Positions 1-24,000 of a stretch of 24,000 nucleotides of DNA are shown here, one piece after another. The notes beneath the pieces are model-generated. The model had not been told where the DNA came from and made no database searches. It worked only from the letters and a program-made list of their open reading frames with translations. How positions within the stretch are numbered: the first letter of the stretch is position 1; each line of letters opens with the position of its first letter. Both the position numbers and the translations under genes were made by a program. This DNA is from Thermoplasmatota archaeon (GTDB lineage: Archaea; Thermoplasmatota; E2; DHVEG-1; B18-G2), in assembly GCA_029259115.1 (NCBI GenBank), contig JAPDJO010000002.1, positions 27,937-51,936 of the forward strand, in the 5' to 3' direction.

Positions 1-328
1 GAGCGAGAGATGAGCTTACATTTTGAGATAGAACGGGATTCATCTTGAAGCTGGGCTCTATCTCTCCAGTATGCAGATATGTACCCAATCTAGATCCTAG
101 AGATGCGAATATATTTCCTCTCATTCCTATGGTTGGAGGAATGAGTATCAATAAAGCAGGAAGCATCTTCAAGTGGCCTGTAAAAGTACCTATCACAATC
201 CCAGTAATCAGATCTCCAACGGTGCATAAAAATAATGAGAATAAACTTTCAAAAAAATCTCTACCAAATATACTTCGGGCTATGGAGATGGCTGGAATAG
301 AGATCGAAATCTTCTTTACCATCTCCAT
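1..328 (-). CDS. MgtE-domain (SLC41-like) divalent-cation transporter family protein; only the 5' part is present because the gene runs off the left edge
   Basis: Absent from the ORF track because the window edge truncates it. My translation of the minus strand from ATG 328-326 gives MEMVKKISISIPAISIARSIFGRDFFESLFSLFLCTVGDLITGIVIGTFTGHLKMLPALLILIPPTIGMRGNIFASLGSRLGTYLHTGEIEP... This shows hydrophobic helices and the IPPxxGMxGN / GSRL pattern typical of MgtE membrane domains. An in-frame stop at 356-358 lies just upstream of the ATG. Confidence 0.55.
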   Translation of the reverse strand, partial: MEMVKKISISIPAISIARSIFGRDFFESLFSLFLCTVGDLITGIVIGTFTGHLKMLPALLILIPPTIGMRGNIFASLGSRLGTYLHTGEIEPSFKMNPVLSQNVSSSLA

Positions 329-455
329 AGCATCCCTGCCTTGGATTATCTGCGATTAGCATTCTATTAGGCGGTCTATCACTATCTCCTTTCATAGGCC
401 TTTAACCGCTCCTTTTTAAAAGTAAGAAATAAAGCCTTTATATAGGTTTTTAAAT

Positions 456-1361
456 TTAAGAGAACTCTTTCCTAAACTTCTCCCACATCTCATCTACATG
501 CCTTTGAAACTTCTTTATCCTCTCTTCATCTTTTTTCGGTTTGAAAAGATGAGCAAATCTCCCCTGAAGTTTGAGCCATTCTTCTACGGGTTTCCTCTTA
601 AATTTCCCCTCAAATATTGCCTTGCTTATGCCATTAAATGTCATTTTTCCATTTTCATATTCGTATAGAGGCCATACTCCGGTCTCTACTGCTAATCTTC
701 CCATCTCTATTGTTCTATCCATGCTAAATCTCCATCCAGGAGGACAAGGAGCTAGAATCTCTATGTATTTAGATCCTCTGATCTCTTTTGCCTTACTCAC
801 TTTTCTATAAAGATCTTCAGGGTAGCTAATACACGCTGTTGCTACATAGGGGATATTATGAGCCCTGACTATCGCTCCCATATCCTTTTGAAATTCTCTT
901 TTCCCTCCGACTGTTGTTGTTGTCCATGCACCATAAGGAGTGGCCCCACTTCTCTGTATGCCTGTATTTGAGTATATCTGGTTGTTGTAGCATATGTATA
1001 TAAAGTCTGTTTCTCTTTCAAAAGCACCAGACATTGCCTGTATACCTATGTCATAAGTTCCTCCATCTCCAGCCCAGACAACAACATTAATATTTTTCTT
1101 GCCTTGTTTTTTCAAAGCAGAGGTTATACCACTGGCTGCGGCAGCAGAAGCTGCGAATGCTATGTTTAGGAGAGGCACATTAAAAGAACTACTTGGATAC
1201 CAGCTTTCTATGACTGCTGTACAGCATGCAGGAACAACAAGTATCGTATCTTTCCCGAGAGCCTTTAAAACTATTCTTAATCCAATGGTAGCGGGACATC
1301 CGGGACATGCTGCACTACCTGGTAAAACATACTCCTCTTTTGGTAAATCCTTTAAAGCCAT
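456..1361 (-). CDS. porB: Pyruvate/2-oxoacid:ferredoxin oxidoreductase, beta (TPP-binding) subunit
   Basis: 301 aa. It has the N-terminal CPGCP cysteine motif and the GDGGTYDIG thiamine-diphosphate binding motif, and is the last gene of a gamma-delta-alpha-beta cluster. Substrate (pyruvate versus another 2-oxoacid) cannot be decided from sequence alone. Confidence 0.9.
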   Translation of the reverse strand: MALKDLPKEEYVLPGSAACPGCPATIGLRIVLKALGKDTILVVPACCTAVIESWYPSSSFNVPLLNIAFAASAAAASGITSALKKQGKKNINVVVWAGDGGTYDIGIQAMSGAFERETDFIYICYNNQIYSNTGIQRSGATPYGAWTTTTVGGKREFQKDMGAIVRAHNIPYVATACISYPEDLYRKVSKAKEIRGSKYIEILAPCPPGWRFSMDRTIEMGRLAVETGVWPLYEYENGKMTFNGISKAIFEGKFKRKPVEEWLKLQGRFAHLFKPKKDEERIKKFQRHVDEMWEKFRKEFS

Positions 1362-1362
1362 A

Positions 1363-2517
1363 TTATCCCTCTATTCCATACCATTCATACCCTTCATATC
1401 TATCCTCAACAACCTTCTTACACATCTTTTCTATATCTTTGAAAGTTACATCCTTTCCCCCAAGACCTGCTATAAATCCATAAACTTTTGCATCGCTAAT
1501 CCGATATAGACTAGCTTTAACCTCTGTAAAAACAGGTCCTTCCATTCCAAGAGATATGCTCCTGTCTATTACTATAAGATCACTTTCCTTTGCAAGAGAG
1601 GCAATATCTTCTACAGGGAAAGGTCTAAAAGATCTCAGTCTGGCTAATCCAATTTTTATTCCTTCCTTTCTCATCTTATCTATAGCAACCTTACTTTCAG
1701 CTCCTAGGGCTGCATAGGATATCAAGATATAATCTGCATCTTCACATCTGTATTTTTCTATTAAACCTCCATGATAGGTTCCAAATCTTTCCTTCCATTC
1801 CTCTGCTATCTTTGGTATGAGCTCTTTTGCTTTTTCTTGAGCCTCCTGCATAGCTTTTCTTATTTTTGGATAGTCTTTGGGCATTATGATATTTCCATGG
1901 GTAACCGGATTATCAACATCTAACAACCATTGTGGTTCTCTCTTTGGGAGGAATTCATCAATATCCTTCTCATCTGGAACCTTTACTGGCATAGAGGTGT
2001 GAGATAGAATAAAACCATCATAGCAAACCATGACAGGTAATTGAACATCTTTATGTTCAGCTAACTTGAATGCTTGTATTGTGGTATCAAAAATCTCTTG
2101 GTTGCTGGAGCAGAATATCTGTATCCAACCGGTATCTCTCTGAGCTATGGAATCATTTTGATCGCTCCATATGTTCCAGCCTGGACCTACGGCTCTATTT
2201 ACGTTCACCATAACTATTGGTAATCTAGCAAGAGCAGCCCAATGTAACATTTCATGCATGAGTAAAAGACCATGGGATGAGGTAGCTGTGAATGTTCTTG
2301 CTCCTGCCGCGCTTGCTCCTATGCATGCACTCATTGCTGAGTGTTCACTTTCTACGCATATGTAATCTCCATAAAACTCTCCCTTCTCCACGTACTCTGC
2401 AATCTTCTCCACAACTGTCGTTTGAGGTGTTATTGGATATGCTGCGACTACATCAGGTTTTGCTAACTTTGCAGCTAATGCAGCGATATGGTTACCAGTA
2501 TCTATTACAACCTTCAC
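1363..2517 (-). CDS. porA: Pyruvate/2-oxoacid:ferredoxin oxidoreductase, alpha subunit
   Basis: 384 aa with the N-terminal AAYPITPQT motif and ESEHSA motif typical of OFOR alpha subunits. It sits 1 nt from porB and overlaps porD by 4 nt. Confidence 0.9.
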   Translation of the reverse strand: MKVVIDTGNHIAALAAKLAKPDVVAAYPITPQTTVVEKIAEYVEKGEFYGDYICVESEHSAMSACIGASAAGARTFTATSSHGLLLMHEMLHWAALARLPIVMVNVNRAVGPGWNIWSDQNDSIAQRDTGWIQIFCSSNQEIFDTTIQAFKLAEHKDVQLPVMVCYDGFILSHTSMPVKVPDEKDIDEFLPKREPQWLLDVDNPVTHGNIIMPKDYPKIRKAMQEAQEKAKELIPKIAEEWKERFGTYHGGLIEKYRCEDADYILISYAALGAESKVAIDKMRKEGIKIGLARLRSFRPFPVEDIASLAKESDLIVIDRSISLGMEGPVFTEVKASLYRISDAKVYGFIAGLGGKDVTFKDIEKMCKKVVEDRYEGYEWYGIEG

Positions 2518-2783
2518 CTTCGCCCCTCCCTTTCCATAGTTATTGCATTAACCTTACACTCTCTAGCACATATCCCACAACCTTTACAGTAATCATAGTC
2601 TATTTCTATGGAATCGTCATCTAATCTTACTACAGCCCCCTCTGGACAAAATATCCAACACCTTAGACATTTAACACATCTATCTTTATCTAATACAGGT
2701 CTGAAAACTCTCCAACTTCCTGTCTTTCCCATTGCTCCTTTCTTTGGATAGGATAAAGTGGTAATCACTTCATACTTTTTCAT
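2514..2783 (-). CDS. porD: Pyruvate/2-oxoacid:ferredoxin oxidoreductase, delta subunit (2x[4Fe-4S] ferredoxin-like)
   Basis: 89 aa with two cluster motifs, CVKCLRCWIFCP and CKGCGICARECK. It overlaps both flanking por genes by 4 nt. Confidence 0.9.
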   Translation of the reverse strand: MKKYEVITTLSYPKKGAMGKTGSWRVFRPVLDKDRCVKCLRCWIFCPEGAVVRLDDDSIEIDYDYCKGCGICARECKVNAITMEREGRR

Positions 2784-3358
2784 TCACTCACCTCTGTCCT
2801 TTTGAACGCCTCCTCAGTAGCTTTTGCATTCCTCTCTCCCAAATCACCGCTCCATCTTTCCTTTATCGCCTGCTTTATAGAATCTAGAGTAACTCTATCT
2901 AAAACTCTTGGTATGGAACCCAGTATAGGTGTATTAACCACCGGTATACCTCCAACGAGAAGGTCATTTTCTATTGCTATAGCAGTGGCATCAACAGTAG
3001 CAACCTTAAACCTCTTTGAAAAATCAAAATCATCCGGTCTTTTTGTCGTGTTTATAACTATAGCTCCATTTTCTTTCAAACCGCCAATAACATCTACCAG
3101 CCCTATTATGCTCTCATCCAGAACAACAACTATGTCTGGATTGTATATTTCGCTACGAAGGTTTATCTCTCTGTCAGAAATCCTCGCAAAAGCTCTTACT
3201 GGTGCCCCCCTCCTTTCGGCTCCGAAGAAAGGAAAAGCTTGTACACCAATATTACCATCTTTAAGGGCAGCAGAAGCAAGGATGTTTGCAGCAGTTACAG
3301 CTCCTTGTCCTCCTCTACCATGAAAACAGATTTCAATCAAAGATGGTTCCTCTCCCAT
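2780..3358 (-). CDS. porG: Pyruvate/2-oxoacid:ferredoxin oxidoreductase, gamma subunit
   Basis: 192 aa with the GRGGQGAVTAANILA motif characteristic of OFOR gamma subunits. It is the first gene of the four-gene cluster. Confidence 0.9.
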   Translation of the reverse strand: MGEEPSLIEICFHGRGGQGAVTAANILASAALKDGNIGVQAFPFFGAERRGAPVRAFARISDREINLRSEIYNPDIVVVLDESIIGLVDVIGGLKENGAIVINTTKRPDDFDFSKRFKVATVDATAIAIENDLLVGGIPVVNTPILGSIPRVLDRVTLDSIKQAIKERWSGDLGERNAKATEEAFKRTEVSE

Positions 3359-3405
3359 AATAACTACCGCCGTGAGAGGTATAGTAAAGAGGATTATAAC
3401 TGTTT

Positions 3406-3696
3406 TTATTTCTCGATGCTTTCAACCTTTGATCTCATGGTAGCATCTTTGTCTCTCCTGTCATCTATTTTTATCTCGGTGATAACCCTCTTTGCACCTT
3501 TACTCAAAACAGCGTTATGAGCTTTCTTGATAACATCAAATAGTTCATCCAAACTTTTTGTCTCTACCACGGTAGCCATCGCATTAAGTTCATAATTTAG
3601 TCCACTTCTTTTGATCTCATCTAAGGCAGCTTTGACATAATCATGCACACTCACTCCAACACCTATCGGAGTGATTGAAATCTGAGCTATAATCAT
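3406..3696 (-). CDS. MTH1187/YkoF-like (UPF0045/DUF77) small thiamine-binding-fold protein
   Basis: 96 aa. The start MIIAQISITPIGVGVSVHDYVKAALDEIKRSGLNYELNAMATVVE matches the characteristic N-terminal pattern of the MTH1187 family (xxSVxPxGxGxSVSxYVAxxxxxLxxSGLxYxLxxMxTxxE). Confidence 0.75.
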   Translation of the reverse strand: MIIAQISITPIGVGVSVHDYVKAALDEIKRSGLNYELNAMATVVETKSLDELFDVIKKAHNAVLSKGAKRVITEIKIDDRRDKDATMRSKVESIEK

Positions 3697-3697
3697 T

Positions 3698-4750
3698 TTA
3701 TCCCTTCAAAACAAAAGAGTTTACGGGGTTATTTGATTTTCCCTCAATTATATCTTTTTCTTTCTTAGTAACGACAACATCTAAAAATAGTGCTCTCTCT
3801 AAACCTTCTACAGAATCTAAATTTTTCAAGCCAGTGAGATCCGTTCTGCAGAAGAAAGCCCCTTTTATTCTGGCGTTTTTAAAATTAACGCCTTTGAGAT
3901 CTGCATCAGTAAAATCTACAAATTCAAGTTCACAATCTGTAAAATCAGATTTGCTCAAATTTGCATTCTCGAAAGATATATGTTTGAGGTAAGCTTCCCT
4001 GAAGGAAGACTTTTCAATATCTGCATCTGTAAAATCAATCTTATAGAGAGAGGACTTGTCAAACCTTGCACCTTTCACACTACATCTTCCAAATATCGAA
4101 TGTGTAAATTCTACTTCCTCTAAAATTGATCCATCGAGTATTGCTTCCGAGAAGTCACTGTCTCCACACGAACATGCTAGATTGGCTTCGCTGAGATCAG
4201 CCCCTCGGAAGTCTGTTTTGAAAAATTCAACTCCCTTAAGATTTGCTTTATGAAGATTAGAATTTGCGAAGATCGTTCCGCAAAGAAAAGATTCGCTTAA
4301 ATCTGCTTCTTCCAGATCTGCTCCGCTAAAATCAGCGTTTTCCAAATTTGCTTTTATGATTTTAGCCTTGTTCAGAACAGTTTTTACAAATTTAGTTTCT
4401 TCCAAATTTGCTCTATTTAGATTTGAAAACGAGAGATCAGATTTACTAAAATCAGCACCTTTAAGATTAGCTCTGCAAAAATTTGAATTTTTCAAAGAAC
4501 AATCTAAAAAATACAGGATCTTTTCACTTTCCCATATAGAGTTGAGAGATTCAAGGTAGATATCATCTGCTTTGATTCTTTGAAATTTGCAACCATCTAT
4601 TATTAGTGGATTCGCATCTTTGACAGAACTTCTTAACACTCTATTTATTCTAGCTACATAAGGGTTTAGATCTGAATCGTCTGGAAATTCTAGGTCTAGA
4701 AAATATCGTTCTCCATCCTCCAGCCTTTTAACAAATTCGTCGATATCCAT
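3698..4750 (-). CDS. Pentapeptide-repeat protein (roughly 40 A(D/N)LXX-type repeats) with a ~90-residue non-repeat N-terminal domain
   Basis: 350 aa. Residues ~92-310 form an almost uninterrupted run of pentapeptide units (ANLKGADFSKSDLSFSNLNRANLEETKF...ADLKGVNFKNARIKGAFF). Its stop lies 1 nt from the start of the downstream MTH1187-like gene. Confidence 0.9.
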   Translation of the reverse strand: MDIDEFVKRLEDGERYFLDLEFPDDSDLNPYVARINRVLRSSVKDANPLIIDGCKFQRIKADDIYLESLNSIWESEKILYFLDCSLKNSNFCRANLKGADFSKSDLSFSNLNRANLEETKFVKTVLNKAKIIKANLENADFSGADLEEADLSESFLCGTIFANSNLHKANLKGVEFFKTDFRGADLSEANLACSCGDSDFSEAILDGSILEEVEFTHSIFGRCSVKGARFDKSSLYKIDFTDADIEKSSFREAYLKHISFENANLSKSDFTDCELEFVDFTDADLKGVNFKNARIKGAFFCRTDLTGLKNLDSVEGLERALFLDVVVTKKEKDIIEGKSNNPVNSFVLKG

Positions 4751-4837
4751 CTCTATCAGAAAACCCAGAGCAATCTAAAAAACTTTCCAGTCCAGACCGA
4801 TCAATTTATTAATTTTTACTTTATTTCCCTATAGGAG

Positions 4838-5176
4838 GTGGATGGGGTGGAGAGTGAAACACTTTCGATTCTAGAAAAAAGACCTCTAGTCGTTCATTCC
4901 TTCAGGAGGAGTAGTTTGAGAAGAAGAATCGCCGAATACCTCTACGAGATAAGTCCAAGTCCGAGTTATCCTTCTGAAATAGCTTATCATGTTAAATCTA
5001 ATCCTACCAATGTTATAGGCGCCTTGCGAGGCATGGAACCCAGGTATAGGACAGAAGAGTCTCTACTTCATTTAAACATTGTTGAGATTTGCAAAAATGA
5101 TGGTAATCTCACTTTGTACAGGCTAACAGATTTTGGGAAGAAGATAGTGTCAACTCTTAAGGAAAAGAAGATTTAG
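4838..5176 (+). CDS. Small winged-helix-turn-helix DNA-binding protein, candidate transcription regulator
   Basis: 112 aa. The pattern RRRIAEYLYEISPSPSYPSEIAYHVKSNPTNVIGALRG...SLLHLNIVEICKNDGNLTLYRLTDFGKKIV fits helix-turn-helix plus a beta-wing (xYxLTxxG). The track start GTG 4838 overlaps the GGAGG at 4834-4838. The in-frame GTG at 4847 has an 8-nt spacer and is the more likely start. Confidence 0.7.
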   Translation: MDGVESETLSILEKRPLVVHSFRRSSLRRRIAEYLYEISPSPSYPSEIAYHVKSNPTNVIGALRGMEPRYRTEESLLHLNIVEICKNDGNLTLYRLTDFGKKIVSTLKEKKI

Positions 5177-5610
5177 GTAGTTATCTCTTTGACTTTTATC
5201 ACGACATGATCTATCTTTTCAACATCTTCTCCTGTGTATATTACAATATTTGCCATAGGTCTATCTATATCCTCTTCAGCTAAGGGTATATCTGTGTGGC
5301 CTGCCGGATACTGGAAATATCTGTAAGTCTTGTATATCGAGACGTTATTCTCATCAAAGAATTCTACACTCACATTTGCGTTTACAGTTCTGTTTACCAC
5401 GTTTTTGAACCACATCGACACTCGTGCTTTAACAATCTTCCCTTTGTTTTCAATAAGATCTAATTTTCCCTTGACAAGCTGAAAAACACCACCTCCATCA
5501 AAGATAACATTGCCTGATGTGATTTTCACCTCTTCCTTTTCTTGACAGCCTGCTATTAGGGTAAGCACTAACAAAGCGCCACATGTCGTGATGATAAATT
5601 CTCTCCTCAT
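5173..5610 (-). CDS. Small secreted lipoprotein of unknown function
   Basis: 145 aa. MRREFIITTCGALLVLTLIAGC shows a basic n-region, a hydrophobic core and a lipobox-like IAGC. The mature part is beta-rich. Confidence 0.65.
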   Translation of the reverse strand: MRREFIITTCGALLVLTLIAGCQEKEEVKITSGNVIFDGGGVFQLVKGKLDLIENKGKIVKARVSMWFKNVVNRTVNANVSVEFFDENNVSIYKTYRYFQYPAGHTDIPLAEEDIDRPMANIVIYTGEDVEKIDHVVIKVKEITT

Positions 5611-5631
5611 CCAGTTTTGGAATGTAGAGAT

Positions 5632-5641
5632 TCATATAAGT
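5632..5641 (-). promoter_or_regulatory. Candidate TATA box for the lipoprotein gene (leaderless or near-leaderless transcript)
   Basis: The minus strand reads CTTATATGAA about 22-30 nt upstream of the ATG at 5610. Confidence 0.3.
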
Positions 5642-5670
5642 AGTTTATCAAATATCCTAACCAACTCACA

Positions 5671-5688
5671 TGCATATGCAGATGCATA
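5671..5688. promoter_or_regulatory. Repeated TGCATA hexamers (one pair forms the palindrome TGCATATGCA) just upstream of the arlB1 TATA box; candidate activator/operator site
   Basis: TGCATA occurs at 5671-5676 and 5683-5688, 12 bp start to start. TGCATATGCA at 5671-5680 is a perfect palindrome, giving a third copy on the minus strand. The site lies 18-35 bp upstream of the TATA-like element at 5706-5715. Confidence 0.4.
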
Positions 5689-5705
5689 TTCATCTACAGA
5701 AAAAC

Positions 5706-5715
5706 TATTTAAAAA
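5706..5715 (+). promoter_or_regulatory. Candidate TATA box of the archaellin (arlB1) promoter
   Basis: TATTTAAAAA lies 58 nt upstream of the arlB1 ATG. GGAGGG at 5747-5752 would serve as the ribosome-binding site in a short 5' UTR. Confidence 0.45.
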
Positions 5716-5763
5716 GACACTTTCTAATAACCTTGCACTCAAACTAGGAGGGATGAGTGAGAG

Positions 5764-6405
5764 ATGGTAGGGAAAAGGAAGAGATATGGAGCAATAGGTA
5801 TCGGCGCAATGATTGTCTTCATTGCAATGGTCCTAGTTGCAGGAATAGCTGCAAGCGTATTGATACAAACCAGCTCCAGATTAGAGAGCCAGGCCATGGC
5901 AACTGGGCAACAAACTACTGCAGAGGTCGCTACTGGTATATCTGTAGCAGGAATCCAAGGACATGTAAATGGAGATATCGACTATCTAGTAATAGAAGTT
6001 AGACCAAGAGCAGGTTCCAAATCCATAGATCTCTCGCAGGCTTTCATAGAGCTCTCCGATTCTAGCAAGAAACTTATACTAAAGTATGACAGCACAGAAT
6101 ATCATGCAAAGAGTGAGATAAATGGAGACGTTTTCCAGGCTGGTTTCTTCGATGGCCTCGGTGCTGAGGAATTTGGAATAATAGTTATGGAAGACGCAGA
6201 CGGCTCATGTACGGCATCAACACCAGTGATAAACAGAGGAGACAGAGTATTCTTAACAGTGAATGTTGGCAATTCTACGGGATTCAACAAATTGGGAGAG
6301 AGAACAGATGTTTGGGGAATGGTTGTACCTGAAGAAGGAGCACCAGGAGTGATCTCATTCAGAACACCAGCGGCTTACACTGAGACAGTGTATGAGTTAC
6401 AATAA
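5764..6405 (+). CDS. arlB1: Archaellin (archaeal flagellin) B1
   Basis: 213 aa. It has a class III signal peptide and the conserved hydrophobic N-terminus MVGKRKRYG|[29 protein letters not shown]. The C-terminal [14 protein letters not shown] motif is shared with the other copies. Confidence 0.92.
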
Positions 6406-6419
6406 GGAGGTGAGAAAGA

Positions 6420-7055
6420 ATGAAGATAATGAATAGAAAAAATGTTGGAGCAATAGGTATCGGCGCAATGATTGTCTTCATTGCAATGGTCTTGGTTGCA
6501 GGAATAGCTGCAAGCGTATTGATACAAACCAGCTCCAGATTAGAGAGCCAAGCCATGGCAACTGGAGAACAAACCACCGCAGAAGTAGCTACCGGTATCG
6601 CGGTAGCTAATGTAGAGGGTCATGTTTCTAGTGGAAGCATAGACAAATTAGCAATATCTGTCAGACCAAGAGCAGGCTCAAAGGATATCGATCTCAGTAC
6701 AGTTGTATTAGAACTCTCGAATTCAACAACAAAATGTGTTCTCACCTATGATAGCACCCAATTCGCGAGCACGCCTGCTGCTGCAGGCTTATTCTCGACA
6801 AGTGCATTTGGATTGACGGCTGGTGAGTTTGGAATAATAGTTCTAGAAGATGCCGATAACTCTTGTACATCATCTACACCAGTAATAAACAGAGGAGATA
6901 AAGTAGTACTAACCGTCAATGCCACCTCTACATTCAGCGGTATAGGTGTAAGAACGGATATATGGGGAAGGGTTGTACCTGAAGAAGGAGCACCTGGAAT
7001 AATATCATTCAGAACACCACCATCACTAACAGATACAGTCTACATGCTGCAATAA
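6420..7055 (+). CDS. arlB2: Archaellin B2
   Basis: 211 aa starting MKIMNRKNVG|[36 protein letters not shown] lies 8 nt upstream of the ATG. The N-terminal ~125 nt are nearly identical to arlB1. Confidence 0.92.
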   Translation: MKIMNRKNVGAIGIGAMIVFIAMVLVAGIAASVLIQTSSRLESQAMATGEQTTAEVATGIAVANVEGHVSSGSIDKLAISVRPRAGSKDIDLSTVVLELSNSTTKCVLTYDSTQFASTPAAAGLFSTSAFGLTAGEFGIIVLEDADNSCTSSTPVINRGDKVVLTVNATSTFSGIGVRTDIWGRVVPEEGAPGIISFRTPPSLTDTVYMLQ

Positions 7056-7065
7056 TCTAGATAAA

Positions 7066-7105
7066 CCCTTTCTTTCCAATATTTTTTTATTCTTTTTATC
7101 TTTTT
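7066..7105 (+). terminator. Oligo-T cluster between arlB2 and arlB3; candidate (partial) archaeal intrinsic terminator
   Basis: T7 at 7082-7088, T5 at 7093-7097 and T5 at 7101-7105, preceded by the pyrimidine-rich CCCTTTCTTTCC. Archaeal RNA polymerase terminates at oligo-T tracts. Confidence 0.4.
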
Positions 7106-7139
7106 ACTAATTGGAAAACGGAGGTGGAAGAGGAACTAA

Positions 7140-7781
7140 ATGTTTAGACTAGATTCCAGAGCTAATTCGGGTGCGATAGGTATAGGTGCTTTGATTATTT
7201 TTATAGCTATGATACTCGTGGCAGGAATAGCTGCTAGTGTTATTATACAAACAATGAATAATCTTCAGAACAGGGCTATGAGCACAGGGAGGGAAACTAT
7301 AAGAGATATTTCTGCTGGAATAGAAGTACGACAAGTTTCGGGGTATGTTGTAAATTCAAAGGTAGATCAATTAGCTATCTTTGTATCTCCAATTGTTGCC
7401 TCAGAGGATATCGATCTCTCACACACTTTTATATCTCTCTCAGATACTAACAAGAAAATCATACTATCCTATGATAGTAATATGTTCAGCAGTTCAGTAA
7501 ATAATGGAGTTTTTCAGGCACTAAACTCTAGTAACTTAACATCCTCAACTTATGGAATTGTTGTCATAAGAGATCTAGATGGTTCTTGCACAGCAACATC
7601 ACCCGTGATTAATGAAAATGATATTGTCGCTCTCATTGTAAACACAACAAAGTGCTTTTCCGGTATATCTCCAAGAACAGAAGTATCTGGAAATGTTGTT
7701 CCAGAGTATGGAGTCAGTGGAGTGATAAGTTTTGTTACCCCGCCTGCACTAATAGACAAGATCGTTGATCTTCAACCTTAG
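7140..7781 (+). CDS. arlB3: Archaellin B3 (the divergent copy)
   Basis: 213 aa starting MFRLDSRANSG|[35 protein letters not shown] at 7120-7127 lies upstream. It is more AT-rich and more divergent than B1 and B2. Confidence 0.9.
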   Translation: MFRLDSRANSGAIGIGALIIFIAMILVAGIAASVIIQTMNNLQNRAMSTGRETIRDISAGIEVRQVSGYVVNSKVDQLAIFVSPIVASEDIDLSHTFISLSDTNKKIILSYDSNMFSSSVNNGVFQALNSSNLTSSTYGIVVIRDLDGSCTATSPVINENDIVALIVNTTKCFSGISPRTEVSGNVVPEYGVSGVISFVTPPALIDKIVDLQP

Positions 7782-9553
7782 ATGTAACTACCAAGGAATG
7801 TCGTCACAACAAAGCTTGTTATGCTGACTATCCAGACCATTGGAACAAAGTATAGAAGCGTTATTAATAGGTGACTCCCCCTCAGTTCTTTAATTGTTAA
7901 GGACAAAATCAAACAATGGATAACCAAGACGAGAAACACGACATAGAATATATTAGAAAATATCTGTGGAGGAACCGTAGTTAAGATCGCCCCTATATTT
8001 ATCTGCTGTAGATTTTTAAAGGGCTCTCCTGCCTCAAGCCATATCTCGTTGAGATGCTGCGCAATAACTAGAGATACGTATATAGAGAAAGCAATCCCAA
8101 AGGTTATTCCTAGGAAAAGGGAGACAGTAGTTTTTATTATTGATAACTTTTTCAATCTTAAATCCCTTATCTTTCTTATATTCTCTGTTATCATCCTAGC
8201 CACATCTCTTGGATTAGCGGCGGCATAGGTTGCTTCTCTGAACATCTCACTACCCCTTTGTATGTAATTGCTACACGTATCTACGCCAAACCATTCCCAT
8301 GCTGCATCATCATCTATTCTTGTGCTCAATCTTTTGTAAAGATTTCTTATGTGCGGAGTTAATATTCCATAATCCTTTTCGCTCAGATATTTCACGGATT
8401 CGTTTATCTTTCCTCCCTTCATTGCAGAGATAGAACCGAGTGCGGGTAAGAATCCAAGGAAGTTTCTCTCCCTTCTGAATATATTCTGTTCTTCGATGAA
8501 TGTTTTTATCCCAGGTATAATCAACGGAGTCAAAGCTATTGAAACAAGTATCTCATTTGGTATCAAGCTGAAAATTTGATAACCAGAAAATTTCAGATAA
8601 AATAGAAAAATGCCCAAGACTACAGATACCATGATAGATAAGAAAAATAGTCTGTAAAGATTCTTTTCAGTTTCACTTTTCTCTCCGGTCTGGGGCCATA
8701 TCTCATCAGCGGGCATCATGGATTTGAGCAAATAAAGAAGCAATCCTTCGGTTGCTATTAATGCAAACGCTGAACCATAAACAAAAGTGTTCATGTCTGC
8801 TGTACCCATTATCATTGGTAGAACCAATCCGAAAGACATTACGAAAACAATAGATATTAATAGACTAACATAGACCTCATTCAGTATAGTTAGATTTTCA
8901 TTTGCAGACTCATACATGGTCTTGTATTCTTCCATGACTGCGCCCTGCTCCTGCTCTATAAATTCTCTGTGACTAACTCCACTAACTAAACTTTGAGAAA
9001 ACCTATCTAGAAAATCCCTGAGCATTTTGCTAGGCGTTCTCTCTGATATGAATCTAAAGGCTCTAGCTAGGGGAACCTTCCACTGGGTAGAGAGGATACT
9101 TATCTTTCTTATCTCATCCCCTAGACTCTTGTAAACCTTTCTTTTTTCACCGATTGTATTGATGATATCCTTCAGGGATAGATCAGATATAGCAAGAACC
9201 CTTAGATGGGTTATAAAGAAATGCATCTTTCCGTTAATCTCGTTTTCTCTGTTCTTCCAGCTAATGTAGGGATATAGTATACTCAAGACAATGATTATAA
9301 GCCCGACACTTGGAAAGGCAATAGGATTTAGAGTTATTGAGAGGTATTTGTTTAGAGTAAACGGAAATATAATTAAAAATATCCCAAAGGCTAAGGAGGG
9401 TAGAAGATTCTTTTTGATAAATCCTTCAAAATCTTCTAAATTTCTATAGGCTATCCTTAGATCTTTGATAAAGCCACTCTTTTCTCCTCCTTCCTCTAAC
9501 TTTTTTTCCTTTTTGATTAGTAGTTTTCTCCTCTTATTTCCCTCCTCAACCAT
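7778..9553 (-). CDS. arlJ: Archaellum polytopic membrane platform protein ArlJ (FlaJ)
   Basis: 591 aa with many transmembrane helices separated by two cytoplasmic TadC/GspF-like domains. It is the last gene of the accessory operon, directly after arlI. Confidence 0.88.
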   Translation of the reverse strand: MVEEGNKRRKLLIKKEKKLEEGGEKSGFIKDLRIAYRNLEDFEGFIKKNLLPSLAFGIFLIIFPFTLNKYLSITLNPIAFPSVGLIIIVLSILYPYISWKNRENEINGKMHFFITHLRVLAISDLSLKDIINTIGEKRKVYKSLGDEIRKISILSTQWKVPLARAFRFISERTPSKMLRDFLDRFSQSLVSGVSHREFIEQEQGAVMEEYKTMYESANENLTILNEVYVSLLISIVFVMSFGLVLPMIMGTADMNTFVYGSAFALIATEGLLLYLLKSMMPADEIWPQTGEKSETEKNLYRLFFLSIMVSVVLGIFLFYLKFSGYQIFSLIPNEILVSIALTPLIIPGIKTFIEEQNIFRRERNFLGFLPALGSISAMKGGKINESVKYLSEKDYGILTPHIRNLYKRLSTRIDDDAAWEWFGVDTCSNYIQRGSEMFREATYAAANPRDVARMITENIRKIRDLRLKKLSIIKTTVSLFLGITFGIAFSIYVSLVIAQHLNEIWLEAGEPFKNLQQINIGAILTTVPPQIFSNIFYVVFLVLVIHCLILSLTIKELRGSHLLITLLYFVPMVWIVSITSFVVTTFLGSYI

Positions 9554-9562
9554 ATTTCAAAC

Positions 9563-11218
9563 CTATACATCTATTGGAAGACCATCTACACCTTCCCTGT
9601 AATATGTCCATATAACCTTGACAACTTCGTAATAATCTAAGATATCTTCCTCGACCATCCTTTCTAATATTTTTTGCCTAAGATCAAATTCTTCGTATAT
9701 TTCTGTTGGATCTGCATATCCTGCGTTCCTCGCTATCTTTTCTTCTAAAATGTAACTATTCTTGTAAGCCACAAATCTATGGACATCCTCTAAAGGATCC
9801 CATTCGAAAGCCTTTCTAGCCATAATTCCGTCTGCTTCTCTGTTATATCCCTCTATCTCATCTACAGATATGCATCTTCTAACTTTCTTTCCTTTCCTCT
9901 CAACGGCAGACTGTATGAGAACAACATCCAGATTATCCATAAATGTCTTCGGAACGTTTATGGGATCGCTCGTAAACCTCTGTATAACCTTCGTTACACT
10001 GCCAGCATGAAATGTAGTCATAACAGGATGTCCAGTCTGCATCGCTTGGAATACTATGTTGCCTTCTGCACCTCTAACTTCACCAGGTATTATATAGTCA
10101 GGTCTTGATCTTAAAGCAGCTACTAATAGATCAAATAAATCTACTCTACTTTCTTCTGGCCCTGTTGTTTTTGTTAGTAGCCTTTGCCACACCTCATGAG
10201 GAACTTTCAGCTCTGGGGTTGTCTCTGCTGTGTATATCTTTTTCTCTGGCGGTATAAAAGGAATAAAAGCATTCATGGTAGTGGTTTTTCCGCATGCTGT
10301 CTCTCCGCATAGAAAGATATTTCTACCATACTGTAGGCATATCCAGAAATAGGCAGCTATTCCTGCGGATATCGTCTTCCATTTAATAAGCTGGGTTACG
10401 CTTATTGGTACTTCCGTGAACTTTCTTATGCTCATGCTTGGTCCTTTTATGCTCACAGCTGAGCTATATATTATATTAGCCCTGCTACCATCTGGAAGGA
10501 TACCATCGGATATGGGTTTAGCTTCGCTGACAGGATTACCCATTTTTTCACTTAAAGCTCTCGAAAATTTTGGAGCTTCATCTTTGGGTATCAGAATATT
10601 TGTTTTGATCATCCCAAATACTTTGTGAATAAGATGAACATATTCTCCAGTTATGACGTGTATATCTTCTATATACGGATCCCTCATAAAAGGTTCAAGA
10701 GGCCCTCCTCCAACTAAGGTCTTGTATATATCATATTCTATCTTTTCTTTCTCCAGTGGTGTAAGATATACTTTGCTCTCGTTTTTTCCGAACAGCTTAA
10801 GAAGACTTTTCTGGGATTTCAGTTTTATATTGCTCTCTGTTGTTACAACAATCTCATCTAACAATTCTTTCAATATCTTTTTCAGATCCTCATCATTATC
10901 TGCTGCATTCTTCCTTACGACCTCCTTTAACATAAGCTTCATTATCTTTTCTTTCTTTTCTTTCTCCTCATCATTCAAAGAAGGCTCTATCGCATGATAC
11001 TCTATCTCTTCCATCCCAGGCAGTCTATAGATGTGAACAAAAACATTTCCTTTGGTTGGGTATATTATGTTTGGATACTTCTCTTCGCTTAGTTCCATTG
11101 GAGGAGCTTTAAGAAATTTTGGTGTATCCATTTTTTCCTTTATCTTGTCGAGATATTCCTTCAAGTGGGGATTCTGTTGGATTATCTTTTCGATTTCCTC
11201 CCTCTCCATTTCATACAT
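9563..11218 (-). CDS. arlI: Archaellum motor/assembly ATPase ArlI (FlaI), distal paralogue
   Basis: 551 aa of the type II/IV secretion ATPase family. Walker A is GETACGKTT and the Walker B region is RSRPDYIIPGEVRG, followed by FQAMQTGHPVMTTFHAGS. It is about 70 percent identical (by eye) to the neighbouring copy. Confidence 0.9.
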   Translation of the reverse strand: MYEMEREEIEKIIQQNPHLKEYLDKIKEKMDTPKFLKAPPMELSEEKYPNIIYPTKGNVFVHIYRLPGMEEIEYHAIEPSLNDEEKEKKEKIMKLMLKEVVRKNAADNDEDLKKILKELLDEIVVTTESNIKLKSQKSLLKLFGKNESKVYLTPLEKEKIEYDIYKTLVGGGPLEPFMRDPYIEDIHVITGEYVHLIHKVFGMIKTNILIPKDEAPKFSRALSEKMGNPVSEAKPISDGILPDGSRANIIYSSAVSIKGPSMSIRKFTEVPISVTQLIKWKTISAGIAAYFWICLQYGRNIFLCGETACGKTTTMNAFIPFIPPEKKIYTAETTPELKVPHEVWQRLLTKTTGPEESRVDLFDLLVAALRSRPDYIIPGEVRGAEGNIVFQAMQTGHPVMTTFHAGSVTKVIQRFTSDPINVPKTFMDNLDVVLIQSAVERKGKKVRRCISVDEIEGYNREADGIMARKAFEWDPLEDVHRFVAYKNSYILEEKIARNAGYADPTEIYEEFDLRQKILERMVEEDILDYYEVVKVIWTYYREGVDGLPIDV

Positions 11219-11233
11219 GTTTCTTTCACTTTC

Positions 11234-12880
11234 TCATATCGAGAAAGGTAGACCATCTATCCCCTCTCTATAATAACTCCAGACTATCTTCACAACCTCA
11301 TAGTAATCCATTATCCCCTCTTCCACCATTCTTTCAAGTATTTTCTTCCTTAGATCAAACTCTTCGTAGATCTGCATCCTGTCTTCGAAGCCCGCATTCT
11401 TTGCGATTTTTTCCTCTAGGATATAGCTATTTCTGTTAGCCCTAAATAGATGAGTATCATCTACGGGATTCCACTCAAATGCTCTTCTTGACATGATCGC
11501 ATCTACTTCCTTGTTATATCCCTCTATCTCTTCTACAGATAATACTCTTCTTATCCTTTTCCCTTTCCTGTCTACCGCCATCTGTATCAGTATAACATCC
11601 AGATTATCCATGAAAGGCTTCGGTATATTTATTGGATGTCCGGTAAACCTCTGTATAACCTTCGTTACACTGCCAGCGTGAAATGTTGTTATAACAGGAT
11701 GTCCAGTCTGCATCGCTTGGAAGACAACCCTTGCTTCTATACCTCTCACCTCACCAGGTATTATATAGTCAGGTCTCGATCTGAGGGCTGCATCCAGAAG
11801 ATCTATAAGCTCAACATGACTCTCCTTTGGGCCTGTTGACCTAGTCAAAAGCTGTTGCCAGACTGGATGAGGAACATGAACTTCTGGTGTGTTTTCTGCT
11901 GTATAGATCTTCTTCTCTGGAGGTATAAATGGAATTATTGCATTGGTAGTGGTAGTCTTTCCAGAAGCTGTTTCGCCGCATACAAAAACACTCCTACCAT
12001 ATTGTAAGCACAGCCACAAGTATGCAGCTATTCCTGCACTCATCGTTCCCCATTTAATAAGTTGGGTTACACTTATTGGTGTCTCGCTGAACTTTCTTAT
12101 GGTCATTGTTGGACCTTTTAGGCTTACATCTTTGCTGTGAATTATATTAACTCTACTGCCATCTGGTAATGTACCATCTGCTATGGGTTGTCCTTCGCTG
12201 ACCGGACTACCTATCTTTTCACTAAACTCTTGGGAAAAGGTAGGTGCCCACTCCTCATCTATGAATATATTTGTCTTTACCATCTCAAACACTTTATGTA
12301 CAAGATGAACATGTTGTCCAGTTATGACATGAACATCTTCTATATATGGATCTCTCATAAAAGGTTCAAGAGGCCCTCCCCCTATGATACTCTTAACTAT
12401 ATCATATTCTATCTTTTCTCTTTCAATAGGTGTAAGAACGATCTTTTCTCCTTTGAACTTGCCAAATAATCCTTTCTTTTCCTCTATATCTCCTTTCTTT
12501 TCAGAAACTACAACTATCTTATCCATCATCTTTTTTATGAGTTCTCTTATTTCCTCATTCGTCCTCATTTCTTTCTTTTTTATCGCTTCTTCATAAAGCC
12601 TTTCCATAATCATATCTCTTTTCTTCTTCTCCTCATCATTCAAAGAAGGTTCTATCGCATGATACTCTATCTCTTCCATCCCAGGTAGTCTATAGATATG
12701 GATAAAGACCGTGCCTTTGGTTGGATATATCAAGTTAGGGTACTTTTCATCTCTCAGTTCTCTAGGAACCTGACTGTAGAATCTTGGAAAATCCATCTTG
12801 TCCTTTATGCTTTCTAGATATTCTTTTAAATGAGGATTCTGCTGAATCAATTTCTTAACCTCTTCTTCGTTCATTATCAT
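11234..12880 (-). CDS. arlI: Archaellum motor/assembly ATPase ArlI (FlaI), proximal paralogue
   Basis: 548 aa. Walker A is GETASGKTT and the Walker B region is RSRPDYIIPGEVRG, followed by FQAMQTGHPVITTFHAGS. It directly follows arlH. Confidence 0.9.
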   Translation of the reverse strand: MIMNEEEVKKLIQQNPHLKEYLESIKDKMDFPRFYSQVPRELRDEKYPNLIYPTKGTVFIHIYRLPGMEEIEYHAIEPSLNDEEKKKRDMIMERLYEEAIKKKEMRTNEEIRELIKKMMDKIVVVSEKKGDIEEKKGLFGKFKGEKIVLTPIEREKIEYDIVKSIIGGGPLEPFMRDPYIEDVHVITGQHVHLVHKVFEMVKTNIFIDEEWAPTFSQEFSEKIGSPVSEGQPIADGTLPDGSRVNIIHSKDVSLKGPTMTIRKFSETPISVTQLIKWGTMSAGIAAYLWLCLQYGRSVFVCGETASGKTTTTNAIIPFIPPEKKIYTAENTPEVHVPHPVWQQLLTRSTGPKESHVELIDLLDAALRSRPDYIIPGEVRGIEARVVFQAMQTGHPVITTFHAGSVTKVIQRFTGHPINIPKPFMDNLDVILIQMAVDRKGKRIRRVLSVEEIEGYNKEVDAIMSRRAFEWNPVDDTHLFRANRNSYILEEKIAKNAGFEDRMQIYEEFDLRKKILERMVEEGIMDYYEVVKIVWSYYREGIDGLPFSI

Positions 12881-12889
12881 TTTATCACC

Positions 12890-13603
12890 TCAGAATGCAA
12901 CCGCTGAAGTTTCTATTGTTAAACCTATACCTGGTCTTACTGAGAAGGTTGTTACTGGCTCATACCTATGCCTTGCACCATTGAACTTTTTGAGATAGAT
13001 ATTATGCACAATTCCCAAACCTGGCTTAGTTTCTCTAGTTACTAAGAAGTGAAGATCTGATATCATCCTAAACTCGTGATTTATCTCTTCATCCCACTCC
13101 TTCGGATTCATAGTAATAAATATGATCTTTCCAGATCCCGTTAATCTGTTAAAGAAGCTGATCAACTCTACAAGATTCTCTTTGTTTAAACTCTCCTTGA
13201 GCAGGGTAGATAGTGAATCTATGAAAATTATCTCTGGCTCAAAGAGTTTTTTAGCTGTTATAAGAGATTTAAAAAAGGTATTTCTTGGTAAAGTTTCAGC
13301 TAGCATAACCTCCGTTGAAATGAAAAACAGCTTGCCGGACATCAGATATTCTTTCATATCATATCCAACAGAAGCGACCTGGCGAAGAAAACCCTTAACA
13401 GTATATTGCGTTGATACATAGGAGCAAGTATGTCCATTTTTAAGAAAACTGTAACAGAATCTCTGGCAAAATATGCTTTTTCCTGTGCCTTCTTCACCCT
13501 CTATCAAAACTAAAGAACCATCTGGTATAGCCTGACCAAATCTCTGCTCAAATCCATCCTTCTCTCCTCCTCTTTCGAGTACTATGGATTTATAGGTCGG
13601 CAT
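12890..13603 (-). CDS. arlH: Archaellum KaiC/RecA-like ATP-binding protein ArlH (FlaH)
   Basis: 237 aa with Walker A GEEGTGKS and the Walker B-like IIFIDSLS. It occupies the canonical position between arlG and arlI. Confidence 0.88.
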   Translation of the reverse strand: MPTYKSIVLERGGEKDGFEQRFGQAIPDGSLVLIEGEEGTGKSIFCQRFCYSFLKNGHTCSYVSTQYTVKGFLRQVASVGYDMKEYLMSGKLFFISTEVMLAETLPRNTFFKSLITAKKLFEPEIIFIDSLSTLLKESLNKENLVELISFFNRLTGSGKIIFITMNPKEWDEEINHEFRMISDLHFLVTRETKPGLGIVHNIYLKKFNGARHRYEPVTTFSVRPGIGLTIETSAVAF

Positions 13604-13612
13604 CCCATCACC

Positions 13613-14065
13613 TCATATCTCAAAGTTAAACTCATCATAGACCCCTCTTGGACCAACAAGCTTTAGTTTATGGTTTCCAGAAGTTATTTCCGTGGATGAT
13701 ATGTATAGAGTTACCACATCTGACTGTAAAACATAGTTAGAAGAGAAGTAATAGTTGCTTTTTCCAATGATATTTCCATCTACGAAGACCTGAAATGTAT
13801 CATTTGTTGTTTCTATCTTCTTATCACCTATATTTTTAACATAGAAAAGATAATATCCAGCTGATATCGGTATATTTTCTGGATCATTTATGATCTCAAA
13901 GTCTGTGTCTAGCTTATCTTTGAGCCTATCACATTTCTCTGTCAGACTTTTACTTATGTCCATGGTTACAGCGGTGAATATTCCAGATACTGCTCCAGCT
14001 ACGATTACAGCTGCGATGAAGAAAACTATGTGAGTTCCCGTCAAACTGAAACCCATCCTAATCAC
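13613..14065 (-). CDS. arlG: Archaellum stator/periplasmic protein ArlG (FlaG)
   Basis: 150 aa with an N-terminal hydrophobic archaellin-like helix (GTHIVFFIAAVIVAGAVSGIF) followed by a beta-rich domain. The F-versus-G assignment rests on gene order. Confidence 0.75.
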   Translation of the reverse strand: MIRMGFSLTGTHIVFFIAAVIVAGAVSGIFTAVTMDISKSLTEKCDRLKDKLDTDFEIINDPENIPISAGYYLFYVKNIGDKKIETTNDTFQVFVDGNIIGKSNYYFSSNYVLQSDVVTLYISSTEITSGNHKLKLVGPRGVYDEFNFEI

Positions 14066-14488
14066 CTATGCACTATACGTCTCATAATCGCTAATCCCAT
14101 TTCCAGTGACAACTTTTACTCTTACTAAACCAGTATAGGTAAGATTTGTTATGTTGAGAATAACTGTATTTTCAGGATAGAGATAGGGAAGGTTATAATC
14201 GAAGTCCTCGATAGTTCCATTTACTATAACCGTGAAATCCTTAACCTCCAAGCTTACACTACCTGTATTTTCCACTTTTATAGAAATATTATAAGGTTTG
14301 CCCGGGCTTTTAGTTACATTTGTTATCTCTATATCCGTATTTGCTCTCTCTACGATTCTATCTTCCAATTTTTTGTAAGATCTTTCCAACTCAGATGCAG
14401 CCGGAAGAACACTACTCGAGAATATATCTATACATACAACTAGGCATACACCTAGTATTGCGAATGCCGCTGATGTTGAGAATCCCAT
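14066..14488 (-). CDS. arlF: Archaellum stator/S-layer-binding protein ArlF (FlaF)
   Basis: 140 aa with the MGFSTSAAFAILGVCLVV N-terminus followed by a beta-sandwich-like region. Its stop abuts the arlG start. Confidence 0.75.
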   Translation of the reverse strand: MGFSTSAAFAILGVCLVVCIDIFSSSVLPAASELERSYKKLEDRIVERANTDIEITNVTKSPGKPYNISIKVENTGSVSLEVKDFTVIVNGTIEDFDYNLPYLYPENTVILNITNLTYTGLVRVKVVTGNGISDYETYSA

Positions 14489-14517
14489 CCGTACCCCCCA
14501 AAGTTTGAGGCTTTTAT

Positions 14518-15285
14518 CTATTGAAAGGAAAGATTCTCAAGATTCTTGCTAAGTTTACTCAAATCTCTCTCTATTTTTCCTATGAAGTGCTCATCTATCT
14601 CGTTACCTTTCAACTTCTGTATGTAAAGGAATGATTGAATGTGATCCTTTGCTACAAGATTTCTTCTCTCGCTGGTTTCTTCTGTTATCCCTTCACAGTA
14701 CTCAAGTAACTTTACCTTTACATCATCTGTTATCCATCCAATATCGACGTAGTAATCTAAAACCTTGGAAATGTTATCTTTTCCTACTCTATCCACGAGG
14801 TATTGTAGCCACTTCATTACTATTACAACACCTTCTGGATCATTTGGTAGGGAATCCAAAGTAGATGCTCTGAACTCTATCTTTTCTTCTCCAGGAATCC
14901 TTATATCTTCTGGCTTGCTTTCCTTGATTTTTACATCCACATTTTTCATCCACTCGTCCTGCATCCTTTCTAGTCTCTCCACTCTTTGATGAAGATTCTC
15001 TAAAGTCTGAAGGAATTTGTTCATCTCTTCAGCAGGCTGAAATGATGTTGTGCTTGGAGGAGTTGATGGCTGAGATGTAGATGAAGTTTGTGTGGACTTC
15101 TCTCTCAGATATGAATTTATCTTATCAACTAATTTATAAAGTTGATCCTTGGTTAAAGTTAAATTTTTCTCTTTCACCTTCTCTTTTATCTTTTCAGCTA
15201 TTGATGGCGTTATTCTACCCTGAGCAACGAGGGCAGAGAGTTCTGCGCCTAGCTCAAATTTTTCAACCAAATCCTTATCACTCAT
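14518..15285 (-). CDS. arlD: Archaellum accessory protein ArlD/E (FlaD/E family)
   Basis: 255 aa. The C-terminal LPNDPEGVVIVMKWLQYLVDRVGKDNISKVLDYYVDIGWITDDVKVKLLEY matches the FlaD/E domain signature (W-L-x-x-L ... YY-x-x-I-G-W-I). A Ser/Thr/Pro linker and an N-terminal helical region precede it. Confidence 0.85.
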   Translation of the reverse strand: MSDKDLVEKFELGAELSALVAQGRITPSIAEKIKEKVKEKNLTLTKDQLYKLVDKINSYLREKSTQTSSTSQPSTPPSTTSFQPAEEMNKFLQTLENLHQRVERLERMQDEWMKNVDVKIKESKPEDIRIPGEEKIEFRASTLDSLPNDPEGVVIVMKWLQYLVDRVGKDNISKVLDYYVDIGWITDDVKVKLLEYCEGITEETSERRNLVAKDHIQSFLYIQKLKGNEIDEHFIGKIERDLSKLSKNLENLSFQ

Positions 15286-16024
15286 TTTTTACCTCCTCCA
15301 AAAACCTATCAATCACATCATCTATACTATCTTCCAACATTAACGTTGATATTGCTTTTTCTACAACATCATCGAGTTTCATAGAACTACCCGATAATGT
15401 AGGAGTAACCTCTGTAGCCATCCCTGTAGTCTCAGTAGATCTATCTGTCGGTATTTTACCAACAAGTATTTCCAAATCTTCTAGCCTGCTTTTTATCTTC
15501 TCAAACTCTTCTGTGAATTTCTCTAGAGCTTCTAGCCTCTGCTTTGTTACTTTTGATAAACCAACAAATGGATTCATTTGTTCAGAGACTATTTCGTATA
15601 GGCTTACCAAATCATCTAAATCCTTGTTGAGATTCTCTATTCGATTCTCGAGATCCTTTATCATGTCCCTATTTTTTGATATTTCGACTTCCAACTTAGA
15701 CAATTGTTTATCTAAGTTTGGTAAGATGTTGGTAGCTGGTACTTGTGGTTGCGATTGTTTATCTTCCTCCTTGACTGGGGCAGGAGTTATCTCCTTTTCC
15801 TTGGTTTCTAAGGTTACATCTTGTTGCTCTTCCTGCTCCTTCCTGCTCTCGGTTTCTTCTGAAGAACTTTCCTTCTTCTCGAATTTCAACATTTTCCTAG
15901 TTCCGTCTCCAAGATCAACCTCTTTTACCATAACTTCTTCCTTGTTTTCTTTTATCTCCCCCTCCTCTTTCCCTTTCCTAAACTTTAACTTTATACTAAC
16001 CCCTCCACCTCCGTTTTTAAACAA
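15278..16024 (-). CDS. arlC: Archaellum accessory protein ArlC (FlaC family)
   Basis: 248 aa. A coiled coil ends in DDLVSLYEIVSEQMNPFVGL, the FlaC signature (YE-x-V-x-x-x-x-NPF). The start is uncertain: the track start is TTG at 16024, and the first ATG is at 15931 (Met32). It overlaps arlD/E by 8 nt. Confidence 0.8.
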   Translation of the reverse strand: MFKNGGGGVSIKLKFRKGKEEGEIKENKEEVMVKEVDLGDGTRKMLKFEKKESSSEETESRKEQEEQQDVTLETKEKEITPAPVKEEDKQSQPQVPATNILPNLDKQLSKLEVEISKNRDMIKDLENRIENLNKDLDDLVSLYEIVSEQMNPFVGLSKVTKQRLEALEKFTEEFEKIKSRLEDLEILVGKIPTDRSTETTGMATEVTPTLSGSSMKLDDVVEKAISTLMLEDSIDDVIDRFLEEVKNE

Positions 16025-16030
16025 TTAGGT

Positions 16031-16049
16031 AATATCTATATCAGATATT
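16031..16049. promoter_or_regulatory. Inverted repeat AATATCT-N5-AGATATT abutting the TATA-like element of the divergent arlC / PAS-protein promoter region
   Basis: The 7-bp arms at 16031-16037 and 16043-16049 are perfect reverse complements. The adjacent TTTATATTTTTA (16048-16059) is TATA-like on both strands. Confidence 0.3.
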
Positions 16050-16147
16050 TATATTTTTACCTCATCTCTCTGTTTGCAGGAAAAATCTTTTAAAATCTAA
16101 TAGCCTAACTGAATTGGAGGAGGAGTTTAACACGGAGGTTAAAATAG

Positions 16148-17983
16148 ATGTCACAAGATAGTAGATCCAATAATTATATGGATTTTTTTATACTTGGTAT
16201 AGATAGCAATGCTAGACTTATTGCATTCAACAGAAAGTGCGAAGAGTTAACTGGTTACAGGAGGGATGAGATTCTCCATAGAAAGATATGGGGCACCATT
16301 TTTCCTAAAGAATATAGAAGGAATTGGAATAGTATATTTTTGGATAGGGTAGAAAGAATCGAGTTACCTCTCCTAGATAAAAATAGAAAGAGGCTAGATC
16401 TAGTCTGGAGTCCTATGGAAGTAGGTATCAAAGATAAAGAAATTTGGCTCATTGGAGTAGAGAGATCGGAAGAAAATAAACTCTGGGATTTTTTAGAAAT
16501 AGAAAAAGTTGGAAACCCTGTTGATAAGAAAAATAATAACGAGAATCTGAAGAAAAAGATCGATGAATTGTTAAAAGTCAAGAATTCAATAGAAATTGCA
16601 ACAAATCTTATAGAAAGACAATGGAAGAAGATAAGTGATTATGCAAAACAACTAAGCAATATGGAAAAGATTTTGGAGAAAGAAAAAAGAAAACTTGAGA
16701 AAGAGAAGAAAGAGATGGAGAAACATAGGGAAAGAGTGGAAAACCTAATGGAGAGAAAACTTTTCTATTTTGAGAGAAAACTCAGGGAAAAAACAAATAA
16801 AATTTCCAAACTAAGTGAGAGAGGATCTGTTTTAAAGAATTTGAATGAAAGATTGAGAGAGATAGAGTATATGAGCAGGGAACTAGAAGTAATGTTGAAT
16901 GGAGTGATGGAAAAAGAGGCAGAGATCAAAGATCTAGAAAAGAGAATTAACCTAGAGAAGGAAAACTTGGAGAAAGACAAAAGAGAAATCAGAATGAAGC
17001 TGAAAACCATTGAGACCAAGGAAAAGGAACTGGTAAGAAAAGAGAACGAGCTGAGAAAAAGAATCAGAGAGGTAGAGAATAAGGAGAGAGATATACAAAA
17101 TATGAAAATCAAACTGGAAAATGAAAGGAGAATATTGGAAGAAAGGATGAAAGATATTGAAAAGAGACTGGAATTAGAGAAAAATATATTCATGGAGCAA
17201 CTAGAGAGTAAATATAAAGCTGTATTTGAAAGAAAAATAAATGATCTCAAAAGAAAACTCGAAGATTATAAAACAAGAGAAAAAGAACTTAAATTAGATA
17301 TAACTCTCCTTAAAAAAAGAGAGAAGGAATTGGAGAAGGAGATAGAGAAATACAGATCTAAGGAAAAGGAGCTACTTGAGCTAGAGGAGAAGATAAATAA
17401 AGAAAGAGAAGAAATCGCTAAACTCGAAGAAGAAATCAATGCAAGGAGTAAACTGCTAGAAGAGATGGAAAACAGGGAAAGAGAAATCATATACAGGGAA
17501 AACGAACTCAGGAAGAAGGAGAAACAACTCAGGGAGAAAGAGAGAGAGCTGATAGATAGAGAGAGAGAACTCCGAGACATGCTTATAAGATCATCATTAC
17601 AAGAAACGACATTGCCTATAGTGAAAGAAACCAAAAAATTGGAACAAGAGACCGAAGAATCAAAAGATCTCTCTGAGATGGAGATCCCTGCCGCACTTGT
17701 AAGGAAAGGAATGATCCTCAAAGCAAATGAACAGTTCCTTTCTCTCACAGGACTTAGTGAAAGAGATATTACCAACAAAAGCTTCTTTTCGTTGATAGCT
17801 CCAGAAGAACTCCCAAACCTGCAGAGATATTACTTATCTAGATTAAAAGGAGCAGATATAGATTCAATCGATACTATTATAGTGAACAGCAAAAATGAAA
17901 AAATACCAGTGAAAATAAAATTAAATCAAATAAAATTAAGAGACGGTATCTTTGATTTAGCGCTTATAGAGTCGTTAGACTAG
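16148..17983 (+). CDS. PAS / long coiled-coil / PAS protein with no recognisable output domain
   Basis: 611 aa. The N-terminal ~110 aa are PAS-like (FILGIDSNARLIAFNRKCEELTGYRRDEILHRKIW). Residues ~125-490 are an uninterrupted E/K/R/L-rich heptad-type region. The C-terminal ~100 aa form a second PAS-like fold (ALVRKGMILKANEQFLSLTGLSERDITNKSFFSLIAPEE). GGAGGT lies 8 nt upstream of the ATG. Confidence 0.8.
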   Translation: MSQDSRSNNYMDFFILGIDSNARLIAFNRKCEELTGYRRDEILHRKIWGTIFPKEYRRNWNSIFLDRVERIELPLLDKNRKRLDLVWSPMEVGIKDKEIWLIGVERSEENKLWDFLEIEKVGNPVDKKNNNENLKKKIDELLKVKNSIEIATNLIERQWKKISDYAKQLSNMEKILEKEKRKLEKEKKEMEKHRERVENLMERKLFYFERKLREKTNKISKLSERGSVLKNLNERLREIEYMSRELEVMLNGVMEKEAEIKDLEKRINLEKENLEKDKREIRMKLKTIETKEKELVRKENELRKRIREVENKERDIQNMKIKLENERRILEERMKDIEKRLELEKNIFMEQLESKYKAVFERKINDLKRKLEDYKTREKELKLDITLLKKREKELEKEIEKYRSKEKELLELEEKINKEREEIAKLEEEINARSKLLEEMENREREIIYRENELRKKEKQLREKERELIDRERELRDMLIRSSLQETTLPIVKETKKLEQETEESKDLSEMEIPAALVRKGMILKANEQFLSLTGLSERDITNKSFFSLIAPEELPNLQRYYLSRLKGADIDSIDTIIVNSKNEKIPVKIKLNQIKLRDGIFDLALIESLD

Positions 17984-18832
17984 CTCTACTATTCTGTTTG
18001 TGAACACACATGGTGCAGCAGCATCAAATGTACCAGGCGCTCCTACCTCCGGAACGAAGCTGCCAGATATTGATGCTCTTGGTGGTAATCCGGTTGAGTT
18101 GAATGCAGCAGAGAGATTGACTATTATTATTGCTTTGTCTCCGACATTCATACCATAGTTCCTGTATATTGAACCATCTGCATCGTGTAAGGCTATTATT
18201 CCAAAGGTTGTTGCATTCAGAGATACGCTCAGCGTATGGAAAACTCCATCTGGACTAACCTTGGATGCAACATATCCGTCTTGGTCAGAGTATGTTAATG
18301 TAATTAGCCTATCATATTTCAGATATAATATAGTATTCTTGAGATCTATATCTTGAGAACCAGATCTTGGTCTCACAGTCAGAGCCAGATGGGTTATGTA
18401 TGTCTTATTCTCGTTTGTATAACCTACTACATCTATAACAGCTAAGCCACTCGAAATCTCTCTAGTTGTCTGCAAACCAACCTTGTTCGCTCTTTGTTGC
18501 AGAGTTTCTCCAGTTTTTATAAGAACGCTTGCTGCGACCGCAGATACCAGAATCATAGCTATAAACACTATCAGTGTACCTATACCAACGAAAGCCATTT
18601 GATCTCCTTTAAAACTCTTTTTGATTTTCCTCATTGATCTAGGCTTTATTGCCACTATTGACTTCAGATTCAAACAACCTAGCCCTTGATCAGAATCTAC
18701 GATCACAAAACCTGCATCATAATCTATTTCTTCCAAAATCCCAGAGATGACACTAGCTCTTTCCTTACCCGGCTCCTTTAATACTATCTTACAGTATCTT
18801 CCCACCAGCCTATCCATATACCTCTTCTCCAC
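17975..18832 (-). CDS. arlB4: Fourth archaellin with an in-frame N-terminal extension (Sm-like small beta-barrel pattern)
   Basis: 285-aa ORF. Residues 80-285 are a typical archaellin (FVGIGTLIVFIAMILVSAVAASVLIKTGETLQQRANKVG ... PEVGAPGTF). Residues 67-79, MRKIKKSFKGDQM, resemble a normal class III leader. Residues 1-66 are extra. There are three candidate starts. GTG 18832 has AAGGAGGTG upstream (GGAGG at 18842-18846, 9-nt spacer). ATG 18634 has no obvious SD. ATG 18598 has AAGGAG 5-6 nt upstream. Confidence 0.85.
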   Translation of the reverse strand: MEKRYMDRLVGRYCKIVLKEPGKERASVISGILEEIDYDAGFVIVDSDQGLGCLNLKSIVAIKPRSMRKIKKSFKGDQMAFVGIGTLIVFIAMILVSAVAASVLIKTGETLQQRANKVGLQTTREISSGLAVIDVVGYTNENKTYITHLALTVRPRSGSQDIDLKNTILYLKYDRLITLTYSDQDGYVASKVSPDGVFHTLSVSLNATTFGIIALHDADGSIYRNYGMNVGDKAIIIVNLSAAFNSTGLPPRASISGSFVPEVGAPGTFDAAAPCVFTNRIVELV

Positions 18833-18855
18833 TTCTCACCACCTCCTTTACGTTC

Positions 18856-18888
18856 CATTTCCCATGCCACTTGATTGCATGGGAAATG
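18856..18888 (-). promoter_or_regulatory. Perfect 12-bp-stem / 9-nt-loop inverted repeat in the predicted 5' UTR of arlB4
   Basis: CATTTCCCATGC (18856-18867) and GCATGGGAAATG (18877-18888) are exact reverse complements. The structure ends 10 nt upstream of the SD of arlB4 and about 28 nt downstream of a minus-strand TATA-like TTTAAATATT (18916-18925). Confidence 0.45.
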
Positions 18889-18915
18889 TTGTCATGTATT
18901 ATGTCTTCAAGTAAC

Positions 18916-18925
18916 AATATTTAAA
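18916..18925 (-). promoter_or_regulatory. Candidate TATA box for arlB4
   Basis: The minus strand reads TTTAAATATT. Its position predicts a transcript starting near 18890, which would place the hairpin at the extreme 5' end of the mRNA. Confidence 0.3.
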
Positions 18926-18936
18926 CCTTACTTGGA

Positions 18937-18957
18937 AAATTATCAAATTGATAATTT
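18937..18957. promoter_or_regulatory. Perfect 21-bp palindrome AAATTATCAA-A-TTGATAATTT in the divergent arlB4 / archaellin-like gene intergenic region; candidate dimeric-regulator operator
   Basis: The 10-bp arms are exact reverse complements around a single central A. The site lies just upstream of the putative arlB4 TATA and about 55 bp upstream of the TATA of the + strand gene. Confidence 0.4.
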
Positions 18958-19010
18958 GTCACATGTTCTCATGCTTCATAATATCTCGACAACATTTGTA
19001 CAATAACTCG

Positions 19011-19018
19011 TTTATAAG
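19011..19018 (+). promoter_or_regulatory. Candidate TATA box for the 19038 gene (leaderless transcript)
   Basis: TTTATAAG starts 27 nt upstream of the ATG at 19038. No SD is present, which fits a leaderless mRNA. Confidence 0.4.
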
Positions 19019-19037
19019 CAAAGTTCCAAAGTTTTAA

Positions 19038-19622
19038 ATGATGAGAGAAGCAGGGAGTACAGGAATTGCATCGGCTATCCTTCTGATAGCGATACTACTC
19101 ATGGGCAGTAGTGCAATCTATACAACAATAAGTCAGGATAGCATATCTTCAGGTGATTTCGAAAATAAGGTAAATGAAATACTAGATGACATAACCTCAT
19201 ATTTCCTAGTAAAAGAAGGCTATGCCAAAACAGACGGGAACGAAATCAAAATACTCTTACTGGTTAAACCTATCTTTGATGATCCCATCTCAATATCAAA
19301 TCTCACTCTTCAGGTAATTGATGATGATTCTATTCATGTGTTGAAACTTCACGACATATATGAAACAGGGAAAGATTTGTTTGATAGCGACCTCTGGAGC
19401 GAGATTAATCAGAGCTTTTGTATAATCCCTGTTGTTGATAGAGATGAATCCATTTCCAAAGAAAAGACGGTGAATGGAGATTTGTTTTATGTGGCCTTGT
19501 GCCTAAGAGGGATAGAAATAGGCGAAGATATTGAGATTTCTATTCTATCGGAGACAGGGTCAATTTCTGTATTAACCATCGATATACCCTTCTCCACGTC
19601 TGATGTTTTCAAGATATACTAA
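19038..19622 (+). CDS. Protein with an archaellin/type IV pilin-like N-terminus and a novel C-terminal domain
   Basis: 194 aa. MMREAGSTGIASAILLIAILLMGSSAIYTTISQDS aligns in pattern with the archaellin N-termini of this window (G-x-x-G-I-x-x-x-I-x-x-I-A-x-x-L). The remainder is acidic and beta-rich with no motif I recognise. Confidence 0.6.
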   Translation: MMREAGSTGIASAILLIAILLMGSSAIYTTISQDSISSGDFENKVNEILDDITSYFLVKEGYAKTDGNEIKILLLVKPIFDDPISISNLTLQVIDDDSIHVLKLHDIYETGKDLFDSDLWSEINQSFCIIPVVDRDESISKEKTVNGDLFYVALCLRGIEIGEDIEISILSETGSISVLTIDIPFSTSDVFKIY

Positions 19623-21157
19623 TGCCTAAAATATCTCTGTCCAGTAAATACCATTATTAGCCCATGCTCATCCGCCGCCTTTATAACTTCTTCATCCCTT
19701 ATTGATCCTCCTGGCTGAACTATGGCTTTTACTCCAGCCTCCGCAGCAAGATCGACAGCATCTCTAAATGGAAAGAACGCATCACTCGCCATTATAGAAC
19801 CTTTTATCCTGTCTTTCCCTTTATGGGTAGCGATAAATGTTGCATCAACTCTAGCTGTTTGTCCTCCTCCTATAGCTACCGTATGAGTATCTTTTACAAA
19901 GACTACAGCATTTGATTTCACATGTTTTACACATTTCACTGCAAATACCATGGATCTTATATCCTCAGCCGAAGGCTTCCTCTTTGTAACGACTTTCCAA
20001 TCCTTTGGATCTATTTCTTTAACGTCTCTATCCTGAATCAACATACCTCCAGTCACACTCCTAAAACAGATATCTTCGGACTTATCATCGATATCTGGTA
20101 CTTCTAAGAGACGAAGCCTTTTCTTTTTACCGAGAATCTGAAGAGCCCTTTCTGTAAACTTAGGGGCAACTATAACTTCTAAGAAGTATTTGGATAGATC
20201 TTCTGCTAGCTTAGAATCAACTTCTCTATTAAATGCTACAACTCCGCCAAATGGAGAGTATGTATCTGTTTCATAGGCTTTTATCCAAGCATCAAAAATG
20301 TTATCTGATGAGGCTATCCCGCAAGGAGTAGCATGTTTGATAATAACGGCTGTTGGTTCATCAAACTCTTTTACACATTCTAGAGCAGCATCAGCATCTA
20401 GTATGTTGTTGTAGGATAGCTCCTTTCCCTGAAGTTTTCTAGCATTTGCTATACATCCTTCTGCTCTCTCTGGTAGGATTTTGTAGAATGCACCTTCCTG
20501 ATGCGGATTCTCTCCGTATCTAGTCTTTTGTATCAATTCAAATGTTAGAGTTAAATTCTTTGGAAATTTCTCGTTAAGCAACCTTTTTCTTAGATAATTT
20601 GATATTATCGCATCATATCTTGCAACATGTTCAAAAGCCTCGACAGCTAGCTTTTTTCTGAACTCTTCATCTATCCCTATCTTAAGCTTTTCTATTAGCT
20701 CATCGTATCTGGATGGATTTACAACAATAAGTACATCCTCAAAATTCTTTGCTGCAGATCTTATGAGCGTAGGTCCACCGATATCTATGTTCTCTATAAC
20801 TTCATGCAAATCCACATTTTCCTTCTTTATGATCTCTTCAAAAGGATAGAGATTACATACCACTAGATCTATGGGTTTCATTGATAAATTCCTTAGAATG
20901 TTCAGATGTTCTTCTTTCTCTCTCTTTGCAAGGATGCCTGCATGAATCTTGGGGTGCAAAGTTTTTACCCTTCCATCTAATATCTCTGGAAAGCCGGTAA
21001 AATCTGATAATTCTGTGACATCTATTCCCTTTTCTTTCAAGAATCTATACGTTCCTCCGGTAGATATTATGTCAAAGTTGAGTTTCTGAAGCTCCTTGGC
21101 TAAAAAATCTACCCCTCTTTTATCATAGACACTTATCAGTGCTAATCTCTTTCCCAT
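19619..21157 (-). CDS. purH: Bifunctional AICAR transformylase / IMP cyclohydrolase
   Basis: 512 aa with SVYDKRG, STGGT and DGRVKTLHPKIHAGIL in the MGS-like IMP cyclohydrolase domain, followed by a full-length AICARFT domain. Confidence 0.92.
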   Translation of the reverse strand: MGKRLALISVYDKRGVDFLAKELQKLNFDIISTGGTYRFLKEKGIDVTELSDFTGFPEILDGRVKTLHPKIHAGILAKREKEEHLNILRNLSMKPIDLVVCNLYPFEEIIKKENVDLHEVIENIDIGGPTLIRSAAKNFEDVLIVVNPSRYDELIEKLKIGIDEEFRKKLAVEAFEHVARYDAIISNYLRKRLLNEKFPKNLTLTFELIQKTRYGENPHQEGAFYKILPERAEGCIANARKLQGKELSYNNILDADAALECVKEFDEPTAVIIKHATPCGIASSDNIFDAWIKAYETDTYSPFGGVVAFNREVDSKLAEDLSKYFLEVIVAPKFTERALQILGKKKRLRLLEVPDIDDKSEDICFRSVTGGMLIQDRDVKEIDPKDWKVVTKRKPSAEDIRSMVFAVKCVKHVKSNAVVFVKDTHTVAIGGGQTARVDATFIATHKGKDRIKGSIMASDAFFPFRDAVDLAAEAGVKAIVQPGGSIRDEEVIKAADEHGLIMVFTGQRYFRH

Positions 21158-21204
21158 GAATCTTACCCAAAGGCAATAAGAAAAGGGGAAATAAATCTTT
21201 GGAT

Positions 21205-21969
21205 TTAATTAGAAGACTTGCTGAATTTGATAGCCTCTTCCATTTCGATTTCTCCTTTGAGAACTTTAAGTGCTAATTCTCTGGATATAGTTATTCTACC
21301 ACCGCTTAGGATCCTACTTTTTCTCTGCACTTCCTTTATTTCTCCATCGGTAAATCTTCTGTCTCCATTTCCTCTTACCGATCTACCTCTTGATTTTGCT
21401 ATCCTTATAGCAGCTACCTCGTTTCTTTCCATTCTTGAGTATCCAGTTCTCTGACTCGTTTTTGTTTCATCTACTATTTCAATTCTGATATCAACATCTC
21501 TTAAACCGTCTATGATTCTATCCCTGTAAATTCTGGCATCATGGCCTATCCTTACTATCCTCTCCTTGTCTGAAAAGTCACTCAGAATTTTTCTTACTAT
21601 TCCTAAAGCCTCATCTGTGGATGATGCACACCAGGTTCTTAGAACAGTTTCACCAGAGAGGAGGGCTATACCAGGGTACTCCCCTGGATCTATTCCTATC
21701 ACGATCTCGTCACTATTTCCATGTAAAATTTGCATAGCCCTATCCAATGCAGAATCTATGTCTCTAAAACAGTCAGCATATACGACCTTCCTTCCGCCTA
21801 TATCTTTACCCTCAGCTGAAGATGTTATAATGACACCAACCTTATGCGGTATTCTATCTATGGAGTGTAAATGAATATAATCTATGCCTCTTTCATTCAT
21901 CTTATTCATTATGTCATGTGCTAGCGAGAAATCCTTTGTGTATATCCCCACTATCTTCATCTTTCCCAC
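21205..21969 (-). CDS. Conserved hypothetical protein with an RNase H-fold (RuvC/YqgF-like) core
   Basis: 254 aa. IVIGIDPGEYPGIALL (the first acidic-residue strand typical of RuvC/YqgF folds) is followed by IEIVDETKTS (a second acidic motif), with a basic C-terminal tail. It overlaps the upstream cca ORF by 13 nt. The functional call is tentative. Confidence 0.45.
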   Translation of the reverse strand: MGKMKIVGIYTKDFSLAHDIMNKMNERGIDYIHLHSIDRIPHKVGVIITSSAEGKDIGGRKVVYADCFRDIDSALDRAMQILHGNSDEIVIGIDPGEYPGIALLSGETVLRTWCASSTDEALGIVRKILSDFSDKERIVRIGHDARIYRDRIIDGLRDVDIRIEIVDETKTSQRTGYSRMERNEVAAIRIAKSRGRSVRGNGDRRFTDGEIKEVQRKSRILSGGRITISRELALKVLKGEIEMEEAIKFSKSSN

Positions 21970-23951
21970 GGCATCTTGTTTTCTATATACTCTGTCCAGA
22001 ATAATTTCAAATCATCCCTTAATAAATCTTTCGATGTAAGGATGCTAAATTTACCATCTTTTACAACTTCCTCTATATCTTTTCCGAGGCTTAATTTTCT
22101 CAGATTTTTAGCGAGAAAATCATCCAATCTATTATATTTCCTTTTTACCTCTACATACCACCTTCCATCTTTGAGATAAGGTCCTTTAACTACTTCTTTG
22201 CTGTTTCTCCATTTTTCCAAGAAAGCTTCAACATGCCTTTTTTCTTTTTCTGGAGGTCCCCTATGTATGTATGTTTCTGGTAGTTCTATCTCTTTTGGCT
22301 TGAGAAGAATGTATATCTTGTCTTCAGTGACCACAAACCTTCCATCCTCTATCTCGAAATCATTTTCTTCACACGATTTAACTATCCTTCTCAAAGTCTT
22401 CTTTGCCTGTGGGTACAGATTATCTGGAATTATATCCGGCTTTTCTATTTCTACCCCGATAAAACCATCTAGATGTTTTTTTATTTCCTCATCAGGTAGA
22501 GGTTTTATGGTTTGAGGGAAAAAGAATCTCTCGCTCGGCTTTTCCAGATATTCTTTGCATGCTCTTTTGAATATCTCTAGTTTCTCCTCGGATACGGCTG
22601 ATGCAACATTTCTGTTTGGATCTACCGGATCTATAAAAACTAAAGGATCATTAAAAGCTGGCGAAGGAACTTCCTTGAGTTTTATCACCTCCCCCTTTTT
22701 CCAGTCTTTTGCATTCCTAAGAACATTTTCAAAGGATCCATATTTTAGTATCAGGAGTTCACATAGATAACCCGAAAAACCTTCTACCTCTGCCTCTGCA
22801 CCATAACAACCTATACCTTTTAGAAATCTTTTTAACAATCTTACATCCTTTCTTTTTCTGAAAGGTAGATTTTCTCTTATGAAATCTGTATGAAAGGGAG
22901 TTCTATCAACCGCAGATATCTTTTCAGATGCTTTTTTCACTCTATAGCAAGGAACAATCTCGACATCATATCCCTTGTACTTTCCCCTTATATAGGGATG
23001 CTCCGCATATCTTTCTTCATGCTTTTCCAGTATTTTTCTGCCTATCAAAAGTCCCTTTCTTTCCATTTCCTTTCTCGGTGTGTTTGGAGGGAACAGTAAA
23101 AATATGTCTATATCTACGGAATCTCTAAGATAAGTATCTTTAGCAACTGATCCAACCAATTTTGGTACAGCTTTTATGTTCTCTTTCTTGATTTCCTTTT
23201 CTATTTTGTCTAAGAGCTCTAAAACTATCCTGTTCAGTTTCCTTCTCTCAGCAAAACTCGGTGTAATCTTTCTCAAAACCTCTTTTTCTATGCTGTTCTC
23301 GTAATTCACTACTCCGCAAGCTATCAAAAATATAGATATCCCTCCAATAACATCTGTTATCCAGTGTATGGATAGATATAGCACTGAGAATATCACACCT
23401 AGAGCAGATATCAAAGTGATGTAGAAATATCTTCTATCTCTCATAAAACTCGATGACTTTACTAGGAGAAGTGCCATTGCAACATGTAAGGATGGAAAAC
23501 AGTTATTTTTCGTTGTTACTGCATAAAAGAACTTCTCAATCCCTGGTATGATCTTACCCAAATGGAAATCTATGCCTAAATATGTGTACACATTTGTTAC
23601 AGGTAGAAATAGATAAAAGGGCAGGGCGCAGAGATAGATTATAACCAAACCATATGATAAACTCCTCATGGCTTTTTCCTCGTTGCCAATCAAGAATAGG
23701 AGTGGAGAAAACCATAGGGTAAATGGGTAGAGGATCATATAGAAGAATACTGAGATAATGGAGATCAAGTTAGAAGTATTTTGAGATAGATATTCGAAAA
23801 AACCTTTCTCATAAGAATAGAAGACCGGAGCAAAATCTTTCCCTATTAGATTGGTGGTAAATCTATCTATGAAGTTCACTTCAAACAAGTGGAAAAGTAC
23901 AACCAGAATTAATATAATCAGATGTAATCTGAGATTGAAAAATCCTTCCAT
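21957..23951 (-). CDS. cca: Single ORF fusing an N-terminal membrane PAP2-type phosphatase/phosphotransferase domain to the archaeal class I CCA-adding tRNA nucleotidyltransferase
   Basis: 664 aa. Residues 1-213 have about 6 TM helices and the PAP2 motifs FPSLHVAMA and SIHWITDVIGG. Residues ~220-664 carry GSVAKDTYLRDSVDIDIFLLF, AEHPYIRG, VDRTPFHTDF and GFSGYLCELL, which are diagnostic of archaeal CCA-adding enzymes. No stop separates the two parts. The only candidate internal start is GTG 23309-23307 (Val215). Confidence 0.85.
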   Translation of the reverse strand: MEGFFNLRLHLIILILVVLFHLFEVNFIDRFTTNLIGKDFAPVFYSYEKGFFEYLSQNTSNLISIISVFFYMILYPFTLWFSPLLFLIGNEEKAMRSLSYGLVIIYLCALPFYLFLPVTNVYTYLGIDFHLGKIIPGIEKFFYAVTTKNNCFPSLHVAMALLLVKSSSFMRDRRYFYITLISALGVIFSVLYLSIHWITDVIGGISIFLIACGVVNYENSIEKEVLRKITPSFAERRKLNRIVLELLDKIEKEIKKENIKAVPKLVGSVAKDTYLRDSVDIDIFLLFPPNTPRKEMERKGLLIGRKILEKHEERYAEHPYIRGKYKGYDVEIVPCYRVKKASEKISAVDRTPFHTDFIRENLPFRKRKDVRLLKRFLKGIGCYGAEAEVEGFSGYLCELLILKYGSFENVLRNAKDWKKGEVIKLKEVPSPAFNDPLVFIDPVDPNRNVASAVSEEKLEIFKRACKEYLEKPSERFFFPQTIKPLPDEEIKKHLDGFIGVEIEKPDIIPDNLYPQAKKTLRRIVKSCEENDFEIEDGRFVVTEDKIYILLKPKEIELPETYIHRGPPEKEKRHVEAFLEKWRNSKEVVKGPYLKDGRWYVEVKRKYNRLDDFLAKNLRKLSLGKDIEEVVKDGKFSILTSKDLLRDDLKLFWTEYIENKMPWER

Positions 23952-24000
23952 GTAATTTTTCTTATCTCTCGGAAAGAAGATTGTAAGGAATATGAGAAAA

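Follow-up and report, generated by a model that had tools for sequence, protein, structure and literature searches.

Tandem ArlI motor ATPase paralogues and gene conversion in an archaellum operon of a Thermoplasmatota clade

Organisation of the locus

The window analysed here is a stretch of 24,000 nucleotides from a Thermoplasmatota archaeon (GCA_029259115.1, JAPDJO010000002.1:27937-51936), and positions are counted from its first letter. The host is an uncultured sediment and vent archaeon of the Thermoprofundales/MBG-D lineage, which is globally abundant in sediment. On the minus strand the window carries two genes for the archaellum motor ATPase ArlI: the upstream paralogue arlI-a (11234..12880, 548 amino acids, Pfam T2SSE E=1.8e-30), with a P-loop of the ancestral type, GETASGKTT, and the downstream paralogue arlI-b (9563..11218, 551 amino acids, T2SSE E=8.2e-27), with the P-loop GETACGKTT. 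A 15-nt spacer, GAAAGTGAAAGAAAC (11219..11233), separates the TGA stop codon of arlI-a from the ATG start codon of arlI-b. A preliminary description of this DNA had reported two intact reading frames of these lengths, 15 nt apart and lying between arlH and arlJ, and a second reading of the sequence agrees; Pfam matches and operon context likewise confirm that both are intact ArlI/FlaI ATPase genes within a complete arl operon.

The neighbouring genes on the minus strand are arlH (12890..13603, Pfam PF06745 E=2e-20), which encodes the KaiC-like ATP-binding partner of ArlI, and arlJ (7778..9553, Pfam T2SSF E=3e-10), which encodes the membrane platform; each is present in a single copy. Upstream of arlH, on the same strand, are two genes for small archaellin-fold proteins of the arlG/arlF type (13613-14065 and 14066-14488, Pfam Arch_flagellin), arlD/E (14518-15285, Arch_fla_DE) and an arlC-like gene (15278-16024, FlaC_arch), and every gap among these genes (13613..16024) is 30 nt or less. 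Three archaellin genes, whose translations are 213, 211 and 213 residues long, occupy 5764..7781 on the plus strand and are convergent with arlJ. This archaellin/arlJ synteny is repeated in the related loci L001, L002 and L083, and the placement of both arlI genes between arlH and arlJ, in the company of arlC/D/E, arlF/G and archaellins, is kept in L001, L002, L081 and L083. The extra archaellin with an N-terminal extension is also encoded at 26 further loci within the two-copy clade, a distribution that speaks neither for nor against the dedication of one ATPase to it.

The canonical archaellum has one arlI, which serves both assembly and rotation (PMC4858521, PMC12448462), and reviews and censuses take a single ArlI to be the rule; this agrees with the preliminary description, which had given one arlI for the archaellum operons described so far. 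Compared with the canonical order arlH-arlI-arlJ, two paralogues are here fixed side by side. Over 64 related genomes in which both genes are complete, the gap between arlI-a and arlI-b has a median of 38 nt (range -4 to 170), and such short gaps are consistent with co-transcription of the two genes.

Family identity and catalytic residues

Both proteins are matched by Pfam PF00437 (T2SSE). A phmmer search with arlI-a among relatives of solved structure gave E=1.8e-109 for Sulfolobus acidocaldarius FlaI, 4e-41 for CpaF and 1e-9 for PilT. For arlI-b an AlphaFold2 model was obtained (pLDDT 78), and its top six Foldseek matches in the PDB are all FlaI chains (4ii7/4ihq, approximately E=2e-44), aligned over nearly the full length (546 columns). 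Judged by sequence (arlI-a) and predicted fold (arlI-b), the two proteins are closest to FlaI and not to a pilus or secretion ATPase. They share with S. acidocaldarius FlaI (4IHQ, 4II7) the family, the fold, the Walker A/B and His-box residues and the arlH-arlJ context, but at 548 and 551 residues are slightly longer than its approximately 513 residues.

The Walker A motifs are read at 11951..11977 (GETASGKTT, arlI-a) and 10280-10306 (GETACGKTT, arlI-b), both on the minus strand, and the PDYIIPGEVRG and TGHPV(I/M)TTFHAGS motifs are also where the preliminary description had placed them. Residue statistics were drawn from 73 a and 70 b sequences, in all of which K308, E377, H394, H401, R367, R369, R379, R444 and R445 are invariant. 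A missing catalytic residue was looked for in either copy and found in none of these sequences, and catalysis is accordingly predicted to be intact in both.

The two P-loops differ in a regular way. In the a clade residue 303 is E in 73/73 sequences and residue 306 is S in 72/73, so that the motif GETASGKT is kept, whereas in the b clade G303 is found in 55/70 and C306 in 57/70, giving mostly GGTACGKT. The cysteine in the P-loop, which had been singled out as an oddity of this one gene, is instead a hallmark that the downstream paralogue has conserved across the clade. The b proteins are Cys-rich in general, with a mean of 5.1 cysteines per protein versus 2.3 in a; their P-loop site is Cys in 81% of sequences and their His-box site in 74%. 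By its P-loop and its extra cysteines near the active site, b is the more derived copy.

Differences between the two copies

Over their full length the two proteins are 69% identical, with 86% positives (BLASTP). Their DNA is 71.7% identical, and only 51% identical at third codon positions. The identity of about 70 percent estimated by eye was thus accurate, and a DNA divergence of 28% excludes a duplicate created by assembly. The divergence had been described as spread over the N-terminal 230 or so residues; it is indeed N-terminal, but is concentrated at residues 88-150, which are 27% identical between a and b. The stretches on either side, residues 41-87 (87%) and 151-190 (78%), rank with the best conserved parts of the protein. 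The paralogue-specific variable segment, where a/b identity is low, corresponds to residues 85-150 of arlI-a (12431..12628, minus strand) and 86-153 of arlI-b (10760-10963, minus strand). In the AlphaFold2 model of arlI-b it is predicted to consist of two helices (83-102 and 109-123) and a disordered linker (130-146). The N-terminal helical segment is better conserved in b than in a, and no conversion tract was seen in the variable segment (residues 85-150) in any genome examined. Only four positions differ between the clades while reaching at least 90% conservation inside both.

Origin and distribution of the pair

The order arlH-arlI(a)-arlI(b)-arlJ is found in all of the 64 related genomes in which both genes are complete, and approximately 25 further metagenome loci have the same tandem pair; no one-copy arlH-arlI-arlJ locus was found among the sampled loci of the clade. 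The loci L016, L009/L071, L042 and L024 belong to MBG-D (PMC6461988). In a phylogenetic tree the upstream and downstream copies split perfectly (bootstrap 100/100), with the a clade always adjoining arlH and the b clade always adjoining arlJ. The a and b sequences together are monophyletic with respect to 48 outgroup representatives (200/200) and also with respect to single-copy outgroup loci (200/200), where the single-copy sister group is formed by L087-L096. The a/b split and the joint monophyly of a and b therefore point to one ancient duplication after which both copies were retained. On this phylogeny, the tandem duplication predates the radiation of a large clade of Thermoplasmatota, to which the Thermoprofundales/MBG-D metagenome-assembled genomes (MAGs) belong. 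Far from being peculiar to this genome, the pair is old and is shared by every sampled member of the clade. The preliminary description had allowed that a duplicated arlI might prove common and already characterised in the lineage: it is common, but our search of a collection of open-access papers found no description of tandem arlI genes. A dN/dS of 0.03-0.13 in both copies points to strong purifying selection on each.

A horizontal origin of copy b is ruled out by the monophyly of a and b (200/200). Apparent fusions were also discarded. The apparent fusion of b with arlJ in L018 is a scaffold gap of 100 Ns, and the long multi-domain proteins P0234 and P0285, considered as natural a-b fusions of the Rosetta-stone kind, are distant pilus-type ATPases and not ArlI.

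Near-identical patches and gene conversion

Three pairs of similar patches lie on the minus strand within the two genes. Patch 1 (12629..12697 in arlI-a, codons approximately 62-84, and 10964..11032 in arlI-b) is 69 nt long with exactly 2 mismatches, and forms the core of a conversion tract extending over 12627-12730 and 10962-11065. Patch 2 (11643..11722, codons 387-413 in the His-box region, and 9972..10051) is 80 nt long with exactly 3 mismatches. The lengths and mismatches of these two patches are those given in the preliminary description. Patch 3 (12267..12419, codons approximately 155-205, with the motif GGGPLEPFMRDPYIED, and 10596-10748) consists of 113 nt with 15 mismatches and a perfect 22-nt match at 12398-12419. 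In the 64 genomes the median for the best 69-nt window between a and b is 9.5 mismatches (range 0-14), and the 2 mismatches seen here are the sixth lowest. Synonymous divergence between a and b is uneven: pS falls to 0.17 over codons 387-413 and to 0.37 over codons 148-193, versus 0.66-1.0 in most of the remaining gene, so the uniform dS that would have spoken against conversion is not what is seen. Over the whole of codons 41-87 pS is 0.55, and in patch 2 it is 0.17 here versus 0.61 in the relative L001.

Mosaic tests gave p=5e-5 to 2e-4 for patch 1, for which no mosaic signal was found in the controls L081 and L001. The same 69 nt have 16-28 mismatches between a and b in five other genomes, and among the 64 genomes patch 1 is the best a/b window in this lineage alone. 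Patch 3 gave p=0.01-0.04 after masking of patch 1, and patch 2 gave a borderline p=0.02-0.06 after masking of the stronger tracts. Quartet counts flip from orthology to concerted evolution at codons 41-80 and at codons 161-180, where one site supports orthology and seven are concerted. Significant conversion tracts (P<0.01) occur in 11/64 genomes, and in L030 a run of 91 consecutive synonymous codons is identical between a and b. Within the present pair, a shuffle stratified by synonymous codon gave moderate evidence of clustering (segment score, P=0.0165) and the longest-run test was not significant (P=0.38); we therefore relied on comparisons with orthologues. We note that GC3 in this lineage is low (0.35 versus 0.43-0.52), and that a drop of this kind alone increases codon identity between a and b. 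A synonymous-only mosaic test does not localise tracts: synonymous sites between the window and L081, L001 or L005 are saturated and GC3 has dropped, so that the walk wanders over much of the gene, and this diffuse result was left out as support. The gene conversion proposed in the preliminary description is thus borne out, with strong evidence at patch 1 and moderate evidence at patch 2. By comparison with its orthologues, patch 1 is a lineage-specific conversion tract.

Inteins occur in other archaeal ArlI proteins, at approximately residue 394 and near Walker A. Intein homing was considered as a source of patch 2 and rejected, as none of the 143 a and b genes contains an intein; the seeding of recombination by conserved segments is the simpler account. 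The two copies recombine from time to time, and short tracts of conversion that begin in the best conserved parts of the protein give rise to the near-identical DNA patches.

The sister strain L083 has a three-gene array in which the third gene is an exact b/a chimera: its first 255 nt or so are 100% identical to the b gene of the same strain and the remainder is 100% identical to its a gene. The junction is a 22-nt stretch common to a and b that lies within patch 1, and unequal crossing-over at patch 1 explains the array. The array contains a perfect 1665-bp tandem repeat and comes from one short-read metagenome scaffold, so the triplication could be an assembly path error.

Explanations that dispense with conversion or with the pair itself fare poorly against these data. 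The patches might stem from selection acting on the nucleotide sequence itself, whether through codon bias or through an RNA element, combined with drift of the lineage towards AT. Patches 2 and 3 do coincide with the protein motifs that are conserved best, and the best a/b window of many genomes is located there; the low GC3 and the diffuse synonymous-only test fit such a reading. However, orthologues diverge at normal rates in both patches (11-19/69 nt in patch 1 and 9-14/80 nt in patch 2), whereas constraint on the nucleotide sequence would have kept them alike. In addition, L006, where GC3 is equally low, has 28 a/b mismatches in patch 1; the tracts of other genomes, such as that of L030, lie elsewhere; and the chimera in L083 breaks exactly in patch 1. 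As a general account we consider nucleotide selection very improbable, and for patch 1 these comparisons largely refute it. An artefact of assembly or binning, by which a repeat was collapsed or expanded or strains were merged, has a negligible probability, given the 28% DNA divergence, the separate clades formed by the a and b copies, and the recurrence of the arrangement in no fewer than 64 independent assemblies produced by many different studies, among them the MAGs L031 and L054, which were deposited as single chromosome records. It applies to the three-copy array of L083 alone, where the 1665-bp repeat is a possible assembler loop.

Function of the two ATPases

How one hexameric ATPase assembles a filament and then rotates it in both directions is a central question about the archaellum. 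Our preferred reading, held tentatively, is that the two proteins may co-assemble in one mixed ArlI hexamer, plausibly an alternating a3b3 ring. Co-transcription and a core identity of approximately 70-80% argue for co-assembly, since by analogy with FlaI the conserved core would form the subunit contacts. We took as pointing indirectly in the same direction the presence of just four clade-diagnostic fixed positions, the exchange of core segments by conversion with loss of neither gene, the tight spacing, and the single arlH and single arlJ of the operon. The mixed hexamer would sit between one ArlH ring and one ArlJ platform, and all six of its sites would be catalytically competent. Through the helices of residues 88-150 and the b-type P-loop the ring would have subunits of two types, which could serve in binding partners or in regulation, for example in switching between assembly and rotation. 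A stricter version, in which the a3b3 ring is obligate and the Cys-rich b subunit is under regulation, perhaps by redox state, or is reserved for rotation, seems rather unlikely. If true, the type IV filament superfamily would gain its first heteromeric motor ATPase, with roles in assembly and rotation naturally separated that are joined in a single ArlI elsewhere.

The alternative of two separate homohexamers, with one ring assembling the filament and the other rotating it, is possible but doubtful. In variants of it the rings would serve opposite directions of rotation or different archaellins. In every form the rings would take turns at the ArlJ/ArlH base, in the manner of PilB and PilT in bacterial type IV pili. 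Such a division of labour agrees with the strict co-retention and intact catalytic residues of both copies and with the concentration of their differences in the N-terminal helical segment (residues 88-150); Reindl et al. reportedly found in 2013 that rotation and assembly are separated at the far N-terminal end of Sulfolobus FlaI. To our knowledge, wherever a system of the type IV filament superfamily with several ATPases has been characterised (PilB, PilT, PilU), these form separate homohexamers, a precedent which favours this alternative over the mixed hexamer. Two ATPase genes have also been described recently in a pilus operon of another archaeon, the thermoplasmatote Cuniculiplasma divulgatum (CdiPE1 and CdiPE2), where the operon was flagged as an outlier by the authors (PMC12448462). 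However, a and b are far closer to each other than PilB is to PilT and share one domain architecture, the core has hardly any fixed differences that could prevent mixing, core segments have repeatedly been re-homogenised by conversion, and the operon has neither a second platform protein nor a second ArlH. That the copies are redundant or condition-specific isoforms, either of which would be enough by itself, kept for dosage, regulation or stability (for example as a redox-tuned Cys-rich version), is improbable. Isoforms of this kind would explain the full set of catalytic residues in both copies, the systematic Cys-richness of b, and the seeming tolerance of a third, chimeric copy in L083. 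Such duplicates are normally lost, though, and no single-copy locus was sampled in the clade despite a divergence that saturates dS; moreover, dN/dS is equally low in both copies, and a shared operon with short gaps leaves little scope for separate transcriptional control.

Whether the ring is mixed or there are two rings, two ArlI proteins kept in one operon constitute a natural experiment, in which the subunits differ mainly in their N-terminal helices and P-loop. Rings of a6, b6 and a/b mixtures with ArlH are concrete constructs for biochemistry and cryo-EM, and a list of paralogue-specific residues is available for testing. Annotation pipelines and archaellum models of the MacSyFinder type should admit two arlI genes.

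Comparison with known systems

In bacterial type IV pili the pilT and pilU genes are often adjacent. PilB, PilT and PilU resemble the a/b pair in being several paralogous hexameric ATPases of this superfamily that serve one filament machine, but they are old, highly diverged paralogues that have different architectures, form separate homohexamers and have opposite functions in extension and retraction, whereas a and b are 69% identical. Neither a nor b is a shorter, PilT-like second ATPase without the N-terminal domain: both are full-length, co-linear and monophyletic within ArlI. The operon of CdiPE1 and CdiPE2 encodes an adhesive-pilus (Aap-like) system, whereas the a/b pair belongs to an archaellum operon.

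The locus is a clean case, with population data, of short-tract conversion and unequal crossing-over between tandem archaeal paralogues. A comparable history is that of the thermosome, whose paralogues are said, after Archibald and Roger in 2002, to have undergone recurrent duplication and gene conversion and to form hetero-oligomeric rings. There too, ring-forming ATPase paralogues carry short lineage-specific conversion tracts in conserved segments, but family and function are different, and the hetero-oligomery demonstrated for the thermosome is only inferred for a and b. Methanosarcina has two complete archaellum loci (PMC4858521), the result of a lineage-specific duplication that also included arlI; there the whole locus is repeated at a second site, whereas here arlI alone is duplicated, in tandem.

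The archaellum operon and its two motor ATPases

The minus strand of the window carries a complete archaellum operon, in which every intergenic gap is 30 nt or less. It runs from an arlC-like gene (15278-16024) through arlD/E (14518-15285), two small archaellin-fold genes of the arlF/G type (14066-14488 and 13613-14065) and a single arlH (12890-13603) to a single arlJ (7778-9553), to which three archaellin genes (5764-7781) lie convergent. Between arlH and arlJ are two genes for T2SSE-family ATPases, the upstream arlI-a (11234-12880, minus strand, 548 aa) and the downstream arlI-b (9563-11218, minus strand, 551 aa), separated by 15 nt. This bears out the two intact tandem arlI genes of the preliminary description, and the motifs were found in both copies at the positions it gave.

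The two proteins are 69% identical over their full length, and the two genes 71.7% identical, with just 51% identity at third positions. Among solved structures, FlaI of S. acidocaldarius matches copy a best (E = 1.8e-109), and FlaI chains are the best Foldseek matches to the AlphaFold2 model of copy b (pLDDT 78; E = 2e-44). The Walker A lysine, the Walker B glutamate, both His-box histidines and five arginines are invariant in 73 a and 70 b sequences, and orthologues of a and of b alike give pairwise dN/dS values of 0.03-0.13. By their sequences, both copies are conserved, catalytically intact ATPases of the ArlI family.

Divergence between the copies had been assigned to the N-terminal ~230 residues. 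It is indeed N-terminal, but it is concentrated in residues 88-150 only (27% identity), whereas residues 41-87 (87%) and 151-190 (78%) are among the best-conserved parts. The variable segment is predicted to form two helices and a disordered linker in the copy b model. Its conservation is higher in the b clade than in the a clade; K102 and D108, for example, are conserved in at least 95% of sequences in b only. Just four positions distinguish the two clades while being at least 90% conserved inside each: I115L, E153Q, I223M and H248Y. The P-loop of copy a, GETASGKT, is the outgroup-type consensus (E303 in 73/73 and S306 in 72/73), and that of copy b is derived (G303 in 55/70 and Cys306 in 57/70). 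The P-loop cysteine, at first thought unusual, is therefore a signature of the b family rather than an oddity, being kept in most of its members. His-box position 396 is also Cys in 52 of the 70 b sequences, and the mean Cys count is 5.1 in b versus 2.3 in a.

We note that arlI-a and arlI-b in the window share a reading frame and have only one TGA stop and five sense codons between them, so that read-through of the TGA would yield a fused a-b protein. In other genomes the gap varies between -4 and 170 nt and is frequently not a multiple of 3; since the frame relation is not kept there, the shared frame is probably a coincidence.

Distribution and origin of the pair

Homology searches returned many contigs encoding both an a-like and a b-like protein, and the order arlH-arlI-arlI-arlJ and the wider synteny are the same in a 91% relative and a 74% relative. 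A scan using one genome per GTDB species gave 77 loci, labelled Thermoplasmata, Thermoplasmatota or similar. According to an ORF and BLAST scan of these loci, both copies are complete in 64 genomes and all remaining loci are interrupted, whether by a frameshift, a scaffold gap or the end of a contig; no single-copy arlH-arlI-arlJ arrangement was found across the 77. The pair is therefore not a peculiarity of this genome. A metagenome scan added about 25 further two-copy loci. Several of the loci (L016, M11B2D; L009/L071, 3300003432D; L042, SG8-52-3; L024, SM1-50) are from Thermoprofundales/MBG-D MAGs described by Zhou et al. (PMC6461988), who make no mention of motility. In three MAGs one copy is split or truncated (b in L007 and L022, a in L067); either frameshift errors of sequencing or assembly or occasional pseudogenisation could account for this.

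In a neighbour-joining tree of 143 full-length proteins, the upstream and downstream copies separate without exception (bootstrap 100/100), with mean Kimura distances of 0.30 within a, 0.36 within b and 0.53 between a and b. Using as outgroup 48 ArlI representatives from a library of 1.84 billion proteins, a and b together are monophyletic in 200/200 replicates, and they are likewise monophyletic with respect to outgroup loci recovered from metagenomes. The latter loci are single-copy (arlH-arlI-arlJ), including those of the sister group L087-L096, with the exception of one tandem lineage, L110/L111. As read from the trees, the monophyly of a and b and the single-copy sister group make the pair the product of one duplication, which took place once the single-copy relatives had split off and before the clade radiated. 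Horizontal acquisition of b is ruled out by the same monophyly.

The exceptional loci L110 and L111, probably together with L148, form a second, unrelated lineage that also has the order arlH-arlI-arlI-arlJ, with proteins 47-49% identical to those of the window. The tandem genes lie at 344-3568 of metagenome contig Ga0265296_1004516 (L110) and at 1119-4334 of Ga0180732_1000794 (L111). The two copies of this lineage are 55% identical to each other; the downstream copy has MQAGNS where the His-box motif MQTGHP is expected, and the upstream copy has GKTAA in Walker A. Because this lineage is phylogenetically separate, we judge tandem arlI duplication to have arisen at least twice.

Makarova et al. 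(PMC4858521) list FlaI, FlaH, FlaJ, FlaF and FlaG as 'a single copy of each'. Common as the duplication is in this lineage, the open-access archaellum reviews and surveys and Thermoprofundales genomics papers searched make no mention of tandem arlI, and the arrangement appears to be undescribed within that literature. On the genomes compared, an archaellum operon with two motor ATPase paralogues is fixed across a major uncultured archaeal lineage, which runs counter to the single-copy generalisation of current reviews.

Gene conversion between the copies

The near-identical patches reported earlier are exact (3 mismatches in 80 nt, 2 in 69 nt), and the conversion proposed from them is supported, strongly at patch 1, the 69-nt one, and also by tracts in other genomes. 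In most genomes, third positions are saturated: a and b agree at about 45% of them in the majority of 20-codon bins. In L030, a tract at codons 436-528 has 91 consecutive synonymous codons identical, and sharp tracts occur at differing places in L075 (codons 423-452), L056 (387-412), L029 (262-284), L005 and L036 (both 163-184) and further genomes. A stratified shuffle gave P < 0.01 in 11/64 genomes. The tracts concentrate in the most conserved protein motifs, as expected if stretches of nucleotide identity seed recombination; homogenisation of the paralogue-specific segment, residues 88-150, was never seen in the compared genomes.

The a and b genes of the window agree at 60% of synonymous codons, versus 46-50% in relatives and 47% in L006, a genome with the same low third-position GC (GC3). 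Within patch 1 (codons ~41-87; core 12629-12697 versus 10964-11032), the two copies differ at 2 of 69 nt, versus 11-19 nt between the window and its orthologues and 16-28 nt between a and b in five other genomes. Quartet site patterns turn from orthology to concerted exactly in the patch 1 bins, and a 3SEQ-like permutation test gave p = 5e-5 to 2e-4. The same test gave no signal at this position in L081 and L001, and in no other genome does the best a/b window fall here. Across patch 2 (codons 387-413), a and b mismatch at 3 of 80 nt, versus 11-14 elsewhere, and the proportion of synonymous differences is 0.17 versus 0.61; with stronger tracts masked this patch gave p = 0.02-0.06, and patch 3 (codons ~148-193) gave p = 0.01-0.04. 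These comparisons moderately support both as conversion tracts. The clustering test inside the window pair was modest (P = 0.0165) and the run test not significant, while the synonymous-only mosaic test was diffuse because of saturation and GC3 drift.

The closest relative, L083 (98.5% protein identity for a, 99.1% for b, and about 95% DNA identity over the locus), has three tandem arlI genes between arlH and arlJ (1221-6197). The middle gene (P0002, 549 aa) is an exact chimera with a b head and an a tail: its first ~255 nt are 100% identical to the b gene of L083 itself and the remainder 100% identical to its a gene, the switch falling inside patch 1, in a 22-nt stretch common to a and b. A 1665-bp unit is thereby repeated perfectly in tandem, and such a chimera is what unequal homologous recombination between b and a would be expected to yield. 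The array is known from a single short-read scaffold and might be an assembler loop; however, a loop over only 22 shared bases needs chimeric k-mers at the larger k usual in metagenome assemblers, and a real triplication is therefore the likelier reading.

Roles of the two ATPases

The operon that holds both copies has one ArlH and one ArlJ, and we infer that a and b act in the same motor. We lean, tentatively, towards a and b assembling together into a mixed ArlI hexamer. Paralogues of homomers that are about 70-80% identical in the core, almost without fixed core differences, generally keep cross-assembling, and this is the condition of a and b. The tight linkage of the genes also favours mixed assembly, as does conversion that swaps core segments without either gene being lost. 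The main rival, somewhat less probable, is that a and b would form two homohexamers with specialised roles; the precedent of PilB/PilT/PilU and the position of the paralogue-specific segment in the N-terminal domain speak for it. That the copies are redundant or condition-specific isoforms is improbable, fitting poorly both with the universal retention of the two and with the equal constraint on them. The pair gives a natural way into the question of how a motor combines assembly with rotation.

Related ATPases and neighbouring genes

ArlI homologues of other archaea (P0217 from Methanosalsum natronophilum, P0218, P0221, P0224 and P0244) contain inteins, at about residue 394 in the His box or at another site near Walker A, where they include LAGLIDADG homing endonuclease domains; none was found in the 143 a and b genes of the two-copy clade. 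Among distant proteins of pilus type, with PilB3_C matches, P0234 (1154 aa) has two T2SSE ATPase domains in one polypeptide and P0285 (1605 aa) at least three; either tandem ATPases have fused naturally in these proteins or the genes were miscalled.

Upstream of the arlC-like gene, a plus-strand gene (16148-17983) encodes a 611-aa protein in which a very long predicted coiled coil, rich in Lys and Glu, connects PAS domains at the two ends. Its place is taken in L001, L002 and L081 by PAS proteins of 489-510 aa, and the 611-aa protein may provide sensory input to the motor. On its other side is a gene for an extended archaellin (17975-18832, minus strand, 285 aa), in which an N-terminal domain of ~65 aa (MEKRYMDRLVGRYCKIVLKEPGKER...AIKPR) is followed by an apparently normal class III signal peptide (MRKIKKSFKGDQ / MAFVGIGTLIVFIAM) and the archaellin domain starts at aa 80. 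Archaellin ORFs of 284-314 aa in 26 further loci with two arlI genes carry the same extension (identity 52-81%, E values as low as 1e-44); Pfam offers for it only a weak hit, to the RimP C-terminal SH3 domain (E = 0.023). Cleavage by prepilin peptidase, if it takes place at the usual position, would set a small cytoplasmic domain free. The products of the first two of the three tandem archaellin genes (5764-7055, plus strand) share a run of ~39 identical residues close to the N-terminus, and 69 nt are 100% identical between archaellin genes of L083 (9345-9413 versus 10004-10072); homogenisation seems to occur among tandem archaellin genes as well.

Follow-up and report, generated by a model that had tools for sequence, protein, structure and literature searches.

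Three genes beside the archaellum operon of a Thermoplasmatota archaeon are genuine and conserved, and they belong to a lineage-specific enlargement of this locus in Thermoprofundales-type Thermoplasmata. In the window (the whole 24-kb stretch of DNA analysed) they encode a 611-aa protein with PAS domains at both ends of a long helical, coiled-coil-like region (16148..17983, plus strand), a 285-aa archaellin precursor with a GTG start (ExtB, called ArlB4 in a preliminary description of this DNA; 17975..18832, minus strand) and a 194-aa archaellin-like protein (p194; 19038..19622, plus strand), all three exactly where that description had placed them. The gene order is fixed across 71 related loci, all from uncultured MAGs of Thermoprofundales-type Thermoplasmata: the p194 gene and extB diverge, the PAS–coiled-coil gene reads in the p194 direction and arlC-J in that of extB, and the canonical arlB genes and then an EarA-like regulator lie downstream of arlC-J. 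Among informative loci, a p194 gene stands upstream of extB in 60 of 65, and a convergent PAS–coiled-coil gene followed by arlC-J stands downstream of it in 48 of 55. Recurrence in 71 loci makes this arrangement more than a chance one. The preliminary description had proposed an undescribed accessory layer of the archaellum and had staked the proposal beforehand on conserved linkage to arl genes; the linkage is there, and it supports a conserved and previously undescribed layer. We found no description of an archaellum with these additions in the literature searched, and the terms PAS and N-terminal extension are absent from a 2016 census of archaeal type IV pilus systems (PMC4858521). The hosts of the three genes are dozens of uncultured sediment archaea.

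The remainder of the locus resembles the canonical euryarchaeal archaellum locus of Pyrococcus furiosus and Methanococcus maripaludis, with the core components all in the window and in their usual order. Pfam and NCBIfam matches assign arlH, arlG, arlF, arlD/E and arlC to 12890..16024 (minus strand), an EarA-like gene is present, and the canonical archaellins arlB1-3 (5764..7781, plus strand) have short leaders of 9-11 residues ending in G; relatives carry two to four canonical arlB genes after arlJ. To this set the window adds four conserved elements: an archaellin with a folded leader, a highly divergent archaellin, the PAS/coiled-coil/PAS protein and a second ArlI. No che genes occur among the scanned ORFs, as had been remarked before, in a span of 24 kb that says little about the whole genome.

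ExtB is a genuine archaellin whose precursor has two parts. Its Arch_flagellin domain (residues 80-269, 111.5 bits in Pfam) bears out the earlier reading of a fourth, extended archaellin, but the extension comprises 80 residues (M1-A80) rather than 66-79. Solved archaellins align over the entire length of residues 81-284 (phmmer; 5o4u, E 2e-45) and are also the top Foldseek matches of the AF2 model (pLDDT 81). The predicted mature archaellin (residues 81-285, 205 aa; 17978..18592, minus strand), a hydrophobic N-terminal helix followed by a beta-sandwich, superposes on 5ya6 with an rmsd of 2.0 A and shares 38-43% identity with solved archaellins and 35-42% with ArlB1-3, whose assembly helix is almost identical to its own. 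That the N-terminal domain is real follows from more than 120 full-length homologues (53-100% identity), from its higher conservation (mean column identity 80%, versus 55% for whole ExtB), from the absence of conserved starts further inside the ORF and from a strong Shine-Dalgarno sequence. The internal Met67 and Met79 are not conserved, any linker Met being present in 7 of 77 homologues, and residues 1-5 are conserved. The Shine-Dalgarno sequence GGAGGTG (18840..18846, minus strand) lies 7 nt upstream of the GTG at 18832, and homologues keep GGAGGTG or GAAGGTG at the corresponding place in their 5' regions. We consider it scarcely credible that the three genes are chance neighbours without a functional link and ExtB an over-long ORF call: one gene caller did place the start of the identical protein at M6 (280 aa), and p194 barely passes its Pfam threshold, but full-length conservation, the Shine-Dalgarno sequence, the missing internal start and the 71-locus synteny all contradict this explanation.

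The extension had been described as a longer ORF. It is real, but it is more specifically a conserved domain of predicted Sm fold that ends at a signal-peptidase-type site. Behind the domain, a basic disordered linker (residues 65-80; 18593..18640, minus strand; pLDDT <50 at residues 68-78) runs up to the predicted class III site A80|F81, with the F81 codon at 18590-18592. All 75 unique sequences have a small residue at -1 (A in 60, G in 15), positions +3 to +8 (GIGTLI) are nearly invariant, and the first residue of the mature chains 7ofq_A and 8rh5 falls on F81 in the alignment. In common with class III signal peptides, the site has a small -1 residue followed by a conserved hydrophobic helix and preceded by basic residues. 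At position -2, E, H or Q is frequent, a point against release of the leader; K or R is preferred there by Methanococcus FlaK. Known class III leaders are short and unstructured, whereas that of ExtB includes a domain that folds independently and has free-standing counterparts. At 80 residues (76-111 across the family), this folded leader far exceeds the signal peptides described for archaellin-type proteins, among which the 26-residue leader of Oxyplasma meridianum ArlB has been called unusually long (PMC12448462).

The domain architecture and the conservation of the site are evident from these alignments, and they suggest that ExtB would be cleaved at A80|F81 with release of its leader. It seems improbable to us that ExtB instead keeps the leader as a bitopic protein, Sm-like domain inside and archaellin domain outside, serving as a base-proximal last subunit, a terminator or an anchor that ties the filament or the stator to a coiled-coil scaffold in the cytoplasm. 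Such an anchor would fit the residues at -2 to -4, which are atypical and acidic relative to those of ArlB1-3, and its scaffold could be formed by the coiled-coil neighbours; ArlF and ArlG, weaker fold matches to ExtB, are likewise archaellin-fold proteins in non-filament roles. However, a strictly small -1 residue is what a signal peptidase needs and has no obvious use in an uncleaved protein, the archaellin part is closely related to filament archaellins and not to ArlF or ArlG, and in other genomes the N-domain functions on its own.

This cytoplasmic N-domain (residues 1-64; 18641..18832, minus strand) is predicted by AF2 and Foldseek to be a small beta-barrel with an Sm/Hfq-like fold. Its one helix and five strands (pLDDT 86) match the N-terminal helix and five strands of Sm, LSm and Hfq proteins, and two independent models superpose on SmAP1 and Hfq with rmsd values of 1.5-2.8 A in Foldseek. 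Counting against the assignment, the Foldseek E-values are weak (0.005-0.1), and Tudor, SH3-like and RimP domains match as well. The N-domain has no LSM or Hfq match in Pfam and belongs to no Pfam family, its only sequence-family matches being weak ones to RimP_C, DUF6897 and YolD. It thereby differs from Sm, LSm and Hfq proteins, with a likeness of fold that comes from predicted models, and it differs also in being fused to a secreted filament subunit. The surface loops EPG, QGLGC and AIKP are invariant. The domain is autonomous: stand-alone N-domain genes (66-90 aa) are under purifying selection (dN/dS 0.04-0.16) and are kept at loci where the arl operon, arlI included, has been deleted, and there is a wider family of free N-domain-like proteins of ~70 aa. 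RNA binding would be one conceivable function; the barrel's lack of net charge, counted from sequence, speaks against it.

Every gene that carries the N-domain has a covarying hairpin in its 5' leader. At extB this conserved 51-nt element (18858..18908, minus strand) consists of an ACATG box and then the hairpin, whose arms (18856-18867/18877-18888) form a perfect 12-bp stem with a 9-nt loop. RNAalifold recovered the core hairpin; 78.8% of cells were paired, compared with 30-47% in slid controls, covariation was 0.196 versus 0.087 in shuffles (0/500 as high), and G-U pairs are permitted on the sense strand only. Covariance-model matches in 0.5 Mb fell only upstream of N-domain genes, stand-alone ones and loci outside the training set included, and the element has no Rfam family. 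Because the CATG of the hairpin core is itself highly conserved, sequence-specific recognition by a protein is possible, which counts against the reading favoured below. A TATA-like box TTTAAATA (18918..18925, minus strand), kept as CTTTAAATA in close relatives, would put the start of transcription near the ACATG box, as predicted from the usual archaeal TATA-to-start spacing, and the hairpin at the 5' end of the mRNA. A stem-loop in that position could simply stabilise the mRNA, which weighs against a regulatory role. Between the two divergent TATA boxes lies a perfect 21-bp palindrome, AAATTATCAA-A-TTGATAATTT (18937..18957; 10+1+10), a candidate operator. The hairpin and the palindrome, both reported earlier as perfect, are exact in the window, but only the hairpin is family-wide: the left half of the palindrome (GTGACAAATTATCA) and an imperfect symmetry are kept in the closest relatives (L010, L012 and L013), and the palindrome is not conserved in the wider family.

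On the other side of the palindrome, a TATA-like TTTATAAG (19011-19018, plus strand) suggests that the p194 mRNA is leaderless. The protein has a pilin-type N-terminus (MMREAGSTG|IASAILLIA...) and an Arch_flagellin score of 30.3 bits against a cut-off of 29.5, in agreement with its earlier description as archaellin-type. Its syntenic homologues (60/65 loci) share 24-29% identity, and their family profile matches ArlB and ExtB over the full length with hhalign probabilities of 99.1% and 99.5%, versus <7% for ArlF and ArlG. Judged by sequence, p194 is best classed as a very divergent minor archaellin, archaellin-like rather than ArlF- or ArlG-like.

The PAS domains noted before at both ends of the 611-aa protein are confirmed by Pfam matches to PAS_9, PAS and PAS_3 above threshold, at residues 11-69 (domain ~16178-16483) and 519-602 (~17702-17953). 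The charged helical region between them (about residues 116-495; ~16493-17632) contains 52% E/K/R/Q, just 2 Pro and 3 Gly, and weak SMC-arm matches; this composition fits a coiled coil, but a test for global heptad periodicity in the region was not significant. The gene diverges from arlC and converges with extB, the stop codons overlapping by 9 nt, and its syntenic homologues (48/55 loci) encode 344-701 aa. PAS/coiled-coil proteins flank N-domain genes at almost all loci, and in most lineages they include giant ones, 400-2700 aa long, that share a conserved motif at the C-terminus.

A second ArlI, also reported earlier, is present: ArlI2 (551 aa, P-loop CGETACGKTT; 9563..11218, minus strand) adjoins ArlI1 (11234..12880, minus strand), the orthologue of the single ArlI at loci without the PAS gene. 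ArlI2 was found only where the PAS–coiled-coil gene is also present, with both at 19 loci and neither at 2, in raw counts that ignore phylogeny. The expected co-occurrence with a duplicated arlI thus holds for the PAS gene but not for extB and p194, which accompany a single ArlI in L002, L006 and L120. The preliminary description had offered, as one option, a dedicated ATPase for an alternative or minor filament; ArlI2 does not serve the two extra archaellins in this way, since they occur with a single ArlI and ArlI2 goes with the PAS protein. A separate filament of ExtB and p194 powered by ArlI2 is accordingly very unlikely, even though the window combines a second ArlI with two extra archaellin-type genes that have a divergent promoter to themselves: a second ArlJ, ArlH, ArlF or ArlG is absent from the window, and the near-identity of the ExtB and ArlB1-3 assembly helices favours co-polymerisation.

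Synteny, conservation of the N-domain, the A/G at -1, the Sm fold, autonomy and the leader hairpin, together with the archaellin likeness of p194 and the co-occurrence of the PAS gene with ArlI2, point to a reading to which we give a probability of roughly 45%: processed ExtB is a minor archaellin, its leader a freed Sm-like factor and the PAS protein a sensor-scaffold. The ExtB precursor would enter the membrane with its N-terminus on the inner side of the cell and be cleaved at A80|F81 by a prepilin peptidase of the ArlK/PibD type. The 205-aa archaellin would be incorporated as a minor filament subunit beside ArlB1-3, and p194, a second and fast-evolving minor archaellin made from the divergent promoter, would join the filament too. 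The Sm-like module would be freed into the cytoplasm, one for each processed subunit, and work alone as a regulatory factor. It would most likely act first on the conserved hairpin that leads its own mRNA, setting up feedback between archaellin processing and expression; Escherichia coli Hfq autoregulates through its own 5' UTR. In ArlI2-carrying lineages, the PAS/coiled-coil/PAS protein may cooperate with the motor as a cytoplasmic sensor-scaffold. In the FlgM/sigma-28 export checkpoint of bacterial flagella, the availability of a regulator is coupled to the progress of filament assembly or export. The proposed leader release would share this logic, a link that is entirely hypothetical, by an unrelated and opposite mechanism: the FlgM inhibitor is exported, whereas the ExtB factor would enter the cytoplasm by leader cleavage. 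The window contains no prepilin peptidase gene, a point against leader release.

We also weighed, as possible but doubtful, a role for the Sm-like domain, tethered or freed, as a protein adaptor that binds no RNA, docks on the assembly platform (ArlI, ArlJ, ArlH or ArlCDE) and serves as a landing site for the PAS/coiled-coil proteins. Beyond the Sm fold, the invariant loops and the PAS/coiled-coil neighbours, this has a precedent in cyanobacteria, where Hfq binds the pilus ATPase PilB and is targeted by the coiled-coil taxis protein HmpF (PMC11407516). The cyanobacterial Hfq-PilB-EbsA and HmpF system and the archaeal locus both associate Sm-fold and coiled-coil proteins with type IV filament machinery powered by an ATPase of the PilB/ArlI family, but they share no homology; in this comparison only the archaeal coiled-coil proteins carry PAS domains and only the archaeal locus encodes its Sm-like module as a filament subunit's leader. 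Moreover, faint precomputed HmpF Pfam matches were not reproduced at E <0.1, stand-alone N-domain genes persist where arlI is gone together with the rest of the arl operon, and an adaptor role would not account for a leader hairpin specific to these genes.

An EarA-like transcription regulator (4838..5176, plus strand; PF07381, E 1.6e-25), overlooked in the preliminary description, stands at the distal end of the locus; it occupies an equivalent position in relatives and also adjoins stand-alone N-domain genes.

The window carries a complete archaellum locus of the euryarchaeal type, with arlB1-3 on the forward strand (5764-7781) and arlJ, two arlI genes, arlH, arlG, arlF, arlD/E and arlC on the reverse strand (7778-16024). 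arlB1-3 are preceded by the gene for an EarA-like transcription regulator (4838-5176, forward strand; PF07381, E 1.6e-25). The preliminary description had placed three satellite ORFs beside this locus, and each was recovered in the window at its reported position: a 611-aa PAS protein (16148-17983, forward), a 285-aa extended archaellin, here ExtB (17975-18832, reverse), and a 194-aa archaellin-like protein, here p194 (19038-19622, forward). We scanned species-representative genomes with a pattern for the first 64 residues of ExtB (the N-domain) and found 122 loci, of which 79 distinct ones were retained (individual loci are cited by L numbers). All sequence data come from uncultured metagenome-assembled genomes (MAGs); three of these MAGs, SG8-52-3, SM1-50 and 3300003432D, have been published under Thermoprofundales / MBG-D (PMC6461988).

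Homology mapping revealed one recurrent gene order, in which p194 (leftward) is followed by one or two copies of extB (rightward), the PAS-coiled-coil gene (leftward) and then arlC, arlD/E, arlF, arlG, arlH, arlI1, arlI2 and arlJ (rightward). The gene upstream of extB is a divergent archaellin-like gene at 60 of 65 loci, and the one downstream is a convergent PAS gene at 48 of 55, so the linkage of the three genes to arl genes, on which their proposed role in the archaellum depends, is indeed conserved in relatives. At metagenome loci centred on arlJ, the stretch beyond arlJ carries canonical arlB genes, two to four in number, and an EarA-like gene, as in the window; ExtB is therefore always an extra archaellin. 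The EarA-like homologue occupies the same locus end in relatives and also adjoins stand-alone N-domain genes. The stop codons of convergent pairs overlap, by 9 nt for the PAS gene and extB (17975-17983) and by 4 nt for p194 and purH (19619-22), leaving no space for intervening terminators.

ExtB is an archaellin both by domain threshold and by similarity to solved archaellins. Residues 80-269 score 111.5 bits against Arch_flagellin (PF01917; cut-off 29.5), residues 81-284 align over their full length with solved archaellins (5o4u, E 2e-45), and the C-terminal part is matched by Foldseek to 7ofq_A (3.8e-19) and 5ya6 (rmsd 2.0 Å). In alignments with ExtB, the mature archaellin chains of M. villosus and O. 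meridianum have their residue 1 opposite F81, which predicts a cut at A80|F81. The residue just ahead of the conserved helix xVGIGTLIVFIAM is A in 60 and G in 15 of 75 unique family sequences. There is almost no variation from +3 to +8, acidic residues stand at -3 and -4, and K stands at -6. ExtB could instead be an uncleaved anchor, making it a candidate transmembrane link from the filament to a cytoplasmic scaffold; the strictly small residue at -1 speaks against this reading, and we consider it less likely than cleavage.

Archaellin class III signal peptides are short (about 4-30 residues), unstructured and located right at the N-terminus. In contrast, the ExtB leader comprises 80 residues and includes a folded 64-residue domain, even though the cleavage motif itself is conserved. 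Leader length ranges from 76 to 111 residues in the family; an archaellin leader of 26 residues was recently termed unusually long (PMC12448462). ExtB homologues are plain "flagellin" in their source annotations, and the annotation "flagellin FlaB" conceals this feature whether the leader is cleaved or not.

More than 120 database proteins, all from uncultured Thermoplasmata / Thermoplasmatota, span 98-100% of the 285-aa ExtB query, down to 53% identity. The N-domain is the best-conserved part, with a mean column identity of 80% for residues 1-64 versus 55% overall. The GTG start of extB is preceded, 7 nt upstream, by a GGAGGTG Shine-Dalgarno sequence. The linker (residues 65-80) contains a Met in only 7 of 77 family members, so the archaellin part generally cannot be made without the N-domain; the same count rules out an internal start at M67 or M79 as well as two overlapping genes.

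AlphaFold models of whole ExtB and of the isolated N-domain agree. The AF2 model of the N-domain comprises one short helix (H3-7) and five strands (pLDDT 86), and the rest of ExtB is modelled as a disordered basic linker (residues 68-78), a long archaellin helix and a beta-sandwich. An N-terminal helix and a strongly bent five-stranded sheet define the Sm fold, with which the predicted helix and five strands agree, and Foldseek superposed both models on SmAP1 (1loj) and on Hfq of several species with an rmsd of 1.5-2.8 Å and a TM score of 0.6-0.85. The E-values of these matches are weak (0.005-0.1), as one would expect of a 64-residue domain, and Tudor and RimP barrels match too. Pfam searches gave no LSM or Hfq match for the N-domain, with RimP_C, DUF6897 and YolD below threshold, and a PDB profile search returned nothing significant. 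We therefore call the N-domain Sm/Hfq-like in fold and not a member of that family.

The N-domain also exists by itself. In several genomes it is a free ORF of 66-90 aa that keeps every invariant residue, and pairwise dN/dS between these stand-alone genes is 0.04-0.16, with dS saturated. Of the 88 relatives found by a profile search of 1.8 billion representatives, most are free proteins 64-100 aa long. The order at stand-alone loci is a giant coiled-coil gene and the N-domain gene in one direction, a phosphofructokinase-like gene (PFK), and EarA in the opposite direction. Compared with the full locus, these loci look like archaellum-cluster deletions or inversions that end precisely at the domain boundary. 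Stand-alone genes beside the phosphofructokinase-like gene and EarA were seen in L032, L043, L062, L072, L074, L082 and L087, and L082 retains a 60-aa remnant of p194.

The 12-bp hairpin and 21-bp palindrome reported between extB and p194 are both exact; they differ in their conservation among relatives. The palindrome is imperfectly kept, and in the nearest relatives only. The hairpin belongs to a 51-nt leader element (18858-18908, reverse strand). A TATA-like box (18918-18925) and the extB Shine-Dalgarno sequence flank it, and by usual TATA spacing it would fall near the 5' end of the mRNA. It shows compensatory changes among close relatives. When 49 leaders were aligned without gaps, 78.8% of cells were paired versus 30-47% with slid partners, both-side changes occurred in 43 cells versus 13 expected, and the covariation score exceeded that of all 500 shuffles. 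Moreover, the G-U pairs are compatible with the sense strand only. A covariance model detected a single copy ahead of each N-domain gene, including stand-alone genes and loci outside the training set, with no site elsewhere in 0.5 Mb. Given this restriction to N-domain genes within the 0.5 Mb, we rejected a regulon-wide operator. Searching 15900-19700 with the Rfam 15 covariance models gave nothing below E 0.6, and no known RNA family was found for the hairpin. EarA-type TACATA/TACATG boxes were also considered as the source of promoter motifs and rejected, as they are not enriched in the window (28 observed versus 22 expected). Close to the TATA-like box of arlB1, on its upstream side, positions 5640-5700 contain repeated ATGCA(T/G)AT and CATG motifs (CACATGCATATGCAGATGCATAT). 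CATG also makes up the conserved hairpin core in the ExtB leader, and one regulator may act at both sites.

We propose that ExtB is a bipartite precursor, which prepilin peptidase (ArlK/PibD) would split into a minor archaellin and an Sm-like cytoplasmic factor. This factor would work autonomously, and its own leader RNA would be the likeliest first target. What the data show is the architecture and its conservation, the synteny, the conserved cleavage site, the autonomous domain and the RNA element, while cleavage, release, RNA binding and sensing are inferred. In its full form, to which we assign a probability of roughly one in four, the proposal is that the archaellin precursor also serves as the pro-form of an Sm-like regulator, tethered to the membrane. 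Prepilin peptidase would free one copy of this regulator per processed subunit, and the freed protein would feed back on gene expression by way of its leader RNA and of further targets. If so, a folded protein with a function of its own would be serving as a class III signal peptide, which would widen that concept, and archaella would possess an assembly-coupled checkpoint; a cleaved and active leader would offer a testable route to such regulation. We know of no description of such a checkpoint in any type IV filament system; few regulators of the archaellum are known, and we are aware of none that acts as a checkpoint between filament assembly and gene expression.

The main rival to this pro-form proposal is that the N-domain serves as a protein adaptor, by analogy with cyanobacteria, where Hfq binds PilB and is targeted by the coiled-coil protein HmpF (PMC11407516). 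However, the free N-domain persists where the locus has lost arlI, and the similarity to HmpF was not reproduced: the coiled-coil proteins had faint precomputed matches to HmpF (PF28019), and the window protein and four relatives gave none at E <=0.1. Both observations weaken the adaptor model.

The preliminary description of the 611-aa protein as PAS/coiled-coil/PAS holds for its two ends, where PAS domains exceed the Pfam thresholds (PAS_9 41.3, PAS 32.9 and PAS_3 29.4 bits; residues 11-69 and 519-602; TIGR00229 E 1.1e-11). The middle part of about 380 residues is highly charged, nearly without Pro and Gly and weakly similar to SMC arms. Its global heptad periodicity is not significant, so that "coiled coil" is here a reading of composition and SMC-arm similarity. 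Domain searches detected no kinase, HAMP, MCP, GGDEF or DNA-binding output domain, and a LOV-type Cys motif was not seen in the sequence. The gene has its own GGAGGT Shine-Dalgarno sequence. In the 123-bp region between it and the divergent arlC (16025-16147) there are two TATA-like stretches rich in A/T and the inverted repeat ATATCT-N5-AGATAT. Three long antisense ORFs of 108-170 aa within the PAS gene (16255-17778, reverse strand; rich in S, L and F) and the strong GC/AT skew of 16001-18000 result from the purine-rich coding strand, and these ORFs are not genes. In most lineages a giant coiled-coil protein of 400-2700 aa, often with PAS, is encoded next to the p194 homologue in convergent orientation (L003:5885-9079, L004:5909-7966, L006:7557-9005 and most other loci). 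These proteins share the C-terminal motif WKEKLKIYDEIDK...LKTKK (WKEKLKIYDEIDKxL...LKTKK). A search of all six frames of the window found no such gene with the LKTKK motif; the window and its closest relatives have purH in its place.

ArlI2 (9563-11218, reverse strand) is 63-67% identical to ArlI orthologues over its full length. The P-loop GxTAxGKTT is intact in 37 of 37 ArlI2 and 42 of 44 ArlI1 (11234-12880, reverse strand, in the window) sequences. The family-wide P-loop signatures differ, being CGETASGKTT in ArlI1 and CG(G/E)TACGKTT in ArlI2, and L099 and L125 have three arlI genes. Counting loci singly and ignoring kinship, 19 carry the PAS gene and two arlI, two lack the PAS gene and have one arlI, and the degenerate L001 lacks the PAS gene and retains just a truncated arlI; the PAS gene beside one arlI, or a pair of arlI without the PAS gene, occurs at no locus. 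In L002, L006 and L120, ExtB and p194 are found beside just one ArlI, which ties ArlI2 to the PAS protein and not to the extra archaellins. The suggestion that ArlI2 is a dedicated ATPase for ExtB and p194 is thus rejected, and this distribution contradicts the idea that the two proteins form a distinct filament system powered by an ATPase of its own. We infer that the PAS protein may be a sensor-scaffold acting with ArlI2.

p194 is a very divergent minor archaellin judging from its sequence, with a hydrophobic N-terminus of pilin type, G|IA(A/S)AILLI. By itself it scores marginally against Arch_flagellin (30.3 versus a cut-off of 29.5 bits), and its family profile matches ArlB and ExtB with hhalign probabilities of 99.1% and 99.5% over 182-187 columns, that is, full length. 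It evolves fast, with 24-29% identity between clades. A stator protein of the ArlF/ArlG type was ruled out by hhalign probabilities of 6.5% and 1.2%; the ArlF and ArlG of the window match each other at 98.9%.

The arrangement of ExtB, the PAS protein and p194 is undescribed in the literature searched, and we rate it as a variant of the known archaellum system. The terms PAS and N-terminal extension are absent from a census, published in 2016, of type IV pilus systems in archaea (PMC4858521), and of the Thermoprofundales genome papers one touches on archaellum genes in passing and the other leaves them unmentioned. The locus offers four concrete, widely conserved candidates, both for regulators of the archaellum and for the wiring from motor to signal in archaea without che genes, namely a filament subunit whose folded leader functions as a domain in its own right, a dedicated leader RNA element, PAS/coiled-coil partners and a second motor ATPase travelling with the PAS protein. 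The host group is among the most abundant sediment archaea.

Several neighbouring genes deserve mention. A 145-aa ORF with a lipoprotein-like signal (…LIAGC) lies between the EarA-like gene and arlB1 (5173-5610, reverse strand); it has no Pfam match and a homologue at the equivalent place in L102. The CCA-adding enzyme (tRNA nucleotidyltransferase; 21957-23951, reverse strand) carries a fused N-terminal membrane phosphatase domain of the PAP2 family, an unusual architecture, and the order cca, p254, purH is retained in the closest relatives of the window. At the other end, a 350-aa pentapeptide-repeat protein (3698-4750, reverse strand) adjoins the pyruvate:ferredoxin oxidoreductase operon (456-3358), a region that appears unrelated to motility.

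Follow-up and report, generated by a model that had tools for sequence, protein, structure and literature searches.

A PAS-coiled-coil-PAS protein of the archaellum gene cluster as a possible sensory adaptor or regulator in one Thermoplasmatota clade

Introduction

What does a protein made of two PAS folds and a long coiled coil do inside an archaellum gene cluster? The question is raised by a gene on the plus strand of a Thermoplasmatota contig, which lies between arlC and an archaellin gene in the 24,000-nucleotide stretch analysed here (the window). We refer to its 611-aa product as PCP, for the PAS-coil-PAS protein of the archaellum cluster. Three forms of archaellum regulation are known, namely control by the Che-CheF-ArlCDE route, by the transcription factor EarA and by the crenarchaeal Arn network. 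To our knowledge, archaella have barely been studied in the Thermoplasmatota phylum. A first-pass annotation of the window had put PCP forward as a candidate component of the polar cap beneath archaellar motors or, alternatively, as a PAS-gated regulator.

Architecture of PCP

PCP is encoded by a genuine ORF and is a soluble cytoplasmic protein without prior characterisation. A PAS fold occupies each end, and between them lie approximately 350 helical, heptad-patterned residues rich in E, K, R and L.

16148-17983, plus strand: PCP gene, 611-aa PAS-coiled-coil-PAS ORF, ATG start
16178-16495, plus strand: N-terminal PAS, residues 11-116 (Pfam PAS, PAS_8, PAS_4; AF2)
16496-16552, plus strand: variable disordered inter-domain linker, residues 117-135 (pLDDT <50 at 120-132)
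16553-17137, plus strand: helix/coiled coil 1, residues 136-330, ~29 nm (AF2 helix, pLDDT 80-91; heptad scan)
17138-17218, plus strand: break in the coil, residues 331-357 (AF2 non-helical, pLDDT ~48-56)
17219-17599, plus strand: helix/coiled coil 2, residues 358-484, ~19 nm (AF2 helix 358-484)
17600-17686, plus strand: acidic disordered linker, residues 485-513 (pLDDT <50 at 485-505; net charge -5)
17687-17974, plus strand: C-terminal PAS, residues 514-609 (Pfam PAS_9, PAS_3; AF2 topology 515-609)

No transmembrane segment was detected, the maximum Kyte-Doolittle 19-mer being 0.74. Pfam and NCBIfam searches at E up to 0.1 returned no kinase, HTH, MCP or HAMP domain, and no MCPsignal or HisKA/HATPase match, in agreement with the earlier claim that PCP carries no output domain. 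The Pfam FlaC_arch, Arch_fla_DE, ArlX, Arch_flagellin and KaiC-like profiles did not match PCP, while its neighbours were matched. Since PCP has no enzymatic or DNA-binding output, it must act via protein-protein contacts. The linker at residues 117-135 differs in length among the sequences of alignment A1, and its equivalent in close homologues has a dN/dS of 0.3-0.4.

Identity of the PAS domains

The PAS-like sensor folds proposed for both termini were recovered by Pfam, AF2 and Foldseek. The Pfam PAS family scored above gathering at both ends, with best stretches at residues 11-69 and 519-602. Bit scores (cut-offs in parentheses) were 41.3 (27) for PAS_9, 32.9 (22.6) for PAS, 29.4 (25.6) for PAS_3 and 24.6 (21.8) for PAS_8, and the NCBIfam model TIGR00229 gave 45 bits (22.9). 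In the AF2 model, residues 14-116 and 515-609 adopt a PAS topology, with the N-terminal strands at 14-19, 24-27, 71-76, 82-90 and 98-105 and helices interspersed. Foldseek matched PCP to solved PAS structures (EcDOS, FixL, 3mjq, 3bwl, LOV and NifL) with target TM of 0.66-0.83 and rmsd of 2.1-3.2 Å; the output leaves unstated whether the N- or the C-terminal PAS domain was aligned. PCP is thus placed in the PAS superfamily both by profile and by structure, the latter showing a five-stranded antiparallel sheet with helices at its flanks. PDB sequence searches with each PAS domain alone returned PAS matches only, none of them significant.

The first-pass annotation had also raised haem and flavin as cofactors; inspection of the key residues gave no cofactor signature in either domain. 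Neither Fα helix in the AF2 model (58-65, RNWNSIFL; 552-566, EELPNLQRYYLSRLK) carries a proximal His of the EcDOS/FixL type, which rules out a heme-PAS identity. His44 lies before Eα, at a site occupied by Lys in the homologue P0059. The flavin-adduct Cys of LOV domains, within an NCRFLQ-type motif on Eα, is likewise missing, the equivalent stretch reading LHRKIWGTIF, and a LOV photosensor identity is ruled out as well. Cys31 lies outside the LOV motif position and is replaced by Ser in the homologue P0019 and by Gly in P0059; neither His44 nor Cys31 is conserved in P0019 or P0059.

Family distribution and conservation

PCP homologues, of 395-633 aa, form a small family found only in Thermoplasmata/Thermoplasmatota MAGs, where they are annotated "PAS domain S-box" or "hypothetical". 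A scan of 185,579 species genomes with two peptide patterns recovered the family in only three Thermoplasmata MAGs. In an exhaustive profile search of an HMM library that carries no taxonomy, only about five clusters matched the whole N-terminal module. The HMM output consisted mostly of generic multi-PAS proteins, and only single-stretch, full-module matches were counted as members; all named members are Thermoplasmata or Thermoplasmatales. A word-index search with the N-terminal 175 residues returned no match and missed even the 64%-identical P0001; we took this as a limit of the index and used the HMM search instead. No cultured host of PCP was identified.

The members P0019, L025 and L033 share about 30% protein identity with PCP. 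A more distant orthologue, in locus L032, keeps both PAS domains, its gene having the same position and orientation in the cluster, and these two domains are its only alignable parts (29% identity and E 2e-13 for the N-terminal PAS, 33% and E 4e-15 for the C-terminal PAS). All PCP domains are under purifying selection, with dN/dS of 0.02-0.10 in the PAS domains and 0.05-0.16 in the coil. Conservation is highest in the PAS domains, not in the rod, and extends to two PAS-proximal coil segments. Invariant residues of the N-terminal PAS in the close clade include F27, N28, W60, LVWSPM (85-90) and WLIG (100-103).

The coiled coil

The middle of PCP is 51% E+K+R and 13% L, and is Pro-free between residues 124 and 490. 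Over residues 136-484, the heptad a/d hydrophobic signal lies 9.8 SD above 500 composition-preserving shuffles, none of which reaches it (0/500), and the a/d positions are mostly L, I and M. The first-pass annotation had described an uninterrupted heptad region of about 360 residues spanning some 50 nm. Its E/K/R/L-rich heptad pattern was upheld by the heptad scan (z = 9.8) and AF2, but a single uninterrupted register was not: the best register shifts several times along the coil, and the heptad score falls to 0.15-0.2 at windows 337-371, matching the AF2 break at 331-357. The span is accordingly 52 nm only if the coil is continuous, and ~29 + 19 nm with the break. This break region is deleted in homologues of 481-512 aa.

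The two conserved coil segments are the coil 1 motif 'NLIExQW..Y' (residues 153-165), which is invariant in alignment A1 and still recognisable in P0019, P0059 and L032-521, and the coil 2 segment 'KLLEE.E..ERE.I' (approximately residues 435-480), with invariant A1 columns at 435-479. In close relatives the distance between these anchors is 290, 197 or 158 residues. The differences, 93, 132 and 39, are not divisible by 7, so rigid helix-rotation signalling between the PAS modules is unlikely, and a register-preserving signalling helix is unsupported. In P0059, which is 395 aa long, some 150 residues are helical; in the L032 orthologue, coil-like sequence is limited to one or two short stretches, accompanied by a segment rich in Q, N and S. 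Helical content in the family ranges over roughly 90-350 residues, about fourfold, so the long coil is lineage-specific.

Two further possibilities were rejected. TRF detected no substantial DNA tandem repeats underlying the coil, which rules out recent repeat expansion as its origin. An SMC/Rad50-like hairpin does not fit a break that is off-centre (195 vs 127 residues) and deleted in shorter homologues, nor termini that are PAS domains; SMC models gave 14-22 bits against cut-offs of 567-729, in the coil region only.

The polar-cap hypothesis

As a structural scaffold, PCP would polymerise or bundle via its coil. It would either build a cytoplasmic polar structure (a cap, cone or sheet) or link the motor to one, its PAS domains being the points of attachment. 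According to PMC10117864, and as the first-pass annotation had stated, the protein composition of the cap is unknown; the motor-to-cap gaps of 35-44 nm reported there for P. furiosus and T. kodakarensis are of the same order as a rod of 29 + 19 nm, at most 52 nm. The position of the gene inside the arl cluster and the purifying selection on the coil also agree with such a role. Against it, the coil of ~350 residues has a length of only ~150 in P0059 and is represented by no more than one or two short stretches in the L032 orthologue, while the motor proteins stay well conserved, ArlH being 83-95% identical over the range in which coil length varies. This variability makes a fixed-geometry strut or lattice component unlikely. 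The PAS domains are moreover better conserved than the rod, and the sequence bears no sign of higher-order assembly.

The distribution of PCP argues in the same direction. By the two-pattern genome scan and the taxonomy-free HMM library, the family was recovered in Thermoplasmata/Thermoplasmatota and not in the taxa with imaged caps (Thermococcales, Halobacteria); searches of this kind leave room for analogous, non-homologous proteins in those taxa. Recovered by these searches in one narrow clade only, PCP is unlikely to be the Pyrococcus/Thermococcus cap protein. Furthermore, cryo-ET of O. meridianum, the sole archaellated Thermoplasmatales species so examined, revealed no polar cap (PMC12448462). 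A polar-cap role for PCP is therefore not supported, and we judge the scaffold reading improbable. Since the family was not found in cap-imaged organisms and no cultured host was identified, PCP offers no direct way to test the polar-cap question. The other suggestion of the first-pass annotation, a PAS-gated regulator, agrees better with the evidence. The PAS domains and PAS-proximal coil are conserved and coil length is variable, a pattern more in keeping with a sensor or adaptor than with a ruler.

Genomic context and gene boundaries

The following features of the cluster bear on the role of PCP. The divergent neighbour, arlC, is the first gene of an arlC-DE-F-G-H-I1-I2-J operon.

4838-5176: EarA gene, a regulator in the PCP cluster
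15278-16024, minus strand: arlC (Pfam FlaC_arch, E 3e-13), divergent neighbour of PCP
16045-16061, minus strand: arlC BRE/TATA-like element GGTAAAAATATAAATAT, ~22 nt upstream of the arlC TTG
16080-16097, plus strand: PCP BRE/TATA-like element GAAAAATCTTTTAAAATC, 51-68 nt upstream of the ATG
16134-16139, plus strand: Shine-Dalgarno-like GGAGGT, 8 nt upstream of the PCP ATG
17975-18832, minus strand: fla285 archaellin (Pfam Arch_flagellin 80-269), convergent with PCP
18641-18832, minus strand: fla285 N-terminal Sm/Hfq-like domain, residues ~1-64 (AF2, Foldseek, alignment A3)
19038-19622, plus strand: fla194, divergent archaellin-like gene (Pfam Arch_flagellin, E 6e-7)

The intergenic region between PCP and arlC (16025-16147) had been interpreted as a shared divergent promoter region of 123 bp; the length is correct, but the promoter is not shared, as two elements lie back to back, one per gene. 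An element related to that of PCP is present in the same place in all loci, and the GGAGGT is conserved across the compared loci, so that PCP keeps its own promoter-like element and Shine-Dalgarno sequence even where arlC is missing. From archaeal BRE/TATA geometry, the element probably acts as a promoter. The arlC element occurs only in loci with arlC adjoining, and the rearrangement breakpoints fall between the two elements. Rfam gave zero matches on the window, L006 and L022, and a sigma-70 and intrinsic-terminator scan stayed at background level, its models being bacterial and inapplicable to archaea. The upstream region of L006 encodes the N-terminal portion of a pilin-like PKD/Hint protein (1051 aa), whose reading frame extends beyond the end of the locus.

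PCP is divergent from arlC in 15 loci, bearing out the archaellum linkage claimed at first pass, and convergent with fla285 in 20/20 loci that have downstream sequence. At least three rearrangements removed the arlC adjacency and kept the PCP-fla285 pair; the constant neighbour of PCP is fla285, rather than arlC. In turn, fla194 is always divergently paired with fla285, and is syntenic in all loci that reach it. Homologues away from arl genes, which the first-pass annotation would have counted against its proposal, were not found among the loci examined: all members with readable context, including those of ~30% identity and L032, adjoin an archaellin gene, and most adjoin arlC. No che genes were found in the window, and the 'Taxis in archaea' review makes no statement about their presence in Thermoplasmata. 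The tandem ArlI duplication (I1/I2) is co-inherited with PCP, and independent co-occurrence of the two was ruled out by an I1/I2 tree that shows one old duplication shared by descent.

Could the archaellin, not the motor, be the partner? PCP might bind the Sm/Hfq-like leader of fla285 as a chaperone, gatekeeper or part of a secretion feedback, or the convergent PCP transcript might read antisense through fla285. The PCP-fla285 adjacency is the only invariant of the locus, present in 20/20 loci and outlasting the rearrangements that removed arlC, and the fla285 leader is cytoplasmic and extremely conserved. As noted at first pass, the PCP stop overlaps the end of the archaellin gene: the stops at 17981-17983 and, on the minus strand, 17975-17977 give a 9-nt overlap, and most loci overlap by 4-9 nt. 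On the PCP strand, no T5+ run follows the stop for 530-1020 nt in 10/11 loci, and in 11/11 loci the first 90 nt past the fla285 stop contain T5+ runs, mostly at 37-85 nt. However, this asymmetry is explicable by codons, with AAA-rich Lys at the PCP end and a Lys-poor archaellin, and a T7 run inside the 45-nt spacer of L025 indicates that read-through is not universal. Hundreds of fla285-type archaellins also occur in lineages without PCP, with an equally conserved Sm-like domain, so PCP is not required for this type of archaellin. An archaellin-specific role is, in our estimation, unlikely.

PCP might instead serve outside motility, for example in general redox or stress sensing, and owe its place in the arl cluster to inherited synteny in a young clade. 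All known members belong to one clade, and within the close clade the purH and CCA-adding enzyme genes are syntenic as well, so the arl linkage may partly reflect shared ancestry. PCP is also encoded on the other strand and has a promoter-like element to itself, and arlC adjacency was lost repeatedly. In L032, however, where the purH/CCA synteny is lost, a fla285 paralogue and arlC still flank the PCP orthologue, which has exactly the position seen elsewhere. The searches turned up no family member in other contexts, and a second, unrelated PAS-coil family (family B, below) also adjoins these archaellin genes. An unrelated role is hence doubtful, and we would be surprised to find it borne out.

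Proposed function of PCP

The reading that we favour, which we rate a little short of an even chance, is that PCP is an adaptor or regulator of the archaellum system, probably dimeric and sensing through its PAS domains, and specific to one Thermoplasmatota lineage. PCP would form a homodimeric rod in which the helical coiled coil separates two PAS modules. One or both modules would register an intracellular cue, whether a ligand, a redox state or a partner protein, and PCP would then bind cytoplasmic components of the archaellum and so modulate its assembly or rotation. As partners, the ArlC/ArlDE switch proteins, ArlH together with the two ArlI paralogues, and the Sm-like leader of the archaellin encoded next door are candidates. 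Docking or transmission would likely fall to the conserved coil segments beside each PAS domain, and the variable middle would be a dimerising spacer. As the cluster already encodes a DNA-binding regulator, EarA, a non-DNA-binding, post-translational role for PCP is plausible.

In a bolder version, to which we give very little weight, PCP, the second ArlI paralogue and the Sm/Hfq-domain archaellin would form a clade-specific, Che-independent control module. The PCP rod would bridge the motor ring (ArlCDE/ArlH/ArlI1-I2) and the pre-archaellin leader, with a redox or metabolite cue gating the ATPase or its mode (assembly vs rotation), or archaellin export. Such a module would give the archaellum a direct one-component input, and no control of this type has been described so far. 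A PAS-only rod fixed in the arl cluster would itself be a new kind of motor input, probably post-translational. Together, PCP, the archaellin with an Sm/Hfq-like leader and the two ArlI motor ATPases hint at Thermoplasmatota archaella that differ in construction or control from those of model systems.

Comparison with known systems

In sister Thermoplasmatota lineages, we observed a further set of PAS-coiled-coil proteins, family B (L028:7557-9005, L032:5885-9079 and L030:7863-9044). Like PCP, they combine an N-terminal PAS domain with a coil, here of 300-700 residues, and lie beside the fla285/fla194 archaellin pair. No homology to PCP was detectable (E 0.06, from coil composition alone). Family B genes converge with fla194-like genes rather than fla285, and their products carry a conserved 'KTKKIE' acidic tail where PCP has its terminal PAS. 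The two families co-exist in L032. The independent presence of family B beside the same archaellin pair points to PAS-coil proteins as a recurring accessory of these clusters.

EarA is, like PCP, a regulator in the same cluster, but it is a small DNA-binding activator to which PCP, without a DNA-binding domain, is unrelated. Intracellular coiled-coil proteins from type-IV-filament loci offer another comparison: arCOG07564, from halobacterial type IV pilus loci, was proposed by Makarova et al. to be a regulatory subunit, and H. pylori HP0958 is of this kind too (PMC4858521). Unlike PCP, both lack PAS domains, and they show no sequence relationship to it; HP0958 folds as an antiparallel hairpin and has a Zn ribbon.

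The ArlCDE switch complex and crenarchaeal ArlX are thought to relay signals to the motor (PMC7534055, PMC12448462). Like PCP, the proteins ArlC, ArlD, ArlE and ArlX are cytoplasmic accessory factors that contain coils and whose genes lie in the arl cluster. PCP differs in having PAS domains in place of any FlaC_arch, Arch_fla_DE or ArlX domain, and in its opposite strand, its own promoter-like element and its restriction to one Thermoplasmatota clade.

The PAS taxis transducers, namely bacterial Aer/Aer2 and the haloarchaeal soluble Htr/HemAT-type proteins, share with PCP a cytoplasmic PAS domain, a long helical coiled coil and a link to motility. PCP is not a member of this group, since it has no MCP signalling domain, HAMP or methylation helices, and a second PAS domain stands where the transducers have their signalling tip. 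The analogy is one of working principle, in which PCP, like these transducers, would let an internal cue bias motility.

Gene layout of the window

The window carries an archaellum gene cluster with PCP, the PAS–coiled-coil–PAS protein, placed between arlC and an unusual archaellin gene, fla285. No che genes were found within the 24 kb.

Genes and domains of the window (positions in the window, strand, product)
456-3358, - strand: 2-oxoacid:ferredoxin oxidoreductase subunits
3698-4750, - strand: pentapeptide-repeat protein
4838-5176, + strand: EarA-like regulator, 112 aa (Pfam PF07381, E 1.6e-25)
5764-7781, + strand: three canonical archaellins
7778-9553, - strand: arlJ
9563-11218 and 11234-12880, - strand: two full-length ArlI paralogues
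12890-16024, - strand: arlH, arlG, arlF, arlDE, arlC
16148-17983, + strand: PCP
17975-18832, - strand: fla285, a 285-aa archaellin with an N-terminal extension
~18641-18832, - strand: Sm-like part of fla285, ~64 residues (predicted, AlphaFold2 topology)
19038-19622, + strand: fla194, a divergent archaellin-like gene
19619-23951, - strand: purH, an unknown 254-aa gene and a PAP2–CCA-adding-enzyme fusion

EarA is the euryarchaeal archaellum transcription activator, and the three canonical archaellin genes lie just downstream of the EarA-like gene. The fusion gene (21957-23951, - strand) is a 664-aa ORF joining an N-terminal PAP2 domain (membrane phosphatase superfamily) to a CCA-adding enzyme (tRNA nucleotidyltransferase domains), and is syntenic in loci L006, L008 and L033.

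PCP is a two-PAS protein with an interrupted coiled coil

The ORF placed at 16148-17983 in the first-pass annotation is on the + strand and encodes 611 aa. The PAS fold proposed for each end was recovered: Pfam gave PAS-family matches above gathering thresholds at both ends (best stretches, residues 11-69 and 519-602); an AlphaFold2 model built from six family members (mean pLDDT 76) placed PAS topology at residues 14-116 and 515-609; and Foldseek matched the model to solved PAS domains, including EcDOS, FixL, LOV and NifL (target TM 0.66-0.83). The Pfam search detected no domain besides PAS. NCBIfam returned a generic PAS S-box model, along with SMC matches far below threshold that are attributable to coil composition. 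A sequence scan found no hydrophobic segment. Among the cofactor hallmarks sought, the Fα His was present in neither PAS domain and the LOV motif was absent; Cys31 and His44 are not kept family-wide.

The model places long helices at residues 136-330 and 358-484, flanked by disordered linkers (120-135 and 485-513) and separated by a low-confidence, non-helical segment (331-357). Residues 140-500 are 51% E+K+R and 13% L, no proline occurs between residues 124 and 490, and the a/d heptad signal over 136-484 stands 9.8 SD higher than in 500 shuffles. The coil is therefore real, but it is not the uninterrupted one first described, since its best heptad register changes several times and the signal collapses at ~337-371, coinciding with the break in the model. 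As coiled coil, the rod would measure ~29 nm plus 19 nm, reaching 52 nm only if continuous.

Range and conservation of the PCP family

A first homology search was saturated by coil words and yielded five relatives of 481-609 aa. Two peptide patterns run against 185,579 species genomes placed the family in only three Thermoplasmata or Thermoplasmatales MAGs, and 13 more loci came from a scan of metagenomes. An exhaustive profile search, run with the N-terminal module (PAS plus 'NLIExQW' helix) on an HMM library without taxonomy, returned 6147 matches, nearly all of them generic multi-PAS proteins; the whole module was matched by only a handful, among them P0019 (633 aa) and P0059 (395 aa), both divergent and newly identified. 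Public names are limited to 'PAS domain S-box protein' or 'hypothetical protein', and no description of the family was found in the literature searched.

Residues invariant in the close clade cluster in both PAS domains and the adjoining coil segments (153-165 and ~435-480). Between these anchors the coil spans 290, 197 or 158 residues, with differences that are not multiples of seven, and P0059 has only ~150 helical residues. Values of dN/dS were 0.02-0.10 for the PAS domains, 0.05-0.16 for the coil and 0.3-0.4 for the first linker, indicating that the entire protein is under selection. Recent DNA repeats were considered as the source of the coil and rejected.

On the metagenome contig L023 the gene is present as two ORFs, PAS-coil (216-1115) and coil-PAS (1295-2188). 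P0019, which is almost identical, is unbroken at 633 aa. A frameshift, a pseudogene or a sequencing error could each account for the split.

PCP travels with the archaellin pair

To compare neighbourhoods, all window proteins were searched by tblastn against every fetched locus, alongside gene calls. PCP was convergent with fla285 in all 20 loci having downstream sequence, several compared loci being redundant samples from the same populations. The stops usually overlap, by 9 nt in the window, as first noted. The divergent upstream neighbour is arlC in 15 loci, purP/EMG1 in L002, L003, L008 and L018, a 1051-aa pilin-like PKD/Hint protein (L022:1867-5022) in L006, L011 and L022, and an unrelated gene in L024. 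Upstream of PCP, arlC-J has been replaced in at least three independent rearrangements.

The 123-bp spacer between PCP and arlC (16025-16147) agrees with the sequence, but its reading as one shared promoter does not hold. Aligned upstream regions revealed a PCP-proximal BRE/TATA-like element with a Shine-Dalgarno sequence in all loci, and an opposite-strand TATA-like element for arlC only where arlC is present. The breakpoints of the rearrangements lie in the short stretch of spacer that separates one element from the other. PCP is thus predicted to have a separate promoter, and the alignments indicate that it moves together with the two archaellin genes rather than with arlC-J.

Archaellins of the fla285 type are widespread (721 matches); the best 120 of the 721 were 269-325 aa long (all but one 280-325) with query coverage of 94-100%. 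Within Thermoplasmatota, such N-extended archaellins occur widely. Four such genes were sampled on long contigs. In L028 and L031, fla285 immediately precedes arlC in canonical orientation, with one arlI and without PCP. The decisive outgroup locus is L032, where exactly the position of PCP is taken by a gene for a 521-aa protein, running convergently to a fla285 paralogue and divergently from arlC. This protein matches PCP in both PAS domains (E 2e-13 and 4e-15); between them it is mostly rich in Q, N and S, and its coil-like stretches are all short.

L032 also encodes two tandem arlI genes and a 1064-aa member of family B, a second PAS-plus-long-coil family with no detectable homology to PCP. 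Family B (L028:7557-9005, L032:5885-9079, L030:7863-9044) spans 482-1064 aa, with a coil of up to ~700 residues and a conserved 'KTKKIE' acidic tail; it is encoded in sister Thermoplasmatota lineages, is present together with a PCP orthologue in L032, and in L028 and L030 is convergent with a fla194-like gene.

The P0019 lineage (L033) repeats the window layout, including two arlI genes. Both ArlI copies in the window retain Walker A (GETASGKTT and GETACGKTT) and score ~702 bits against the ArlI/FlaI equivalog model, with 69% mutual identity. The copies form two orthologous groups common to the window, L032 and L033, so that PCP and ArlI2 are derived traits that a single clade shares, and their co-occurrences are not independent. 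The tandem pattern reflects a single old duplication.

The partner archaellin has a predicted Sm-like N-terminal domain

In a comparison of 26 diverse homologues, conservation of fla285 is highest over its first ~60 residues. AlphaFold2 predicted an N-terminal helix and five strands in Sm/Hfq topology (residues 3-64), an archaellin helix (79-126) and a β-sandwich domain; the N-domain is followed by a linker rich in K and R, then by the hydrophobic, class-III-signal-like 'A/G-x-x-GIGTLIVFIAM'. Foldseek matched the C-terminal part to filament archaellins (32-43% identity). For the N-domain it returned structures of Hfq and SmAP, M. jannaschii Hfq among them (target TM 0.79-0.84), but the E-values were weak. 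Pfam and PDB sequence searches with the N-domain gave insignificant small-barrel matches only. As modelled, this domain would be a folded leader of unusual length, or else a cytoplasmic domain that stays uncleaved; in the literature searched, archaellins whose leader of ~75 residues is conserved and folded appear to be undescribed.

The neighbouring fla194 always runs divergently from fla285, outgroups included. Its protein is very divergent in sequence, with an identity of 39-49% between close relatives that falls to 25% in L024; fla285 is at 74-93% in those loci. Minor archaellin, hook or cap are candidate roles.

Runs of T5+ lie within 90 nt past the fla285 stop, inside the PCP coding sequence, in 11 of 11 loci, and the PCP strand is free of such runs for 530-1020 nt past its stop in 10 of 11 (in the window, regions 17900-17975 and 17984-18832; plus 10 other loci). 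This asymmetry is suggestive, being compatible with PCP transcripts running antisense through fla285, but could be explained by codon usage or composition. The rival reading in which PCP serves the Sm-domain archaellin specifically, perhaps including antisense read-through, is unlikely in our estimation.

Proposed role of PCP

The features that the family conserves are both PAS domains, the helices next to them and the gene's place between arlC and the first archaellin gene; the long coil of ~350 residues is an elaboration specific to its lineage. Given this pattern, the lack of an output domain and the availability of EarA for transcriptional control, we tentatively favour PCP as a PAS adaptor or sensor, cytoplasmic and probably dimeric, which would act by protein contacts on the archaellum system. 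A role outside motility seems improbable. So, to the same degree, does a structural scaffold or the polar-cap component suggested in the first-pass annotation. The composition of polar caps is still unknown (PMC10117864), and the case for PCP as a component is weakened by its variable rod length, by the few lineages in which the family occurs, and by the lack of a cap in the only archaellated species of Thermoplasmatales that has been examined (PMC12448462).

Follow-up and report, generated by a model that had tools for sequence, protein, structure and literature searches.

A predicted Sm/Hfq-like barrel fused ahead of the class III cleavage site of an archaellin conserved in Thermoplasmatota

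In a Thermoplasmatota archaeon, the first archaellin gene of an archaellum operon encodes, in one reading frame with the filament subunit, an N-terminal domain predicted to fold as an Sm/Hfq-like β-barrel. The gene lies in the window analysed here, the whole stretch of 24,000 nucleotides taken from contig JAPDJO010000002.1, and its product is laid out as barrel (residues 1–64), linker (65–83), and normal archaellin (84–285). The architecture, the fold, the conservation of the fusion, the scarcity of internal starts, the position in the operon, and the autonomous persistence of the barrel are observed. Taking them together, we consider it probable that the protein is a true pre-archaellin whose parts, the barrel, a basic linker with the class III site, and the archaellin, were joined long ago, and from which a peptidase would free the barrel to act in trans. 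The features, with a slash for the predicted cut, are the following.

17975..18832, minus strand: fused pre-archaellin gene, stop codon included (285 residues from GTG 18832, or 280 from ATG 18817, as in the open reading frame list)
18842..18846, minus strand: Shine-Dalgarno-like GGAGG, 9 nt before GTG 18832, read from the sequence
18641..18832, minus strand: Sm/Hfq-like β-barrel domain, residues 1–64 (helix 3–9; strands 13–18, 27–37, 42–47, 50–55, and 59–64)
18584..18640, minus strand: basic disordered linker, residues 65–83 (RSMRKIKKSFKGDQMAFVG), with the class III cleavage motif A-F-V-G/I-G-T-L at its end
17978..18583, minus strand: predicted mature archaellin, residues 84–285 (N-terminal helix 84–126, β-sandwich head after it)
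7778..16024, minus strand: arlC, arlD/E, arlF, arlG, arlH, two arlI, and arlJ, the remainder of the operon, downstream of the fused gene
5764..7781, plus strand: three canonical archaellins, ArlB1–3, with ordinary leaders of 12–14 residues, convergent with arlJ
4838..5176, plus strand: EarA-like transcription regulator of the archaellum, located at the cluster's far end (Pfam EarA scored 89.1 bits; cut-off 22)

The sequence-only reading of this DNA had described a GGAGG 9 nt from GTG 18832, an in-frame TGA upstream of that codon, and a normal-looking leader joined to an archaellin core. All three are present: the GGAGG was read directly at 18846–18842, the TGA stands at 18838–18836 with a single codon (GAA) between it and the GTG, and leader and core read MRKIKKSFKGDQMAFVG/IGTLIVFIAM as described. 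The GGAGG is the same in loci L006 and L010 and only partial in L011 (AAGGTGG). Further in-frame ATGs occur at 18817 (M6), 18634 (M67), and 18598 (M79). M6 is the start chosen by gene callers for identical and near-identical proteins, and P0196, a protein of 280 residues that is 100% identical to the fused one, is present in independent assemblies. Considering that residues 1–5 (MEKKY/MERKY) are kept in relatives and that some relatives have no Met at position 6, the longer start at GTG 18832 appears likelier than ATG 18817.

The AlphaFold2 model of the barrel, built with 76 homologues, had a pLDDT of 94.1 and a pTM of 0.77, and showed the Sm topology of a helix followed by five strands. When this model was submitted to Foldseek, the best structural matches were Hfq and Sm proteins, including Hfq of Listeria, Methanocaldococcus jannaschii, Caulobacter, Bacillus, and others (TM 0.67–0.78, rmsd 1.7–2.5 Å, E-values 0.008–0.1). 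The extension had been said to follow an Sm-like pattern, a claim that a disordered prediction would have refuted; the confident barrel supports it. By inspection, there is an Sm1-like stretch, K-I-V-L-K...G31-I-L-E-E-I-D37, with a longer β1-β2 loop. The G-x-L-x-x-I-D part of this stretch runs from G31 to D37. The barrel shares with Sm, LSm, and Hfq proteins (including M. jannaschii Hfq, PDB 4x9c/5dy9) the predicted helix and five bent strands and a size of about 65 residues. It differs from them in having neither the R-G motif of Sm2 nor the Y-K-H-A-I motif of Hfq, strand β5 carrying an invariant A-I-K-P instead, and in lacking significant profile or sequence matches to them: Pfam LSM (PF01423) and Hfq (PF17209) matched none of the 76 barrel family members at E ≤ 1, and the search of PDB sequences with the barrel profile gave zero Sm/Hfq chains at E ≤ 10. 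The top PDB-sequence match of that profile, an ACT-like domain with E 0.054, was not meaningful.

Across 64 fused homologues, 19 of the 64 barrel positions are invariant, among them G11, C14, K15, E20-P21-G22, G31, D37, G41-F42, S47, G50, G52, and A61-I62-K63-P64. Tryptic peptides of the barrel include IVLKEPGK and ASVISGILEEIDYDAGFVIVDSDQGLGCLNLK. The nearest sequence family was the C-terminal domain of RimP (PF17384), the sole Pfam model that matched repeatedly (60 of the 76 members, best E 7e-5), and RimP (7afi_X) was also among the Foldseek matches. Membership was nevertheless rejected: the window protein scored 15.5 bits against a gathering threshold of 26.3, no member rose above the threshold, the N-terminal domain of RimP is absent, and there are no ribosome-biogenesis genes near the barrel family. 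As far as the models go, the resemblance to Sm and Hfq is one of fold only, and RNA binding is unsupported. The barrels form a family of uncharacterised small Sm-like proteins with more than 300 members and no Pfam entry, which the present finding defines together with a conserved leader RNA element.

The remainder of the protein is an archaellin. Pfam Arch_flagellin (PF01917) matched residues 80–269 with 111.5 bits (cut-off 29.5), and the archaellin core is therefore preceded by about 79–83 residues. With the NCBIfam flagellin model PRK08541 the fused protein was a near miss (194.9 bits, cut-off 210). An ArlG-type identity was rejected, the ArlG equivalog giving 29.9 bits against 110 and matching the N-terminal helix only. 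Like the canonical archaellins (ArlB/FlaB, PF01917), the protein has the archaellin domain, the hydrophobic N-terminal helix, Gly at −1, a place upstream of arlC–arlJ, and a predicted structure of helix plus β-sandwich. It differs from them in its leader. Described archaellin leaders have 3–12 residues, and one of 26 in Oxyplasma meridianum was termed unusually long (PMC12448462; PMC10117864), while the pre-sequences of the fused genes run to 77–102 residues (median 84) and include a folded domain. The fused protein meets the class III signal criterion, AFVG/IGTLIVFIAMILVSAVAASVLI, with Gly at −1 and then a hydrophobic helix, but fails that of a short leader (3–12 residues), having 83 residues before the site, 64 of them folded. 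The predicted cut falls after Gly83, between nucleotides 18584 and 18583. In the full-length AlphaFold2 model residues 69–78 had a pLDDT below 50 and the long helix began exactly at I84. G83 and T86 are invariant and I84 and G85 nearly invariant in 64 homologues; position −2 is occupied by V, I, or M in 66 of 66 fused genes, whose motif x-[VIM]-G/I-G-T-L-I-V-F-I-A matches the AIG/IG motif of ArlB1–3 in the same window.

The mechanism that we propose has four steps. Translation would begin before the barrel, at GTG 18832 or perhaps at ATG 18817. The archaellin helix would enter the membrane in the manner of a prepilin, with the N-terminus inside and the C-terminus outside, so that barrel and linker would remain in the cytoplasm. 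A peptidase of the ArlK/PibD class would then cut after Gly83, giving a mature archaellin of 202 residues for the filament, and each processed subunit would free one 83-residue Sm-like protein into the cytoplasm. Finally, the freed barrel would act in trans, which is presumably also how its free-standing paralogues work. Topology, cleavage, and release of the barrel are inferred, and there are no experimental data on the start, the cleavage, or the fragment. No prepilin peptidase gene was found within the window, whose canonical ArlB1–3 themselves require such an enzyme. If the precursor is cleaved, the substrate range of ArlK/PibD-type peptidases is greatly wider than known, and a signal peptidase would become the stoichiometric releaser of a cytoplasmic protein, a new coupling of surface-filament production to the cell interior.

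It could also be, although we find it rather unlikely, that the barrel is a cis-acting pro-domain only, which would, for example, keep the hydrophobic helix soluble, delay the access of the peptidase, or dock to ArlI/ArlH/ArlJ or SRP, and would be discarded after cleavage. Such a role would agree with the fused gene being the operon-first archaellin, with the barrel showing stronger conservation than the head domain of the archaellin, and with its duplication along with the archaellin in the 12 of 54 loci that hold two tandem fused copies. It is harder to reconcile with the relatives of the barrel and with ArlB1–3 of the same genome, which manage without one. The profile of the N-terminal 66 residues retrieved 324 homologues at E ≤ 1e-3, mostly free-standing proteins of 65–75 residues, hundreds of them in unrelated gene contexts, and the same MAGs hold free-standing paralogues alongside the fused genes. 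In addition, at least three independent deletions of archaellum genes spared an intact small barrel ORF: in L006, L008, and L009 a decayed archaellin stump (one stop, four indels) lies behind a barrel with a dN/dS of 0.043, and L055 and L060 retain a C-terminal remnant of arlJ. Judging from these comparisons, the barrel persists autonomously and under purifying selection after the loss of the archaellin, in at least three lineages. Release of the barrel and action in trans remain the reading that we prefer.

Among the loci of free-standing paralogues, linkage to EarA does not hold as a general rule, being seen in only 5 of 29 loci, plus L097. Two EarA-linked loci, L048 and L060, are probably what archaellum-cluster deletions left behind. 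The small ORFs that precede the free-standing members L094 and L097 were considered as tandem paralogues, which they are not, and a 67-residue ORF beside the second archaellin of CP070798.1, considered as an unfused Sm-like gene, is a C-terminal archaellin fragment.

Two further features were located upstream of the fused gene.

18918..18925, minus strand: TATA-box-like TTTAAATA, about 90 nt before the start, then a conserved block, GTTACTTGAAGACA..TACATG
18856..18888, minus strand: 5′-leader hairpin (CATTTCCCATGC-aatcaagtg-GCATGGGAAATG), between the promoter and the Shine-Dalgarno sequence (covariance model R1, 35.2 bits)

The layout of TATA-like box and conserved block is repeated in nearly all fused loci, and the promoter role of the box is inferred. 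All 51 hits of covariance model R1 (E < 0.05, 621 kb) sit 10–75 nt upstream of starts of the fused type, the genes being the fused arlB plus the truncated L055 and L060. Rfam contained no family for either leader hairpin. The hairpin set for the covariation count was selected by a hairpin finder, so that the count is biased. A palindromic DNA operator would resemble the leader hairpin.

A leader hairpin specific to fused-type genes suggests, speculatively, feedback at the RNA level. For the freed barrel our preferred guess, weakly supported, is that of a regulator, either post-transcriptional or coupled to assembly, whose level would track the archaellin output, possibly via its own leader hairpin. 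A more explicit version, which we regard as unlikely, would make the peptidase a release switch: the freed Sm/Hfq-like RNA-binding protein would bind the arlB leader hairpin, and possibly other transcripts, tuning archaellin translation or mRNA stability to the capacity for export and assembly, and the free-standing paralogues would serve these Thermoplasmatota as small RNA chaperones of a general kind. Both RNA binding and feedback by the barrel are speculative. In bacteria, FlgM export and the Hag-FliW-CsrA switch tie a cytoplasmic factor to the export or assembly of filament subunits and feed back, CsrA doing so via an RNA element of the flagellin leader. The likeness to this homeostasis is an analogy, that of a cytoplasmic factor dependent on export or assembly which may feed back on filament genes; the proteins are unrelated, and the putative regulator here is covalently joined to the subunit and would be released by the signal peptidase. 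If the feedback reading were true, it would stand as an archaeal equivalent, with covalent coupling, of the FlgM and FliW-CsrA circuits.

The fused gene occupies the usual position of arlB, as the first archaellin of the operon upstream of arlC–arlJ, and is often the sole archaellin upstream of arlC. The order fused arlB-arlC-DE-F-G-H-I-J recurs in CP070798.1, a complete genome, and in the loci L017, L053, and L101, and in CP070798.1 a canonical archaellin lies at the position equivalent to that of ArlB1–3. Because the canonical ArlB1–3 are also present, the fused protein may be a minor subunit. Their presence, able as they are to build the filament, would also suit a precursor that is never cleaved and remains as a membrane-anchored archaellin-like part with a cytoplasmic barrel, a single transmembrane helix, and an archaellin fold on the outside, serving as basal or last subunit or in the way of ArlF/ArlG. 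The usual view of these two proteins is that they retain their N-terminal anchor, and in the window they too match Arch_flagellin. Moreover, published work has tested only minimal leader lengths for ArlK/PibD, and 83 residues are far beyond the tested range (review PMC10117864). We find this reading quite improbable, however: the cleavage motif is conserved and identical to that of ArlB1–3, ArlF and ArlG are without the G/IGTLIVFIAM motif, the flagellin score of 194.9 bits stands against only 29.9 for ArlG, and the gene holds the position of the major archaellin.

Cleavage and release, which we continue to favour, require that barrel and archaellin be translated as one chain, as the sequence-only reading had supposed. 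The orthologues, checked for the same fusion or a separate upstream ORF, agree with this: the in-frame fusion is conserved in 66 genes of 54 loci, this window included, all in MAGs of uncultured Thermoplasmatota. The fused protein gave 689 matches at E ≤ 1e-20, and among the matches listed (120) coverage was 94–100%, length 269–325 residues, and identity 51–100%. Comparison of the window with its relatives gave a dN of 0.015–0.08 and a dS from 0.34 to saturated; for the barrel within fused genes dN was 0.037, with dS saturated. Given the 324 homologues and a dN far below dS, the open frame upstream of the core is not due to chance. A recent fusion, which had been offered as an alternative, is rejected by barrel identities that fall to about 59% among fused genes, and the fusion is old and appears to have a single origin.

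A start within the linker had been left open as well. If translation began in this genome at ATG 18634 or 18598, the leader would be an ordinary one of 17 or 5 residues and the barrel would occur only in a minor read-through product. Unlike most, this genome carries ATGs in frame at positions −17 and −5 relative to the cleavage site, so that an ordinary short-leader product could also be made here; AAGGAG lies a few nt before ATG 18598, and MRKIKKSFKGDQMAFVG resembles a normal leader. Such a start is, however, not needed and is peculiar to the lineage. Within the linker, no ATG, GTG, or TTG stands in frame in 44 of the 66 fused genes (no ATG in 47), and the family as a whole must therefore use the upstream start; in the DNA of the close relatives L010 and L011 there are zero start codons between barrel and cleavage site. 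The putative promoter, the leader hairpin, and the Shine-Dalgarno sequence all lie upstream of the barrel, and without a stop codon there would be no separate barrel protein, yet the barrel is under strong purifying selection. We hold the internal start to be very improbable, although it cannot be excluded for this genome. An artefact, in which the stop codon separating a small gene from arlB was lost through an error of sequencing or assembly, might be suspected since breaks and chimeras are frequent in assemblies at the conserved N-terminal part of archaellins (P0002, P0003, P0018, P0023, and P0024), but this is virtually impossible and is refuted by the comparative data, since independent NCBI, ENA, JGI, and Logan assemblies hold fused proteins that are identical or 97–99% identical, four complete MAG chromosomes carry the fusion (CP070712.1, CP070798.1, CP070724.1, and a 1,070,046-bp contig encoding P0230), and the frame is preserved while the linker varies from 15 to 38 residues. 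On sequence evidence, the fused architecture is neither an assembly error nor a small upstream gene with an internal start.

Literature searches on archaellins with Sm-like or long N-terminal extensions, on Thermoprofundales archaella, and in the archaeal Lsm survey returned no description of this architecture; no Sm-like protein fused to a secreted filament subunit is known or was found in them. Type IV filament subunits of bacteria and archaea are described with a short, unstructured cytoplasmic leader clipped by the prepilin peptidase, and in type IVb pilins and the type IV pilins of monoderms the long leaders are peptides without structure, roughly 15–30 residues in length. These pilins are comparable to the fused protein in having a cytoplasmic prepilin leader that is removed by the prepilin peptidase (PMC10191384, where the long leaders are termed only "much longer" or "very long"). 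They differ in that their leaders are not folded domains with free-standing homologues. Here a whole archaeal clade has put a folded, independently functional domain in the leader and kept it over long evolution. Annotators and gene callers name the fused proteins merely "flagellin" or "hypothetical," and tools whose search for class III signals is confined to the vicinity of the N-terminus would probably overlook them.

The comparisons support the view that the class III leader of this archaellin has been enlarged to a folded pro-domain with a separate function; its cleavage, release and function are without experimental proof. Direct reading of the sequence bore out what the sequence-only reading had described at this site, namely a GTG start with its SD, an in-frame TGA just 5' of it (one codon away) and internal in-frame ATGs at 18634 (M67) and 18598 (M79); a further in-frame ATG is at 18817 (M6). 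A complete archaellum cluster was found inside the window, with the following elements.

17975-18832, minus strand: fused pre-archaellin ORF, 285 aa, start GTG 18832; the sole ORF at the site
18846-18842, minus strand: GGAGG (SD), 9 nt 5' of GTG 18832
18856-18888, minus strand: leader hairpin, 12-bp stem, between the TATA-like box and the SD
minus strand: arlC, arlD/E, arlF, arlG, arlH, two tandem arlI and arlJ
9563-11218 and 11234-12880, minus strand: the tandem arlI paralogues, both full-length (T2SSE-type ATPase), in the same operon
plus strand: ArlB1-3, canonical archaellins with leaders of 12-14 aa ending AIG/IG, convergent with arlJ
4838-5176, plus strand: EarA-like regulator (PF07381, 89 bits), at the cluster's far end
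in the cluster: a lipoprotein-like ORF

By this layout, the fused gene stands at the operon head, in the classical position of arlB. In two loci from other genomes (L017 and L053) and in the complete genome CP070798.1, a divergent pilin-like gene is likewise followed by fused arlB, arlC, arlD/E, arlF, arlG, arlH, arlI and arlJ, with a canonical archaellin convergent after arlJ as in the window. Residues 80-269 of the fused protein matched Pfam Arch_flagellin with 111.5 bits (cut-off 29.5), and the NCBIfam flagellin model gave 194.9 bits, slightly below its cut-off of 210. For the N-terminal 66 residues the sole Pfam match was a weak, sub-threshold one to the RimP C-terminal barrel (E 0.021). 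The full-length predicted model consisted of a barrel, a disordered stretch (65-83) and a long helix whose first residue is I84, directly after the predicted cleavage site.

The N-terminal domain was modelled by AlphaFold2 with 76 homologues (pLDDT 94.1, pTM 0.77) as a helix (3-9) followed by five strands. When this model was compared with the PDB by Foldseek, the matches were chiefly Hfq chains (Listeria, M. jannaschii, Caulobacter, Bacillus subtilis, Thermotoga, Aquifex and the 1kq1/1kq2 entries), with TM 0.67-0.78 and rmsd 1.7-2.5 Å at modest E-values (0.008-0.1); GerQ, RimP and Tudor barrels were matched as well. The Sm-like character proposed for the extension is thus supported at the level of the predicted fold, but assignment to the Sm/LSm family is unproven, since the structure matches Hfq while none of the 76 family members matched Pfam LSM or Hfq. 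RimP_C was matched weakly by 60 of the 76, and a profile search of PDB sequences found no related entry. Homology search with residues 1-78 retrieved 12 proteins, the close ones being fused proteins truncated by the end of their contig and the distant ones free-standing, with 69-73 aa. An exhaustive HMMER search with the domain yielded 66 cluster representatives (E<=1e-3) and a profile search 324 proteins, mainly of 65-75 aa and without Pfam domain.

The full 285-aa sequence matched 689 proteins at E<=1e-20; among the 120 matches listed, query coverage was 94-100%, length 269-325 aa and identity 51-100%, the source assemblies came from NCBI, ENA, JGI and Logan, and the database names were 'flagellin', 'FlaB' or 'hypothetical'. 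When species-representative genomes were scanned, 80 loci were obtained; all are from Thermoplasmatota MAGs, four of them complete chromosomes, with SG8-52-3 and SM1-50 among the set. Parsing identified 66 fused genes, spread over 54 loci with the window included. The fusion is genuine, old and widespread, and the alternative of a recent fusion of a small upstream gene to the archaellin was discarded. These genes have a K/R/H-rich linker of 15-38 aa (median 20), the entire pre-sequence being 77-102 aa. No in-frame ATG, GTG or TTG was present in the linker of 44 of the 66 (no ATG in 47), and in L010 and L011, both close relatives, the linker DNA likewise lacks a start codon. Because of this, it is inferred that in most members the archaellin can only be translated from a start upstream of the barrel, in agreement with the earlier proposal of a single translated chain. 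Of the first 64 residues, 19 were invariant across 64 fused homologues, as was G83 (position -1 of the cleavage site), and dN/dS of the domain was far below 1. In a rough NJ tree of the domain, the fused copies formed one clade nested among the free-standing ones, a topology consistent with a single fusion event. Two adjacent fused archaellins occur in 12 loci (L020, L021, L030, L032, L037, L038, L047, L054, L058, L063, L065 and L069), each gene having a separate Sm-like domain and leader hairpin; domain and archaellin were duplicated together in these loci. Metagenome assemblies often break, or join unrelated sequence, at the conserved archaellin N-terminal helix (database proteins P0018, P0023 and P0024; contig ends of L010 and L011), and therefore some database proteins starting with the Sm-like domain are chimeras.

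The domain also stands alone. Fused genes and free-standing paralogues coexist in the same MAG (e.g., JAGLML01, JAHWGK01 and CAYFVP01), the latter in gene contexts unrelated to motility. In a close relative (L006/L008/L009, ~83% DNA identity) the region corresponding to 4854-18382 is absent, and with it the entire archaellum cluster and the greater part of the archaellin, which makes the archaellum a presence/absence polymorphism in this lineage; in Thermoprofundales, archaellum genes have been reported to lie on putative plasmids (PMC9585477). This deletion of 13.5 kb joins a point inside the archaellin (18383) to one 15 nt inside the EarA gene (4853), and in L008 most of the divergent pilin-like gene is also gone, with the first ~38 codons left. 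The archaellin stump is disrupted by a stop-containing insertion of 9 nt, a deletion of 11 nt and other indels, and the barrel ORF has no indels and 10 synonymous vs 2 conservative changes (dN/dS 0.043). L055 and L060 are truncated genes nested in the fused clade, with a C-terminal remnant of arlJ directly after the intact small ORF. Hence at least three independent deletions spared the Sm-like ORF, and its outliving of the archaellum genes argues, on sequence evidence, for action of the domain in trans. In L068, L078, L083 and L097, a free-standing Sm-like gene has an EarA homologue as its immediate convergent neighbor, either a relic left by deletion of the cluster or, possibly, a functional link. 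As a general partner of the free-standing members EarA was rejected, being present in only 5 of 29 loci, plus L097.

The same leader precedes nearly all fused genes: TATA-like box, conserved block (GTxACTTGxGAACA...TACATG), short hairpin and SD. The hairpin consensus is A-CCATGC, a loop of 5-9 nt and GCATGG-GAAAcGAAA, located 10-75 nt upstream of fused arlB in L012-L080 and L101 (CP070798.1). A hairpin of >=7 bp was detected in 73% of 72 leaders vs 25% of shuffled sequences. RNAalifold on 37 leaders gave six pairs, with compensatory double changes in four, a count biased by the selection of these leaders with the hairpin finder. The covariance model built from them gave 51 matches (E<0.05) in 621 kb on both strands, some outside the seed set, and each of the 51 preceded a fused or fused-derived gene by 10-75 nt. 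No matching Rfam family was found for this hairpin. It could be an RNA target of the Sm-like domain, but a palindromic DNA operator is not excluded. One free-standing subgroup has a different, longer and strongly conserved stem-loop, CATGCTTGGAGAG..GATGGGGATATTTGGTATC..CTCTCCTAGGCATG (-24 to -33 kcal/mol), ~75 to 12 nt upstream of the small gene (L070, L073, L076, L081, L086, L094-L096 and L098-L100), without Rfam match in the two loci scanned (L094 and L098).

Class III leaders stay in the cytoplasm and are removed by prepilin peptidase at the inner face of the membrane (PMC10191384). Because of this, the barrel would never cross the membrane and would be freed 1:1 with each mature archaellin subunit, as inferred from class III signal peptides. 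ArlB1-3 of this genome, which themselves require such a peptidase, have the same cleavage motif. Taking into account that the domain stands alone and survives archaellum deletions, a regulatory role in trans is favored, with low confidence, over a purely cis-acting chaperone; the function of the released domain is undemonstrated. In reviews and recent structural work, archaellin and pilin leaders are given as 3-12 residues, in contrast with the pre-sequence of the fused genes, and the 26 residues of Oxyplasma meridianum ArlB were termed 'unusually long' (PMC12448462; PMC10117864). A 2026 survey of archaeal type IV filament systems and class III substrates makes no mention of N-terminal domains before the signal, a survey of archaeal Lsm proteins does not report such a fusion, and the literature search found no paper combining archaellin with Sm-like. 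The fused proteins are already in public databases and no description of their architecture was found in the literature; what is new with respect to the known short-leader archaellins is a folded domain in the class III leader, specific to one clade of Thermoplasmatota.

Other genes of the region are the following.

16148-17983, plus strand: PAS/long coiled-coil/PAS protein, 611 aa, opposite strand, between fused arlB and arlC
19038-19622, plus strand: weakly archaellin-like gene, 194 aa, upstream of the fused gene and divergent
21957-23951, minus strand: PAP2 membrane phosphatase-like (residues 61-212) plus complete archaeal CCA-adding enzyme, 664 aa

The PAS gene overlaps the 3' end of fused arlB by 9 nt, and no homologue was found by tblastn in the other loci. 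The window operon has two arlI copies vs one in CP070798.1. In that genome, the 67-aa gene called next to the second archaellin (L101 18846-19049, minus strand) was merely the C-terminal fragment of another ArlB1-type archaellin, a pseudogene remnant. The 664-aa protein is an unusual fusion with the PAP2-like part N-terminal. The weakly archaellin-like protein has its own class III-type N-terminus, MMREAGSTG/IASAILLIAILL, and such a weakly archaellin-like divergent gene (190-210 aa) is kept at the same position upstream of fused arlB in L010, L013, L017, L019, L026, L027, L038, L047, L052, L080 and L101.

Follow-up and report, generated by a model that had tools for sequence, protein, structure and literature searches.

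Introduction

CCA-adding enzymes, through which every tRNA passes, are textbook examples of soluble enzymes, and the known class I members are soluble, stand-alone proteins of about 440–450 amino acids, among them that of Archaeoglobus fulgidus (1r89, 3ova, 4x4o). Most archaea use a soluble CCA enzyme encoded beside thpR, without a PAP2 domain. A CCA enzyme and a phosphoesterase-type domain do share one polypeptide in bacterial class II enzymes such as Escherichia coli Cca, which reportedly carries an HD phosphohydrolase domain. That domain, soluble and placed at the C-terminus, works on RNA ends, whereas the PAP2 domain described here is membrane-integral and has its site away from the cytoplasm.

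Membrane proteins of the PAP2 fold include lipid phosphatases (B. subtilis PgpB/YodM, 5jki; A. aeolicus LpxE, 6ebu; E. coli PgpB) and the phosphotransferases of the Aur1 IPC synthase/sphingomyelin synthase (SMS) type (9ivc, 9vj4, 8ijq), the latter using a His-His-Asp triad and lacking the Lys/Arg motif C1. In the gene analysed here, which belongs to an uncultured sediment archaeon of the Thermoplasmatota and reaches the end of a 24,000-nucleotide stretch of DNA (the window), a domain of this fold and a complete class I CCA enzyme are encoded in one open reading frame. In public records the fusions, of about 700 amino acids, are named only 'CCA tRNA nucleotidyltransferase', leaving the membrane half hidden. 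A full-text literature search found no paper on the PAP2-CCA architecture, and PMC9258230 does not mention it.

Results

Gene limits and neighbourhood

An earlier note, made from the letters of the window, had described this gene as an uninterrupted frame of 664 amino acids starting at 23951, and an ORF check of the window recovered that frame (21957..23951, minus strand). The start and the length did not stand: the frame is still open at the window end, the genomic start is an ATG 44 nt farther out (window-equivalent position 24044), and the full product has 695 residues, which adds one N-terminal membrane helix. Since this helix is conserved in homologues (N12, L15, F23, P25), the ATG at 23951 corresponds to internal Met32. 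The start of the 695-residue gene overlaps the stop of an upstream thpR, and the gene downstream of cca occupies the same 3' position in two other loci, L014 and L096. Features are collected in Table 1; residue numbers follow the 695-residue protein unless stated otherwise.

Table 1. Features of the PAP2-CCA locus, in window coordinates
Feature	Position	Strand	Evidence
PAP2_3::class I CCA-adding enzyme gene, in-window part	21957..24000	-	ORF, Pfam, NCBIfam, genome start
PAP2_3 membrane domain, residues 1-248 of 695 (16-248 in window)	23301..24000	-	Pfam, AlphaFold2, loop charges, Foldseek, PDB profile search
C2-like motif F183-P-S-L-H187, outer end of membrane helix 5	23484..23498	-	sequence
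C3-like motif H227-W-I-T-D231-V-I-G-G, outer end of membrane helix 7	23340..23366	-	sequence and alignment counts
Membrane helix 7, residues 229-249, into first CCA helix 252-260	23289..23360	-	DSSP of model, junction DNA of 14 loci, column counts
Complete class I CCA-adding enzyme, residues 251-695: head, neck, body, tail	21960..23294	-	TIGR03671, Foldseek
Nucleotidyltransferase catalytic motif G298-S299 ... D311-x-D313	23106..23153	-	alignment of fusions
Stop codon of PAP2-CCA gene	21957-21959	-	
Downstream co-oriented gene, 254 aa, no Pfam family	21205..21969	-	start overlaps cca stop by 13 nt

The CCA-adding part

The claim that the second part is a complete class I enzyme was borne out by profile and structure comparisons. 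NCBIfam TIGR03671 (cca_archaeal) matches residues 221-623 in the 664-residue numbering with 465 bits against a cut-off of 281, spanning model positions 1-408 of 410, and all three Pfam domains are present in the same numbering (NTP_transf_2 at 247-354, tRNA_NucTransf2 at 369-478, CAA_C at 499-637), accounting for the head with its G-S ... D-x-D motif, the neck (PF09249) and the body and tail (PF21133). The catalytic residues G298, S299, D311 and D313 are invariant among 34 and among 46 aligned fusions. In the AlphaFold2 model (full-length pLDDT 91.8), residues 251-695 show the four-domain fold of the A. fulgidus enzyme over its full length, being matched by Foldseek to 1r89/3ova with TM scores of 0.87-0.91, 34% identity and an rmsd of 2.4-3.0 over about 448 columns; the difference is that the CCA part here begins directly behind a membrane helix.

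TIGR03671 and PF09249 each have a single match in this 98.7%-complete genome, and profile searches of it found no second CCA enzyme of class I or class II (PolyA_pol), so that an additional soluble enzyme of either class was rejected. An encoded CCA is missing from about 37 of the 41 tRNA genes. As no other candidate is present and most of the tRNA genes lack CCA, the 695-residue protein is predicted to perform template-independent CCA addition to tRNA. No CCA-domain residues specific to the PAP2-linked enzymes were found at the 85%/20% thresholds, and there is therefore no sign of co-adaptation between the two parts.

The PAP2 part

Pfam PAP2_3 matches residues 61-212 (664-residue numbering) with 43 bits against a cut-off of 27, and Pfam PAP2 gives a borderline match at 146-207 in the same numbering (27.3 bits against 27.2). 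The domain modelled alone reaches a pLDDT of 93.4. The top Foldseek matches are all PAP2 proteins (Aur1, LpxE, PgpB, PhoN, G6PC1), although weak ones, with a best E-value of 1e-3 and TM scores of 0.48-0.67.

The P-S-L-H and I-H-W-x-x-D-V-x-G-G motifs reported in the earlier note were located at the positions given in Table 1 and provide the C2 motif and the C3 His and Asp of the PAP2 superfamily. FPSL, W228 and G234 are invariant; across 50 fusions H187 is histidine in 36, H227 is kept in 47 and D231 in 46. All 49 order-level partners keep H187, and the triad as a whole does not vary within the order of the window. Neither the C1 motif K-x6-R-P nor the C3 Arg is present: in the aligned loop neither Lys nor Arg is conserved, and the S-R of C3 is replaced by S-V or T-L. 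A canonical PAP2 paralogue of the same genome (L003) has both.

This combination of a His-His-Asp triad, no C1 motif and a predicted exoplasmic-leaflet active site, together with the PAP2_3 match above cut-off, resembles the Aur1/SMS type, which also supplies the best structural match (E-values 1e-3 to 2e-3, TM 0.51-0.57). It differs from that type in sharing only 13-14% identity, in belonging to an archaeal ether-lipid membrane, in its fused RNA enzyme and in having no known Kei1-like partner. With the membrane PAP2 lipid phosphatases it shares an outer-leaflet active site and an inside C-terminus; its C2-C3 region aligns with theirs at E-values of 1.4e-5, obtained for B. subtilis PgpB/YodM in the PDB profile search, and 1.6e-3, and LpxE is the fold match at TM 0.67, but the PAP2-CCA protein lacks their KxxxxxxRP motif and the Arg of SRxxxxxHxxxD.

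No other member of this PAP2 subfamily occurs in the genome. Its triad is intact and under purifying selection, and the PAP2 part here probably still acts on an outer-leaflet membrane lipid. The idea that the fusion substitutes for the CTP-using lipid enzyme CDP-archaeol synthase was rejected, CarS being present at 141 bits.

Topology and the junction

Seven membrane helices are predicted, with the N-terminus outside and the C-terminus inside. The short basic loops RDKK, EEKAMR and MRDRR share one side with the CCA domain, and judging from loop charges and the model, H187, H227 and D231 lie at the opposite ends of helices 5 and 7 from that side. According to DSSP, the helix of residues 229-249 is followed by a two-residue break and then by the CCA helix 252-260 with no linker, and in the full-length model (pTM 0.85) the junction looks rigid.

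This geometry bears on a possible role in tRNA 3'-end repair, in which ThpR would open a 2',3'-cyclic phosphate, PAP2 would remove the phosphate and the CCA domain would rebuild the end, a division of labour that might be likened to that of the HD phosphatase domain in bacterial class II enzymes. The order thpR-PAP2-cca is indeed kept in distant lineages whose neighbours otherwise differ, but we consider such a chain very unlikely because the PAP2 catalytic residues are on the outer membrane face: helix 7 has the His-His-Asp site at one end and the CCA domain at the other, and a full membrane span separates the site from the tRNA. The domain also lacks the Lys and Arg with which C1 binds phosphate and the Arg that belongs to C3, all of which the canonical PAP2 of the genome has, and the triad itself is lost in many fusions. 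Moreover, thpR and cca adjoin each other without PAP2 in six families (f4, f7, f12, f29, f37, f42), two of which, f4 and f7, belong to the same class and have a soluble CCA enzyme beside thpR; the adjacency is therefore older than the PAP2 part or independent of it. On the combined grounds of topology, missing Lys/Arg motifs and these pairs, a tRNA 2'/3'-phosphatase role for PAP2 is unlikely.

The junction was also considered as a site from which a second, soluble CCA enzyme could arise, either by initiation at the GTG at 23309-23307, as had been suggested in the earlier note, or by proteolytic release. A GGAG stands before this GTG, and in several members of the family a GTG, ATG or TTG falls somewhere within the last membrane helix, but the GGAG is only 2 nt away, whereas in split relatives it precedes the ATG by 6 nt, counting the stop codon. 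The GTG encodes Val246, inside membrane helix 7, and such a helix will contain V and L codons by chance alone; only about two residues separate the two helices. The position is not kept even within the genus: a same-genus relative has its GTG one codon earlier, and one family member (L022) has no start codon there. Across the 50 fusions the column is T, V, I or L, with T in 28. Column counts and the junction DNA of 14 loci thus reveal no conserved internal start, the proposal of one was rejected, and production of two proteins appears improbable.

Conservation of the fusion

In the family of the window (f1) the fusion is present in 8 of 8 genomes, with frames of 654-738 amino acids, and full-length matches without a stop occur in five other Thermoplasmatota families (f9, f15, f22, f32, f36), the 50 fused proteins ranging from 99% down to 36-38% identity. 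Measured against an orthologue from the same genus, dN/dS is 0.08 in the PAP2 part and 0.04 in the CCA part, values that mark strong purifying selection on both, and on this comparative evidence the fusion is real and old.

A comparison of orthologous cca loci of the kind proposed in the earlier note finds both states, fusion in these families and separate genes in the sister family. There, the same PAP2, as a gene of its own, touches or overlaps cca in 70 of 71 loci from more than 40 genera, and in 31 of the 71 the stop is followed directly by ATG. The locus in MBG-D/Thermoprofundales MAGs (e.g. SM1-50, SG8-52-3; L062, L073) has orthologous parts in the same order and between the same neighbouring genes, the difference being that there are two genes, with the PAP2 stop abutting or overlapping the cca start. 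One genome of the sister family (G018) offered a 681-residue frame as a further fusion, which is unreadable owing to a masked run of N across the junction. In trees the split loci form a monophyletic group (100/99) lying within fused lineages, and these trees indicate that the split state is derived from a fused ancestor.

A sequencing error or recently lost stop, which the earlier note had left as an option, can be dismissed. A single in-frame stop divides the parts in the sister family, as an assembly artefact or decayed stop might lead one to expect, but the same fused frame recurs in independent assemblies from vent sediments at Guaymas and Pescadero (Auka) and from other sites, distant clades are fused too and both parts are under strong purifying selection, so the probability of such an artefact is negligible and an error or frameshift was rejected. 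The note had also taken a stop in related genomes as speaking against the fusion; stops of this kind do exist in the sister family, where they represent a real evolutionary fission and do not point to an error here.

Decayed and unlinked PAP2 relatives

Among distant fusions forming a high-GC clade, the triad is broken in 17 of 32, and in one genus K, P or Q replaces H187 in 4 of 5 species, and 3 of those 4 have no second member of the subfamily. A sister PAP2 clade is not linked to cca; in f4 and f7 its genes share an operon with a GT4 glycosyltransferase. Some stand-alone proteins nest inside the cca-linked PAP2 clade; a search with P0130 turned up no close copy in the 401 genomes sampled across the phylum.

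Discussion

We regard it as rather probable that the best explanation of these observations is a single membrane protein with its CCA enzyme on the cytoplasmic face and a PAP2 part that serves chiefly as an anchor. The gene encodes one 695-residue protein, in which residues 1-248 form a seven-helix, Aur1-like PAP2_3 domain with its His-His-Asp site on the outer membrane face, and helix 7 continues almost unbroken into the only class I CCA enzyme of the cell. Because helix 7 passes into the CCA domain, that enzyme would lie on the cytoplasmic face, and the addition of CCA to nearly all tRNAs, as well as the repair of damaged CCA ends, would take place at the membrane. The contribution of PAP2 that is conserved in the pair would most likely be membrane anchoring, and if the PAP2 part is active in this genome, two chemically independent activities would be carried on opposite membrane faces.

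Alternatively, the fusion of two neighbouring housekeeping genes may have been neutral or merely tolerated, PAP2 remaining an independent lipid enzyme and the link providing co-expression only. The existence of the unlinked sister clade in its glycosyltransferase operon, the presence of one subfamily member per genome checked, a CCA domain without linked-specific residues and the invariant triad in the window's order all agree with this, and yet we consider it unlikely, given that the link persists to the lowest identities observed, that the genes still adjoin in nearly all loci after fission, and that the high-GC clade retains the domain even with catalytic residues gone, where a dead independent enzyme should vanish. 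Since the architecture outlasts the loss of catalytic residues in that distant clade, anchoring rather than catalysis is most likely the conserved role of the PAP2 part. Where the triad is invariant, as in the order to which the window belongs, PAP2 may be just an enzyme whose fusion is incidental.

The analysis also draws attention to a hitherto uncharacterised PAP2_3 subfamily of archaea, which some lineages pair with a GT4 glycosyltransferase. The subfamily is likely to take part in the head-group chemistry of membrane lipids; for a transfer of head groups between lipids, the glycosyltransferase beside the sister-clade orthologue is the one hint.

For the tRNA biology of these archaea, the presence of the sole CCA enzyme on a polytopic membrane protein over such deep divergence raises the question of whether the maturation and repair of tRNA ends are spatially organised, and nature provides the comparisons needed, namely fused against split and unlinked genes, intact against decayed PAP2 and the full-length protein against a soluble CCA domain. 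We tentatively suggest, with somewhat less than even confidence, that within one large branch of the Thermoplasmatota every tRNA has its CCA added and repaired obligatorily at the cytoplasmic membrane, the enzyme being either fused to a PAP2-fold protein or coupled to it in fixed stoichiometry, and that this protein has become a catalytically dead anchor in part of the clade. If this is true, membrane-organised maturation of tRNA 3' ends would be seen in archaea for the first time, the site at which tRNA ends are made or mended would matter, and the supply of tRNA may be coupled to the state of the membrane and its lipids.

Gene structure and conservation

The 664-aa open reading frame described in an earlier note is present in the window (contig C2:27937-51936 of the genome) and remains open at the window end, the full-length start in the genome sequence being an ATG located 44 nt past that end, which yields a 695-aa product. 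The start previously placed at 23951 is thus an internal Met32, since the additional 31 N-terminal residues form one more membrane helix, with positions conserved among homologues. Within the 664-aa frame, Pfam analysis places a PAP2_3 match (43 bits, residues 61-212) and a marginally above cut-off PAP2 match (27.3 bits) in the first third, followed C-terminally by three archaeal CCA-adding enzyme domains, and residues 221-623 match the NCBIfam equivalog model TIGR03671 at 465 bits. The main reading of the note, a PAP2 domain fused to a class I CCA-adding enzyme in one frame, is supported by these matches and by conservation. Both halves are members of known families; full-text literature searches found neither their combination nor a sole CCA enzyme tethered to the membrane.

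The upstream gene thpR, whose stop overlaps the PAP2-cca start by one base, lies immediately upstream of cca across many Thermoplasmatota families, with PAP2 present or absent. It adjoins cca without PAP2 in families f4 and f7 (same class), f12, f29, f37 and f42, which makes the thpR-cca link independent of PAP2. The downstream 254-aa gene also follows cca in loci L014 and L096, with purH next.

Coordinates of the features discussed (residues numbered in the 695-aa protein)
Feature	Position	Strand	Details
Fusion ORF as first read	21957..23951	minus	664 aa
LigT/ThpR-type 2H phosphoesterase gene (thpR)	24044-24604, window-equivalent (locus L002 2229-2789)	minus	186 aa
Downstream gene	21205-21969	minus	254 aa; no Pfam match; overlaps cca stop by 13 nt
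Canonical PAP2 of the same genome	locus L003 1447-2241 (G000 contig C10)	minus	KxxxxxxRP, PSGH and SRxxxxxHxxxD all present
PAP2_3 orthologue and GT4 gene pairs	L119 1489-3419; L120 324-2268; L121 344-2265		
H187	start of helix 5		predicted on opposite side from CCA domain
H227, D231	start of helix 7		predicted on opposite side from CCA domain

Dozens of proteins of 690-710 aa sharing this combination of Pfam domains were recovered when 5.8 billion proteins were searched, at identities from 99% down to 38% (36% in alignment), all of them from Thermoplasmata or Thermoplasmatota MAGs and labelled at NCBI only as 'CCA tRNA nucleotidyltransferase'. Among 118 species genomes sampled for the window's order, long frames were found in all eight genomes of its own family, f1, relatives in which originate from Guaymas and Pescadero (Auka) vent sediments. 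When 401 genomes of the phylum were scanned with a fusion profile, stop-free full-length matches were obtained in f1, f9 (same class), f15, f22, f32 and f36 (other classes), and these fusions were verified on fetched loci. Against a same-genus orthologue, for which dS is near saturation, the PAP2 and CCA parts show dN/dS values of ~0.08 and ~0.04, respectively. A sequencing error or lost stop, raised in the note as a possible source of the long frame, is ruled out by conservation of the fusion across families to 36-38% identity, and it is close to certain that this architecture is real, ancient and selected.

The genome (completeness 98.7%, contamination estimate 5.5%) contains a single match each to TIGR03671 and PF09249; the search for class II enzymes (PF01743) gave no match. 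An encoded CCA is absent from ~37 of the 41 tRNA genes, and the four genes bearing one are located on small contigs (C29, C46, C48 and C88) which may be contaminants in the MAG. Being the sole CCA enzyme in a genome with so few CCA-bearing tRNA genes, the fused protein must serve nearly all tRNAs.

Predicted topology and the internal start

Confident AlphaFold2 models of the full-length protein (pLDDT 91.8, pTM 0.85) and of the membrane domain alone (pLDDT 93.4, pTM 0.91) were obtained, the former with seven long helices preceding the CCA part. The short basic loops PRDKK 25-29, EEKAMR 122-127 and MRDRR 201-205 are predicted on the same side of the membrane as the CCA domain, and the long loops 57-92 and 149-185 on the opposite side with the catalytic residues. 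Helix 7 (229-249) would be separated by only two residues, with no linker, from the first CCA helix (252-260).

A second, soluble product had been suggested to start at GTG 23309-23307, here Val246, which falls within modelled helix 7. This proposal is not borne out by the comparison: among 50 fusions this position is T in 28, V in 8, I in 8 and L in 5, the GTG is displaced one codon earlier in a same-genus relative, start codons are absent from the junction region of locus L022, and no upstream GGAG is conserved among the fusions examined. Spacing is also poor, at 2 nt before the GTG versus 6 nt before the ATG in split relatives (stop codon included). Nothing in the fusions examined points to a conserved second product; a species-specific one is conceivable.

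Role of the membrane domain

Structurally, the membrane part is nearest to Aur1 (E 1e-3, TM 0.51-0.57) and LpxE (TM 0.67), and by sequence to B. subtilis PgpB/YodM. The C1 motif KxxxxxxRP and the C3 Arg, both present in the canonical PAP2 of the same genome, are missing from this membrane part, which for this reason resembles His-His-Asp phosphotransferases rather than classical phosphomonoesterases. The CCA part matches the A. fulgidus enzyme on superposition (TM 0.87-0.91) and looks like an ordinary CCA enzyme, as no CCA-domain residues specific to PAP2-linked enzymes emerged, at the thresholds applied, when linked and unlinked ones were compared.

Among 49 partners from the window's order, H187 and H227 never vary and D231 hardly does. 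This triad is kept in all 18 low-GC fusions, and at least one of its residues is lost in 17 of the 32 high-GC-clade fusions, in several separate sub-branches; in one genus of that clade, H187 is replaced by K, P or Q in four of five species, and three of these four have no second subfamily member. The structural motifs (FPSL, W228, G234-G235, PF..P.TN) and the fusion itself outlast triad loss, which argues that the conserved contribution of the PAP2 part would be structural, keeping the CCA enzyme at the membrane, with catalysis an additional function probably retained in this organism. Two other roles were considered: a tRNA-directed phosphatase is unlikely, because the modelled site lies a full membrane span from the CCA domain and phosphate-binding residues are missing, and substitution for CDP-archaeol synthase can be discarded, as the genome encodes CarS.

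Split relatives and evolution

Both arrangements that the note had envisaged for related loci occur, the same fusion throughout the eight f1 genomes and a separate upstream PAP2 gene in the sister family f3, which includes MAGs SM1-50 and SG8-52-3 (MBG-D/Thermoprofundales). Family f3 has an ordinary CCA enzyme of 450 aa, the orthologous PAP2 gene (253-275 aa) lying directly upstream, in the order thpR, PAP2, cca. Out of 84 loci fetched by PAP2 profile or protein identity, 10 are fused, 36 have PAP2 and cca as two same-frame genes, and in 34 more the genes abut or overlap in different frames (5-nt gap to 38-nt overlap); in only one is cca 1.4 kb from PAP2. The stop is followed at once by ATG in 31 of the 36 same-frame loci, e.g., AAGGAGACA-TAA-ATG; at these 31 junctions (within L020-L093) the PAP2 stop is TAA, TGA or TAG, and AAGGAG lies within the last PAP2 codons. 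One base change would re-fuse any of these pairs, and stop read-through would give the fused protein.

A tree of CCA domains, outgroups included, unites the split enzymes in a single clade (support 100/99), sister to the f1 fusions, with more fused lineages branching outside, and the PAP2 tree is concordant. The simplest reading would be one fission of a fused ancestor, tight translational coupling being kept afterwards. All cca-linked PAP2 domains fall in one clade of the PAP2 tree (SH-aLRT 99), which also holds 16 stand-alone proteins. The fused lineages occupy two major clades of the CCA tree, each also with unlinked members, a pattern that could be explained by one origin with several losses or by module transfer.

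About 90 genomes of f13 and f31 match the fusion profile at only E 1e-20 to 1e-32, the CCA part of the remaining families matching at 1e-100 or better; the CCA enzyme of f13 and f31 has either diverged strongly or is of a different type. The related PAP2_3 proteins P0231 (706 aa) and P0256 (698 aa) carry a 440-aa C-terminal part with no match to the CCA profile or any Pfam family, so this part appears to be another fusion partner with no family assigned.

The PAP2 orthologue of f4 and f7 (178-183 bits) is found away from cca, overlapping a GT4 glycosyltransferase gene, which hints that the PAP2_3 subfamily acts in the head-group chemistry of membrane lipids or glycolipids; this GT4-linked group is sister to the cca-linked clade. 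On balance, we favour a reading in which the CCA-adding enzyme of this organism would be anchored in the membrane by an Aur1-like PAP2 domain that probably still acts on lipids.
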